Source: Candidatus Bathyarchaeia archaeon (GTDB lineage: Archaea; Thermoproteota; Bathyarchaeia; Bathyarchaeales; Bathycorpusculaceae). From it: 30,626 nucleotides of DNA. The translations under genes were made by a program, and so were the position numbers. Under the pieces are notes generated by a model. It saw nothing but the letters and a program-made list of their open reading frames with translations, made no database searches and was not told the origin of the DNA. The stretch spans positions 1 through 30,626 of the forward strand of contig JBEKGO010000036.1 in the NCBI GenBank assembly GCA_050012755.1, written 5' to 3'. Below are positions 1 through 30,626 of the stretch, piece by piece. Within the stretch, counting starts at the first letter, position 1; the number at the start of each line of letters is the position of its first letter.

Positions 1-1929
1 TCAGGAATTGTCGTTTCAACGGGAAAAAACACTGAATTTGGATCAATATCAAAAAGCCTCTCAAGAGCTCATCCCGAAACGGAGTTCCAAAAAGGAATCA
101 AACAATATGGGAATTTACTTCTCTCATTAACCATTGCACTTGCCGTCAGCATATTCGCCATAGGTATAGTTTTGGGTAAACCAATTATAGATTCTCTCTT
201 GTTTGCACTTGCAGTAGCTATAGGCCTAGTTCCAGAACTAATGCCCGCCATCGTCACAATAAGTCTCTCGCAAGGTGCGAGAAACATGGCGAAGGCAAAG
301 GTCATAGTGAAACGGCTAGTTTCAATCGAAGACTTCGGTAACATGAACGTTCTCTGCACTGACAAAACTGGAACGCTAACAGACGGAAAAATCTGCCTGA
401 AAGAGTATTCTTCAATAGACCAAGAAAAAAATCCGCAGGTGCTTGAATATTCTCTGATTTGCAATTCAGCGGTCGTAGGCGAAAAAATATCAGGAAACCC
501 AATGGATGTTGCCATTTGGGAATACGCGAAGGCAAATGCGGTTGAAGAAAAGCTGAAATTATACAGCAAGGTTGACGAGATTCCCTTTGACTATCAAAGA
601 CGAATGATGTCGGTCGTGGTCAAGTATGACGGTAATTTCGTATTCATAACAAAAGGTGCTCCAGAGTCAGTTCTCTCCAAGTGTAAATACGCCAAAGTCG
701 ACGGAAAAGATGAACCCATAGACACAGTACTTACATCTATGACTGACAAGTTTGTAAAACTTTCAGAGTTAGGGTATAGAGTTCTCGCAATCGCTTGCAA
801 GGATGTTGAACCAAAAAACTGTTATTCGTTAGAGGATGAGGCTGATCTGACATTTCTTGGCTTTCTCACATTCACCGACCCTCCAAAGAGCGATGCGCAT
901 CAAGCTATTGAAAAAATGAGAGGAATGGGCGTCGATGTTAAGATTCTAACCGGGGATAACGAGCTTGTTGCAAGGAAGATCTGCGACGACATTAAGGTCA
1001 CAGTTAAGAAAATAGTTTCAGGGTCCGAGCTTAGTCAAATGAGCTTTGATCAAATCAAGGTTGCAGTAGAAGACGCCACGGTGTTTGCTAGGATCACGCC
1101 AGAGCAAAAACTCGACATAATCAAGGCTCTAAAGGCGAATAAACATACTGTCGGTTTCATGGGAGATGGAGTAAACGATGCCCCGGCACTTTATGAGGCT
1201 GATGTAGGAATTTCCGTTGACACAGCAGTCGACGTGTCCAAGGATGCCGCAGATATCGTCCTTTTGGAAAAGGATCTGCTTGTTTTGTCAGACGGCATTG
1301 GCGAAGGGCGTAAAATATTCGGAAACACCATAAAGTATGTGTTGATGGGCACCAGTTCCAACTTTGGTAACATGTTCAGTGCAGCGGCCGCGTTCGTTTT
1401 TCTCCCATTCTTACCCATGCTTCCTATGCAAATTCTGTTCATGAACCTGCTCTATGACATTTCGAACATGACGCTGCCAACAGACAACGTTGATGAAGAA
1501 TATACCAAGTGGCCAAAGAAATGGGACATCAATTTTGTACGAAAATTCACTCTATTCTTTGGTCCTTTTAGCTCGCTTTACGACTTCCTCACGTTTGGCA
1601 TCATGCTTTTCATTTTCGGTGCTTCCCCCGCTCTTTTTCAAAGCGGATGGTTCATAGAGTCATTCTGGACAGAAGTACTCGTAATATTCGTAATCAGAAC
1701 CAGACGGGTTCCATTCTTCAAAAGTCGCCCAGGAAAATGGCTAAGCTTACTAGTAATCATTCTTGTCGCATTCGGAACAATAGTTCCCTTCACGCCTCTA
1801 GGAAGTTTTCTCGGATTCGCCACCACAATGCCACTTGAGTACTGGGGACTGTTGGTGCTGATGGTTGCAACTTATTTATTGCTCGTAGACGCAGGAAAGG
1901 TGTTCTTCTATAAAATCTGCAAATTCTAA
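1..1929 (+). CDS. mgtA: Mg2+-transporting P-type ATPase (type IIIB), 5' end outside the window
   Basis: Frame is open from base 1 (SGIVVSTGKNTEFG...). Motifs DKTGTLT, KGAPE, TGDN and GDGVND are present, plus MgtA-type GLVPELMP, SSNFGNMFS and NLLYD. Confidence 0.9.
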   Translation, partial: SGIVVSTGKNTEFGSISKSLSRAHPETEFQKGIKQYGNLLLSLTIALAVSIFAIGIVLGKPIIDSLLFALAVAIGLVPELMPAIVTISLSQGARNMAKAKVIVKRLVSIEDFGNMNVLCTDKTGTLTDGKICLKEYSSIDQEKNPQVLEYSLICNSAVVGEKISGNPMDVAIWEYAKANAVEEKLKLYSKVDEIPFDYQRRMMSVVVKYDGNFVFITKGAPESVLSKCKYAKVDGKDEPIDTVLTSMTDKFVKLSELGYRVLAIACKDVEPKNCYSLEDEADLTFLGFLTFTDPPKSDAHQAIEKMRGMGVDVKILTGDNELVARKICDDIKVTVKKIVSGSELSQMSFDQIKVAVEDATVFARITPEQKLDIIKALKANKHTVGFMGDGVNDAPALYEADVGISVDTAVDVSKDAADIVLLEKDLLVLSDGIGEGRKIFGNTIKYVLMGTSSNFGNMFSAAAAFVFLPFLPMLPMQILFMNLLYDISNMTLPTDNVDEEYTKWPKKWDINFVRKFTLFFGPFSSLYDFLTFGIMLFIFGASPALFQSGWFIESFWTEVLVIFVIRTRRVPFFKSRPGKWLSLLVIILVAFGTIVPFTPLGSFLGFATTMPLEYWGLLVLMVATYLLLVDAGKVFFYKICKF

Positions 1930-1937
1930 GGAGGAAA

Positions 1938-2252
1938 ATGAAAGTGCTATATAGTGATCTATTCAGCTGGTGGATCTACAGCATCAGCTTCAGCATCGCG
2001 TTTCTTGTAGTGATAAGCATCTACCTCTATGCGAACAGGTGCAAAAAAGAAAAGAAGACAACTGCACTTACGCACTCAAAGAATTTTGCCTTTGTATGGG
2101 TTCTTGTAAGTTTGCTGTTCTTCTACATCTTTTCAATTAAGATCACTTCTGCCCTAGTTTTTGCCGCCGGCAACATTGTGGTTGAAGTTATCCTGATAAC
2201 GTACCTTCTCAAGAACGGGAAAAAAGAACCCGAAGAAACAGACTATCGGTAA
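1938..2252 (+). CDS. Small three-TM membrane protein, probably co-transcribed with mgtA
   Basis: GGAGG SD between the mgtA stop and the ATG; three hydrophobic segments. Confidence 0.75.
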   Translation: MKVLYSDLFSWWIYSISFSIAFLVVISIYLYANRCKKEKKTTALTHSKNFAFVWVLVSLLFFYIFSIKITSALVFAAGNIVVEVILITYLLKNGKKEPEETDYR

Positions 2253-2364
2253 CAATTACGCACATGCCCCTTCTAATCGAAGTATCAAAACCATAAAAGA
2301 AGACTGCCCGAGAAATCCTAAGCTGGTACCATTCAATTACAGAATAAAAGGTTTGAAGCAGAGT

Positions 2365-2473
2365 TGGTGCTCCGGCCGGGATTTGGACCCGGGTCCGCGA
2401 CTCGAGAGGCCGCTATACATAGTCCCTTAATAAGAAATCTTAGTAAGGTTTGACCGGACTATACTACCGGAGC
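2365..2473 (-). tRNA. tRNA-Glu(CTC) with encoded CCA and a 31-nt D-loop intron
   Basis: Spliced sequence GCTCCGG TA GTAT AGTCCGGTCAA^GTAT A GCGGC CT CTC GA GTCGC GGAC CCGGG TCCAAAT CCCGG CCGGAGC ACCA folds as a cloverleaf. Confidence 0.93.
2419..2449 (-). other. Non-canonical tRNA intron (about position 21/22) with bulge-helix-bulge motif
   Basis: Central helix GGTC/GACT with 3-nt bulges AA^A and AT^G; intron hairpin CCTTA...TAAGG. Confidence 0.85.
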
Positions 2474-2599
2474 ATTCGCAAAAAGGTAAGTTCTAACAAA
2501 TAAATATCTTTTTATGGCTTAAAGCCTCAAATGCGAATTCGAAAGTAAAAACTTATACATTATTACGGCTAATGTGCTGTAGCGTGGTGAACAATTAAT

Positions 2600-2893
2600 T
2601 TGATGACGCTTGATGAAACAAAACGGCAACTACAAGAACTAAAACCTGTTCTCAAGAGCAAATATAATGTGGAAACAATAGCCATTTTCGGTTCATACGC
2701 CAGAAGTGGGCAAACAGCAGAAAGCGACATTGACCTTCTAATTACTTACTCAGAAGCACCTGACATTGTAGGTGTAAACAAAATTAAAAGATTTCTTAGA
2801 AGAAAACTAGGCACAAAAGTCGACATAGTTTCAAAAAAATACGTAAATCCGCTAATAAAAGAAAAAGTTCTGAAAGAAGCCATACCAGTATGA
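2600..2893 (+). CDS. Minimal nucleotidyltransferase (MNT) antitoxin
   Basis: GSYARSGQTAESDID fits the GSx10DxD motif; KVDIVS; 97 aa; ATGA overlap with a HEPN gene. Confidence 0.9.
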   Translation: MMTLDETKRQLQELKPVLKSKYNVETIAIFGSYARSGQTAESDIDLLITYSEAPDIVGVNKIKRFLRRKLGTKVDIVSKKYVNPLIKEKVLKEAIPV

Positions 2894-3255
2894 AGAAACA
2901 ACGTGATTCTTCAGATTAACAACTTTACCTCCAAGAAATCGTTTTCCACAGCAAAATAATCGAAGAATACGCAAAAGGAATGACGCTTGACCAGTTCATT
3001 CATGATCGAAAAACTGTAGACGCAGTTGATTCTAACCTTCGAAATATCGGTGAAGCCATGAATGTCTTGGCAAAAATACCTGAAATAAAATTGAAATTTT
3101 ATGAATATCGTGTACCTTGGCAGGATCTAGCAGGTTTGCGCCATTTTCTTTCACATGAATATTTCAGCAGAGACCCAGAAATTATTTGGAAAAACGCAAC
3201 TTCGCTTTTACCAAGAATTATCCCTCAAATCAAAAAAATACTAAATGAGAGCTAA
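2890..3255 (+). pseudogene. DUF86/HepT-type HEPN toxin with an in-frame TAA at codon 10
   Basis: ATG at 2890 overlaps the MNT stop and reads MKKQRDSSD*QLYLQEI..., in frame with the 2980 ORF. The RHFLSHEY (Rx4HxY) site is intact. Confidence 0.8.
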
Positions 3256-3288
3256 ATAAGTCATGGATAGGCCTCTTTCTTTGAATCC

Positions 3289-3642
3289 TTAAGTCTCCTC
3301 GTCTACGTTTAAGAACATCTTTATAGTCACCATGATTTCTTCCAACCCCTTCTGCGTTAGAGGCGGATCATACGGGATTCGAAGTACATCCCAGCCTTGA
3401 GCTTCCAGAAGCTCGTCAATTTCACTATCGCGTGCTAGCTGTTTGTCCTTGCGATGAACGGGATTGCCATCTAGATAAACGATTTTTCGTTTTTCAGCCC
3501 AGCAAAAGTCTGGAACTGTAGATCTTAGGATAATTGGTTTTTGTGTTATCATGCCGCTGGTTAATCCAACCATGCTTAATGTTTGGAAAACAGCCATTTC
3601 AGCGTTGCTGACTCTAGGATGCATGTTTGCTTTGTAGCTCAA
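3289..3642 (-). CDS. DUF559/Vsr-like PD-(D/E)xK endonuclease
   Basis: VPDF...IVYLDGNPVH...RD...L...GWDVLRI pattern. Confidence 0.8.
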   Translation of the reverse strand: MSYKANMHPRVSNAEMAVFQTLSMVGLTSGMITQKPIILRSTVPDFCWAEKRKIVYLDGNPVHRKDKQLARDSEIDELLEAQGWDVLRIPYDPPLTQKGLEEIMVTIKMFLNVDEET

Positions 3643-3800
3643 TTTCGGTCCACTGCCTCTAAGGCATGTTTAGACCCTTTTTAAAGAGTTGTTGAAACTA
3701 CCTCACAGAGCAGGGGAGGGCTCGGTGAAAGTGAAAAAAGAAGAATAAGTTGCAGTTGCCTATTACCCCTAAAAAATCTAATAAAAAATTAAAAGTTAAT

Positions 3801-3957
3801 GCAAGCAGTAACCAAAAGTAGGCTTGGCAGATCGCTCCTGTTAACGCAAGGCGCGAATCAAAATAGAGACCTAAATTGTCAGGTTCGGCAATTCGTGCCT
3901 CGGCTTAACCGCTGACCCGCCAAGCATGGGTGTACCTCTTGGATGGCTATTTCTCGC
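3801..3957 (-). ncRNA. Candidate ~157-nt rod-shaped non-coding RNA of unknown family
   Basis: Eight nested helices pair the 5' half with the 3' half and include nine G-U pairs that form only on the minus strand. TTTATA at 3985-3980 lies upstream and T-tracts lie directly downstream. Confidence 0.65.
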
Positions 3958-4816
3958 AAAATAACAAGACTTTGCCGAGTATAAATGGAATTGTGGTTGT
4001 GTGTCATCAACAACAAGCGCTTGGAGTGCACTAATTTGATTGAAAGAATAACTTCAACTAAAATTTTCTTGACTGGGTCAAACTCTAAACAAACTCTAAC
4101 CTAAACAAAAGCGAAAGATTACTGACCTAGCTCTAACAACAATAAAACAAGCTTACCAACTAAACCTAATAACTAACTTAACTTTAAAACCAGTACTCTA
4201 ACGCCAACTTAAATTACTCCACCAATGTACAAATAAAAAAAGAAATGAATACTTTGGATGGATAATTAGCCTTTTAGGAAATCTACAAAGCCATAATTTA
4301 GGCTATGTGTGTGATATTTTTGTCCATCCTTCCAAACTTCAACCAGTTTTCACAGCTGTAAAATTTAATCAGCTGTAATTAATTTATCAGCCGTTGCACT
4401 TGCTACATCTGTAAAAACTCATTTCCGTGAGTCATTATTTCCCTAAATGACGCATACGAAAAATTCTTCTTTTTTCTTATGGGGTCTATTTGCACCCCGA
4501 AAAAACGAAAAGAAGTCTGAAAACAAAACTAAAAGCAAAATTTGGTTTAATTGAGTTTGAATTGAAAGTTAAATACACGTCAGAATGAAAACCGCTGTTG
4601 CAAATGCAACAAGCAAACAATCCCCTTTTCTTTTTTCCATTATCACTGGGTGATAATGTTGTTTTACAACAGTGTTGTAATGTCAGTTAATTATTCAATT
4701 CCCAATTTATAGCACTTAAATAATATTAAGCGCAAGTTAACAAAATCGCAAGAGCAAAAACTAAAAGCTTTCTGAAATGATATTACGTCAGTTCTAAAGA
4801 AGGTGGAGCATACAAA

Positions 4817-5424
4817 ATGATTGACTTTTTCCAAAATGCATGTGAAGAAGAAAAGCTGACTATTAGACTCTCGCAAGAGAATTTTTCAGGGAAAGAGCTA
4901 AAACCTGAAAATAAAATTGTGACAGCCTTCCTTGCCTATAGGTTCTTGATAGCATCAAAATGTGTGTTCAACATCGGCATATCGGGATATTATTACGAGG
5001 CACAAATTTTAATGAGAAGTATGAATGAGACCGTTATCTATTGCCTTTCTTTCCAGCTATCTAACGATTGTGCGAGAAAGTGGCTTACTAATGGGCTGAA
5101 ACTTCGAGAAGCTAAACAAGTCATCAAGAACAGTTCTATAAAAATCTCTACAGAGGCGTACACCTACTTTGCGATTACGTTCACTCTAACCAACCAGCAA
5201 TAGCGAGGACTTTGGGCTTTCGAGAAAATCTTGAAATAGAATCTCCGACTGGACCACGATTCATGGAGAAAGGTTATGGATTGTTTAGGGAGTTTCGAGC
5301 TTTAAATCTGGGATTGCTGGAAGTATTGGCTGCTATTTTCGCTAACGATTTGGAAAAAAAGACTAAAGACACCCTTATAGCTTTCATATCGGAAGAGAAA
5401 AAAGAGATTCAGAACAAGTCTTAA
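4817..5424 (+). pseudogene. DUF5677-like protein split by a frameshift near 5168-5170
   Basis: AQILMRSMNE in the first ORF. A -1 shift at TACTTTGCG restores Y-F/L-CDYVHSNQPAIARTLGFRE and joins the 5212-5424 ORF. Confidence 0.6.
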
Positions 5425-5434
5425 AGAAATGAAG

Positions 5435-6382
5435 TTATTTCAAATCTTTATTTTTCATTTTTTCTTCAAAGGCTATTCCGATTTGCATGGAAATCTGGGA
5501 AAAGAGACTTAAAGACTCGATTAAGTATTCCATAGAAACTTTCAAGACTTCGTTGCCACCTTTGTATCCTGTTTTTTGTCTATAGAGCTTGTTTGGAATA
5601 CCCAAGTTATGAATGATGACATTTCGCCTGTAGAACCGCTCTTTAAAATTATGCCAATCAAAAGCTTTGGAAATATCTATTCCGAGTCTTCTCTTCGTGA
5701 ACGCCTGTATTTCTTCGATATCTTCATCCTTAAATTTTGAAATGTCTATAGAGAATTTCTTTTTGAAATACTCACGTATTACTTCTATATCCTCGTTGAC
5801 AATCATTGTTTCTTTTTCAATAATTCCCTCTTTAATCGCATTCATATCATTAAATTTCAGTAATTCTTCATAGTTTAGGTTCTTCTGACAAGTTTTAAGG
5901 GTCTCAGGCTTTTTTCTAAAAGAAATAGTGAGAACATTTTGGAGAAAATTTTCAAAAACTGCAATCAAATAAACCAAACTCATATCCCGAACAAGGTGAG
6001 AACCTTGCATCAGGTTGATACTTTCTTGCATATTTTTAAGAAATTTCTTATTTGTATTAAACTGAATTAATGGGTTTTTATAAGTACTAATTCTTCTCTT
6101 TTCATTGATTCTTTTGAAATTTTCGATAAGATTTTTTAGCCCTATACCATTTTCAGCCCACAGTTCAACATCTATTCGCTTATCCTCAGCCTCTACAAAT
6201 TTTAGAAATTCGTCATTTGTCCATTTAATAAGCCTTAACTCAGAGTCGAAGATAAAAAATGACCAAAGGTATTCGTCCTCTTCACTTACTATATCCACGT
6301 CTTTAACGTTATCATTGTCAACTTGAGCACTCATTTTAGTCGAATTTCTATATTGAATCATTGTACTTTTTAGCTTTTTCAT
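5435..6382 (-). CDS. HEPN-domain protein (RiboL-PSP/MAE_28990-like), putative RNase
   Basis: LVYLIAVFENFL helix and RRNVIIHN (Rx4H) motif; AT-rich. The true start may be the Met of MSAQVD. Confidence 0.65.
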   Translation of the reverse strand: MKKLKSTMIQYRNSTKMSAQVDNDNVKDVDIVSEEDEYLWSFFIFDSELRLIKWTNDEFLKFVEAEDKRIDVELWAENGIGLKNLIENFKRINEKRRISTYKNPLIQFNTNKKFLKNMQESINLMQGSHLVRDMSLVYLIAVFENFLQNVLTISFRKKPETLKTCQKNLNYEELLKFNDMNAIKEGIIEKETMIVNEDIEVIREYFKKKFSIDISKFKDEDIEEIQAFTKRRLGIDISKAFDWHNFKERFYRRNVIIHNLGIPNKLYRQKTGYKGGNEVLKVSMEYLIESLSLFSQISMQIGIAFEEKMKNKDLK

Positions 6383-6469
6383 GATGCAAAAGATGAAAGC
6401 TGAAATGGAAATTAGTTCAGATTCACAAGTCTTAAAACATAAACGAACTGATATTATATTGGTAGTAAA

Positions 6470-6781
6470 ATGTCTGGAACACGACAGTTAGGAATTGCCT
6501 TAATTGTTTTTGGTGCACTTCTTTTGATTGGTGCAGGTTTTGCATACACATACCAAGAAACAACAACTCAAGTTTATTATCAAGGGCTTTATCTTAACGG
6601 TCAACAAATTGTACCGCCTATGTCTCGTGACATAACGACAACGCCATATAGAGATGATAGCACTGGTTTAGTTCTTGGAGCGGTTGCCTTGTTTGTTGTA
6701 GGCTTTGCTCTCCTTGTTTATAAATCACAAAATGCTCCAGCGCCACCAGAGGAACCACAACCGAGTTTCAAATTAACCTAA
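6470..6781 (+). CDS. Two-TM membrane protein, unknown function
   Basis: Two hydrophobic helices around a polar loop; Pro-rich tail. Confidence 0.75.
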   Translation: MSGTRQLGIALIVFGALLLIGAGFAYTYQETTTQVYYQGLYLNGQQIVPPMSRDITTTPYRDDSTGLVLGAVALFVVGFALLVYKSQNAPAPPEEPQPSFKLT

Positions 6782-6939
6782 ATGTAAAAGGCACGATTTT
6801 TATTTTTTTGGGCGAATTTTTTTTCTAAAGCCCTAAAATAAAATTGCCCTGATTTATAGAATAAGCGGAGTGTGGCTTATTTTGGCTAATCAGGTCTGTA
6901 TTTAGGTAGGGGAGTTGTTTTGGAGTTATTCTGCAAATT

Positions 6940-6958
6940 GCGGAGCACTTAGCTCCGC
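6940..6958. repeat. Perfect GC-rich inverted repeat downstream of terL
   Basis: GCGGAGC-ACTTA-GCTCCGC. Confidence 0.6.
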
Positions 6959-7087
6959 TTTGCCTAACTAATTATCGAAATTTTTCGTACAAACTCGCTC
7001 AAATTTGGTTTTTCGGTCTCCTTAGCAATGGAAATTTTACAATGCCTGTTCTCTTCTAAAGCAGATTTTGGATATTAGATGGCTGAT

Positions 7088-8383
7088 TTAGCCAAAACTT
7101 GCCTTAACGAAGAAAGGGTGGTCAAATATGTTGACTTTTCTCCTTGTTTCCTCATGTTCAACGAAGAATGCCATTCTTCCTGGCGGTGGGCTGCGTTTTA
7201 GTTGCCATGCAGCTAATGCTAAAGCTATTACGCAGTCGTCATGATAGCCTTCTGGTGCTCCATACTGCAAGTTTCCGCTTGGTGTTGTTTTGTAACCGTA
7301 AAGTTTGAGTTCATTGATTAATTCAGGAATCGGTGGTATAGTGATCTGTTGGTTTTCAATCATTATGCTTAGGTTCTCGATTAAGTCTTTTTTTGTGGCG
7401 TTTGTGAATTTGTAGCCTTCAACCTGGATATTTTCTCTGTGGAGTTCATCGCAGATTGGGTCTCCGACACCTGTGCTATCAATTAGTAAGCGGGCGTTGT
7501 ACTGCTGGGCTAGTTGGACTGTGCGTTTGCGCTGGAAAACCCAATCTATCTGGTTGAACCTGTCAAAAGCACACAGATGCCCATCCAGATCCAGAACGGC
7601 AAGCACTGTGAAGTCCTCAAGCTTTGCCAGATCACTGCCCATAACATATTGCTTATGAGGGTCAGGCAGTTCGAGGGTGCCTTTGACTATGCGGTTTACA
7701 CCTCTGAAGACTGAGCCAACGTCTTCAAGAAACTCAGCTAAAACTTCTTGGCGGTAAGCGAGTTCGGGCATGTCACGGGCGAAAGAGGCAATCTCAGCAG
7801 GATCCAGATACGGATTGTTACTGCTTAGGAAGCTCCAGCTTTTGTAGTCGGTTTGCGATGGGTCTTGCCCTCGAGTCCAGAGTTGAAAATACCAGTTATG
7901 TCCTCTTGGCGTGCCTGTGAAGATGGCGATGCCTTTTTCATCCATCAGTGAAGGCCTAAGCGCCATAGTCCAGGCTTCTTCAGCAATCTGTGCACCCTCA
8001 TCAAGCCAGAGAACCTTTACGCCTTGGCTTCTTAGCGAATCAGGATTATCCGCACTCTTAAACCAGACATGGCGCTTTCCTTTGAGGATGACATGCCGAT
8101 CAGCACGATGGATTTCCTCTATTAATTCAGGTGGGCAAAAGTTGAAGAATTCGCTCCACTGGCGCTGAGTGTGCCAATAAGTCGGGGCAACAGCAAATCC
8201 TACAATGCCAATTTTTTCTTTGCCTTCGCCTTGCCGCCAAATTTGCCTTATGAACTCGTTAGCGCCTGCAACGGTTTTTCCCCAGCGACGTCCACAGTTG
8301 AGCACTCGAAACCTTGCTGGATGAAAGTGAAATTCAACTTGTCCAGGATGGGGCTTGTACTTAATTACCGCTGTTTTGTGCAG
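7088..8383 (-). CDS. terL: Terminase large subunit (probable CTG start at 8383)
   Basis: YKPHPGQ adenine-binding motif, Walker A GRRWGKT, Walker B LWLDE, coupling motif TGTP, and RNase H-like nuclease motifs MGSDLA, IDSTGVG and HDDCVIALALA. Confidence 0.92.
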   Translation of the reverse strand: MHKTAVIKYKPHPGQVEFHFHPARFRVLNCGRRWGKTVAGANEFIRQIWRQGEGKEKIGIVGFAVAPTYWHTQRQWSEFFNFCPPELIEEIHRADRHVILKGKRHVWFKSADNPDSLRSQGVKVLWLDEGAQIAEEAWTMALRPSLMDEKGIAIFTGTPRGHNWYFQLWTRGQDPSQTDYKSWSFLSSNNPYLDPAEIASFARDMPELAYRQEVLAEFLEDVGSVFRGVNRIVKGTLELPDPHKQYVMGSDLAKLEDFTVLAVLDLDGHLCAFDRFNQIDWVFQRKRTVQLAQQYNARLLIDSTGVGDPICDELHRENIQVEGYKFTNATKKDLIENLSIMIENQQITIPPIPELINELKLYGYKTTPSGNLQYGAPEGYHDDCVIALALAAWQLKRSPPPGRMAFFVEHEETRRKVNIFDHPFFVKASFG

Positions 8384-8765
8384 CTTTGGGATCCTCCCAT
8401 TTTATGTGTATTTCTTCAGGTTCTGCCTCATCTTGGATTTTAACGCCAGACATCTCAGCTAGGTCACAATTTATTTGACGCATTAGATTCAACGCTGTTA
8501 TGCGAGCCATGTCAGTTTTTGCCTGCATATATGTGACTACAGCTTTGCGGTACAGCTGCTCGTGTCTGTTACGAACTTTGAGCAGTGTCTTTTTCATCTC
8601 TTGAAGTTGAGGCTGCCAACGGCTCCGAATTTCAAAATCCTTGTATATAGCACGCTCAGTTACCCCGTATTTTGCGCTTAATTCCTTTACAATTTCACAA
8701 GGTTCCAGACCGTTTCCTTCGAGCTTTAACATTTCTAAACGTCTTTCAAACGTTGTCGTGTCCAT
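8361..8765 (-). CDS. Putative terminase small subunit (HTH plus helical region)
   Basis: Directly upstream of and overlapping terL; HTH-like EIVKELSAKYGVTERAIYKDF; GGTGA SD; C-terminal IHIKW strand. Confidence 0.7.
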   Translation of the reverse strand: MDTTTFERRLEMLKLEGNGLEPCEIVKELSAKYGVTERAIYKDFEIRSRWQPQLQEMKKTLLKVRNRHEQLYRKAVVTYMQAKTDMARITALNLMRQINCDLAEMSGVKIQDEAEPEEIHIKWEDPKAAQNSGN

Positions 8766-9247
8766 GAATTATCACCTTTAATTTTTTGGGGCGCATATTC
8801 AAGTGATACAGTAAGTCGTCCCTTACTTGCTGACTTTATGAGCCCCCGATTTATCTTTGAATCTGTTCTTCCATGTCGTCCATGCCCAACACGTTTAACA
8901 ATCCAACCATCCAAATTTCCACGAACCAGCTGCGGATTGCTCGTAACCAGATAGAACGGCAAATTCAACTGAGAAGTGTAGAGTTCAGCAACAAAATTTA
9001 GCAAACGCCTTCCGATGCCTATGCCCTGGTAATCAGGCAAAACAACGAGTCGGCTGACACGAAAAAAGTGACCTTTCATCCGTACATGCGCAACTGCGAT
9101 AAACGCTACAGGCTTTTCCTGATAGAGAGCAACGTAGCATCTGACGCCTGCTCCGAGCTTGCCGTTTAGATAGTGATACTGCCGAAACATCGTCCACATT
9201 GAAGTGCCGCACCGATAAACCTTAAGCTCAACGGGCGGCCGCTCTCT
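8735..9247 (-). CDS. GNAT (Mom-like) acyltransferase domain, probably the C-terminal part of an ATPase-GNAT fusion; first in-frame ATG at 9199
   Basis: WTMFRQYHYL and the acetyl-CoA motif SRLVVLPDYQGIGIG. The frame opens at the A7 run inside the upstream ATPase gene. Confidence 0.82.
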   Translation of the reverse strand, partial: RERPPVELKVYRCGTSMWTMFRQYHYLNGKLGAGVRCYVALYQEKPVAFIAVAHVRMKGHFFRVSRLVVLPDYQGIGIGRRLLNFVAELYTSQLNLPFYLVTSNPQLVRGNLDGWIVKRVGHGRHGRTDSKINRGLIKSASKGRLTVSLEYAPQKIKGDNSWTRQRLKDV

Positions 9248-9849
9248 TTTTTTCGGTCAAACTCCATGGTGTCAGTGCAGAAAACCCAATCAGGATCCAA
9301 CCAATCAACAACGTCGTAATGGCAGGTTACGGCTATGAATTTCTTGTCTTTCTGACGCCTGATTGCCTTGCTGATGGCGTAGGAAGCAATTTTTGCAACC
9401 TCGCGATCCACAACTGAGGTGAACTCGTCGAAGACAATCAGTTTTTTTGGAAGGCAAAGTGCTCTGGCGATGTCAACACGCATTTTTTCTCCTTGACTTA
9501 GGCAACTGTAAGATTTGAGCCAGTCTGGAGGCGAAGCAAAGCCGACGCTGCATAGAAGTCTGGTTGCTTCCTTTGTTTCTATTTCTTGGGGAAAATCATC
9601 TAGGATGCATTGATGCGTGTAGTCAAAGCCGGTAATGTAATCGTCTAAAAAGAGCTTTTTTGCTATACTTGATTTGCCTGAACCGCTGCGTCCGACAATG
9701 ATGCCTATTTGCCAGTCGTCTCCCTCAAATGGCAGTGAGCCTTTGAAATGCTTTTGTAACTTAACGTCGTTTAATGTGAAGCTGCCAACGACGCTTTGCG
9801 CTCGAAAACTCTCCGGTTTACTCCAACTCTTGACAAAATCAAAATCCAT
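9166..9849 (-). CDS. Soluble ABC-type ATPase (no permease partner)
   Basis: Walker A GRSGSGKS, signature-like LSQGE, Walker B IVFDEFTS, H-loop VTCH. Confidence 0.88.
   Translation of the reverse strand: MDFDFVKSWSKPESFRAQSVVGSFTLNDVKLQKHFKGSLPFEGDDWQIGIIVGRSGSGKSSIAKKLFLDDYITGFDYTHQCILDDFPQEIETKEATRLLCSVGFASPPDWLKSYSCLSQGEKMRVDIARALCLPKKLIVFDEFTSVVDREVAKIASYAISKAIRRQKDKKFIAVTCHYDVVDWLDPDWVFCTDTMEFDRKKESGRPLSLRFIGAALQCGRCFGSITI
9206..9265 (-). promoter_or_regulatory. Candidate -1 programmed frameshift signal
   Basis: GGAG, then 8 nt, then A_AAA_AAA (9253-9247), a 7-nt spacer and a 34-nt hairpin (9239-9206). Confidence 0.6.
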
Positions 9850-9861
9850 TTCCGCCTCTCC

Positions 9862-10428
9862 CTACAAATTCAAAACTCTCACTTTGTATCCTTCCGTTTT
9901 GAATTTCTCAAAAAAGAACATCTGCTGGGTTTCGTCTGTGCATTCGATGATTAGCTCATAGCTGTCCGGTATTATGTTTGAGTTTTCAGGTGCATGGCCA
10001 TCGGTTTCCGGTAGTGTCTCGCCAATTGACTGTAGTAGTGCTTTTAGGCAATCGCTTTTGCCTGCCTCTATAATGCGCATGTACTCGGCATCGTCAAGCT
10101 CCCTGTTATGTTTACCTTTGAGCTTGTTTAGAATCTGCCGCAGCATTCGCCTATCAACATCAGAAACTGGCAGCCGAAGAACCGGAGCAAAAAACTCGCC
10201 CTGTTCTTTGCAAACCTGCGCTCTCTGTTCACCATCAGCGAAGACGCCCTCTTTGTTGGTTATGATTGGGTAGGTCCACCCGTACTTTTGGAGGCTACGC
10301 CAAACTTGTTCTTTCTGTTTGATTGCCATTTTGTTTGGGTTGTTTTCGTCACTTTTTAGAAGCCGAAGATCTTCAAGCAGGGGCAAGTAAGCATCTGGGA
10401 CAATGATGTTTGTTTTCTTTTCAGCCAA
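9862..10428 (-). CDS. ParB/Srx N-terminal-domain protein (start reassigned to TTG 10428)
   Basis: NNPNKM...SLQKYGWTYPII...ADGEQR pattern. GGTGA SD at 10437-10433. The longer start overlaps the divergent gene. Confidence 0.8.
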   Translation of the reverse strand: MAEKKTNIIVPDAYLPLLEDLRLLKSDENNPNKMAIKQKEQVWRSLQKYGWTYPIITNKEGVFADGEQRAQVCKEQGEFFAPVLRLPVSDVDRRMLRQILNKLKGKHNRELDDAEYMRIIEAGKSDCLKALLQSIGETLPETDGHAPENSNIIPDSYELIIECTDETQQMFFFEKFKTEGYKVRVLNL

Positions 10429-10473
10429 TTTATCACCAAAACTTAAGAGGGCTGTTGTTTGGTATAGATTGCA

Positions 10474-11211
10474 TTGGTGTATGATTTGGGTACCAATGGG
10501 CACGGAATCCAAAAACTGGATGTTTACGAAAAAGCTGTTTTAGATTTGCTTAATTTTGGACCTAAGCAGAGGAAATGGCTTGTAGAGCAGTTATGCACAA
10601 AGATTATGTCGAAGAGGAAACTGCAGGGGACTCTCAACAGCTTGGAAGATGCTGGAAAAATCAAAAAAGTCTATCGGAGCATCGATGATAGACAGACGAC
10701 GTGGTACGTTTTGCCTGAGCAGGAGTATCTTCTAAATGTCGATGAGGGAAGGATGCTGTCGGCGATGGATCGTTTGAAGAAGTTTCTTTTTCGTCCCGCA
10801 ACCGTCGATGAGCTTGCGGTTGAAACTGGTGTTACACCTGCAGTTGCTGAGAAGTTGGCTTACAAGTTGGCAGTGCAAGCTGGATGGTTTAATCCTTCGC
10901 CAGAGCTCATTGCCCATGCACGGGAAAAGCTTGGGGAAGTTTTGGTGTGCGCAGCAAGAATTAAACAAAACGTGTTTTCTGACGCCGACTTGAACCATAT
11001 TTATAGAAATGACCTGGAAATCATAGATGAGGCAAAACGGTTTTTGAATGAGCATCCTGAAATGATTCCCAGCCTTAAACCCGATGAGTACTTTCATCCG
11101 GTGGCTTGGTGTTTATCTTGGCCAGATGAAGCCCTAAAATACCTTGGAAGCCCCCATAAACCAAAAACTCGCCCCATCCCCGGCGTCGGTGTCCGTTTCA
11201 TCCAACATTAA
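10474..11211 (+). CDS. Winged-HTH protein divergent from the terminase operon, possible regulator
   Basis: N-terminal wHTH-like AVLDLL...LQGTLNSLEDAGKIKK...WYVL and a second HTH-like TVDELAVETGVTP. Exact start uncertain. Confidence 0.6.
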   Translation: MVYDLGTNGHGIQKLDVYEKAVLDLLNFGPKQRKWLVEQLCTKIMSKRKLQGTLNSLEDAGKIKKVYRSIDDRQTTWYVLPEQEYLLNVDEGRMLSAMDRLKKFLFRPATVDELAVETGVTPAVAEKLAYKLAVQAGWFNPSPELIAHAREKLGEVLVCAARIKQNVFSDADLNHIYRNDLEIIDEAKRFLNEHPEMIPSLKPDEYFHPVAWCLSWPDEALKYLGSPHKPKTRPIPGVGVRFIQH

Positions 11212-11326
11212 ACAACTTCGACTATCTCCCAGAAAGCTAGAAGCAGGGAATAAACAAAACAGAACCAGCCTTCAGCCTTAGCAGTTTTTTGCTGCTATCT
11301 TCTTCACTCATTGTTTATGTCTGTTT

Positions 11327-11389
11327 TCATATTTGTTGATTGACTGCCTTGACTATGTCTTCAATGTAATCAATGAACTCTTTTGTCAT
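11327..11389 (-). pseudogene. 5' fragment of a HEPN toxin (20 codons)
   Basis: MTKEFIDYIEDIVKAVN matches the start of 13260-13607 (MTKEFIDYVEDIIKAMN), then diverges and stops. Confidence 0.85.
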
Positions 11390-11684
11390 ATGGTTACAAC
11401 TTCTTCTAAAACATGTTTTCCAATTCTGGGTTTAAGGGTTCCTTTCTCTACCAAGTCGACTTTGACGCCTAAAATGTCAGTAAGGTAGTTCTCTAGTCCT
11501 ATAAAATCCAATAAACTTAGTTTAGATAACTCTTCAAACTCAACTAAGATATCAATATCGCTTTTTTTCTTTTGTTCTCCTCTTACGTAGGAACCAAAAA
11601 TGCCAATGTCTTTGACTTGATAATTCTTCTTTAGCTCTTGCTTATGTTTGCTTAACATTTTTTTATTTGGTCGATAGTTATCAT
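11386..11684 (-). pseudogene. MNT antitoxin paralogue with a 1-nt deletion in an A-run (may restart at ATG 11658)
   Basis: Near-identical protein to 13604-13903; 299 nt versus 300 nt, with A7 at 11664-11658 versus A8 in the paralogue. Confidence 0.8.
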
Positions 11685-11782
11685 TGATTTTCACTTTATT
11701 ATTTGCTCTTGAAAAGTTAAGGTTTGCTCTTGGGAATTGTGGTGCAAGGCACTCAAGAAATCTTCTAAAATCATCTGTGACG

Positions 11783-11831
11783 TTCTGCGGTTCTATGAAG
11801 AAGCAGAGAAAAACAAAGAAACACGCAACTT
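11783..11831. repeat. 49-bp repeat family R1, copy A
   Basis: TTCTGCGGTTCTATGAAGAAGCAGAGAAAAACAAAGAAACACGCAACTT; 4 mismatches to copy C. Confidence 0.9.
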
Positions 11832-11888
11832 CCACTAACTTAGCCTTTCGCAGATTAACTCGGAATTTTTTGGAATGATAGAATTTTA

Positions 11889-13052
11889 TTAAGTTTGCGA
11901 TGAAGGCAGGGCTAAAGGTTTTGCGATTTGATTAGTTGAGGTTTTTCGATGCCTTCTATAAATTAACAGAACAATACTCAGGACAACAACTACCGCTATA
12001 AGTGCAATTATTAAAACTTGTTCGTCAACAGCTATCATGGTCCGAGTTGAAGTTGGGCTTGGAGAAAGAAGTTGCAAAAGTGACAAAGAAGGCATAGCTG
12101 ATCCATTAAATGGAATACTTAGCGGATGATAATCGTAATATACAGCTTGCCCAGAATCGCTAGCAATTATGGCATATGGTTGGCTTCCGTTTCCTGTGTA
12201 GTCACTCCAGTAGTTTCCTACTGTCGAATTATCCCAAGTATTGATCCCATTGCTGGGTTCTGCGTTGCTCTGTAGAGAAACTTGAATTGAGTTATTGATA
12301 AAATTATTATTGTAAAAATAACCATTTGTGGAACTTTCCAGCTCTATTCCCCATTTGTTGTAGGCAAAAGTGTTGCCAGAAACTGTAGTGCCGTCACATG
12401 CATCGAGATATAATCCAAAATTACCCGTAACATTACCAAAGTAATTGTCAGCGATAACAGTGTTGATTTGATTAGTTAATTCTTCGCCTCCACCTAAAAA
12501 GACGTTCAACGTTATATTGTTGTCTTCGCCGTTTGCACCTCCAATATTAGTTCCTACCAATAAGTTTGCGAGAAAAATACTGCTAGATGCACCGTCAAGT
12601 GAAATCCCTGTTCCACCAATTTTAGTTAGTGTGTTGTTGTCGATTCTAATATCCTCCCTTGCACCGTCAATTTTTATTCCATCAGATTCTTCAATTGGTT
12701 CTGTTAGAACATGCGTGTTTGTTAGGGTGAAGCCTTGGATTAAGACATGGCTGGCGTTAACGTTAATGATGGTGTTGTATCCTCCGTTGCCATCTATGAT
12801 GGTTGAAGCTTGTCCTTCGCCAATAAGCGATATGGGTTTATTGATAACTAAGGTTTCCTTATACAGCCCATGCTTAACTAAAACTGTATCGCTGGCGTTT
12901 GCATGGTTTATAGCTCCTTGAATAGTTGAGTATTGGTCAGGAACAACGAAAGTTCGGGTTTGGGCTTTTACAACAACGTGTGGTAATAGAACTAAAGAGA
13001 TTAAGCAAATTAGAACAAACAATAAACCCAGAGCTTTGCTTCTTCTACTCAT
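11889..13052 (-). CDS. Cell-surface right-handed beta-helix (NosD/CASH-like) protein with signal peptide and C-terminal TM anchor
   Basis: VVPDQYSTIQGAIN, Asn-ladder repeats, YNNNFINN, GNYWSDY, then a TM helix and RRHRK tail. Confidence 0.85.
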   Translation of the reverse strand: MSRRSKALGLLFVLICLISLVLLPHVVVKAQTRTFVVPDQYSTIQGAINHANASDTVLVKHGLYKETLVINKPISLIGEGQASTIIDGNGGYNTIINVNASHVLIQGFTLTNTHVLTEPIEESDGIKIDGAREDIRIDNNTLTKIGGTGISLDGASSSIFLANLLVGTNIGGANGEDNNITLNVFLGGGEELTNQINTVIADNYFGNVTGNFGLYLDACDGTTVSGNTFAYNKWGIELESSTNGYFYNNNFINNSIQVSLQSNAEPSNGINTWDNSTVGNYWSDYTGNGSQPYAIIASDSGQAVYYDYHPLSIPFNGSAMPSLSLLQLLSPSPTSTRTMIAVDEQVLIIALIAVVVVLSIVLLIYRRHRKTSTNQIAKPLALPSSQT

Positions 13053-13088
13053 ACAGGTTATACCAACTTTAAAGTGATAAAAGGGTAT

Positions 13089-13132
13089 TCGTAAAAGTCT
13101 CTTGACTGAATTTTAGTCAAGGTTTGTTTACT
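13089..13132. repeat. Hairpin repeat family R2, copy 1
   Basis: TC GTAAA AGTCT CTTGACT GAATTTT AGTCAAG GTTTG TTTAC T, ending 37 bp upstream of the ATG at 13052. Confidence 0.9.
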
Positions 13133-13185
13133 TAATAGAAACTCATTGAAAGTAAGGCTGTATTTCTTTACTTTGTTGGAAATTG

Positions 13186-13259
13186 TGATGCAGTCGCTGA
13201 GATTTGAACCAGGGTCGTCAGCGTGGCAGGCATGTCCTAGACCGAACTATACTGCGACC
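13186..13259 (-). pseudogene. Degenerate tRNA-Gly(GCC)
   Basis: GGTCG CA GTAT AGTTCGGTCTA GGAC AT GC CT GCC AC GC TGA CGAC CCTGG TTCAAAT CTCAG CGACTGC ATCA. The first two bases are lost, the anticodon stem is shortened, the T-stem is mispaired and CCA has become TCA. Confidence 0.8.
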
Positions 13260-13607
13260 TTATTTTTCCTTGTTTTCTTCAAGCATTTTTTCAAACAGAG
13301 GTTCTAAAGCAGGTAAATCATTATTAACCGTATTCCAGACCCTTTTAAGATCGACTCCAAAATACTCATGAATGACCTTATCTCTCATTCCAGCCATCTT
13401 CTTCCATGGTATTTGGCTATAATCGGCTTTGATTGAAGAGGGCACTTTTTTAGTTGCTTCTCCAATGATCTCCAAAGCTCGGATGACAGCATACGTGGTT
13501 TTTGTATCCTTGACGAAAATCTCGTAATCCATGTTTTTAACAAAGCCTAACGCATCATTCATGGCCTTGATTATGTCCTCAACGTAATCGATGAATTCTT
13601 TTGTCAT
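13260..13607 (-). CDS. DUF86/HepT-type HEPN toxin (intact)
   Basis: AVIRALEIIGEA, IPWKKMAGMRDKVIHEYFGVD (Rx4HxY). Confidence 0.92.
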   Translation of the reverse strand: MTKEFIDYVEDIIKAMNDALGFVKNMDYEIFVKDTKTTYAVIRALEIIGEATKKVPSSIKADYSQIPWKKMAGMRDKVIHEYFGVDLKRVWNTVNNDLPALEPLFEKMLEENKEK

Positions 13608-13903
13608 ACCGTTACAACTTCTTCTAAAACATGCTTTCCAATTCTGGGTTTAAGAGTTCCTTTTTCCACCAAATCAACTTTAACGCCTAAAATGTCTGTA
13701 AGATAATTCTCTAATCCAATAAAATCCAGCAAGCTTAGTTTAGAAGATTCTTCAAATTCGACCAAAATGTCAACATCACTTTTTTTCTTCTGTTCTCCCC
13801 TTACGTAGGAACCAAAAATGCCAATGTCTCTTACCTGATAATTCTGCTTTAGTTCTTGCTTATGTTTGCTCAAAGTTTTTTTTATTTGGTCGATTGTTAT
13901 CAT
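13604..13903 (-). CDS. MNT antitoxin (intact)
   Basis: GSYVRGEQKKKSDVD; ATGA overlap with the HEPN gene. Confidence 0.92.
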   Translation of the reverse strand: MITIDQIKKTLSKHKQELKQNYQVRDIGIFGSYVRGEQKKKSDVDILVEFEESSKLSLLDFIGLENYLTDILGVKVDLVEKGTLKPRIGKHVLEEVVTV

Positions 13904-14007
13904 TGGTTTTCAATTAATAATCTCCGATTGAAAAGTTAAGGTTTACTCCTCAAAAAATTTTGTGGGAGATGCAGTGCGAATTCTCAAAACCTTTAAGATC
14001 ATCCAAT

Positions 14008-14056
14008 TTCTGCGCTTCTATGAAGAAGCAGAGAAACGCAAAGAAACCCGCAAATT
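14008..14056. repeat. 49-bp repeat family R1, copy B
   Basis: TTCTGCGCTTCTATGAAGAAGCAGAGAAACGCAAAGAAACCCGCAAATT; 3 mismatches to copy C. Confidence 0.9.
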
Positions 14057-14117
14057 TACTAAACTTCCTTTCTTAATAATCTCTGTTCTGGTTTCCATTT
14101 CCTTCATTTTCGTTTGT

Positions 14118-14333
14118 CTAAAACAATGAAGTTTGCGATCTCTTCTTATACCTAAAGAAAACTACTGAAACGACAATTACGACGAAAATAACTACTCCAA
14201 TTACAATGATTAGAGTGTTCGATAATGCAGGTGAAGAACTCAAAGCCCCCAATGCATAATCTCTATCGTCATATGATCCAAAGTAAACGACTCCGTTGAC
14301 AACAGTAAGAGACGAAACAATACCGAAATAAGT
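14118..14333 (-). pseudogene. Orphan 3' fragment of a PQQ-repeat surface protein (absent from the ORF track)
   Basis: Reads TYFGIVSSLTVVNGVVYFGSYDDRDYALG...TLIIVIGVVIFVVIVVSVVFFRYKKRSQTSLF*: last propeller blade, TM helix and basic tail. Confidence 0.8.
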
Positions 14334-14423
14334 CCGTTCAAAAGTTGGACACCGTGAAAGTAATATGTTCTACACCTTGGCCTTAATAATAACGTTCATC
14401 CATCTTTGCTTTGTGATCTTCAG

Positions 14424-15068
14424 ATGCAAAAAGGAATTAGGAAACACGCATGGCTTTACGTAATAGTGACAGTTCTAATCGCTGTAATGTTGGTTTCGCT
14501 TTACTATCAATTTGGCTACCTGCCTCAGAGGCAAAATGGGACCTCTCCCCAGGAACTTGTTGGTCCACTTGGGGGGCAAAATGGGACGTATTCCCAGGGA
14601 ACCCTTGGTTCAACTGGGAGTCCTAACATCGTTGAGGGCCCCAACATCTTCGCGACATTGTCTTTTTCGAATGCGACGGGTTTCGTGACGACCGTCCATC
14701 CTACTTCGGGAACGATTGAATTTGTTCTGCTCCCGAACAGCGTGGGTGAATTTACGGTTACGTACACGGGAATCGGCTTCAACAATTTGACTGTTCCGAT
14801 ATTCAATCCAGTTTTTGGAAATCCCGTTGGCGTGTTAAATGTTTTGTCGAATGGCACGCTTGGAACTGGCTCAGGATTGAGTGTAACTGAATCAGGTGTG
14901 ACATGGGTGAGCTATTATCAAGTGGCTGTTAACTACGCTGTCACTTCTGGAGGGTCAGATGGGTTATACGTGGTTGGATTGCCTTCAACGTGTCTCAGCA
15001 CCATTGTTGATGTTGGAACTCAACCCTACACTGGGTCTCTAACATGGCTTGACGGAATTATTTATTAG
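14424..15068 (+). CDS. N-terminally anchored Gly/Ser/Thr-rich surface protein (ORF track starts it at TTG 14406)
   Basis: One N-terminal TM helix followed by a beta-rich polar domain with several NxS/T sequons. Confidence 0.7.
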   Translation: MQKGIRKHAWLYVIVTVLIAVMLVSLYYQFGYLPQRQNGTSPQELVGPLGGQNGTYSQGTLGSTGSPNIVEGPNIFATLSFSNATGFVTTVHPTSGTIEFVLLPNSVGEFTVTYTGIGFNNLTVPIFNPVFGNPVGVLNVLSNGTLGTGSGLSVTESGVTWVSYYQVAVNYAVTSGGSDGLYVVGLPSTCLSTIVDVGTQPYTGSLTWLDGIIY

Positions 15069-15100
15069 CGCACGCTGAGTGTTACTCAGGGACCAAAAAC

Positions 15101-15149
15101 ACTCAAACAACTCAGAATTTTTTTTTGAGTGACACATCCTTGTTTGAGT
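15101..15149. terminator. Inverted repeat with T-tract between convergent genes
   Basis: ACTCAAACAA (15101-15110) and TTGTTTGAGT (15140-15149) enclose a T-run. Confidence 0.5.
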
Positions 15150-15156
15150 TTGCGAT

Positions 15157-16521
15157 TTAATTATTTCGCTTGTGTTTCTTGAAATAAACCAATAATCCAG
15201 TTGACGCCATAAGGATTAGCAATATTGGAATTGTCAGTGGTGGAAACTCTGGAACGGAAGGGGTAGGCGAAGGCGAGGGTGATGTGGTTTGCGAGGGAGT
15301 TGAAGTTAGGCTAGGCGAAGGCGTCTGGGTAGATGGAACACCGAAGGCATAGACTTGGCCGTCTCCAGAGCTTATGTACAGTACATTGCCTGCAATTACA
15401 GGAAAAGACAAGGAGGCTTCTTGAGTACTGAAGCTCCATATGTTTTTACCTGTTGCAGCATTTAGGCCACAAAGGGTTCCCGTAGAGCCGAGGTTTTGAG
15501 GAAAGTGGTATAAATTTGAGCAGACGTAAACCATCCCGTTTGAAACTGCAAGAGAAGAGCCCACTGGAGAGCCACAAGAATAAATCCAAGTCAACGCGCC
15601 TGTGGCAGCATTTAAAGCATACACATTGCCATCAGCTGAGCCAACGTAGACTACACCGTTAGCAACTGCGGGACAAGAGACACCGCCCCCAGTCGTGTAG
15701 CTCCAGAGTTGCGCCCCGCTACTTGCATTTAAGGCGTAGACATTATCGTTTGGTGAACCCACATAGACTATGCCATCTGCGATGGCTGGAGAAGTTGGTA
15801 TAGCGACTTCTACTTTCGGGTTAGACGGATAGGCTAAAAATTTCCAGATTACCGTGCCGTCTTTAGCGTTTAGAGCGTAAACATTGCCATCGTATGAGCT
15901 TATGTAGAGAGTCCCGTTTACAAGTGCGGGAGAAGAATATACTTGGTCTCCTGTTGTATAGTTCCATATCACAGTACCAATGGTTGCATTGAGAGCATAT
16001 ACGTTGAAGTCGCCTGAACCAATGTAGACTATGCCGTTAGCAACAGAAGGAGAACCTATGCCGCCGCTGACAGTTTTGTACACCCAAGAGACAGAGCCCG
16101 TTAAGGCGTCAAAAGCATACAGATCGCCGTCTCCGTTGCCAGCATAGACAATGCCATTTGCAACTGCTGGAGCAGAAATAGAAAAACCGAAATTAACAGG
16201 CGCTCCAGTGTAGTTCCATAATAGAAGTTCATTTGCAGCATTTATGGCATACAAGTTAGTATTTCCGCCAACGTAGACTATGCCGTTTGCAACTGAAGCG
16301 GGGGACATAGATCCTGAATCAAAAGCTGCAAAGCTCCACAGACTTTGGTTAGTGAGCGGTGCCGCCGAAGTCGAGTATCCAGTATGTGACAAGTCATGCT
16401 GAAACATAGGCCAGTCATCTGAAGCAGAGTTAGCGTTTGCATGGATAGGTTGGAACATAACTAAAGACGTTAAAAACGATGCAACAAGCATGAAAGCTAG
16501 AATTTTACCCCAACTGCTCAT
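15157..16521 (-). CDS. PQQ-repeat beta-propeller surface protein with PEF-CTERM sorting signal (start reassigned to ATG 16521)
   Basis: DWPMFQHDLSHTG, repeated SPAVANGIVYVGS.DGNVYALNA.TG..IW blades, a Pro/Ser/Thr linker, then VPEF, TM helix and KKHKR. Confidence 0.9.
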   Translation of the reverse strand: MSSWGKILAFMLVASFLTSLVMFQPIHANANSASDDWPMFQHDLSHTGYSTSAAPLTNQSLWSFAAFDSGSMSPASVANGIVYVGGNTNLYAINAANELLLWNYTGAPVNFGFSISAPAVANGIVYAGNGDGDLYAFDALTGSVSWVYKTVSGGIGSPSVANGIVYIGSGDFNVYALNATIGTVIWNYTTGDQVYSSPALVNGTLYISSYDGNVYALNAKDGTVIWKFLAYPSNPKVEVAIPTSPAIADGIVYVGSPNDNVYALNASSGAQLWSYTTGGGVSCPAVANGVVYVGSADGNVYALNAATGALTWIYSCGSPVGSSLAVSNGMVYVCSNLYHFPQNLGSTGTLCGLNAATGKNIWSFSTQEASLSFPVIAGNVLYISSGDGQVYAFGVPSTQTPSPSLTSTPSQTTSPSPSPTPSVPEFPPLTIPILLILMASTGLLVYFKKHKRNN

Positions 16522-16556
16522 AGTTAGTCTTAGAACTGGTTTTGTTATAAGGCTTC

Positions 16557-16599
16557 TCGTAAAGGTCTCTTGACTAGGTTTAGTCAAGGTTTGTTTACT
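16557..16599. repeat. Hairpin repeat family R2, copy 2
   Basis: TC GTAAA GGTCT CTTGACT AGGTTT AGTCAAG GTTTG TTTAC T, ending 36 bp upstream of the ATG at 16521. Confidence 0.9.
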
Positions 16600-16704
16600 A
16601 TTTTTTGATTGAAATGTTCTGAGTTCGCGCCATTCCCCCGCAAATTCTTTATATCAGAGTTTAACCTTAGTAATCTTGTAGTACTTTGAAGTTGATGTTG
16701 AACC

Positions 16705-16932
16705 ATGGATTCACAAGTGACCCGTAAGGGACAGGTAACCGTTCCTGTTGAGCTAAGACGAAAATACAGCATAAGTCAAGGTGTGAAAGTATTCTTCGAA
16801 GACTCTCCAGCAGGGATTGTTCTTAAGGTCATTCCTCGATTTCAAGACTTAATCGGCGCTGACGCTGACAAGGTGGACTTGGACCAAACCTTGAAAAAAT
16901 TGGATAAGATGCGGTCAGAAGATAGGTACTAA
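16705..16932 (+). CDS. AbrB/SpoVT-family antitoxin
   Basis: VTRKGQVTVPVELRRKY motif; overlaps a PIN gene. Confidence 0.9.
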   Translation: MDSQVTRKGQVTVPVELRRKYSISQGVKVFFEDSPAGIVLKVIPRFQDLIGADADKVDLDQTLKKLDKMRSEDRY

Positions 16933-17336
16933 TGAAAGTAGTGCTGGATACTCGGTTCTTCATCACTAGTCTTGAAAGCAAAGATACTGAGTTCAGGAAA
17001 TGGTCAAAGTCGATGCTGGATTATCTTGAAAGGAAACCAAATTTTGGCATTGTTCCTTCTATTGTGATCCTTGAGCTGTATAAAATTCAGTTGGAAACTT
17101 TTGGCAAAGATGTTGCGGAAATTAGAGTTAATTCTGTTCTCGAATTAAGGTTAGAGGTTGTAAATCTTGATACTACTATCGCAATCGAGGCTGCAAAATT
17201 GCGATGCAAATATGCAGAGTTGCCGACCGCTGATGCTATAATAGCTGCCACCGCAATCAAAATGTCGGCAGACTGCGTTCTAACAGACGATAAACACTTA
17301 AATCAAATTAGGGAAACAAAAACAAAGTGGATTTAG
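16932..17336 (+). CDS. vapC: VapC/PIN-domain toxin
   Basis: VVLDT, E helix, ADAIIAATA and LTDD acidic residues. Confidence 0.9.
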   Translation: MKVVLDTRFFITSLESKDTEFRKWSKSMLDYLERKPNFGIVPSIVILELYKIQLETFGKDVAEIRVNSVLELRLEVVNLDTTIAIEAAKLRCKYAELPTADAIIAATAIKMSADCVLTDDKHLNQIRETKTKWI

Positions 17337-17377
17337 AAGAAAGAACATCATTAAGTCCTATGACAGATTGCACCTGC

Positions 17378-17426
17378 TTCTGCGCTTCTATGAAGAAGCA
17401 GAGAAACGTAAAGAAACACGCAACTT
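17378..17426. repeat. 49-bp repeat family R1, copy C
   Basis: TTCTGCGCTTCTATGAAGAAGCAGAGAAACGTAAAGAAACACGCAACTT, 42 bp after the vapC stop. Confidence 0.9.
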
Positions 17427-17805
17427 CTAAGTAGCTTTGGTCTTTCGCTAAGCACTGAGAATTTTTTTGAGAGATGCATCAAACAAGTAGTTTCGTCTTT
17501 CGATGCCCGCTATAGCGGCAACTGCTAAGGCGGTCGCTGGGGTTCTTATGGGTTTTATCTGAGCTCGCCGTTGCTCAACATGAAAAAAGTTCAAATTATT
17601 CCCGCGGCAACATTGAAACAGTTCAAAAACTCTAACCTATAAACGCCATTTTCATGCAGCATCTACAATTTCAAGCCCAATCAAAGCATAGTTTCATTGA
17701 AAATAACCCTGATTTTTGAACCTGCAAGTTCAATTTAACATCAAATTTTCGACGTGAATTATAAAGTGACGCAATAATCAAAAGATAATAAAAAATAAGA
17801 AAGAA

Positions 17806-18012
17806 TTAGATGATAATTTCTTCTTTTTGTTCTTCATAAACAGAAGGCATTATAGTTATGTAGTCTTTTTTGGGTTGTTCACGACGTATTTCGTTTGTTC
17901 TTTTTTCCTCTCCTACCACGCTTAGGAAAAAACCCATAATGAATATGCACATAAGTAAGGGAAAAAGCACAAATGTTAAGAGTTTGCTGCGTTTGCGTTT
18001 TTGAGTTACCAA
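17806..18012 (-). CDS. Small single-TM protein
   Basis: Basic N-terminus, hydrophobic helix, charged tail; AGGTG SD before TTG. Confidence 0.6.
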   Translation of the reverse strand: MVTQKRKRSKLLTFVLFPLLMCIFIMGFFLSVVGEEKRTNEIRREQPKKDYITIMPSVYEEQKEEIII

Positions 18013-18144
18013 GTTTGCACCTGGTTACTCTTCTTTGAAATAGCTAGTTAAGCTTTAATTATTGAAAATATAGATTCAAAAACACTAATTAAACAAAGTA
18101 GAAATAATCTAAAAGAAGAAGGCTTTTGTTGTTAGACTTTGAAT

Positions 18145-20562
18145 TTAGCTTTCAGTTTTTTTCTGAGGTTCAGAGGTTGCAAATTGTTTAAGTTTATCAG
18201 CATTTTCCCTTAATTGTTTATCAACCAAGTAGTTCACGGTGTTTTCTTCAAAGGTTCCATCAGGCAGTTTCATTCCAGCTTTTTTTCCTGTTAGAAACTC
18301 GATACCCTCATCGATTGTTTTGACTGCATAAATATTGAATTTGCCAGCTTTCACTGCGTCAATAACTTCTTCTTTAAGCATTAGGTTTTGCACATTGCTT
18401 TCCGGTATCATTACCCCTTGCTGTCCAGTTAATCCTTTCAGCTTGCATACTTCAAAGAAACCCTCAATTTTTTCATTGACTCCGCCTATGGCTTGGACTT
18501 CTCCTTTTTGGTTAACTGAACCCGTTACAGCTATATTCTGCTTAATTGGCAATCCAGATAGAGCTGATAAAATGCAGTATAGTTCGGTGCTTGAAGCGCT
18601 GTCTCCTTCAACGCCTTCATAGTTTTGTTCGAAAACAAGTCTTGCGGAAAGGCTCAGTGGTTTGTCTTTGGCGTATTTTTCGTTTATGTAGCCGCTGAGA
18701 ATTAAGACGCCTTTTGTGTGTATTGGTCCACCCATTTTTGCTTCTCTTTCAATATCCATTACGCCTTCTCTGCCTAGACCTATACTAGCTGTAACGCGTG
18801 AAGGATTTCCGAAGGCAAAATCGCCAAGACCCATGACTGACAACCCGTTCACTTGACCCACGCTTTGATCAACGGTATCAATGAGGAAGAAGCCACGTTT
18901 TATCATTTCTTGGATTTTTTCTTGTATTAGTTTTGAGCGGTATACTTTTTCTTCTATCGCTTTTTTGACATGCTCTCCCGTGATAAACTCGGAGTTATCT
19001 TGTGTCGCATAAAAGTTGGCTTCGCGAATTATGTCGGCTATGTGGGCAAATTGTATGGATAGTTTGTATTGGTCGTCTGCAACTCTTGAGCTATATTCAA
19101 CCAGTTTTGCTACTCCTGTGCCATCAAGGTGTTTCATGTTTTCCTTTTCGCATAGACCGCAAACCCAAGCGGCATATTGTCCTACTTTTTCATCGGTTCT
19201 GTCCATCACATAATCAAATTCTGCTTTAATTTTGAAAAGTTCTTTGAAATCGTTATCCAATTGGAACATCATTTGGTAAAGATAGGGGTCTCCAATGAGG
19301 ATTACTTTGGCTGACAAAGGAATGGGTTGGGGCTTGAGGGTTTTAACGCTGAGAAATCCGTAGCGTTCTTCGGGTTCTTCAATAACTATATTTCCTTCTC
19401 TAAGATCCCGTTTCAAACCGTCATATGAGAATGGGTTTCTTAATAATTCTTCAACTGGAATAATTAGGTATCCGCCGTTAGCTTTGTGTATGGCTCCAGC
19501 TCTAATCATTGAAAAGTCAGTTGTTAGAGCACCGAACTGTGCTTCTTTTTCTGTTCTTCCAAGAAGGTTGGGGTAAGTAGGGTGAGTTTCCACAATTACG
19601 GGCGCACCTTTGGTTTCTGAGTTGTCGATGATAACGTTTACCTCATATTTCTTGTATGGGTCCTCTTTCATCCATGGCATGGCAAACGGAAGCATGTCTT
19701 GAGGCTCGCCGCCTCCTCTCCTCACAAATTGACTCAGATTATCCAAAATGTCATTTTCTACGGCCCTAAGGTAAGCGGTCACTTCAGGAGTATTTTTGTA
19801 CTTTTCATTAAGGATTTCCATTTGATTGCCAATTGCATAGAGAGCGACTTCTTTGTTCAGCTTTTTCAACGCATCGTGAATTTTTCTTTCCATGTCGATA
19901 AGCTGGCGCATTGTACTTCTGAATTCGGTCTCCAGCGATTCCCTTTTTTCACTGATTTTATCCTTCAATTTTTGAGGTAACGCTAACATTTCTTCTTCGC
20001 TTAGCGGTTTGCCATCTAGCACTGGAATAAGAAGCAATCCAATTGGTGTAGCTTGAATCACAAATCCCTCTCTTTGAGCCTTGACACTTAGTTCATCAAT
20101 TAACTGCTTTCGCTGATTTTCTAATCCATGAATAGTAGCGTCTCGTCTTGCAGCATAGTCCTCGCTTTCAAAAGCTTTAGGTAAGGCATTTTTAATGTTT
20201 TCAATGAAGTTTTTCATGTCTTCTTTGAATTCTTTCCCTTTTCCAGCCGGCAACTGAATTGCCTTCGGCTCATACTGATTTGCAAAATTGTTGACATAGC
20301 ACCAGTCAGGCGGAACTGGCCGAGTTTTAGCTTGGGCTTCAACAAAATTTTTAACCGCGGTTTTTCTTCCAGTTCCAGGATAACCTGCAACGTACATGTT
20401 GAAACCGTGGTTTTTTATGCCGAGGCCGAATTTTAAGGCTCGAACGGCTCTTTCTTGGCCAATAATTTCGCTCAGAGGTACAAGGTCATGAGTTGATTCA
20501 CACTGCATAAGAGTTGGATCACATTCTCTTCTAAGCTTCTCTATTGGTAAAGCATTAACCAT
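18145..20562 (-). CDS. Lon-like protease, LonC type (degenerate AAA module, coiled-coil insert, S16 protease domain)
   Basis: IIGQERAV, degenerate Walker A GYPGTGRKT, GAIHKANGG, catalytic Ser in EGDSAS and Lys in GGVNEKIEGF. Confidence 0.9.
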   Translation of the reverse strand: MVNALPIEKLRRECDPTLMQCESTHDLVPLSEIIGQERAVRALKFGLGIKNHGFNMYVAGYPGTGRKTAVKNFVEAQAKTRPVPPDWCYVNNFANQYEPKAIQLPAGKGKEFKEDMKNFIENIKNALPKAFESEDYAARRDATIHGLENQRKQLIDELSVKAQREGFVIQATPIGLLLIPVLDGKPLSEEEMLALPQKLKDKISEKRESLETEFRSTMRQLIDMERKIHDALKKLNKEVALYAIGNQMEILNEKYKNTPEVTAYLRAVENDILDNLSQFVRRGGGEPQDMLPFAMPWMKEDPYKKYEVNVIIDNSETKGAPVIVETHPTYPNLLGRTEKEAQFGALTTDFSMIRAGAIHKANGGYLIIPVEELLRNPFSYDGLKRDLREGNIVIEEPEERYGFLSVKTLKPQPIPLSAKVILIGDPYLYQMMFQLDNDFKELFKIKAEFDYVMDRTDEKVGQYAAWVCGLCEKENMKHLDGTGVAKLVEYSSRVADDQYKLSIQFAHIADIIREANFYATQDNSEFITGEHVKKAIEEKVYRSKLIQEKIQEMIKRGFFLIDTVDQSVGQVNGLSVMGLGDFAFGNPSRVTASIGLGREGVMDIEREAKMGGPIHTKGVLILSGYINEKYAKDKPLSLSARLVFEQNYEGVEGDSASSTELYCILSALSGLPIKQNIAVTGSVNQKGEVQAIGGVNEKIEGFFEVCKLKGLTGQQGVMIPESNVQNLMLKEEVIDAVKAGKFNIYAVKTIDEGIEFLTGKKAGMKLPDGTFEENTVNYLVDKQLRENADKLKQFATSEPQKKTES

Positions 20563-20661
20563 ATCGAAGTCACTTCGTTTAAAATCTCTAAGTAACTTTT
20601 AATTTGCTGGGTAATTAAGTTTCTGTTAGCTGATTTTCCAGCTTCTGACTAATGTTTACGC

Positions 20662-21210
20662 TCATCTATTCAATTCGATAAACCGTTTTATTAATTCTTG
20701 ATTTCTAACTTCAGGATGAAAAAGTGCGCCGTAAATTGGCTTTGTTTTATGCTTAATGAATTGAATGCATTTGGCTGATTTTGCCCAAACCTCGAATTCC
20801 TCGGAAGTCTCAACGCAGTAGCTGTGAAGCGAGTATGCCTTGAAGTCTGCGGAGAAAAGCGGGTTATCCTTAAGCGAAATTATGTGTGTCATACCGATTT
20901 CCAAACATTTAACCAAACGTGCCCCGAAAACCATTCCAATAGTTTCCATGCCTGCACAGATGCCCAGCACGGGTTTTTCTGTTTCTTTTAGCCATTGAAA
21001 TCTTACTGCATTGTCTAAAGTCGCCATGTCCTTGAGAGCTGTTCCTGAAAGAATGACGCTGCTGCACTGGTTTAGGTCTTGGCTGGTTACTTCAAGATAA
21101 TGTTTTATTGCGCAATCGTTCATTGTTTCGGCAACTGCTGCTATTGGGAGTACGAACTCGTAGTAGCCGAGGGAATTCTTCTTCCAATTCATATCAATTA
21201 TAAGAATCAT
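20662..21210 (-). CDS. Stand-alone class I glutamine amidotransferase
   Basis: ILSG, nucleophile LGICAG and FHPE complete the Cys-His-Glu triad. Confidence 0.88.
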   Translation of the reverse strand: MILIIDMNWKKNSLGYYEFVLPIAAVAETMNDCAIKHYLEVTSQDLNQCSSVILSGTALKDMATLDNAVRFQWLKETEKPVLGICAGMETIGMVFGARLVKCLEIGMTHIISLKDNPLFSADFKAYSLHSYCVETSEEFEVWAKSAKCIQFIKHKTKPIYGALFHPEVRNQELIKRFIELNR

Positions 21211-21887
21211 TTTGGAACCAGCTTGGCTTGTTTAATCTCTAAAACCCCAGAGTTTCCTTTTGCTTCGATGCGATAATCAAGAATTTCGATTTTTTTTTGG
21301 AAAAGCGGCGTATCCAAAACGGTTGTTTCGATTTCACCGCCCTCTCCTGAAGGGCTTATCCCATATTTTTGCTGAAGCTCAACTAGCCTATCTATCATTT
21401 TGGCGTCGATTTGTTTTCCAAGCCATTTTTCATCAAGCGGATAAGCAAAAATCCCCGAAATAATCACTTTAAACTTTTTTTCAAGAAGTTCTTCCAAAAG
21501 TGCTTTCTGATCATGCTTCCACAGCGGGTTAAAACACCATAGCCCCAGCCTATTACAGATGCGTTGAACGCGTTCTGCTTGGTAAACCGATTCAATTGCA
21601 CCTGTTGCCACACCCTCTATCTGATATTTTTTTGCTGCCTGGGCAATTGCATTTTCTAAATCTAAGAGTTCTTTTTCCTTTTCTCCTTGAGTTATCTTTG
21701 TTATTTTGGGTAATCCTAAAGCTTGTGCTTGGAGACTTGTGAGGTCAATGTTTGGAGTATGGAACATGTAGCTTTCCTTGTTTTCTGAAATAAGGGTGAT
21801 GAGGCAAACCACTTCTTCTTTTTCTGCTGCGTGATGAAGGGCAAGTGTTGAGTCTTTGCCTCCTGAGAATAAAACTCCAAGTCGCAT
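21207..21887 (-). CDS. dph6: Diphthine--ammonia ligase (Dph6/MJ0570 family); start reassigned to ATG 21887
   Basis: PP-loop LFSGGKDS, SYMFH, GAIESVYQ, PLW, GEGGEIET. Confidence 0.88.
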   Translation of the reverse strand: MRLGVLFSGGKDSTLALHHAAEKEEVVCLITLISENKESYMFHTPNIDLTSLQAQALGLPKITKITQGEKEKELLDLENAIAQAAKKYQIEGVATGAIESVYQAERVQRICNRLGLWCFNPLWKHDQKALLEELLEKKFKVIISGIFAYPLDEKWLGKQIDAKMIDRLVELQQKYGISPSGEGGEIETTVLDTPLFQKKIEILDYRIEAKGNSGVLEIKQAKLVPK

Positions 21888-21942
21888 GGCTACCCTAAAA
21901 ATGAAAACTGGTTTATATGCCTGTTTGAAACAGGCACTTGTC

Positions 21943-23136
21943 TTAGACTTTGACGTTGCAAACATTCAGGATGGCTTTGAGCTTCTTTATTATTTCTGCG
22001 CTGACCTTCTTGTGAAGCACATAAACTGATATGGCATATCCGCTGTTGCCAATTTGTCTTGAATAGTTGGCTCTTATGTTTATGTCATTGTCAGCTAACA
22101 CCTTGTCAATGTTTGCGAACACACCAGGTACATCTCGATGATGAATGAATAAGGTGTAAACGGGTTTTTCTTCCAATTCTATATTTTCGCCTGCGTTTAC
22201 TGCGTTGATGAAGTCTCCGCCTAAAAGATACCCTGAAATTACACGGGCAATCTCAGTTGACGTTTCTCTCTGAGCTTCGATAGTTGAGGCACCAAGATGG
22301 CTGCTTAAAACAAGGTTATCTAGGTCTTTGAGTTTGATTTTGAATTCAGCCCCCTCAGCTTTAGGCTCATCAGCGTAAACGTCTATTGCGGCACCTGCGA
22401 TTTTTCCATCTTTTAGTGCTTTGTACAGCGCTTGTTCGTCAATGTTGCTGCCTCTTGAAGTGTTTACTAGGTAAGCGGTTTTTTTCATTAATTTGAATTC
22501 TTTTTCGCCGATGACAACTTCTCTTCCGCCTGTGTGGAGGCTGATGTAATCGGCTTTTGAAATGACTTCTTCTTTTGTCATGAATTTTATACCCGATTCT
22601 AGACAAGGTTTTATGTCATAACCAATGACTTCCATCTCAAAGCCGCGGTGAGCAATCTCTGCCAGTTTTTGTCCAATTCTTCCGCAGCCTAAAATGCCTA
22701 ACGTTTTGTACGAGATCTCTGTGCCTTTTAGTTTTTCTTTTTTCCAAACCCCATTTTTTAATGAATGATGAGCTTGAGGAGTGTTTCTTGAGATTGCAAG
22801 CATTAAAGCAATCGTTAACTCTGCCACTGCGTTGGTGCTTCCGTAAGGGGCAGATTTTACAACTATTCCGTTTTCTGAGGCGGCTGCAACATCAATATTG
22901 TCATAGCCGACTCCCGCTCTTCCAATAATTTTGAGTTTTCCTTTGGCGCCTGCTTCAATAATTTCTCTTGTGACTTTGGTTGCGCTTCGCACAATTAACG
23001 CGTCAAACTCTGCTATGTCGGCGATAAGCTTTTGGTGGTCTCTTTTTTGTGTGTCTGTCTCTATGCCTGCGTTTTGGAAGAGTTGCAACCCTTCTTTTTC
23101 TAAACCATCGTTAAGTAGTACCTTCACTTTAGCCAA
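21943..23136 (-). CDS. serA: D-3-phosphoglycerate dehydrogenase with C-terminal ACT domain
   Basis: IVRSATKV, RAGVGYDNID, GCGRIG, NTSRG, HLGASTIEAQ, ACT-like HRDVPGV. Confidence 0.85.
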   Translation of the reverse strand: MAKVKVLLNDGLEKEGLQLFQNAGIETDTQKRDHQKLIADIAEFDALIVRSATKVTREIIEAGAKGKLKIIGRAGVGYDNIDVAAASENGIVVKSAPYGSTNAVAELTIALMLAISRNTPQAHHSLKNGVWKKEKLKGTEISYKTLGILGCGRIGQKLAEIAHRGFEMEVIGYDIKPCLESGIKFMTKEEVISKADYISLHTGGREVVIGEKEFKLMKKTAYLVNTSRGSNIDEQALYKALKDGKIAGAAIDVYADEPKAEGAEFKIKLKDLDNLVLSSHLGASTIEAQRETSTEIARVISGYLLGGDFINAVNAGENIELEEKPVYTLFIHHRDVPGVFANIDKVLADNDINIRANYSRQIGNSGYAISVYVLHKKVSAEIIKKLKAILNVCNVKV

Positions 23137-23231
23137 CTCCTTTTAGTGGTTATCACGCTTAAGATTTAAAGTTGATTAGCAAAAGATACTTAAAATCTTT
23201 TAGAAGACCTGAATTTTTGCGTTTTGATCGA

Positions 23232-23516
23232 TTAAGCTTTTGCTTTCAAAAGACGAACTTGCTCTTTGGTCAGTTTAGTTGATACTACGTCAAAGGTAGA
23301 TACTACACGGCAGTAAGGGCATTTCAGCCGTCTATTTCGCCCACGATATAGAGAAATAAAGCTGGCTCCTGGAACCCAATGATAATTGAATTTTTTCTTG
23401 CATCTTGGACACGTAAGTCTCGAAACAGTGTGTGGACCATACCTTGGAAGTAACATAAAAACCGCTATGAAAACTAAAGCTGTTATGATAATATAGAGAT
23501 ACAGAAGGTCTGCCAT
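23232..23516 (-). CDS. Membrane-anchored zinc-ribbon protein
   Basis: N-terminal TM helix; CPRC and CPYC. Confidence 0.7.
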   Translation of the reverse strand: MADLLYLYIIITALVFIAVFMLLPRYGPHTVSRLTCPRCKKKFNYHWVPGASFISLYRGRNRRLKCPYCRVVSTFDVVSTKLTKEQVRLLKAKA

Positions 23517-23633
23517 GGATTATTCAGCTTTTAAAGAGAATTTTACTTATTAGGATTTAAGCTTAGTCTTTAGTCACACAGCTTTCTGCCCAAGTTTTTC
23601 TTGTTTTTTAAGAAAAAGCTATGAAAGCTTTAG

Positions 23634-24971
23634 CTAAGCCTTTTTTATATAGCTGAGTGCTTCTTCAACGTTTTGGAAGCAATACTTAACTCCGCTAAAC
23701 TCCTTGCGCAAAGACAACACGTCTTCTTTAACCTCTGCAGGTTTACGTTTACTCTTTATGACGTCAAGCATGAGGTCGCATAGATGTTTAATGTCGCCCT
23801 CGCCAAAACCTCGTCTGGTTACGTCTTGGAATCCGATTCGCAAGCCTGAAGGGTCTTCTTTGCTGCTTTGGTTATCGTAGGGCAAGAGGTTCTTGTTTAA
23901 GATGATGTTTGCGTCTTCAAGATCTTGTGCTATCTTGTTCCCACCGCCATAACTGCGGATATCGACGGCGATTTGATGAGACCGGGTGAAGCCTTTTTTC
24001 TCTGCAAGAACTTTCACACCATTTTCGCATAGATATTGTCCTGCTGTCTGAGCGTTTCTCACTATTTGCCTTGCCAATTCTGCGCCGAAAACTTTCATCT
24101 CTAAAGCTGCGATGCCAAGTGCAGGTAACCTGCCTAGATGTGTACTCGAGGCGCTTAGAGGGAAAATGGCGAACTGGATTTTTTTCACAGCTTTCTCCAG
24201 TGATGCGTTGGTTGGGCTGCCCATTATGACGCCGCCTTGAGGTCCTGGGAAAGTTTTGTGAGTTGATGAAGTGATGAAATCTGCGCCTTCTCGGAGGGGA
24301 TCTTGGAATTGTCCGCCTGCAATTAAGCCCAGAACGTGGGATGCGTCGTAGGCTATGTATGCGCCTACTTCTTCACAGACGGCTCTCAACTCTTTAATTG
24401 GATGCGGAAACAAAAATAAACTGCCGCCGAAAGTAACAATGCCCGGTTTGGCAGCGCGTATGACGTACGCAGACTTTTCAGGGTCAATATTGAATTCGTC
24501 TGTGTCGTAAACATGATTAATATTATCTAAACCCAAAATGTTGCCTGCTAAACCCGTGTAATCATGCGAGATGTGCGCGCCGCAGCTTAGAGGGGTGACA
24601 ACCATTTTGTTGTTTTTTGAAGCTAACGATAAACCTTTAAACGTGGCTAAGTTTGCGTGAGTGCCTGAAACCAATCTTACGTCCGCCCAAGTTGACTTGA
24701 AAAGGCTTTTCATTAAATCGGTTGAGAAGTCTTCGATTTGCGTCATGTATTTTTGACCTTGATAGTACCGTTTTTTCACGTGCCCTTGTTGGTCATTTTC
24801 GCCTTCTGCATATCTGCATGCAAGATCATGTGAAAAGTCAAGCATTTGGTTGACTGCAGGCGATTTGAGTCCTTCGCTTGCGATTATGTTTACGCATTCT
24901 TTGTCTCGGTATTGTTCGTGTTTGCGAGATGCTGCAATTAGGTTTTGGAATAGGTCGGAGAATTTTTCCAT
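23634..24971 (-). CDS. glyA: Serine hydroxymethyltransferase (archaeal type)
   Basis: IIASE, RYAEG, RYYQG, YDASHVLGLIAG, PLP lysine in STHKTFPGPQGG, PSGLRIG. Confidence 0.95.
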   Translation of the reverse strand: MEKFSDLFQNLIAASRKHEQYRDKECVNIIASEGLKSPAVNQMLDFSHDLACRYAEGENDQQGHVKKRYYQGQKYMTQIEDFSTDLMKSLFKSTWADVRLVSGTHANLATFKGLSLASKNNKMVVTPLSCGAHISHDYTGLAGNILGLDNINHVYDTDEFNIDPEKSAYVIRAAKPGIVTFGGSLFLFPHPIKELRAVCEEVGAYIAYDASHVLGLIAGGQFQDPLREGADFITSSTHKTFPGPQGGVIMGSPTNASLEKAVKKIQFAIFPLSASSTHLGRLPALGIAALEMKVFGAELARQIVRNAQTAGQYLCENGVKVLAEKKGFTRSHQIAVDIRSYGGGNKIAQDLEDANIILNKNLLPYDNQSSKEDPSGLRIGFQDVTRRGFGEGDIKHLCDLMLDVIKSKRKPAEVKEDVLSLRKEFSGVKYCFQNVEEALSYIKKA

Positions 24972-25114
24972 TTTTATGTTTTCCCCACGCTTAAATCATC
25001 AACGGAATTAGGCTTAGCAGTATTTAGCCGTTGCTGGAAACAAGTTGGAGTTTAAGGGAGGTCGTATGGTTGAGTTGGATTGTTCAGATTTACTTGGGAA
25101 ATTCTTTTTCGATA

Positions 25115-25281
25115 GACCCCCGGTACATGAGAGTATGTTGACATATGTTGAAACCTTATGATTTGTACATGAGAAAAATCAATTTTCAATTGAATTTAGT
25201 TGATCAGTTCTTAGTGACAGGCTGCGTGGAGAATACGATTTTCTCAGAGATCCCCGGATCATGAAACCATGTTGACCCATG
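25115..25281. repeat. Two imperfect 33-bp direct repeats (25115-25147 and 25249-25281) upstream of glyA
   Basis: GACCCCCGGTACATGAGAGTATGTTGACATATG versus GATCCCCGGATCATGAAACCATGTTGACCCATG, 25/33 identical. Confidence 0.65.
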
Positions 25282-25377
25282 ATACCCCCTATTTATAGGG
25301 GTACAAAACCTGTAGATGGTATCACCCAATTTTCCCATTTGTTTGTTAGGTAAATAAATCCAAAAAGTCTAATTATG

Positions 25378-25801
25378 CTAAAGCATGTAGAGGGCTATGT
25401 ACACTATTTCTCCTGAGAGGAATGCAAACCACCAGATGCCGAAGAGAATCTTTTAATTTTGGATGCCACTTGTTAGGCGCCTTATGTTTGAGCATTGACA
25501 AGCCAATTGCGAGAACAGCCACTTCAAGAGCCATTACCAAAACTGCGACTGCACCGTGGATACCAAAGTAAACATCCAACGTAGGAGTCAACTTCAAAGT
25601 TGAGCCATCCACTGCTCCACCGAAAGTCCGGTACAGCATGTAATCGATGGACAATAATAAGTCCCATGAAATTGCAAGGATGGCTGAGACAGGGTGAAAT
25701 CGGTTTTTCTTTCTGCCGCTTAAGAATGCGTGGCAAAATAGGAAAGCAACTGGAATTAAGCCGACAGCAACTATTGTGCTTGAAAGTGGAGCAACAGTCA
25801 T
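25378..25801 (-). pseudogene. Four-TM membrane protein (DUF420-like) with a frameshift before the last helix
   Basis: A shift near 25451-25454 gives ...WHPKL-KILFGIWWFAFLSGEIVYIALYML* in place of the polar tail shown in the ORF track. Confidence 0.65.
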
Positions 25802-25845
25802 GGTAAACTATCCAGTTTTTAGAAGCTTTATCATGCGCTTGCTAA

Positions 25846-26661
25846 TTAATACTGCGTTGGCTGTTCTTTGGTTTCTGTTGGCGCCTGCGTTATTCTTGCC
25901 ATGACTACTGCGCCTGAGAGTATACTGTTGTTTAGATATGTTATTTCTTTCCCAGAGTCCAACTGAATAACAGTGTTGTAGGGAGTTATTTGTTTGATTA
26001 TTCCCTGCTCGTTTAAGTATGGTGATATTACTCGATCGCCTAGCTTAAAATGAAGCCTGGTTTCTTTCAGGATTTCAGCGTCGCGGATGATGGTGATTAT
26101 CACTCCGCCTGAAGCGATTGCACTGTTTGGAATGGTGATTTGGCCAACATCGGTTTGTATTCGCATAACAAGCGCTGACATCTCTGTGATTTTTCCTGGA
26201 ATGTTGTTAATCATAACGTTATCGCCAACTCTGTACTTGTAATTTGTGAAAACCAAGAACCCTGATAAGATGCTGCCGACAAAAGTGGAAATGACTAAGC
26301 CGGCAGTGATTGAGATGATTCCTGCGCCGGTTAAAAGCTCAGTTGCAGAAACATTGATGATGCTAAGGAGGAAGAATAATAAAATCAAAGTTGCTATTGC
26401 AAGCATGACATACTGTACTATTGTTGAAGCTTGGTCCCCCATTCGCTGAGCAACGTATGGTCTGAAATGCCGTATAATCAGTATCGCCGCTGACCAAGCC
26501 ATGATGCCGATTAGTACAATTACAGCCTGTTCAAAAAGCTGGGACAAGCTTAAGGGTTCAGCAATTAACCGGTGGAAAACAGATAAAATAACTATAGTCA
26601 AGAGTAAAGTTGTTGCTAAGTAAAAAAAGAGTCTTTGCAATGACGGAATAACTCGTGCCAT
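25846..26661 (-). CDS. MscS-family mechanosensitive channel protein
   Basis: TM helices ending GAGIISITAGL...GSILSG, then YRVGDNV...GKITEM...ITIPNS. A second copy of this beta domain follows (FKLGDRV...GIIKQI...ITYLNN). Confidence 0.85.
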   Translation of the reverse strand: MARVIPSLQRLFFYLATTLLLTIVILSVFHRLIAEPLSLSQLFEQAVIVLIGIMAWSAAILIIRHFRPYVAQRMGDQASTIVQYVMLAIATLILLFFLLSIINVSATELLTGAGIISITAGLVISTFVGSILSGFLVFTNYKYRVGDNVMINNIPGKITEMSALVMRIQTDVGQITIPNSAIASGGVIITIIRDAEILKETRLHFKLGDRVISPYLNEQGIIKQITPYNTVIQLDSGKEITYLNNSILSGAVVMARITQAPTETKEQPTQY

Positions 26662-27061
26662 CTTGAATCCTTGCTAGCCATAGTTTACAAGCATATTTCT
26701 ATAGTTTTCCCAAAAATTTTTACGGAGCATGCAATGATTCTACTATTGCTATGTCTGCTCCCAATTGTCCCTGTCCAAAAAAAGGTTGCCCACACCACAG
26801 TAACTGCCAAGAATGCGTAAATCACCACAAAGAAAAAAATGAATGGCCATATTGTGCTAGATAAAAAACAATTCGGGAAAATTATTACAGCTGGGGCAGG
26901 CGACTACTTTTTCATGTGGCGAGAGACAGAGGAAAAAGCGTTAACTCAGCTTATGATTTCTTATGAAGCACGATATTACGAGATTCGGAATATTCTCTTT
27001 TTTTCAATTTCCCTTATATTCAAAAATCATCTTTGGTTTTTCTACTGAGAGAGATAGGAAG

Positions 27062-27193
27062 ATGAGCGAACAAGAAATAGAAAGTCTTTGTGAGTTGGGC
27101 GTTAAAGATTCATGTCCTACTTGCGAGTTCATTCATTGCTGCAACGGCAAATGGAGTCACGCAACTAGCAAAGAGAAAACCCTGAAGTGCTGA
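27062..27193 (+). CDS. Cys-rich microprotein (43 aa)
   Basis: MSEQEIESLCELGVKDSCPTCEFIHCCNGKW...; AGGA upstream of the ATG. Confidence 0.45.
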   Translation: MSEQEIESLCELGVKDSCPTCEFIHCCNGKWSHATSKEKTLKC

Positions 27194-27398
27194 ACTGGTA
27201 AGCCAATTATGTAGGTCGCAGTTTTTTCATACCATATTGTAGGCTCACTTTTTTTAAATCAAACGTAATGGCTCTTTGGACGCAAGAACCTATCCATAGC
27301 TCAGCCGTTTAACTGGCGTCTTTGTTTGGGTTAACTGTACCACAAAATTGAAAAAGCTATATGCACCATAAGAAACAGAAACAAAATGAGGCAATCCT

Positions 27399-27626
27399 GT
27401 GAAATTAAATAAGGTCGACGAAAAAGTCTACAACCTCCTAAAAGCTGAGGGCAAAGAGTTAACTCTTCAAGAATTAGCCGACAAAACGGGTGAGCCAAGC
27501 AAAAAAGTCTTCAAATCACTCAAGAAGTTTTTTGAGCAGGAAATCATTGAGACTAAAGCCCGAAAATACAGCTTAACAGGTAAAGATCCGATGGCAGCTA
27601 AAGAAGAAGCTGAGCCAGAAGTTTAA
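27399..27626 (+). CDS. Small winged-HTH protein
   Basis: EKVYNLLK...LTLQELADKTGEPSKKVFKSLKKF; GAGG SD before GTG. Confidence 0.8.
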   Translation: MKLNKVDEKVYNLLKAEGKELTLQELADKTGEPSKKVFKSLKKFFEQEIIETKARKYSLTGKDPMAAKEEAEPEV

Positions 27627-27637
27627 GCTAAATTTTT

Positions 27638-27714
27638 TGGAGCCTCGAGCGGGCCTTGCTCCCGCGGCCTGCTGCTTACAAGGCAGCCGCTCTACTGGGC
27701 TGAGCTATCGAGGC
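27638..27714 (-). tRNA. tRNA-Thr(TGT) with encoded CCA and atypical D- and T-loops
   Basis: GCCTCGA TA GCTC AGCCCAGTA GAGC G GCTGC CT TGT AA GCAGC AGGCC GCGGG AGCAAGG CCCGC TCGAGGC TCCA; all four stems are fully Watson-Crick paired. Confidence 0.9.
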
Positions 27715-27889
27715 ACCCAAACTTGCCCAGATTACATCAACACATAAAACACAACCCAAATAAAAGTTACTACTAAAAGTGAGTATCTTCTTGCATTTTC
27801 AATTAATAAGTAATTCAATATTCCAAATCCTGGAAACACCACAGTATATTTATACTTTAGACAAAGCGGATATAGTTGAGTGCAAAGGA

Positions 27890-29134
27890 ATGATTGAAGA
27901 AACGGCACAAATCACATCACATATTTTTGTCTCTTCAGAAAAGACTGAAAAAGAATGTTTCGAAAGAATGCTTTTCGGTACAAGCAAAATATATGCTGAC
28001 GACGCTTTAGCAGTCAAGAAAGGTGACCTATTATTTTTGCTTAATGTAGACTCGAACGTTTTGCATGGTGTTTTCCGTTCAAAGTCTGATGGCAAACAAA
28101 ACATTGTGTCTGAGGCATGGAAAGGTAAGTATCCATACCAAGTTGAGGTCGAGCAGATGGGTAACCTTCAAACTCTAAAAAAAGCGAGGATTTTGCTTAA
28201 AAAACTAGGCGTTGAATCACACAGATCCTTGAGTGATTCAATAACGAAACGACTCCTCACGCTTTTCTCATTAACTGAATCTGATTATCTTAAGCAGCTC
28301 GCAGATAGCAAAGCTTGGGGTTTTTTAACTCCTGATTATTCTAAAAATGAAAAAGGCAAAAATAATGAGCCTTCAGGGGAAGAAAGACCAAAACTGGAGT
28401 CGACAACTCTCTGGGACTTTCCTAGACAAAGTTATGGTAGAAATCCCAAGGGGAATAACAAATATGCTGGAGTTACTCCCGCGTTTGTAATTTGGAATAT
28501 GATACAAAGGTATACAGAACCTGATGATTTAGTTCTTGATCCAATGTGCGGCAGTGGAACAACGCTGGACGTTTGCAAAGAGGAAGGGCGGAAAGCCATT
28601 TGCTACGATATAGCGCCACCACCTTACCGACCAGATGTAATACAAAATGATGCTCGACATATTCCTCCTCCAGACAATGCGGTTGATATGATATTCATAG
28701 ACTCACCCTATGGTGATAACATTCGCTATAACGACCATCCCGATAACATCGGTCTGATTTCGAGTGAAGACGAGAAATTCTACGAAGCACTCGAGACAGT
28801 CATGACCGAATGCTATAGAGTATTGAAACCTGGAGAAGTAATTGGCTGGCTCATAGGTGATCAATGGGTAAAGAAAAAATTCACGCCCGTAGGATTCAAA
28901 ATTTACCAAAGCCTCTGCAAAAACTTTGAAACAGTAGATGTAATTTGTGTAGCAAGAAGGAGTCAAGCTTCTAATACTTCTTTTTGGCATAGCCGAGCTA
29001 AGCGTTATAACTTCTATCTAAGGGGTTTCAAGTATCTGTTTATTATGCGTAAAGCCGTTGATGAGCCAGTTAAACTTGAAAAGCGAAGTGTTAAATGGAC
29101 ATACTACGATAGAAATAAGAACCATATACAATAA
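27890..29134 (+). CDS. Amino (N4-C/N6-A) DNA methyltransferase with N-terminal DCD domain; start reassigned to ATG 27890
   Basis: DCD-like IFVSSEKTEKECFERMLFG...GDLLFLLN...LHGVF...NI...AW...YPYQV; SAM motif VLDPMCGSGTT; catalytic FIDSPY; TATA-like TATTTATA upstream. Confidence 0.85.
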   Translation: MIEETAQITSHIFVSSEKTEKECFERMLFGTSKIYADDALAVKKGDLLFLLNVDSNVLHGVFRSKSDGKQNIVSEAWKGKYPYQVEVEQMGNLQTLKKARILLKKLGVESHRSLSDSITKRLLTLFSLTESDYLKQLADSKAWGFLTPDYSKNEKGKNNEPSGEERPKLESTTLWDFPRQSYGRNPKGNNKYAGVTPAFVIWNMIQRYTEPDDLVLDPMCGSGTTLDVCKEEGRKAICYDIAPPPYRPDVIQNDARHIPPPDNAVDMIFIDSPYGDNIRYNDHPDNIGLISSEDEKFYEALETVMTECYRVLKPGEVIGWLIGDQWVKKKFTPVGFKIYQSLCKNFETVDVICVARRSQASNTSFWHSRAKRYNFYLRGFKYLFIMRKAVDEPVKLEKRSVKWTYYDRNKNHIQ

Positions 29135-29159
29135 ATCATAACTTCAAACAGGTAATCCA

Positions 29160-29852
29160 ATGAAATTTAAAGACTTGCTATTGCTTTATGAAAAAAAGAA
29201 GATGATTTGTGGAAATGAAACATATAAACATATTTCAGAGCTTCTCAACGAAGCAAAAATGATTCATAAAAAAGACTGGTTGCAGCACCCTACCCCAAAC
29301 CATGACCATGAACAATCATGGAGAGCTTTTAAAGTGAAAAACTTGGAAAAGTTGATCACGTATATACTCAATGATGAAGTCGAGACTTTGGGTCTCAAAA
29401 TCATCAATGGCGGTACATTAGATAGAACAAAGGCAGAAAACCTTTCATATGAACTTAGTTCAGTCAAGCACAATTTACTTGTTGATTATGGTGAATTCGG
29501 ATCACATTTACCTGATATCGATTGCGTGATTTACAATCCCAAAACCTACAAAGTAATGGCGGTTCTGTCTAGTAAAGTTACCCTTAGAGAAAGAATTGCA
29601 CAAACTGGATACTGGAAAATTAAGATGTCCAAAGACCCTGTAACAAAGGGCATAAAAGTGTTTTTCATAACACCTGATGAAGACGGAACTTTAACCAATA
29701 AAATACCTGCAAAGAAAGGCAGAGCAATTTCCGAAGTTGATCTTGATGGGAGCTATGTTATGAGTGAAAGGACAGTAGAGGAAAGCTCAAAAGTTAAAAT
29801 GTTTGACAAATTTATTCAAGATTTGAAAGAGCTTCTAAAAAAAGACAGCTAA
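29160..29852 (+). CDS. Type II restriction endonuclease, BsaWI/CCGG-family-like
   Basis: QSWRAFK.KNLEKL, PDID, SSKVTLRERIAQ; directly follows the methyltransferase. Confidence 0.8.
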   Translation: MKFKDLLLLYEKKKMICGNETYKHISELLNEAKMIHKKDWLQHPTPNHDHEQSWRAFKVKNLEKLITYILNDEVETLGLKIINGGTLDRTKAENLSYELSSVKHNLLVDYGEFGSHLPDIDCVIYNPKTYKVMAVLSSKVTLRERIAQTGYWKIKMSKDPVTKGIKVFFITPDEDGTLTNKIPAKKGRAISEVDLDGSYVMSERTVEESSKVKMFDKFIQDLKELLKKDS

Positions 29853-30162
29853 TCTATTTAGCATAAGTAAGCAAATTGAAAGGTGGTATCGCAGCCAAAA
29901 ATTGTTTATTTCTTCTCTAAATGAATTTTAACAAACAAAACCTCGCTGGAAGTACCAATTAAGATACCAAGCTTGGTTTATGTCACATATTTGCCGTCAA
30001 ACTTATATGGATTAAACTCACTTTAGATTTACTTCTCGATTTAATTCGGAAAATCCCATAGCTGATTTAAGACGTGAAATATCATGAATCAAAAAGCCTC
30101 AAAAATAATATAATATGCAACAAACCATCTTTCAAGAAACCTTATTACGGCTCGACATAATG

Positions 30163-30170
30163 CTTATATC
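30163..30170 (+). promoter_or_regulatory. Candidate TATA box for the 23S rRNA transcript
   Basis: CTTATATC precedes a structured leader; similar boxes occur near 30002 and 30141. Confidence 0.4.
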
Positions 30171-30389
30171 AGTGAAAGTCGCTTCTAATGCAATTCAGCA
30201 ATATGGGTTATACCATCAAACTGATGCAACTCCCCATCGATGTTGATGTGGAGTGAAGGGTAGAAATGACTCTGCCAAGTCACGGCGGAGATCACAATGA
30301 CACCATGCATAGGCCAAACAAACAACGACGCAACACAATATATGAGAAATGTGTGTTTCACCAAACGCCAAACAAACACCACCTATGGC

Positions 30390-30626
30390 CCGAAACATGC
30401 CACGCTATCTGGAGAATGGCTCGGCTTGAGAGCCGAAGAAGGGCGCGGCAAGCCGCGATACCGCCTCGGGGAGGCGCATGCAGCCTTAGATCCGAGGATA
30501 CCTGAATGGGACTTCCTAGAATATGCTCCTTCACGGAGCGGGAACCCCCCGAACGGAAGCATCTTAGTAGGGGGAGGAAAAGAAACCAACACGGGATTCC
30601 CTTAGTAGCAGCGAGCGAAATGGGAA
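30390..30626 (+). rRNA. rrl: 23S rRNA, 5' part (start approximate; runs off the window)
   Basis: Archaeal LSU domain I sequence: GAATGGCTCGGCT...GCCGAAGAAGGGCGCGGCAAGCCGCGATA...GAACGGAAGCATCTTAGTAG...GGAAAAGAAA...AGTAGCAGCGAGCGAAA. Confidence 0.97.

Follow-up and report, generated by a model that had tools for sequence, protein, structure and literature searches.

The RNA gene and its predicted fold

The window, i.e., the whole stretch of DNA that was analysed (30,626 nucleotides of contig JBEKGO010000036.1 from a Candidatus Bathyarchaeia archaeon), carries on its minus strand, at positions 3801-3957, what is very probably a real, independently transcribed structured RNA gene, as far as fold, promoter and homologues can tell. 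A preliminary description had proposed that an unannotated RNA, rod-shaped and specific to this strand, is made here from an archaeal promoter of its own, and the present results support that proposal. The features of the locus are listed below in the direction of transcription.

3991-4016, minus strand: 26-bp palindromic operator (putative), TTGTnnnTGn-N6-nCAnnnACAA, separated by 5 nt from the TATA box downstream of it
3980-3985, minus strand: TATA box of the RNA gene, at least 95% conserved in 85 aligned loci
3806-3957, minus strand: structured RNA gene (predicted), A-type member of its family, with a fold z of -3.87 and 158.2 bits to covariance model R1
3927-3957, minus strand: nearly invariant 5' segment GCGAG AAAUAGCCAUCCAAGAGGUACACCCA, columns invariant or at least 90% conserved in 93 sequences
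3822-3925, minus strand: covarying hairpin with a 12-bp stem (GCUUGGCGGGUC/GAUCUGCCAAGC), three more stems, an internal loop rich in U and an apical hairpin that varies
3809-3820, minus strand: conserved 3' strand of the basal helices, UACUUUUGGUUA, columns C142-T150 at least 90% conserved
3716-3801 (approximate), minus strand: about 85 nt of additional spacer separating the RNA from the DUF559 promoter, specific to this genome and a gap in the majority consensus of 85 loci
3771-3797, minus strand: T-runs (T4, T6, T6), candidate termination signals read from the sequence
3678-3685, minus strand: second TATA-like box, TTTAAAAA, putative DUF559 promoter, which aligns with TTTATTAA, conserved in relatives
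3289-3642, minus strand: gene for a DUF559 protein of 117 aa (Vsr-like endonuclease fold; PF04480, E 1.2e-07)

Folded with ViennaRNA, the minus strand from 3957 to 3801 forms one long hairpin with a minimum free energy (MFE) of -59.1 kcal/mol, compared with -43.87 +/- 3.94 kcal/mol for dinucleotide shuffles (z = -3.87), none of 200 shuffles equalling it, whereas the plus strand of the same positions yields -44 kcal/mol (z -0.21), for which 78 of 200 shuffles were equally good. The eight helices named in the preliminary description are all present in the MFE fold, which comprises 57 pairs, 10 of them G-U (nine according to that description). The largest internal loops are an asymmetric one of 7 nt opposite 1 nt and a distal loop beside the apical hairpin, the others measuring 1-4 nt. 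The nearly invariant segment 3927-3957 contributes the 5' strands of the two basal helices together with their bulges, of which UCCAA and CACCCA are unpaired in the predicted fold, and the conserved 3' strand at 3809-3820 pairs with 3933-3949.

Regarding the ends of the RNA, the 5' end is probably G3957, the first paired G; the motif TTTATA at 3985-3980 was confirmed 23 nt ahead of it. The 3' end is uncertain and may lie anywhere between about 3813 and 3783, so that the RNA would be about 150 nt in length (roughly 145-175 nt). T-tracts behind the last helix, another element of the earlier proposal, do occur here (3794-3791, 3788-3783 and 3776-3771), but their position is not conserved: a run of five or more T within 45 nt of the 3' anchor was found in just 37 of 86 anchorable homologues, so that the 3' end is not fixed, and in 46 of the 86 such a terminator run is absent within 100 nt. 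The outermost helix, GCGAG/CUUGC, folds in the window RNA, yet it is possible in only 13 of the 86 anchorable homologues and is therefore not to be counted as a conserved part of the rod.

A small protein as the product was considered and rejected. No conserved reading frame was found through the invariant block, the frames being 12-136 codons long with 84 different continuations in 92 sequences, and a start codon ahead of the block is missing in 14 of the 92. In the genome of the window, positions 1395-1414 of contig C46 share 18/20 nt in the same sense with the invariant 5' segment; this match, which is possibly due to chance (E 1.5 in this genome), lies inside an ORF, and both stretches read ...REIAIQE... 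in translation.

A search of the whole window against Rfam at the gathering score returned only a part of the archaeal LSU rRNA and one tRNA (tRNA-Thr according to ARAGORN). When 3650-4150 was scanned with cmscan at E<=10, no family was found at the RNA, and the sole match was a chance one to snR50 on the plus strand (17.4 bits, E 5.7, 4029-4124); nothing relevant was found at E<=1 at four loci of diverged members. The missing Rfam match agrees with the earlier impression that the RNA is not a tRNA, 5S, SRP, C/D or H/ACA guide RNA. Genes for Archaea_SRP (C47, 111.4 bits), RNaseP_arch (C25, 186.2 bits) and 5S rRNA (C27 and C34) were found above the cut-offs on other contigs of the genome, and the RNA is thereby excluded as its sole SRP, RNase P or 5S RNA. 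Archaeal H/ACA and C/D guides are likewise stand-alone small RNAs, and H/ACA guides form hairpins with internal loops. The window RNA differs from them in that no conserved ACA follows the basal stem (the 3' tail is CUACUUUUnGUUAC, then variable sequence), no kink-turn GA/AG pairs were seen by eye on both strands, and no UGAUGA occurs in the RNA, with a single CUGA in the apical hairpin, whereas C/D guides carry a C box (RUGAUGA) and a D box (CUGA) close to their ends. Regarding the rRNA genes, the LSU rRNA gene starts at 30388 (Rfam gathering score), its first 239 nt (30388-30626) lying in the window; no SSU rRNA match was found in the 30 kb before it, where the only RNA gene nearby is the opposite-strand tRNA-Thr (region 27641-30626), and it is possible that the rRNA genes are not linked here.

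Homologues, covariation and diverged members

Near-full-length BLAST matches were obtained in 28 of 36 congeneric genomes (E<=2.6e-16, 73-89% identity) and in none of 24 genomes of other families, the best match in the latter being one of 22 nt (E 0.0039). In the genome of the window, BLAST found one full-length copy of the locus, the remaining matches being 14-27 nt long, which argues against a miniature inverted-repeat transposable element (MITE). A 23-nt degenerate pattern of the invariant block, run against one genome per species of all prokaryotes, matched 92 stretches; among the 80 of these matches that were listed, nearly all were titled Bathyarchaeota or Bathyarchaeia, several were labelled Bathy6, three were named Bathycorpusculum, and three, on short contigs titled Acidoferrum, Nanoarchaeia and Limnocylindrales, look like binning errors.

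In an alignment of 93 distinct sequences, the first approximately 31 nt and the 3' motif CUACUUUUnGUUAC are invariant or at least 90% conserved and the interior is variable; the UUUUGAU columns of the U-rich loop are at least 90% conserved. Folded singly, the homologues gave a median z of -3.23 in the sense direction (74/93 below -2) and of -1.34 in the antisense direction, and the sense strand was the better one in 84 of the 93. Many G-U intermediates occur among them, which would be A-C on the opposite strand. Both observations bear out the suggestion, made in the preliminary description from the G-U pairs of the single sequence, that selection acts on an RNA.

RNAalifold on plain MAFFT alignments recovered merely the 12-bp stem and a few pairs, and a model-guided alignment was therefore used. 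The covariance model, R1, was built from 13 close sequences and the ViennaRNA fold minus its outermost helix; it finds 92 of the 93 homologous loci at E<=3.3e-17, the sole miss (L091) carrying a large insertion. It also gives weak matches on the opposite strand (25-37 bits), as any hairpin would. In the alignment of the 92 homologues, 92.2% of the cells are paired versus 86.4% in shuffles, and 34 of the 52 pairs have changed on both sides versus 20.0 +/- 2.0 in shuffles, 0 of 500 of which reach 34, a significance that the shuffle test overstates because the sequences are related. Sliding the partners by 1-3 columns lowers the pairing to 31-46%. Helices 3-6 and 9 hold 31 of the 34 pairs changed on both sides, and helix 3 is paired in 98.4% of its cells. 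Within the genus, the two basal helices have no covariation at all, one basal pair being a C-A mismatch in 49 of the 92 sequences. With eight diverged members added (21 rows), 40 of the 52 pairs change on both sides (0/500 shuffles), including 6/6 pairs of basal helix 1 and 3/6 of helix 2; both alignments were fitted to R1, which biases them towards the structure.

The diverged members stem from a scan of 151 genomes of the order with R1. Strong matches were confined to the genus (8 of 11 genomes), and matches of 24-29 bits were found in the sister genus (3 of 6 genomes), in a single genome from another family and at a second site in the genome of the window; by their shared core stem sequences these are true relatives. 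The second copy in the genome of the window lies at C38:10454-10597 on the plus strand (locus L147, 1955-2098), scores 28.6 bits and has a differing 5' segment, as 5' segments differ among the subfamilies. This second RNA type is patchy (17 of 88 genomes of the genus and a few others). One genome of the sister genus carries two tandem members about 350 nt apart, each with its own palindrome and TATA box (locus L145, G163:C11:106312-106809). Members share the core stems UUGGCGGRUC.../...GAUCCGCCAA, GUUAA/UUAAC and ACGCG/CGCGU behind a palindrome and TATA box, and both features were found in the window RNA and in seven diverged copies. A core pattern of 17-18 nt, run over all genomes, gave among the matches listed mostly chance ones in bacteria. 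Six archaeal matches to the 17-nt pattern and three other loci were re-scored with R1, which yielded four family members; the pattern matches in Nitrosocosmicus and Hermodarchaeota were rejected by this re-scoring. On these sequence comparisons, the RNA is the founder of a family that is absent from Rfam, found here in uncultured soil and peat archaea (Bathyarchaeia operator-linked hairpin RNA), with limits as drawn by model R1 and BLAST.

Promoter, palindrome and gene neighbourhood

Both the TATA box and the palindrome (TTGTTG...ACAAyCACAA) are at least 95% conserved in the alignment of 85 loci, whereas the stretch of approximately 20 nt from the TATA box to the start of the RNA is variable, as would be expected of a promoter. 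The own archaeal promoter with normal spacing that had been proposed from the single sequence is in this way corroborated. The palindrome and TATA box were present upstream of 8/8 family members examined.

A regular expression for the palindrome matched 12 times in the genome of the window, both strands counted, versus 0-1 times in five shuffles. True sites with a palindrome plus a TATA box number five (window 3991-4016; C10:55957-55982; C32:4520-4545; C38:10413-10438; C38:15674-15699), and behind them lie the two hairpin RNAs and the genes for a DUF2769 protein, for a protein with a bacterial PH domain, and for a 54-aa protein with an ERCC4 nuclease gene after it. In five relatives, 3-6 palindrome matches per strand were found in each genome versus 0-1 for a reversed control pattern; the sites followed by a TATA box precede hairpin RNAs, a LEA_2 protein, a methyladenine glycosylase, a DUF5752 protein and small unnamed proteins, and in one further relative, identified by its operator match, a TFS-like zinc-ribbon protein lies behind the palindrome. 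The set of operator-linked genes differs between genomes. Since the palindrome stands ahead of genes of the repair and protection type, the set, as defined by motif search, is read as a small regulon that leans towards stress and DNA repair, and co-regulation of the RNA with stress and repair genes through the palindrome is a reading towards which the sites incline slightly.

For the gene neighbourhood, the ORFs of 121 loci were clustered. A DUF559 gene follows the RNA directly and on the same strand in 104 of the 121 loci of the genus; in the 85 aligned loci a conserved TATA box of its own sits between the RNA and the DUF559 start codon. The extra spacer of about 85 nt that separates the RNA from DUF559 in the genome of the window is associated with the three T-runs and is absent from most of the 85 relatives. 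No guide-dependent nuclease domains were found in DUF559, and PADLOC gave no match for DUF559 and two proteins of the inserted island. Outside the genus the linkage is not seen: tblastn (E<=1) found no DUF559 within 1.5 kb of six diverged-member loci, the RNAs of the sister genus lie without it between IlvC-type and NTPase/Trm1-type genes (judged by eye), and the second copy in the genome of the window has a convergent gene and no DUF559 downstream. In general, the surroundings of the diverged members differ, and no gene follows these members on the same strand. As diverged copies without DUF559 and with a convergent gene downstream mark the RNA as a unit of its own, its function is likely to be independent of the neighbouring nucleases and of the island; the linkage to DUF559 within the genus is left unexplained by a stand-alone RNA acting in trans. 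Of the earlier idea of a link to the Vsr-like gene, the constant neighbourhood within the genus has stood and its extension to the diverged members has not.

On the upstream side, a gene for a LonC-like protease is found in 83 of the 121 loci and one for a small membrane protein in 64. The LonC gene of the genome of the window lies at 18157-20598, so that about 13.5 kb are inserted between it and the RNA promoter. This insertion (4091-17639) is specific to this genome among the relatives compared; a 13-nt direct repeat (4091-4103 and 17627-17639) lies near its inferred ends, and its cargo comprises a lone terminase large subunit, a GNAT protein, an ABC-like ATPase, an MNT/HEPN pair, a NosD-like beta-helix protein, a PQQ propeller and a PIN protein, while no integrase or capsid gene was found in it. 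The RNA and its operator lie outside the insertion and its 13-bp direct repeats, and relatives free of the island carry the RNA. A link to the terminase element, as had been considered, is unsupported, since the terminase is part of this genome-specific segment, relatives having the LonC and membrane-protein genes upstream instead; one to the HEPN nuclease is likewise unsupported, given the rarity of MNT/HEPN-type neighbours (8 of 121 loci). The window itself has two MNT-HEPN (nucleotidyltransferase/HepT-like) gene sets, at 2600-3255 and 11386-13607, and the first nucleotidyltransferase (of the set at 2600-3255) matches the PADLOC candidate system PDC-S09 (E 5.7e-23).

In five peat metatranscriptome runs, drawn from as many studies, 12-15% of the words sampled from 3289-4200 were present. 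In three of the four runs compared (X1, X2 and X4), contigs of 110-191 nt match 3905-3947, i.e., the invariant block, and continue for 83-149 nt in unlike sequence towards the 3' side of the RNA; as the 30 letters shown resemble the hairpins of relatives, the contigs come from related species. The contig records from the three studies stop at 3947, and the letters directly behind this position in X2 look like an Illumina adapter. This is a weak hint of a discrete RNA end about 10 nt inside the predicted start, given that assembled contigs cannot fix start, end or strand and that contigs from RNA libraries can hold DNA. X3 had no contig on the RNA and none of the four runs had one over 3661-3877, although contigs cannot show absence.

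Possible role of the RNA

The reading that we put forward, and hold to be about evenly balanced between right and wrong, is that of a stand-alone RNA which acts in trans in a small stress regulon and is probably bound by a protein. A transcription factor binding the palindrome would control the promoter, and transcription would start about 23-28 nt after the TATA box, probably at G3957. The transcript would fold into one long imperfect hairpin whose upper two thirds appear to be kept by compensatory changes, and whose base would join a purine-rich, nearly invariant 5' strand to a 3' strand rich in U, the bulges UCCAA and CACCCA being fixed; a conserved U-rich internal loop (AUUUUUGA-like) would lie near the tip. 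Within a regulon of the stress and DNA-damage type, the RNA may then act in trans through a putative protein partner, as scaffold or sponge, that would recognise the invariant bulges and the U-rich loop. Tentatively, we see the mode of action as protein-binding rather than base-pairing; the U-rich loop resembles what we take to be an Sm-type site. Among known RNAs, Y RNA and YrlA (bound by Ro60) presumably come close in shape: at about 100-150 nt they have a basal helix, formed by the 5' and 3' ends, whose bulges are conserved, an upper part that varies and a 3' side rich in U. Protein binding is also the mode proposed for the window RNA; the sequence motifs differ, however, and no Rfam Y RNA model matched.

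The alternative in which the RNA regulates by base-pairing, the invariant 5' segment being a seed for mRNA or stable-RNA targets and the hairpin serving stability and termination, seems unlikely to us. A conserved 5' seed is a common layout of base-pairing small RNAs, and the window RNA shares with those of the Hfq type and of Methanosarcina and Haloferax a conserved 5' block, an own promoter and a hairpin with a U-run; its 5' 31 nt are the most conserved part, and the two bulges are unpaired in the fold. However, the hairpin is here about 110 nt long with covarying stems, and the 5' segment is mostly paired to the 3' strand, in pairs that covary once diverged members are included, and differs between subfamilies. 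Nor was a convincing target found: the longest perfect complements in the genome of the window are two 13-mers, which is about the number expected by chance (a rough estimate, not a shuffle test), neither of them at a start codon and one inside a frame of 167 codons. Less probable still is a structured leader or read-through driver, by which the palindrome promoter would express DUF559 under stress, with the hairpin as a 5' UTR or attenuator. The same-strand DUF559 gene directly downstream in 104/121 loci, the repair enzymes among the other palindrome-controlled genes and the 46/86 homologues without a nearby terminator run would suit it, but DUF559 has its own conserved TATA box ahead of its start codon, the sister-genus members and the second copy in the genome of the window are followed by convergent genes and not by DUF559, and in the window an extra 85 nt with three T-runs come between the two genes.

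The two functions suggested in the preliminary description appear very improbable. An RNA antitoxin or decoy for the neighbouring nuclease (DUF559/Vsr-like or HEPN), akin to type III toxin-antitoxin systems, would be in keeping with the adjoining toxin-antitoxin modules and with an order of RNA gene, T-runs and nuclease-fold gene that, we assume, resembles type III loci; ToxI-like antitoxins and HEARO or omega RNAs are likewise encoded immediately ahead of a gene with a nuclease fold. The idea is weak because type III antitoxins are arrays of direct repeats in tandem, and the RNA has no tandem repeats (Tandem Repeats Finder, 3600-4200, gave a sole 11-nt repeat, upstream at 4079-4099). In addition, a toxin gene always follows the RNA in type III systems, whereas DUF559 follows in 104 of the 121 loci and was not found beside six diverged ones; DUF559 is without a PADLOC match, MNT/HEPN neighbours are few, and the locus, far from being patchy, is single-copy with conserved synteny throughout the genus, the family also occurring without a nuclease. 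A counterpart of bacterial 6S RNA, which would mimic open promoter DNA and hold RNA polymerase, is as improbable. Bacterial 6S RNA binds the polymerase holoenzyme and serves as template for short product RNAs. Such a counterpart is suggested by size, by a long imperfect hairpin formed from 5' and 3' parts, by the stand-alone and possibly stress-linked gene, and by the TFS-like gene behind the same operator in one relative, which hints at a link to transcription stress. A large central bubble flanked by two helical arms is named as a feature of 6S RNA in PMC8876501. The likeness is unsupported because the fold of the window RNA has no such bubble and no 6S model matched, even at E<=10. The host is moreover an archaeon, and archaeal polymerase has, to our knowledge, no sigma-70 factor. 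That the locus encodes no RNA, being instead a palindrome in the DNA, a miniature transposable element or a piece of the mobile island next to it, is already largely refuted. The weak model matches on the opposite strand and the border with the 13.5-kb insertion might suggest it, but the genome has one full-length copy and one old diverged paralogue, the sense strand folds better in 84/93 homologues with frequent G-U pairs, and the RNA, outside the 13-bp repeats of the island, is kept by relatives without the island.

For the stand-alone trans-acting RNA, a more far-reaching version may be outlined, which is speculative and on present evidence doubtful: a dedicated stress regulon of Bathyarchaeia, in which a palindrome-binding factor would switch on DNA-repair and protection genes and, with them, from one to three rod-shaped RNAs that sequester or scaffold a conserved protein (e.g., a transcription, RNA-decay or Sm-like factor). 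If this were true, the RNAs of the regulon would correspond in function to 6S or Y RNAs, a class that, as far as we know, is not yet established in archaea.

Peat, soils, sediments and termite guts harbour Bathyarchaeia in abundance, and we know of no pure culture of them. No published description of regulatory RNAs, or of such an RNA, in Bathyarchaeia or Bathyarchaeota was found in titles and the opening lines of abstracts. The RNA is a candidate for a new Rfam family and would improve the annotation of about 100 genomes in which the stretch now reads as an empty intergenic region. With a covariation-supported non-coding RNA family, a defined promoter and operator, and a small set of putatively co-controlled genes, the locus offers a concrete handle on gene regulation in Bathyarchaeia, one that existing metatranscriptomes can test.

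What the first reader, a model, noticed from the sequence alone, without database searches (positions are those of the whole stretch)
7088..11211. Intact but headless DNA-packaging and DNA-modification operon (ParB-N, ABC-ATPase, GNAT, TerS, TerL) with a divergent wHTH gene
Seen: five tightly coupled minus-strand genes with SD sites and all recognisable catalytic motifs intact. After terL come only hairpins and a convergent membrane gene. I recognise no portal, capsid, tail, integrase or replication gene in the window, while several neighbouring TA genes are decayed. Known: in head-tail viruses terL is normally followed by the portal, and ParB-N proteins with Mom-like GNAT base-modifying enzymes are described in terminase-linked loci. 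Inference: either a cleanly truncated provirus or a retained stand-alone module. Such a module could be a satellite or gene-transfer-type unit that marks DNA and loads it into capsids encoded elsewhere, or a domesticated ATP-driven modify-and-cut system. This is the best candidate for a new system here.
Basis: partly seen in the sequence, partly recalled or inferred. Interest (0 to 1): 0.82.

Follow-up and report, generated by a model that had tools for sequence, protein, structure and literature searches.

The report
Stand-alone viral DNA-packaging cassette in archaeon
A peat-bog archaeon carries a small block of virus DNA-packaging genes with no virus shell genes, and related archaea have kept the same block intact over long evolutionary time, so it probably still does something.

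Summary
The gene block is real and the assembly holds: contigs from other runs bridge both ends. The host is a Bathyarchaeia genome.

Three corrections:
- The ATPase and GNAT are one recoded gene. The -1 frame opens exactly at an A7 run (9247-9253), as in 63 of 63 related loci.
- terL has CTG where 26 of 27 compared relatives have ATG or TTG.
- The TerS label rests on position and architecture only.

Of 40 related loci, 23 are complete head-tail viruses with the portal straight after terL. Thirteen copies, the window included, are headless. They form one side of a supported branch in three gene trees and sit beside ordinary cell genes. Eight of the 13 are intact, with dN/dS of 0.05-0.11, like the complete viruses.

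The window's genome has no portal or HK97 capsid gene, so a GTA-type reading fails. The copy lies in a 14-kb variable island that is absent from a congener.

Best reading (0.4): a selectively kept, virus-derived packaging and DNA-marking cassette that works in trans on capsids of related infecting viruses. Rivals are a capsid-independent ParB/ATPase-GNAT system and a decaying relic. I rate it a new variant of a known kind, interest 0.6.

The parts
10474..11211 (+). Divergently transcribed 245-aa protein with an N-terminal winged-helix-like region, probably the cassette's regulator. The start may be at 10486.
   Evidence: ORF. There is only a weak SarA/Rot hit (E 0.009). Homologues sit at the same place in L017 and L025 (79-81% identity). 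It is remotely related to the c52 family found upstream of L006, L011, L019 and L026 (hhalign probability 84%, E 7e-6). It is absent from class A virus loci. The protein atlas gives MarR/Lrp-type leads only.
9862..10413 (-). ParB/Srx N-terminal-domain protein of 183 aa from the TTG at 10413. The mechanical ORF runs up to 10512.
   Evidence: Matches phrog_498 (4e-14) and phrog_620 (1e-11). NPN and DGEQR are invariant in 15 of 15 homologues, which start at M(A)EKKT. The TTG at the aligned place is seen. Fused ParBc-ABC-GNAT proteins exist (P0063, P0084).
9166..9849 (-). ABC-type ATPase in the zero frame, 227 aa. This is the unshifted product.
   Evidence: ABC_tran E 1.3e-9. phrog_11143 positions 12-201, E 6e-59. 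PDB ABC nucleotide-binding domains.
9247..9253 (-). A7 run, the slippery heptamer A AAA AAA in the ATPase frame. It is the proposed site of a -1 ribosomal frameshift or of transcriptional slippage.
   Evidence: The -1 frame opens one codon before it. An A6-A10 run with the same frame relation occurs in 29 of 29 genome/viral loci and 34 of 34 metagenome loci. Contigs of X2 and X5 cover it without a difference.
8735..9256 (-). GNAT acetyltransferase frame (-1 relative to the ATPase). The ATG at 9199 gives 154 aa on its own. Read from the A-run, it joins to the ATPase to give a fusion of about 371 aa.
   Evidence: Acetyltransf_7, _1 and _10. The translation from 9256 matches phrog_11143 positions 197-348 at 107 bits, against 87 bits from the ATG. 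The 34-nt overlap is invariant. The 'start' codon is CTG, ACA, GCA or CTT in many loci.
8361..8765 (-). TerS-like small DNA-binding protein, 134 aa.
   Evidence: It lies directly upstream of terL and overlaps it. The model has three short N-terminal helices and then a long helical hairpin, pLDDT 84. No profile hit and no significant fold hit. The nearest atlas clusters are viral HTH proteins.
7088..8383 (-). Large terminase, 431 codons if started at the CTG at 8383. The first canonical start is the GTG at 8305 (405 aa).
   Evidence: Profile matches. The open frame is 437 codons. Start-codon comparison. It is 73-90% identical to the TerL of 24 Bathyarchaeia loci. GGAGG lies 9 nt before the CTG.
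6940..6958 (-). 7-bp GC-rich hairpin about 130 nt after the terL stop, possibly the transcript end.
   Evidence: Read from the sequence. The consensus scan did not list it as a terminator.
4016..18150 (.). A variable island of about 14 kb that holds the cassette, MNT/HEPN and PIN toxin-antitoxin genes and surface proteins. It is absent at the syntenic site of a same-genus genome.
   Evidence: G081:C82 is colinear with window 3295-4015 and 18151-21926, with about 380 bp between. Gene content.

Best explanation
**What it is.** The block is one member of a distinct lineage of stand-alone cassettes, about 4-5 kb long, derived from Bathyarchaeia head-tail viruses. A cassette holds a wHTH-type regulator and, divergently from it, ParB-N, an ABC-ATPase that is extended by a -1 shift into an ATPase-GNAT fusion, a TerS-like protein and TerL.

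**What is shown.**
- The lineage is separate from the complete viruses.
- It has fixed boundaries and sits among cell genes.
- Its reading frames have been kept by purifying selection as strong as in the viruses.
- This genome encodes no capsid.

**What is inferred (mechanism).**
- The cassette is silent under its regulator until a related siphovirus infects the cell.
- Its TerS/TerL pair then competes for that virus's empty capsids. It starts packaging from its own recognition site in the chromosome.
- ParB loads the ATPase-GNAT enzyme onto the DNA to mark it.
- The result is either spread of the cassette and its neighbours (piracy or lateral transduction) or sabotage of the virus's own packaging (defence). 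The data cannot separate these two outcomes.

**This copy.** It is nearly intact but has a weakened terL start (CTG).
For: **Shared block, two contexts.**
- The five-gene block is shared with complete viruses, in which portal, scaffold, HK97 capsid and tail tube follow terL. This holds in 23 of 40 related loci.
- Thirteen genome copies, the window included, are headless. A 4.3-kb IMG/VR contig (L029) duplicates one of them, L019.

**A separate lineage with fixed ends.**
- Headless copies are one side of a branch in the terL (SH-aLRT 95), ParB (100) and ATPase (100) trees.
- DNA similarity always ends at the terL stop and at the ParB 5' end or the regulator.
- Downstream genes are cellular: nitroreductase, epimerase, PRPP synthase.
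- No head or tail remnants were found in 15 of the 17 non-class-A loci searched.

**Selection.**
- Eight of the 13 have all cores intact.
- Within-lineage dN/dS medians are ParB 0.068, ATPase 0.068, GNAT 0.112, TerS 0.093 and TerL 0.052. In the viruses they are 0.067, 0.040, 0.044, 0.140 and 0.042.
- L015 and L022 sit at the same host locus. Their module dS (0.66-1.37) is comparable with the flank dS (0.49-0.94), and dN/dS is 0.07-0.10.
- L011 and L027 modules are far closer to each other than their host flanks are, which suggests transfer.

**Other support.**
- A lineage-specific divergent regulator is present in 7 of the 13.
- TerL is as constrained as in the viruses, which fits continued docking to capsids.
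- Natural ParB-ATPase-GNAT and ATPase-GNAT-TerS(GP3_package) fusions tie the enzyme to ParB and to packaging.
- Class A proviruses co-reside with a headless copy in 2 of the 13 genomes (titles).
Against: - No capsid source is in this genome. No helper is shown for this host.
- There is no integrase, replication gene or att repeat, so there is no visible means of excision.
- Five of the 13 headless copies are broken. The window's terL has lost its ATG.
- The distribution is patchy: ParB-like matches occur in 9 of 121 family genomes and in 0 of 3 other same-genus genomes.
- L020 has inverted tail-region genes nearby, and L009 is a virus/cassette mosaic. Some copies are therefore provirus debris.
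- Seventeen metagenome loci keep ParB-ATPase-GNAT without this terL, so terL may not be the selected part.
- dS is near saturation (1-1.8) and pairs with saturated dS were dropped. The dN/dS values are approximate.
- The trees used the quick method and are unrooted.
- No pac site, expression or modification has been observed.
Confidence: 0.4

Rival explanations
1. The selected unit does not depend on capsids. ParB-N, the ATPase-GNAT enzyme and the small TerS-like DNA-binding protein form an ATP-driven system that acetylates DNA or a DNA-bound protein. The host or the island keeps it for defence, self-marking or regulation. TerL is a dispensable passenger that is being lost.
For: - Seventeen of the 18 metagenome loci with at least 1.5 kb after GNAT lack this terL, yet they keep a TerS-like gene, ParB, ATPase and GNAT with the frameshift site. 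Two of the 17 carry a different terL.
- Their neighbours are cell genes, a type I restriction-modification system and an integrase.
- 477 fused ABC-GNAT proteins of 399 aa or more exist. Some carry ParBc or HTH domains.
- The window's terL has lost its ATG.
- ParB-like partners of DNA-modifying enzymes are documented: passages of PMC13229309, and DpdB in passages of PMC12839542.
Against: - TerL dN/dS in the headless lineage is the lowest of the five genes (0.052).
- terL is intact in 10 of the 13 headless copies.
- The window's terL frame is still open for 437 codons, with a GGAGG before the CTG.
- No modification or target is known.
Confidence: 0.25
2. It is an inert leftover of a provirus in a junk-collecting island. 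Its intact look reflects a recent origin from functional viruses, not selection in place.
For: - It lies in a 14-kb variable island with toxin-antitoxin genes, absent from a congener.
- terL has lost its start codon.
- Five of the 13 headless copies are broken.
- A degraded terL piece lies on C65.
- Fragments of terL lie near other copies.
- L020 and L009 show virus debris or recombination.
- The distribution is patchy.
Against: - It would need 13 independent truncations at the same two boundaries.
- All of them would have to come from a virus type with this ParB, TerS and regulator. No such type was seen among 23 complete viruses or 80 metagenome loci.
- Within-lineage divergence of dS above 1 with open frames and dN/dS of 0.05-0.11 is incompatible with neutral decay.
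- The same-locus pair L015/L022 diverged together with its host flanks under constraint.
Confidence: 0.25
3. It is the packaging arm of a gene-transfer-agent-like system whose head and tail genes lie elsewhere in the same genome.
For: Split gene-transfer-agent gene sets are known in bacteria (recalled, not checked here). A second solitary TerL-like gene exists on C5.
Against: - No match to the class A portal, capsid, scaffold or tube proteins (tblastn E<=1e-4).
- No match to Phage_portal, Phage_capsid or Phage_capsid_4 anywhere in a genome rated 100% complete. The controls rang for these three families.
- The C5 TerL is also headless.
Confidence: 0.03
4. The headless look is an assembly artefact, a chimeric join near 7.0 kb.
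For: The genome is a metagenome-assembled draft of 65 contigs. GC changes at the block's edges.
Against: Contigs assembled from other runs cross the junction with no differences: X2 5426-7579, X3 6960-7579, X4 6904-7253. The other end is crossed by X3 10138-11386 and X2 10959-13000. Twelve other genomes show the same headless end.
Confidence: 0.02

Closest known systems
Complete head-tail (siphovirus-like) proviruses of Bathyarchaeia. This is 'class A' here, which includes the host genome of the 46.8-kb provirus described for a Bathy-6 complete MAG (PMC11697101, passages read).
   Same: It has the same ParB, ATPase/GNAT (with the same frameshift site), TerS and TerL block in the same order. 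TerL is 85-88% identical to the window's.
   Different: In those viruses, portal, scaffold, HK97 capsid and tail genes follow terL. ParB is only 44-49% and TerS 53-60% identical. TerS there has a 40-aa C-terminal tail that the headless copies lack. They have no wHTH/c52 regulator.
The ParB-N plus 'ABC transporter' gene pair upstream of the terminase genes in temperate phages of Firmicutes. Examples are Streptococcus prophage 315.4, phiNIH1.1, the Javan phages, Lactococcus P335 and Oenococcus Vinitor-27. The fused family is phrog_11143.
   Same: The ATPase is 45-51% identical. A ParB-N gene lies directly upstream, and TerL and portal lie downstream in 315.4. The window's two frames are colinear with phrog_11143.
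   Different: Those are parts of complete phages. Their function is not annotated beyond 'ABC transporter'. Whether they use a frameshift was not examined.
Phage satellites that redirect packaging (PICI, cf-PICI and PICMI types; features recalled from the literature, not tested against any set).
   Same: Both are small chromosomal elements that carry packaging specificity genes and lack a full virion gene set, so they would depend on a helper's capsids.
   Different: No integrase, replication module or att sites were found here. The cassette carries TerL without any capsid gene, a combination I do not know from described satellites. The archaeal satellites in the two preprints I looked at are plasmid-derived, and the passages I saw ascribe no terminase to them.
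ParB-like partners of DNA-modifying enzymes: ParB-dependent phage thymidine dioxygenases (PMC13229309) and DpdB of the Dpd system (as cited in PMC12839542).
   Same: A ParB/Srx-fold protein is encoded next to a nucleic-acid-modifying enzyme, often near terminase genes. Terminases co-occur in 19% of the 5mYOX neighbourhoods (passage).
   Different: The enzyme here is an ABC-ATPase-GNAT, not a dioxygenase or a transglycosylase. No modified base is known.
Gene transfer agents
   Same: Both are virus-derived packaging genes kept in a cellular chromosome.
   Different: Gene transfer agents encode their own heads. This genome has none.

Membership tests
Large terminase of tailed viruses (Terminase_6N/6C type) | N-terminal packaging ATPase domain | tested here: met
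   PF03237 E 1.6e-13 over residues 2-202; phrog_2 E 2.4e-36. GRRWGKT and LWLDE are seen in the sequence. The motif names are recalled.
Large terminase of tailed viruses (Terminase_6N/6C type) | C-terminal RNase-H-like nuclease domain | tested here: met
   PF17289 E 2e-6 over residues 223-365.
Large terminase of tailed viruses (Terminase_6N/6C type) | Complete N-terminus with a usable start codon | tested here: not met
   CTG stands at 8383 where 26 of the 27 other loci have ATG or TTG. The next start would delete the conserved YKPHPGQ..FH stretch. The CTG is confirmed in 4 of 4 other runs.
Large terminase of tailed viruses (Terminase_6N/6C type) | Encoded beside a portal gene | tested here: not met
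   No portal in the window or the genome. Portal_Mu had a silent control.
Small terminase (TerS) | Gene directly upstream of terL; small protein with an N-terminal HTH and a helical oligomerisation core | tested here: met
   8361-8765 overlaps the terL frame. The model shows three short helices and then a long helical hairpin, pLDDT 84.
Small terminase (TerS) | Profile or fold match to a known TerS family | tested here: inconclusive
   No Pfam or NCBIfam hit; phrog_15023 (unknown function) E 0.005. Best PDB E-value 1.6; best BFVD E-value 0.012, to unnamed phage proteins.
ParB/Srx N-terminal domain | Profile match and the conserved arginine-containing box | tested here: met
   phrog_498 4e-14 and phrog_620 1e-11. 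DGEQR is invariant in 15 of 15 homologues. PF02195 is on the fused homologues P0063 and P0084. Pfam itself gave no hit at E<=0.01 on the window protein.
ParB/Srx N-terminal domain | NTP binding or hydrolysis, or nuclease activity | not testable with these tools
   This needs biochemistry.
ABC-ATPase-GNAT fusion proteins (phrog_11143) | Colinear match of the ATPase and then the GNAT to one profile | tested here: met
   ATPase residues 14-206 match profile positions 12-201. The -1 frame from 9256 matches profile positions 197-348.
ABC-ATPase-GNAT fusion proteins (phrog_11143) | One polypeptide | tested here: inconclusive
   This requires a -1 shift at the A7 run. The conservation is 63 of 63 loci, and the GNAT start codon is non-canonical in many loci. 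No protein evidence exists, and no conserved RNA structure follows the site.
Phage satellites (PICI-like) | Integrase and att sites | tested here: not met
   No PF00589 match on this contig; the 10 matches lie elsewhere in the genome. No flanking direct repeats.
Phage satellites (PICI-like) | Own replication module | tested here: not met
   None was recognised among the island's ORFs.
Phage satellites (PICI-like) | A helper virus whose capsids it uses | tested here: inconclusive
   Related complete viruses exist in the same class of hosts. They co-reside in 2 of the 13 genomes with a headless copy. There is none in this genome.
Gene transfer agent | Head genes encoded in the same genome | tested here: not met
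Mom-like DNA base acyltransferase | Specific similarity to Mom rather than to generic GNATs | tested here: inconclusive
   The whole-Pfam scan returned only Acetyltransf_7, _1 and _10. The best PDB hit was a protein N-acetyltransferase at E 0.004. No Mom sequence was compared directly.

The most novel reading that the evidence does not exclude
Headless terminase cassettes are a previously undescribed kind of archaeal element. The cassette is a minimal, regulator-controlled unit of TerS/TerL plus ParB/ATPase-GNAT, with no capsid, integrase or replicase genes. It survives by seizing the empty capsids of infecting relatives of its ancestral virus. It starts packaging in situ from the chromosome and so either transduces its own island or aborts the virus. 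Its enzyme arm, made by a conserved -1 frameshift, would put an acyl mark on the DNA it loads.
Probability: 0.3. Interest if true: 0.8.

Novelty: new variant of a known kind. Interest (0 to 1): 0.6.

Why it matters
- **A new minimal unit, if it works in trans.** It would show that a packaging motor alone, without head genes or an integration and replication kit, can persist as a unit of selection in archaea. That would be a simpler form of virus piracy or of packaging-interference defence than the known satellites. It could also be a route for lateral transduction in a poorly known, abundant sediment and peat lineage.
- **A testable recoding site.** Independently of that, the ATPase-GNAT recoding site is conserved in every locus examined. 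It gives a concrete case of programmed frameshifting or slippage in archaeal viruses.
- **An unstudied phage module.** The ParB plus ATPase-GNAT pair is widespread next to terminases, including in well-known Streptococcus and Lactococcus phages, where it is labelled 'ABC transporter'. Its function has not been studied, as far as my searches show.

Tried and rejected
No earlier notes were seen.
- **RNA evidence:** no RNA holder was listed among 24 runs, so expression is untested.
- **TerS fold:** the PDB and BFVD searches gave no significant match.
- **Fused ATPase-GNAT homologue:** the fold (P0004 with 24 relatives, pLDDT 83) matched only ABC nucleotide-binding domains in the PDB and said nothing about the GNAT's substrate.
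- **RNA structure after the A-run:** none conserved (consensus -2.55 kcal/mol; 1 of 14 pairs had a compensatory change).
- **att sites:** no att-like direct repeats at the cassette or island edges.
- **Terminator scan:** the bacterial-type scan found nothing after terL beyond chance.
- **Empty site:** DNA searches of the flanks in three same-genus genomes were too diverged to give an empty site at base resolution. Protein-level colinearity gave the island instead.
- **Portal_Mu search** of the genome was uninformative because its control rang nowhere.
- **Literature:** five searches found no paper on headless or stand-alone terminase cassettes or on the ParB/ABC-GNAT unit. I read only listings and the passages returned by 'find'. 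No supplements were opened, so gene tables of the Bathyarchaeia virus papers could hold relevant annotations.
- **Idea considered and left:** that an element integrates into the terL 3' end, because terL fragments lie downstream of intact terL in L010, L015 and L022. The genes in between include no integrase.

**Rows dropped**
- Copies failing the core-intact test were left out of the trees and the dN/dS counts.
- L029 (a duplicate of L019) and the mosaic L009 were left out of dN/dS.
- Pairs with dS outside 0.05-3 were dropped. Kept: ParB 30 of 55, ATPase 34 of 36, GNAT 42 of 45, TerS 18 of 28 and TerL 38 of 55 headless pairs.

Full report
**What is in the window.** On the minus strand between 7088 and 10512 lie five tightly packed reading frames, with a divergent 245-aa gene at 10474-11211.
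- TerL is secure: Terminase_6N E 1.6e-13, Terminase_6C 2e-6, phrog_2 2.4e-36.
- The 227-aa protein is an ABC-type ATPase (ABC_tran 1.3e-9; PDB ABC nucleotide-binding domains).
- The 154-aa protein is a generic GNAT.
- The 216-aa ORF has no Pfam hit, but it matches ParB-like PHROGs (4e-14 and 1e-11). It carries NPN and DGEQR blocks that are invariant in 15 of 15 homologues.
- The 134-aa 'TerS' has no family match and no significant fold match. Its model is three short helices followed by a long helical hairpin. The name therefore rests on position and architecture.

The window ends in an archaeal 23S rRNA gene. All close relatives come from Bathyarchaeia genomes.

1. *ATPase and GNAT are one recoded gene.*
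 - The GNAT frame is -1 to the ATPase frame. It opens one codon before an A7 run (9247-9253) that reads A AAA AAA in the ATPase frame.
 - The 34-nt overlap is invariant. The nominal GNAT start is CTG, ACA, GCA or CTT in many loci, among them intact viruses.
 - The same frame relation and A-run occur in 29 of 29 genome/viral loci and 34 of 34 metagenome loci.
 - Translating the -1 frame from 9256 extends the match to the fused family phrog_11143 back to profile position 197 (107 bits against 87). The ATPase frame covers positions 12-201.
 - Naturally fused proteins share the linker motif.
 - The expected products are the 227-aa ATPase and a fusion of about 371 aa. No stimulatory RNA structure is conserved, so transcriptional slippage is equally possible.

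2. *The terL start is changed.* Twenty-six of the 27 other loci compared begin terL at ATG or TTG, at M(Q/H)KT..YKPHPGQ. The window has CTG there (8383). The first canonical start (GTG, 8305) lies 4 codons before the Walker A motif. The CTG is present in contigs of four other peat runs. A GGAGG lies 9 nt upstream.

3. *ParB starts later.* It most likely starts at the TTG at 10413.

**Where it sits.**
- The contig is the window.
- A same-genus genome is colinear with window 3295-4015 and 18151-21926, with about 380 bp between. The cassette therefore lies in a 14-kb variable island.
- The island also holds MNT/HEPN and PIN toxin-antitoxin genes and NosD-like and PQQ-propeller surface proteins.
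- The block's GC is 0.456 against 0.416 for the genome.
- Independent contigs bridge both ends of the block without a mismatch, so the assembly is not chimeric.

**Relatives.** Pattern scans with TerL gave 24 genome loci and 16 IMG/VR loci.
- *Class A, 23 loci.* The same block is followed by portal, scaffold, HK97 capsid and tail tube genes. These are complete head-tail viruses. One host is the Bathy-6 genome for which a 46.8-kb provirus was reported.
- *Class B, 13 genome copies including the window.* terL is the last viral gene. L029 is a 4.3-kb IMG/VR contig that duplicates L019. Cell genes follow, such as nitroreductase, epimerase, PRPP synthase and an AAA_14 ATPase. No head or tail remnants were found in 15 of the 17 non-class-A loci searched. 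The exceptions are L009 (a mosaic) and L020 (inverted tail-region genes upstream).
- DNA similarity to the window always stops at the terL stop, and at the ParB 5' end or the regulator's end.
- Seven of the 13 carry a divergent regulator of one remote family.
- *Class C.* A scan of metagenomes with ParB found a third arrangement: a TerS-like gene, two small genes, ParB and ATPase/GNAT without this terL. It occurs in 17 of the 18 loci that have at least 1.5 kb after GNAT. Two of the 17 carry a different terL. These loci sit among cell genes, a type I restriction-modification system and an integrase.

**Lineage and selection.**
- In DNA trees of terL (35 rows), ParB (30) and ATPase (28), the headless copies form one side of a branch (SH-aLRT 95, 100, 100). 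The exception is L009, whose ParB and ATPase are virus-type and whose terL is cassette-type (quick method, midpoint root only).
- Eight of the 13 headless copies have all cores open. Fifteen of the 18 class A loci that hold all five genes do.
- Pairwise dN/dS (NG86) within the headless lineage is 0.05-0.11, against 0.04-0.14 in the viruses. dS is 1.4-1.8, near saturation, and saturated pairs were dropped.
- L015 and L022 share the same host flank. Their cassette dS is similar to the flank dS, with dN/dS of 0.07-0.10. L011 and L027 cassettes are much closer to each other than their flanks are. Both long residence and transfer therefore occur.
- Divergence between the two classes is gene-specific. 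Nucleotide identity is ParB 0.54, TerS 0.60, ATPase 0.69, GNAT 0.71 and terL 0.77. The cassette is a mosaic.

**No capsids here.**
- The genome (100% complete by markers, 65 contigs) has no match to class A structural proteins, nor to Phage_portal, Phage_capsid or Phage_capsid_4, with working controls.
- It has no integrase on this contig.
- It does hold a degraded terL piece on C65.
- It also holds a second solitary TerL-like gene on C5, beside an Eco57I-type enzyme.
- ParB-like matches occur in 9 of 121 sampled genomes of the family and in 0 of 3 other genomes of the genus.

**The wider family.**
- 477 proteins of 399 aa or more combine the ATPase with a GNAT. Some also carry ParBc, HTH or a GP3_package TerS domain.
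- In the deposited phage collection the ATPase is 45-51% identical to 'ABC transporter' genes of Streptococcus, Lactococcus and Oenococcus phages.
- In prophage 315.4 the order is ParB-N, ATPase, small genes, TerL, portal.
- The enzyme arm is thus an old, widespread and unstudied companion of terminases. ParB-like activators of DNA-modifying enzymes near terminases are documented.

**How it most likely works.**
- *Shown:* a discrete, regulator-linked cassette lineage kept by selection without head genes.
- *Inferred:* it acts in trans on capsids of related infecting viruses, with ParB loading the ATPase-GNAT onto DNA. The outcome is piracy or transduction, or interference with the virus. Confidence 0.4.
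- *Rivals:* a capsid-independent ParB/ATPase-GNAT system with a dispensable terL (0.25), supported by class C and by the window's CTG; an inert relic (0.25), supported by the island setting, the broken copies and the patchy spread, but hard to square with the selection data; a gene-transfer-agent-like split system (0.03); an artefact (0.02).

**Novelty and limits.** Five literature searches found no description of such cassettes or of this enzyme unit. Only listings and returned passages were read, and no supplements. There is no evidence on expression, modification or packaging. The trees are unrooted, dS is high, and the loci were found by pattern scans that reach only close relatives.

Noticed in passing
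G000 contig C5:64540-66287 (locus L138:8540-10287): A second solitary TerL-like gene (490 aa, Terminase_6N E 1.7e-6) with a 101-aa upstream ORF. It lies beside a 1166-aa Eco57I/MmeI-type restriction-modification enzyme and next to the DUF2070 and aminotransferase genes. Homologues of those two genes flank the headless cassettes in L015, L022 and L023. No portal lies beside it.
   Followed up: partly
G000 contig C65 (L002:1501-1876): A 2.5-kb contig with a degraded terL 3' piece, containing stops, that is 75% identical to window 7083-7516. A second copy once existed in this genome.
   Followed up: partly
L010:15988-16587; L015:11707-11832; L022:13167-13592; L028:10001-10420: Isolated terL 3' fragments lie 0.5-5 kb downstream of an intact terL, or alone in L028. 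The cause is unknown. No integrase lies between them.
   Followed up: partly
L009 (whole locus): A mosaic. It has virus-type upstream genes, ParB, ATPase, GNAT and TerS, but a terL from the headless clade. No portal lies in the 1.85 kb left on the contig. It may be a recombinant between a virus and a resident cassette through the conserved terL.
   Followed up: no
L020-L023 (for example L022:7506-8203): A variant architecture. A distant TerS-like gene (22-23% identical) and a 97-110-aa gene lie upstream of ParB, and there is no TerS between GNAT and terL. L022 nevertheless shares its host locus and a sister terL with L015, which has the usual order.
   Followed up: partly
class A loci, for example L005:9540-10058: The TerS of the complete viruses has a 40-aa serine/threonine/proline-rich C-terminal tail, encoded in the overlap with terL. 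The headless copies lack it.
   Followed up: no
window 11339-11729 and 13557-13948; also 11783-11832, 14008-14057 and 17378-17427: The MNT nucleotidyltransferase gene and its upstream region are duplicated (86% identity). Only the second copy keeps a HEPN partner. A 50-nt element recurs three times in the island.
   Followed up: no
L139 (Streptococcus prophage 315.4, record 13548-18886): The ParB-N and 'ABC transporter' genes lie just upstream of the terminase and portal genes in a well-known prophage. The 89-aa ORF after the ATPase may be the remains or a shifted frame of the GNAT (phrog_7693 is an 89-position 'acetyltransferase' profile).
   Followed up: no
G000 contig C26:19579-21158: Homologues (95% and 74% identical) of two genes (c43, c22) that lie in the left part of class A proviruses. 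They may be another mobile-element remnant in this genome.
   Followed up: no

What the first reader, a model, noticed from the sequence alone, without database searches (positions are those of the whole stretch)
9166..9265. Complete -1 ribosomal frameshift signal fusing the ABC ATPase to the GNAT
Seen on the minus strand: CGA AAA AAA GAG gives the slippery heptamer A_AAA_AAA. The -1 frame has a TGA (9259-9257) one codon before it, then reads RERPPVELKVYRCGTSMWTMFRQYHYL into the GNAT. Seven nt downstream is the hairpin GCCGC CCG T TGAGC TTAAG GTTTA T CGG T GCGGC, and GGAG lies 8 nt upstream. Predicted products are a 227-aa ATPase and a 371-aa ATPase-GNAT fusion. Known: heptamer, 5-9 nt spacer, hairpin and upstream SD form the classical prokaryotic -1 signal (as in dnaX and IS3-family elements), and few cases are documented in archaea. 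Inference: the signal sets the ATPase-to-fusion ratio and limits a potentially toxic DNA modifier. Transcriptional slippage or a simple 1-nt deletion remain possible.
Basis: partly seen in the sequence, partly recalled or inferred. Interest (0 to 1): 0.75.

Follow-up and report, generated by a model that had tools for sequence, protein, structure and literature searches.

The report
Conserved -1 frameshift joining ATPase and acetyltransferase
A virus-derived gene in a peat archaeon is split into two reading frames at a run of seven A's followed by an RNA hairpin, and over a hundred relatives keep this split, so the cell most likely makes both a short ATPase and a longer ATPase-acetyltransferase by letting the ribosome slip back one base.

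Summary
On the minus strand there is an A7 run (9253-9247), a -1-frame TGA just upstream, and a hairpin 7 nt downstream. The predicted products are 227 aa and 371 aa.

It is not a sequencing error or a dead gene:
- 113 of 114 sources with an ATPase at least 62% identical (window included) keep a -1 break at the same A-run. One, with one extra A, is in frame.
- Codon periodicity switches frame exactly at the run.
- The -1 segment before the first Met is homologous to the linker and first GNAT strand of in-frame relatives. One PHROG model (phrog_11143) spans both halves contiguously.
- Lys codons elsewhere in these genes are 51% AAA. At the junction they are essentially always AAA.

A7/A8 runs come with an invariant 8-bp stem (77 of 79 unique junctions). 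A9 runs come without it (27 of 28).

Unexpectedly, 18 of 58 GenBank phage records, all from Lactobacillales hosts (P335, 315.4, phiNIH1.1, Oenococcus phages), carry the same -1 break. They use other in-register heptamers, and most have their own downstream stems. All broken forms group together in a quick tree.

Best reading: an old programmed -1 ribosomal frameshift. No RNA or protein data were available, and no compensatory pairs were found. The gene's function is unknown.

The parts
9166..9849 (-). Zero-frame ORF: ABC-type ATPase, 227 aa. The last 26 aa are an out-of-frame tail, and the stop TAA at 9168-9166 falls inside the GNAT's conserved YHYL codons.
   Evidence: PF00005, E 1.3e-09; phrog_11143 profile positions 12-201; homologue lengths are almost all 221-227 aa.
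9262..9265 (-). GGAG, 8 nt upstream of the slippery run. It is a possible SD-like stimulator and lies within the Met-Glu codons.
   Evidence: present in 68 of 80 hairpin-class and 17 of 29 non-hairpin unique junctions, against a Glu GAG baseline of 54%. Suggestive only.
9257..9259 (-). TGA in the -1 frame, which closes that frame just upstream of the slip site.
   Evidence: In most homologues a -1-frame stop lies 3 nt before the run or overlaps its start (column upcod).
9247..9253 (-). Slippery run A7, heptamer A_AAA_AAA in zero-frame register (CGA AAA AAA G).
   Evidence: Conserved in all 110 unique close homologues as A7, A8 or A9. Lys codons elsewhere are AAA 812 / AAG 772.
9240..9246 (-). 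7-nt spacer between the run and the stem. Its sequence varies among homologues but its length is constant.
   Evidence: ungapped alignment of 75 unique sequences.
9206..9239 (-). Hairpin. The outer stem pairs GCCGCCCG with CGG-U-GCGGC. An inner 6-bp stem closes a 3-nt loop.
   Evidence: MFE -21.1, z -2.68; outer pairs invariant in 73-75 of 75, except the innermost pair (columns 34-52), kept in 66 of 75; four-fold sites in the arms have entropy 0.00, against 1.7-1.95 bits beyond the overlap; class mean MFE -20.3, z -2.1, n = 71.
8735..9247 (-). -1-frame coding part of the fusion (170 codons plus stop): linker, first beta-strand and the rest of the GNAT domain.
   Evidence: phrog_11143 profile positions 197-348, starting at residue 3 of the -1 translation.
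9197..9199 (-). ATG that an ORF caller takes as the GNAT start. It lies after the first GNAT strand and is not conserved.
   Evidence: of 109 unique junctions, 21 have no ATG/GTG/TTG between the slip site and the YHYL motif and 5 have only GTG/TTG (6 of the 109 rows were read in the wrong register); a strand precedes this position in the model of the natural fusion.
9862..10512 (-). ParB-like gene immediately upstream; a likely functional partner.
   Evidence: phrog_620/498. Upstream in 110 of 114 frame-broken loci. Fused to ATPase-GNAT in P0243, P0255, P0274 and P0286.
7088..8765 (-). Downstream small ORF (8765-8361) and terminase large subunit (8305-7088). These mark the module as coming from a tailed virus.
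   Evidence: PF03237, PF17289. tblastn found the small ORF in 48 and TerL in 30 of 114 frame-broken loci.

Best explanation
The ATPase ORF and the GNAT ORF form one gene that is read in two ways.

Most ribosomes stay in frame and make a 227-aa ABC-type ATPase with a 26-aa out-of-frame tail. A fraction slip back one base on A_AAA_AAA (9253-9247). They are helped by the hairpin that starts 7 nt downstream. These ribosomes continue into the GNAT frame and give a 371-aa ATPase-GNAT. That fusion is the form which in-frame relatives encode directly.

The split is old and maintained. Frame-broken members include Bathyarchaeia (pro)viruses and Lactobacillales phages, and they group together in a quick tree. 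The slip site and its stimulator have been replaced several times:
- A7 plus a GC-rich hairpin
- A9 without a hairpin
- A_AAA_AAG
- GGTTTTT plus a CCCCCAC/GTGGGG stem
- AAAGGGC

Shown here:
- conservation of the break, the run and the stem sequence;
- the frame switch in selection at the run;
- homology of the -1 segment to in-frame proteins;
- the coupling of run length with presence of the hairpin.

Inferred:
- that the slip is ribosomal rather than made by RNA polymerase;
- that both products are needed in a set ratio.

Unknown: the biochemical function. My guess is an ATP-driven acetyltransferase that works with the neighbouring ParB-like protein. This rests on gene linkage, natural triple fusions and a weak fold resemblance to TmcA.
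For: 1. Conservation of the break. Of 114 sources with an ATPase at least 62% identical (window included), 113 need -1 at an A-run of 7-9. The GNAT tblastn match starts on the last A of the run. L112 (A10) is in frame and sits inside the broken clade.

2. In-frame relatives.
- 42 more distant loci are in-frame fusions of 302-444 aa without an A-run.
- About 140 of the 150 best 50%-identity cluster representatives are 300 aa or longer.

3. Frame of selection. Variable positions are zero-frame third positions upstream of the run and -1-frame third positions downstream.

4. Continuity across the junction.
- phrog_11143 matches the ATPase on profile positions 12-201 and the -1 product on 197-348.
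- In-frame relatives align through the junction (..KK.RP.I.L.I..).
- The AlphaFold model of the natural fusion L112 (pLDDT 86, pTM 0.81) puts the Lys run in a loop (residues 200-208). A strand at 209-214 comes before the position of the window's ATG.

5. Selection on the run.
- Lys codons elsewhere are AAA 812 / AAG 772.
- KK pairs elsewhere are encoded AAAAAA in 19 of 128 cases.
- At the junction the two Lys codons are AAA AAA, or AAA AAG in the A_AAA_AAG lineages (5 of 110 in the commonest such row), in every row's 12 commonest junction contexts. These 12 rows cover 88 of 110 unique homologues. An A-run of 7-9 is kept in all 110.
- The other A7 of this gene is kept in 1 of 110.

6. Selection on the stem. 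Four-fold degenerate sites inside the arms are invariant (80/80, 78/78, 79/79, 80/80). Beyond the overlap they carry 1.7-1.95 bits. All three codon positions are fixed in the arms.

7. Coupling of run length and stem among unique junctions.
- A7/A8 with stem: 77. A9 without stem: 27.
- Exceptions: L054, L075, L113.
- Mean fold: -20.3 kcal/mol, z -2.1 for A7 (n = 71) against -10.5, z 0.0 for A9 (n = 27).
- The two states switch at least 6 times on the tree.

8. Rarity of revertants.
- An A8 pattern with the hairpin context gave 0 hits in IMG/VR. The A7 pattern gave 17 hits, 10 of them true homologues.
- The A8 pattern gave 0 true homologues among 75 matches in metagenome contigs.

9. Lactobacillales phages.
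- 18 of 58 GenBank phage records with both halves have the GNAT in -1; all are from Lactobacillales hosts.
- Five were read in detail. Each has an in-register heptamer and no ATG/GTG/TTG in the -1 frame before the conserved Trp (the start-codon check was made by eye on L254).
- Four of the five, and the related locus L116, have stems starting 5-6 nt downstream, z -1.5 to -4.1.
- T5 and AAAGGG motifs are too short for polymerase stuttering. This points to the ribosome.

10. Common grouping. All broken forms fall on one side of a branch with 97% SH-aLRT support.
Against: - No RNA or protein evidence. No RNA run holds the sequence. Only contigs, not raw reads, could be laid.
- No compensatory changes in the stem: 0 of 14 pairs, and shuffles do as well. 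Invariance could also reflect a DNA-level protein-binding site or dual coding.
- 83 of 109 unique junctions have an ATG at -1-frame codon 16 or 19 after the slip site (6 of these rows were read in the wrong register). An N-terminally shortened GNAT might also be made.
- 10 of 114 broken loci carry further stops in one half. Some copies are decaying.
- In the window the viral-type genes occupy only about 2-11 kb between host genes. This particular copy may be a silent remnant.
- A-runs also provoke polymerase slippage. Adding one A to the RNA gives the identical protein.
- Trees are quick searches rooted at the midpoint, and the careful search did not finish.
- The Oenococcus site has no predicted stem (z +0.83).
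Confidence: 0.65

Rival explanations
1. Programmed transcriptional slippage. RNA polymerase adds one A while copying the run, so a share of mRNAs is in frame. The ribosome reads normally.
For: - Adding one A gives exactly the same fusion protein as a -1 ribosomal slip (sequence).
- 28 of 107 unique archaeal-type junctions have A9, and 27 of those lack a downstream structure. Runs longer than 7 are linked to slippage in passages of Antonov et al. 2013 (PMC3711429).
- The natural revertant L112 differs from its neighbours by one extra A.
Against: - The window has only A7.
- A7/A8 almost always comes with a stem placed 7 nt downstream, as for ribosomal stimulators: 77 of 79.
- By recall, hairpins that promote polymerase slippage lie upstream of the run in the nascent RNA.
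- Lactobacillales relatives keep the same break with GGTTTTT or AAAGGGC, which have no long homopolymer.
- All runs contain an in-register X_XXY_YYZ heptamer.
Confidence: 0.2
2. Two separate proteins. The ATPase ends at 9166 and the GNAT starts by itself at ATG 9199 (overlapping genes, translational coupling). No fusion is made.
For: - An ATG or another start lies at -1-frame codon 16 or 19 in most close homologues.
- GGTG lies 9-12 nt upstream of ATG 9199.
- GenBank annotators call two genes in the phage relatives.
Against: - The 16 -1-frame codons before the ATG are conserved as protein. They align with in-frame relatives and form the first GNAT strand in the model.
- 21 of 109 unique junctions have no start codon there, including the whole L097-L111 group. 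The one Lactobacillales phage checked codon by codon (L254, by eye) also has none.
- This reading does not explain the conserved A-run, the register or the stem.
Confidence: 0.07
3. A tolerated or decaying frameshift mutation. A 1-nt deletion in a Lys-rich linker disabled the fusion, and the gene is drifting.
For: - In-frame relatives have Lys-rich linkers (QKKNRP), where such a deletion is easy.
- 10 of 114 copies have additional stops.
- The window's island looks like a provirus remnant.
Against: - The GNAT half keeps its codon periodicity and its invariant acetyl-CoA motif region (LPDYQG.G.G) at 38-89% identity across the clade.
- 102 of 114 copies are intact in both halves.
- Homopolymers revert easily, yet in-frame forms are rare.
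- Synonymous sites are saturated outside the overlap, so the break is old.
Confidence: 0.05
4. The inverted repeat is a DNA site, for example for the ParB-like protein or the terminase, and not an RNA stimulator. The frameshift works on the A-run alone.
For: - The arms are invariant rather than covarying.
- The neighbouring genes encode a ParB-like protein and terminase.
Against: - The repeat is absent exactly where the run is longer: A9, 27 of 28.
- It sits at the canonical 7-nt distance.
- Lactobacillales relatives have different stems at the same relative place.
- A DNA site would not predict any of these.
Confidence: 0.1

Closest known systems
IS3-family transposase OrfAB (e.g. IS911, IS150) -1 frameshift
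   Same: An A-rich heptamer (A_AAA_AAG or A_AAA_AAA) sits in the overlap of two ORFs. A downstream structure follows. The shifted product is the longer fusion, which carries the second domain, and the unshifted short product is also made. (Recalled; these heptamers are named for PRF in PMC3711429 passages.)
   Different: The gene here is not a transposase. It is a virus accessory enzyme (ABC ATPase-GNAT). It occurs in archaeal (pro)viruses and Lactobacillales phages, and most of its family is in frame.
E. coli dnaX tau/gamma frameshift
   Same: It has three parts: an upstream SD-like element, a slippery Lys heptamer and a hairpin 6-7 nt downstream (recalled).
   Different: In dnaX the shift truncates the protein, whereas here it extends it. 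The SD element is unproven here.
Sulfolobus solfataricus fucA1 alpha-L-fucosidase
   Same: Archaeal host, an A-rich heptamer (A_AAA_AAT), a putative stem-loop, and a -1 shift that joins two ORFs into the active enzyme. Close relatives differ by one A and are in frame. (PMC8211752 passages.)
   Different: fucA1 is broken in two strains only. Here the break is kept in more than 100 divergent sequences, so the comparative support is far stronger. On the other hand, fucA1 has experimental proof and this case has none.
Mg-chelatase (chlD/bchD-type) poly-A frameshift clusters and Thermus dnaX
   Same: Poly-A runs of 7-11 are involved, and a longer run gives more shifted product: 10%, 40% and 63% for 7, 9 and 11 A's in E. 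coli reporters (PMC3711429 passage). This matches the trade-off seen here between run length and hairpin.
   Different: Those cases may be transcriptional. Here the A7 class carries a 3' hairpin, and relatives use heptamers that are not homopolymers.
Tail assembly chaperone G/GT frameshift of tailed phages and haloarchaeal tailed viruses
   Same: A conserved -1 shift in tailed viruses of both bacteria and archaea that sets the ratio of a short to a long product. (PMC8211752 and PMC10885494 passages.)
   Different: That is a structural-module gene with a known role. This one is a non-structural gene next to ParB and terminase, and its role is unknown.
TmcA (tRNA-Met cytidine acetyltransferase), PDB 2zpa
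   Same: A P-loop ATPase joined to a GNAT in one chain. It ranked 2nd in Foldseek for the L112 model (E 5.5e-08). It is a lead for 'ATP-driven acetylation'.
   Different: The TM-score is low (0.31 / 0.18). The ATPase there is helicase-like, not an ABC type. There is no sequence-family link.

Membership tests
Programmed -1 ribosomal frameshift site (prokaryotic type) | Two overlapping ORFs, the downstream one in the -1 frame, both under protein-coding selection | tested here: met
   The GNAT is in -1 in 113 of 114 close sources, and codon periodicity flips at the run.
Programmed -1 ribosomal frameshift site (prokaryotic type) | Slippery heptamer X_XXY_YYZ in zero-frame register inside the overlap, conserved beyond codon usage | tested here: met
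   A_AAA_AAA or A_AAA_AAG is present in all 110 unique homologues. Baseline Lys AAA usage is 51%. The control A7 is kept in 1 of 110.
Programmed -1 ribosomal frameshift site (prokaryotic type) | Stimulatory RNA structure 5-9 nt downstream | tested here: met
   7-nt spacer, MFE -21.1, z -2.68. Synonymous sites in the arms are invariant. Stem present in 77 of 79 A7/A8 junctions.
Programmed -1 ribosomal frameshift site (prokaryotic type) | Structure supported by compensatory base changes | tested here: not met
   0 pairs changed on both sides within the A7 class. Only a between-clade replacement of stems was seen.
Programmed -1 ribosomal frameshift site (prokaryotic type) | Upstream SD-like stimulator pairing with 16S rRNA | tested here: inconclusive
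   GGAG is present in 68 of 80 hairpin-class junctions, but within conserved Met-Glu codons. No 16S rRNA gene was found in the MAG.
Programmed -1 ribosomal frameshift site (prokaryotic type) | Trans-frame protein detected; efficiency depends on the heptamer and the stem | not testable with these tools
   No RNA holder was listed. No proteomic data were available.
Programmed transcriptional realignment (polymerase slippage) | Homopolymer long enough for stuttering (about 8-9 or more A/T) | tested here: not met
   The window has A7. The feature is met only in the A9 relatives.
Programmed transcriptional realignment (polymerase slippage) | RNA molecules with an extra A that is absent from the DNA | not testable with these tools
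   only DNA contigs were available.
phrog_11143 (JGI name: 'ABC-type ATPase with predicted acetyltransferase domain') | One profile spanning an ABC nucleotide-binding domain and a GNAT domain | tested here: met
   ATPase: E 6.4e-59 on profile positions 12-201. -1 product: E 1.7e-30 on positions 197-348. Natural fusion L112: E 2.8e-94 on positions 15-354.
phrog_11143 (JGI name: 'ABC-type ATPase with predicted acetyltransferase domain') | Walker A, ABC signature, Walker B and the GNAT acetyl-CoA motif retained | tested here: met
   Invariant columns (G..GK, LS.GE, FDE.TS, P.DYQG.G.G). All are present in the window's translations.
ABC transporter ATP-binding subunit (as annotated in databases) | Score above the curated cut-off of a transporter family, and a partner permease gene | tested here: not met
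   All NCBIfam hits are far below their cut-offs, for example 39.5 against 315 bits. The neighbours are a ParB-like gene and terminase, not a permease.
TmcA-like ATP-dependent RNA acetyltransferase | Helicase-type ATPase plus GNAT with a tRNA-binding tail | tested here: not met
   Only a low TM-score fold match (0.31) was found. The ATPase here is an ABC type.

The most novel reading that the evidence does not exclude
An ancient programmed -1 ribosomal frameshift is built into the ParB-linked ABC-ATPase-GNAT gene of tailed viruses. It is shared by Lactobacillales phages, including the laboratory phages P335, 315.4 and phiNIH1.1, and by viruses of Bathyarchaeia. The frame break has been kept while slip sites and stimulators were swapped: GGTTTTT plus stem, AAAGGGC, A7 plus GC hairpin, A9 alone. 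The archaeal branch would then be the best comparatively supported -1 frameshift in Archaea. It would also be a natural titration series showing that two extra A's can replace a hairpin. The fixed ratio of short ATPase to ATPase-GNAT would be essential to the enzyme's working, for example as a mixed ABC dimer carrying a single GNAT.
Probability: 0.5. Interest if true: 0.75.

Novelty: new member of a known kind. Interest (0 to 1): 0.62.

Why it matters
According to the review passages read (PMC8211752), only one -1 frameshift in Archaea has been shown by experiment (fucA1). A few more are predicted in haloarchaeal tail-chaperone genes.

This case adds a gene family in which more than 100 divergent archaeal-virus sequences keep the break, the slippery run and a stimulator. 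It gives the field a strong comparative example.

It also offers a built-in experiment: A7 with a hairpin against A9 without.

The same break in cultivable, harmless-host phages (Lactococcus P335, Oenococcus phages) makes it directly testable.

Database annotation of these genes is wrong in two ways. The ATPase is called an 'ABC transporter', and the GNAT is called as a truncated 'hypothetical protein' starting inside the domain.

The tight link to a ParB-like gene, and the natural ParB-ATPase-GNAT fusions, point to an unstudied enzyme module next to the packaging genes of many tailed viruses.

Tried and rejected
- Sequencing error: rejected. The same break occurs in 113 sources from many assemblies. 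Contigs of other runs cross the run without indels.
- RNA evidence: the look-up of sequencing runs listed no RNA holder. All four runs laid were contigs, so minor A8 variants and transcripts could not be seen.
- Rfam: no family matched 8600-10000 at E <= 1.
- Covariation: RNAalifold and pair counts found no compensatory pair.
- Anti-SD check: no 16S rRNA gene in the window's MAG.
- PADLOC: only weak ATPase-domain hits (mad3, E 1e-14, partial), so this was not treated as a defence system.
- NCBIfam: all hits far below their cut-offs.
- Pfam found no ParB domain in the long relatives, and BLASTP of the window's ParB-like protein against P0243 found nothing. PHROGs did find the ParB-like domain.
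- The A9 class was searched for an alternative conserved structure. Mean z was 0.0, so none is claimed.
- The careful tree search did not finish, so only quick trees are reported.
- Literature searches found nothing on this gene:
  - 'COG2401': 0 papers. The COG number itself is recalled and comes from no call.
  - 'ABC-type ATPase' + 'acetyltransferase domain' + 'phage': 0 papers.
  - frameshift / GNAT / 'ABC ATPase' / prophage: 40 papers held at least 3 of the 4 terms; the 10 listed were off topic by title and abstract start.
  - The Bathyarchaeia virus preprint has 0 occurrences of frameshift, acetyltransferase, ABC, ParB or GNAT.
  - PRFect and Antonov 2013 have 0 occurrences of 'acetyltransferase'.
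- Supplementary tables of these papers were not seen and could list the gene.
- My reading of the PRFect motif name 'twofive' as GGTTTTT is an inference.
Full report
**What is there**

- On the minus strand a 227-aa ORF (9849-9166) encodes an ABC-type nucleotide-binding domain (PF00005). A GNAT acetyltransferase domain (PF13508, PF00583) lies in the -1 frame and ends at 8735.
- The frames meet at CGA AAA AAA GAG. The A7 run is at 9253-9247, in the register A_AAA_AAA.
- A TGA closes the -1 frame at 9259-9257. GGAG lies 8 nt upstream of the run.
- A hairpin spans 9239-9206 and starts after a 7-nt spacer. The 51-nt fold has MFE -21.1 kcal/mol and z -2.68. In a 151-nt context the hairpin persists, but the whole stretch is not unusually stable (z -0.59).
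- The predicted products are 227 aa and 371 aa.
- An A7 run by itself is ordinary here: 37 in the window against 50 +/- 9 expected.

**Not an error, and conserved**

- A protein search returned more than 100 clusters at 71-94% identity. Almost all are 221-227 aa long.
- I fetched 80 loci from species-representative genomes, nearly all labelled Bathyarchaeia/Bathyarchaeota MAGs, and 78 loci from IMG/VR.
- tblastn with the two halves showed a clear pattern. In every source with an ATPase at least 62% identical (114, window included), the junction has an A-run of 7-10. In 113 of them the GNAT is in -1, and the GNAT match starts on the last A of the run.
- The exception, L112, has A10 where its neighbours have A9. 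It encodes a 361-aa in-frame fusion.
- Contigs of other sequencing runs cross the run with A7 and no indel.
- 10 of the 114 broken loci (113 close sources plus L115) have additional stops in one half, 2 are cut by the locus end, and 102 are intact in both halves.

**The fusion is the ancestral and functional form**

- 42 more distant loci (37-52% identity) are in-frame fusions of 302-444 aa without an A-run.
- An exhaustive profile-free search found 539 representatives at E <= 1e-30. About 140 of the best 150 are 300 aa or longer.
- One PHROG model of unknown function, phrog_11143, matches the ATPase on profile positions 12-201. It matches the -1 translation, from its third residue, on positions 197-348.
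- In-frame relatives align across the junction with a Lys-rich linker followed by RP and an alternating hydrophobic strand.
- An AlphaFold model of the natural fusion L112 (61-sequence alignment, pLDDT 86, pTM 0.81) places the Lys run in a loop (residues 200-208). A beta-strand follows at 209-214, then the helix that holds the conserved W..F..YHYL.
- In the window that strand is encoded upstream of ATG 9199. A GNAT started at that ATG would therefore lack it.
- The ATG is not conserved. Of 109 unique junctions, 21 have no ATG/GTG/TTG between the slip site and YHYL and 5 have only GTG/TTG. Six of the 109 rows (L092-L096, L113) were read in the wrong register by my script and should be set aside.

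**Selection acts on the signal itself**

- Column entropies over 77 unique A7 sequences were examined. Variation sits at zero-frame third positions upstream of the run and at -1-frame third positions downstream.
- Outside the junction, Lys codons in these genes are AAA 812 / AAG 772, and KK pairs are AAAAAA in 19 of 128 cases. At the junction the last two Lys codons are AAA AAA, or AAA AAG after AAA, in all of the 12 commonest contexts that one search listed. These cover 88 of 110 unique homologues, and an A-run of 7-9 is kept in all 110.
- A second in-register A7 in the window's ATPase (9448-9442) is kept in 1 of 110.
- In 80 unique hairpin-class sequences, the four-fold degenerate sites inside the stem arms are invariant (80/80, 78/78, 79/79, 80/80). 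Comparable sites beyond the two-frame overlap carry 1.7-1.95 bits.
- All three codon positions are fixed in the arms. Neither reading frame alone explains this.
- Against this, there is not one compensatory change. The structure is supported by invariance and position, not by covariation.

**Run length and hairpin are coupled**

- Among 107 unique junctions: A7 with the stem 74; A8 with the stem 3; A9 without it 27. The exceptions are L054 (A9 with stem), L075 (A7, stem degraded, with stops) and L113 (A8 read as A_AAA_AAG, no stem).
- The 55 nt after the run fold to -20.3 kcal/mol (z -2.1, n = 71) for A7. For A9 they fold to -10.5 (z 0.0, n = 27).
- On a quick ATPase tree the two states interchange at least 6 times, sometimes between near-identical ATPases (L010 against L030). 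In those cases both arms and the run differ together. This could be coordinated change or recombination.
- The pattern fits published reporter data for another poly-A frameshift gene: 10%, 40% and 63% for 7, 9 and 11 A's (PMC3711429, passage).

**In-frame revertants are rare**

- Among the closest clusters only a handful are in frame. P0122 is in frame at the run. P0137 has the frame restored inside the hairpin loop. The others are P0141, P0123 and P0124.
- A pattern for A8 in the consensus hairpin context gave 0 hits in IMG/VR. The A7 pattern gave 17, of which 10 are true homologues. The A8 pattern gave 75 matches in the metagenome collection, and none is a homologue.
- Homopolymers mutate easily, so this rarity argues that the break is kept by selection.

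**The same break in bacterial phages**

- 64 GenBank phage records match the ATPase and 61 match the GNAT. 58 have both rows listed.
- From the tblastn coordinates, 18 of the 58 have the GNAT in -1 and 40 are in frame. The 18 are 3 Oenococcus, 12 Streptococcus, 2 Lactococcus P335-type and 1 Enterococcus record.
- I read five of them. Each has a 225-226-aa ATPase ORF that stops inside the YHYL codons.
- The conserved N-terminal GNAT segment lies in -1. In L254, read codon by codon, no ATG/GTG/TTG precedes the conserved Trp in that frame.
- The slip-site candidates differ and are all in register: GGTTTTT in the Streptococcus and Lactococcus phages and in the IMG/VR locus L116, and AAAGGGC in the Oenococcus phage.
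- Stems start 5-6 nt downstream in four phages and in L116 (z -1.5 to -4.1). Their arms differ in sequence (CCCCCAC/GTGGGG, and CGCCCAC/GTGGGCG in L116). The Oenococcus site has no predicted stem.
- GenBank annotates two genes in these phages, with the second starting inside the GNAT domain.
- A further deep-branching IMG/VR locus, L115 (49% identity), uses A_AAA_AAG in an A9 run.
- In a quick tree of 62 sequences, all 31 broken forms plus the revertant L112 lie on one side of a branch with 97% SH-aLRT support. The tree has a midpoint root only. A single old origin is therefore compatible but not proven.

**Mechanism**

- The best reading for the window is ribosomal -1 slippage. The grounds are the 3' position and 7-nt spacing of the stem, the perfect heptamer register, the need for a stem when the run is short, and the non-homopolymer heptamers in relatives.
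- Polymerase slippage gives the same protein. It remains plausible, above all for the A9 forms.
- No RNA data could be had.

**What the gene does**

- The function is unknown. The 'ABC transporter' annotation is not supported: NCBIfam scores are far below their cut-offs and there is no permease neighbour.
- A ParB-like gene sits immediately upstream in 110 of 114 broken loci. It is fused to the ATPase-GNAT in some relatives.
- Terminase genes follow downstream.
- Foldseek finds ABC nucleotide-binding domains and, at rank 2 with a low TM-score, the ATPase-GNAT enzyme TmcA.
- My working guess is an ATP-dependent acetyltransferase acting with the ParB-like protein near the time of packaging. This is inference.
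- In the window the viral-type genes occupy only about 2-11 kb between host genes (P-type ATPase, NosD-like, Lon, SHMT). There is one copy in the MAG. This copy may be part of a provirus remnant.

**Verdict**

- This is a real, conserved recoding site. It is a new member of the known class of programmed -1 frameshifts, in a gene family not reported for it in the literature I could search.
- It has unusually rich comparative support and cultivable relatives for testing.

Noticed in passing
L253-L257 (GenBank MT859305.1, MK448933.1, NC_004587.1, DQ838728.1, OL774867.1): Lactobacillales phages, including P335, 315.4 and Vinitor-27, carry the same ATPase/GNAT -1 break. GenBank calls the GNAT as a truncated separate ORF. 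In Vinitor-27 it starts at a TTG that is the Leu codon of the YHYL motif. The ATPase is labelled as a siderophore or oligopeptide transporter.
   Followed up: yes
L114:3560-3620: A relative from IMG/VR has a T9 run followed by A5 at the same junction, and its GNAT is in the +1 frame. This would need loss of one base or a +1 shift. It is a single contig, so an assembly error is not excluded.
   Followed up: partly
P0282 (relative found): A 715-aa family member carries an intein (Hint plus LAGLIDADG homing endonuclease domains) inserted in the ATPase part.
   Followed up: no
P0243, P0255, P0274, P0286: These are natural three-domain proteins: a ParB-like N-terminal domain fused to the ATPase-GNAT (phrog_620 plus phrog_11143). 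Pfam did not detect the ParB part at E <= 0.001.
   Followed up: partly
window 9442-9448 (-): A second in-register A_AAA_AAA lies inside the ATPase gene (CCA AAA AAA CTG). It is kept in only 1 of 110 homologues, so it serves as a control and not as a second signal.
   Followed up: yes
window 1-30626: The viral-type genes (ParB-like, ATPase-GNAT, small ORF, TerL) form a short island of about 2-11 kb among host genes. No capsid or portal gene was recognised by Pfam in the ORFs tested, so the island may be a provirus remnant. Some other MAGs hold many copies of the module, for example 8 loci from one assembly.
   Followed up: partly
L012, L062: Two short contigs carrying the archaeal-type A7-hairpin module are labelled Anaerolineaceae bacterium MAGs. 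This is probably a binning artefact.
   Followed up: no
window 27779-29134 (+) and 11386-11835 (-): One ORF combines a DNA methylase (N6_N4_Mtase) with a DCD ('development and cell death') domain. A separate ORF encodes a small nucleotidyltransferase (NTP_transf_2).
   Followed up: no
window 9153-9345: In the contigs of other peat runs, summed depth rises up to about 50-fold over the junction and YHYL region (for example 483 against about 6-10 in run X5). This reflects many related elements sharing the conserved stretch.
   Followed up: no
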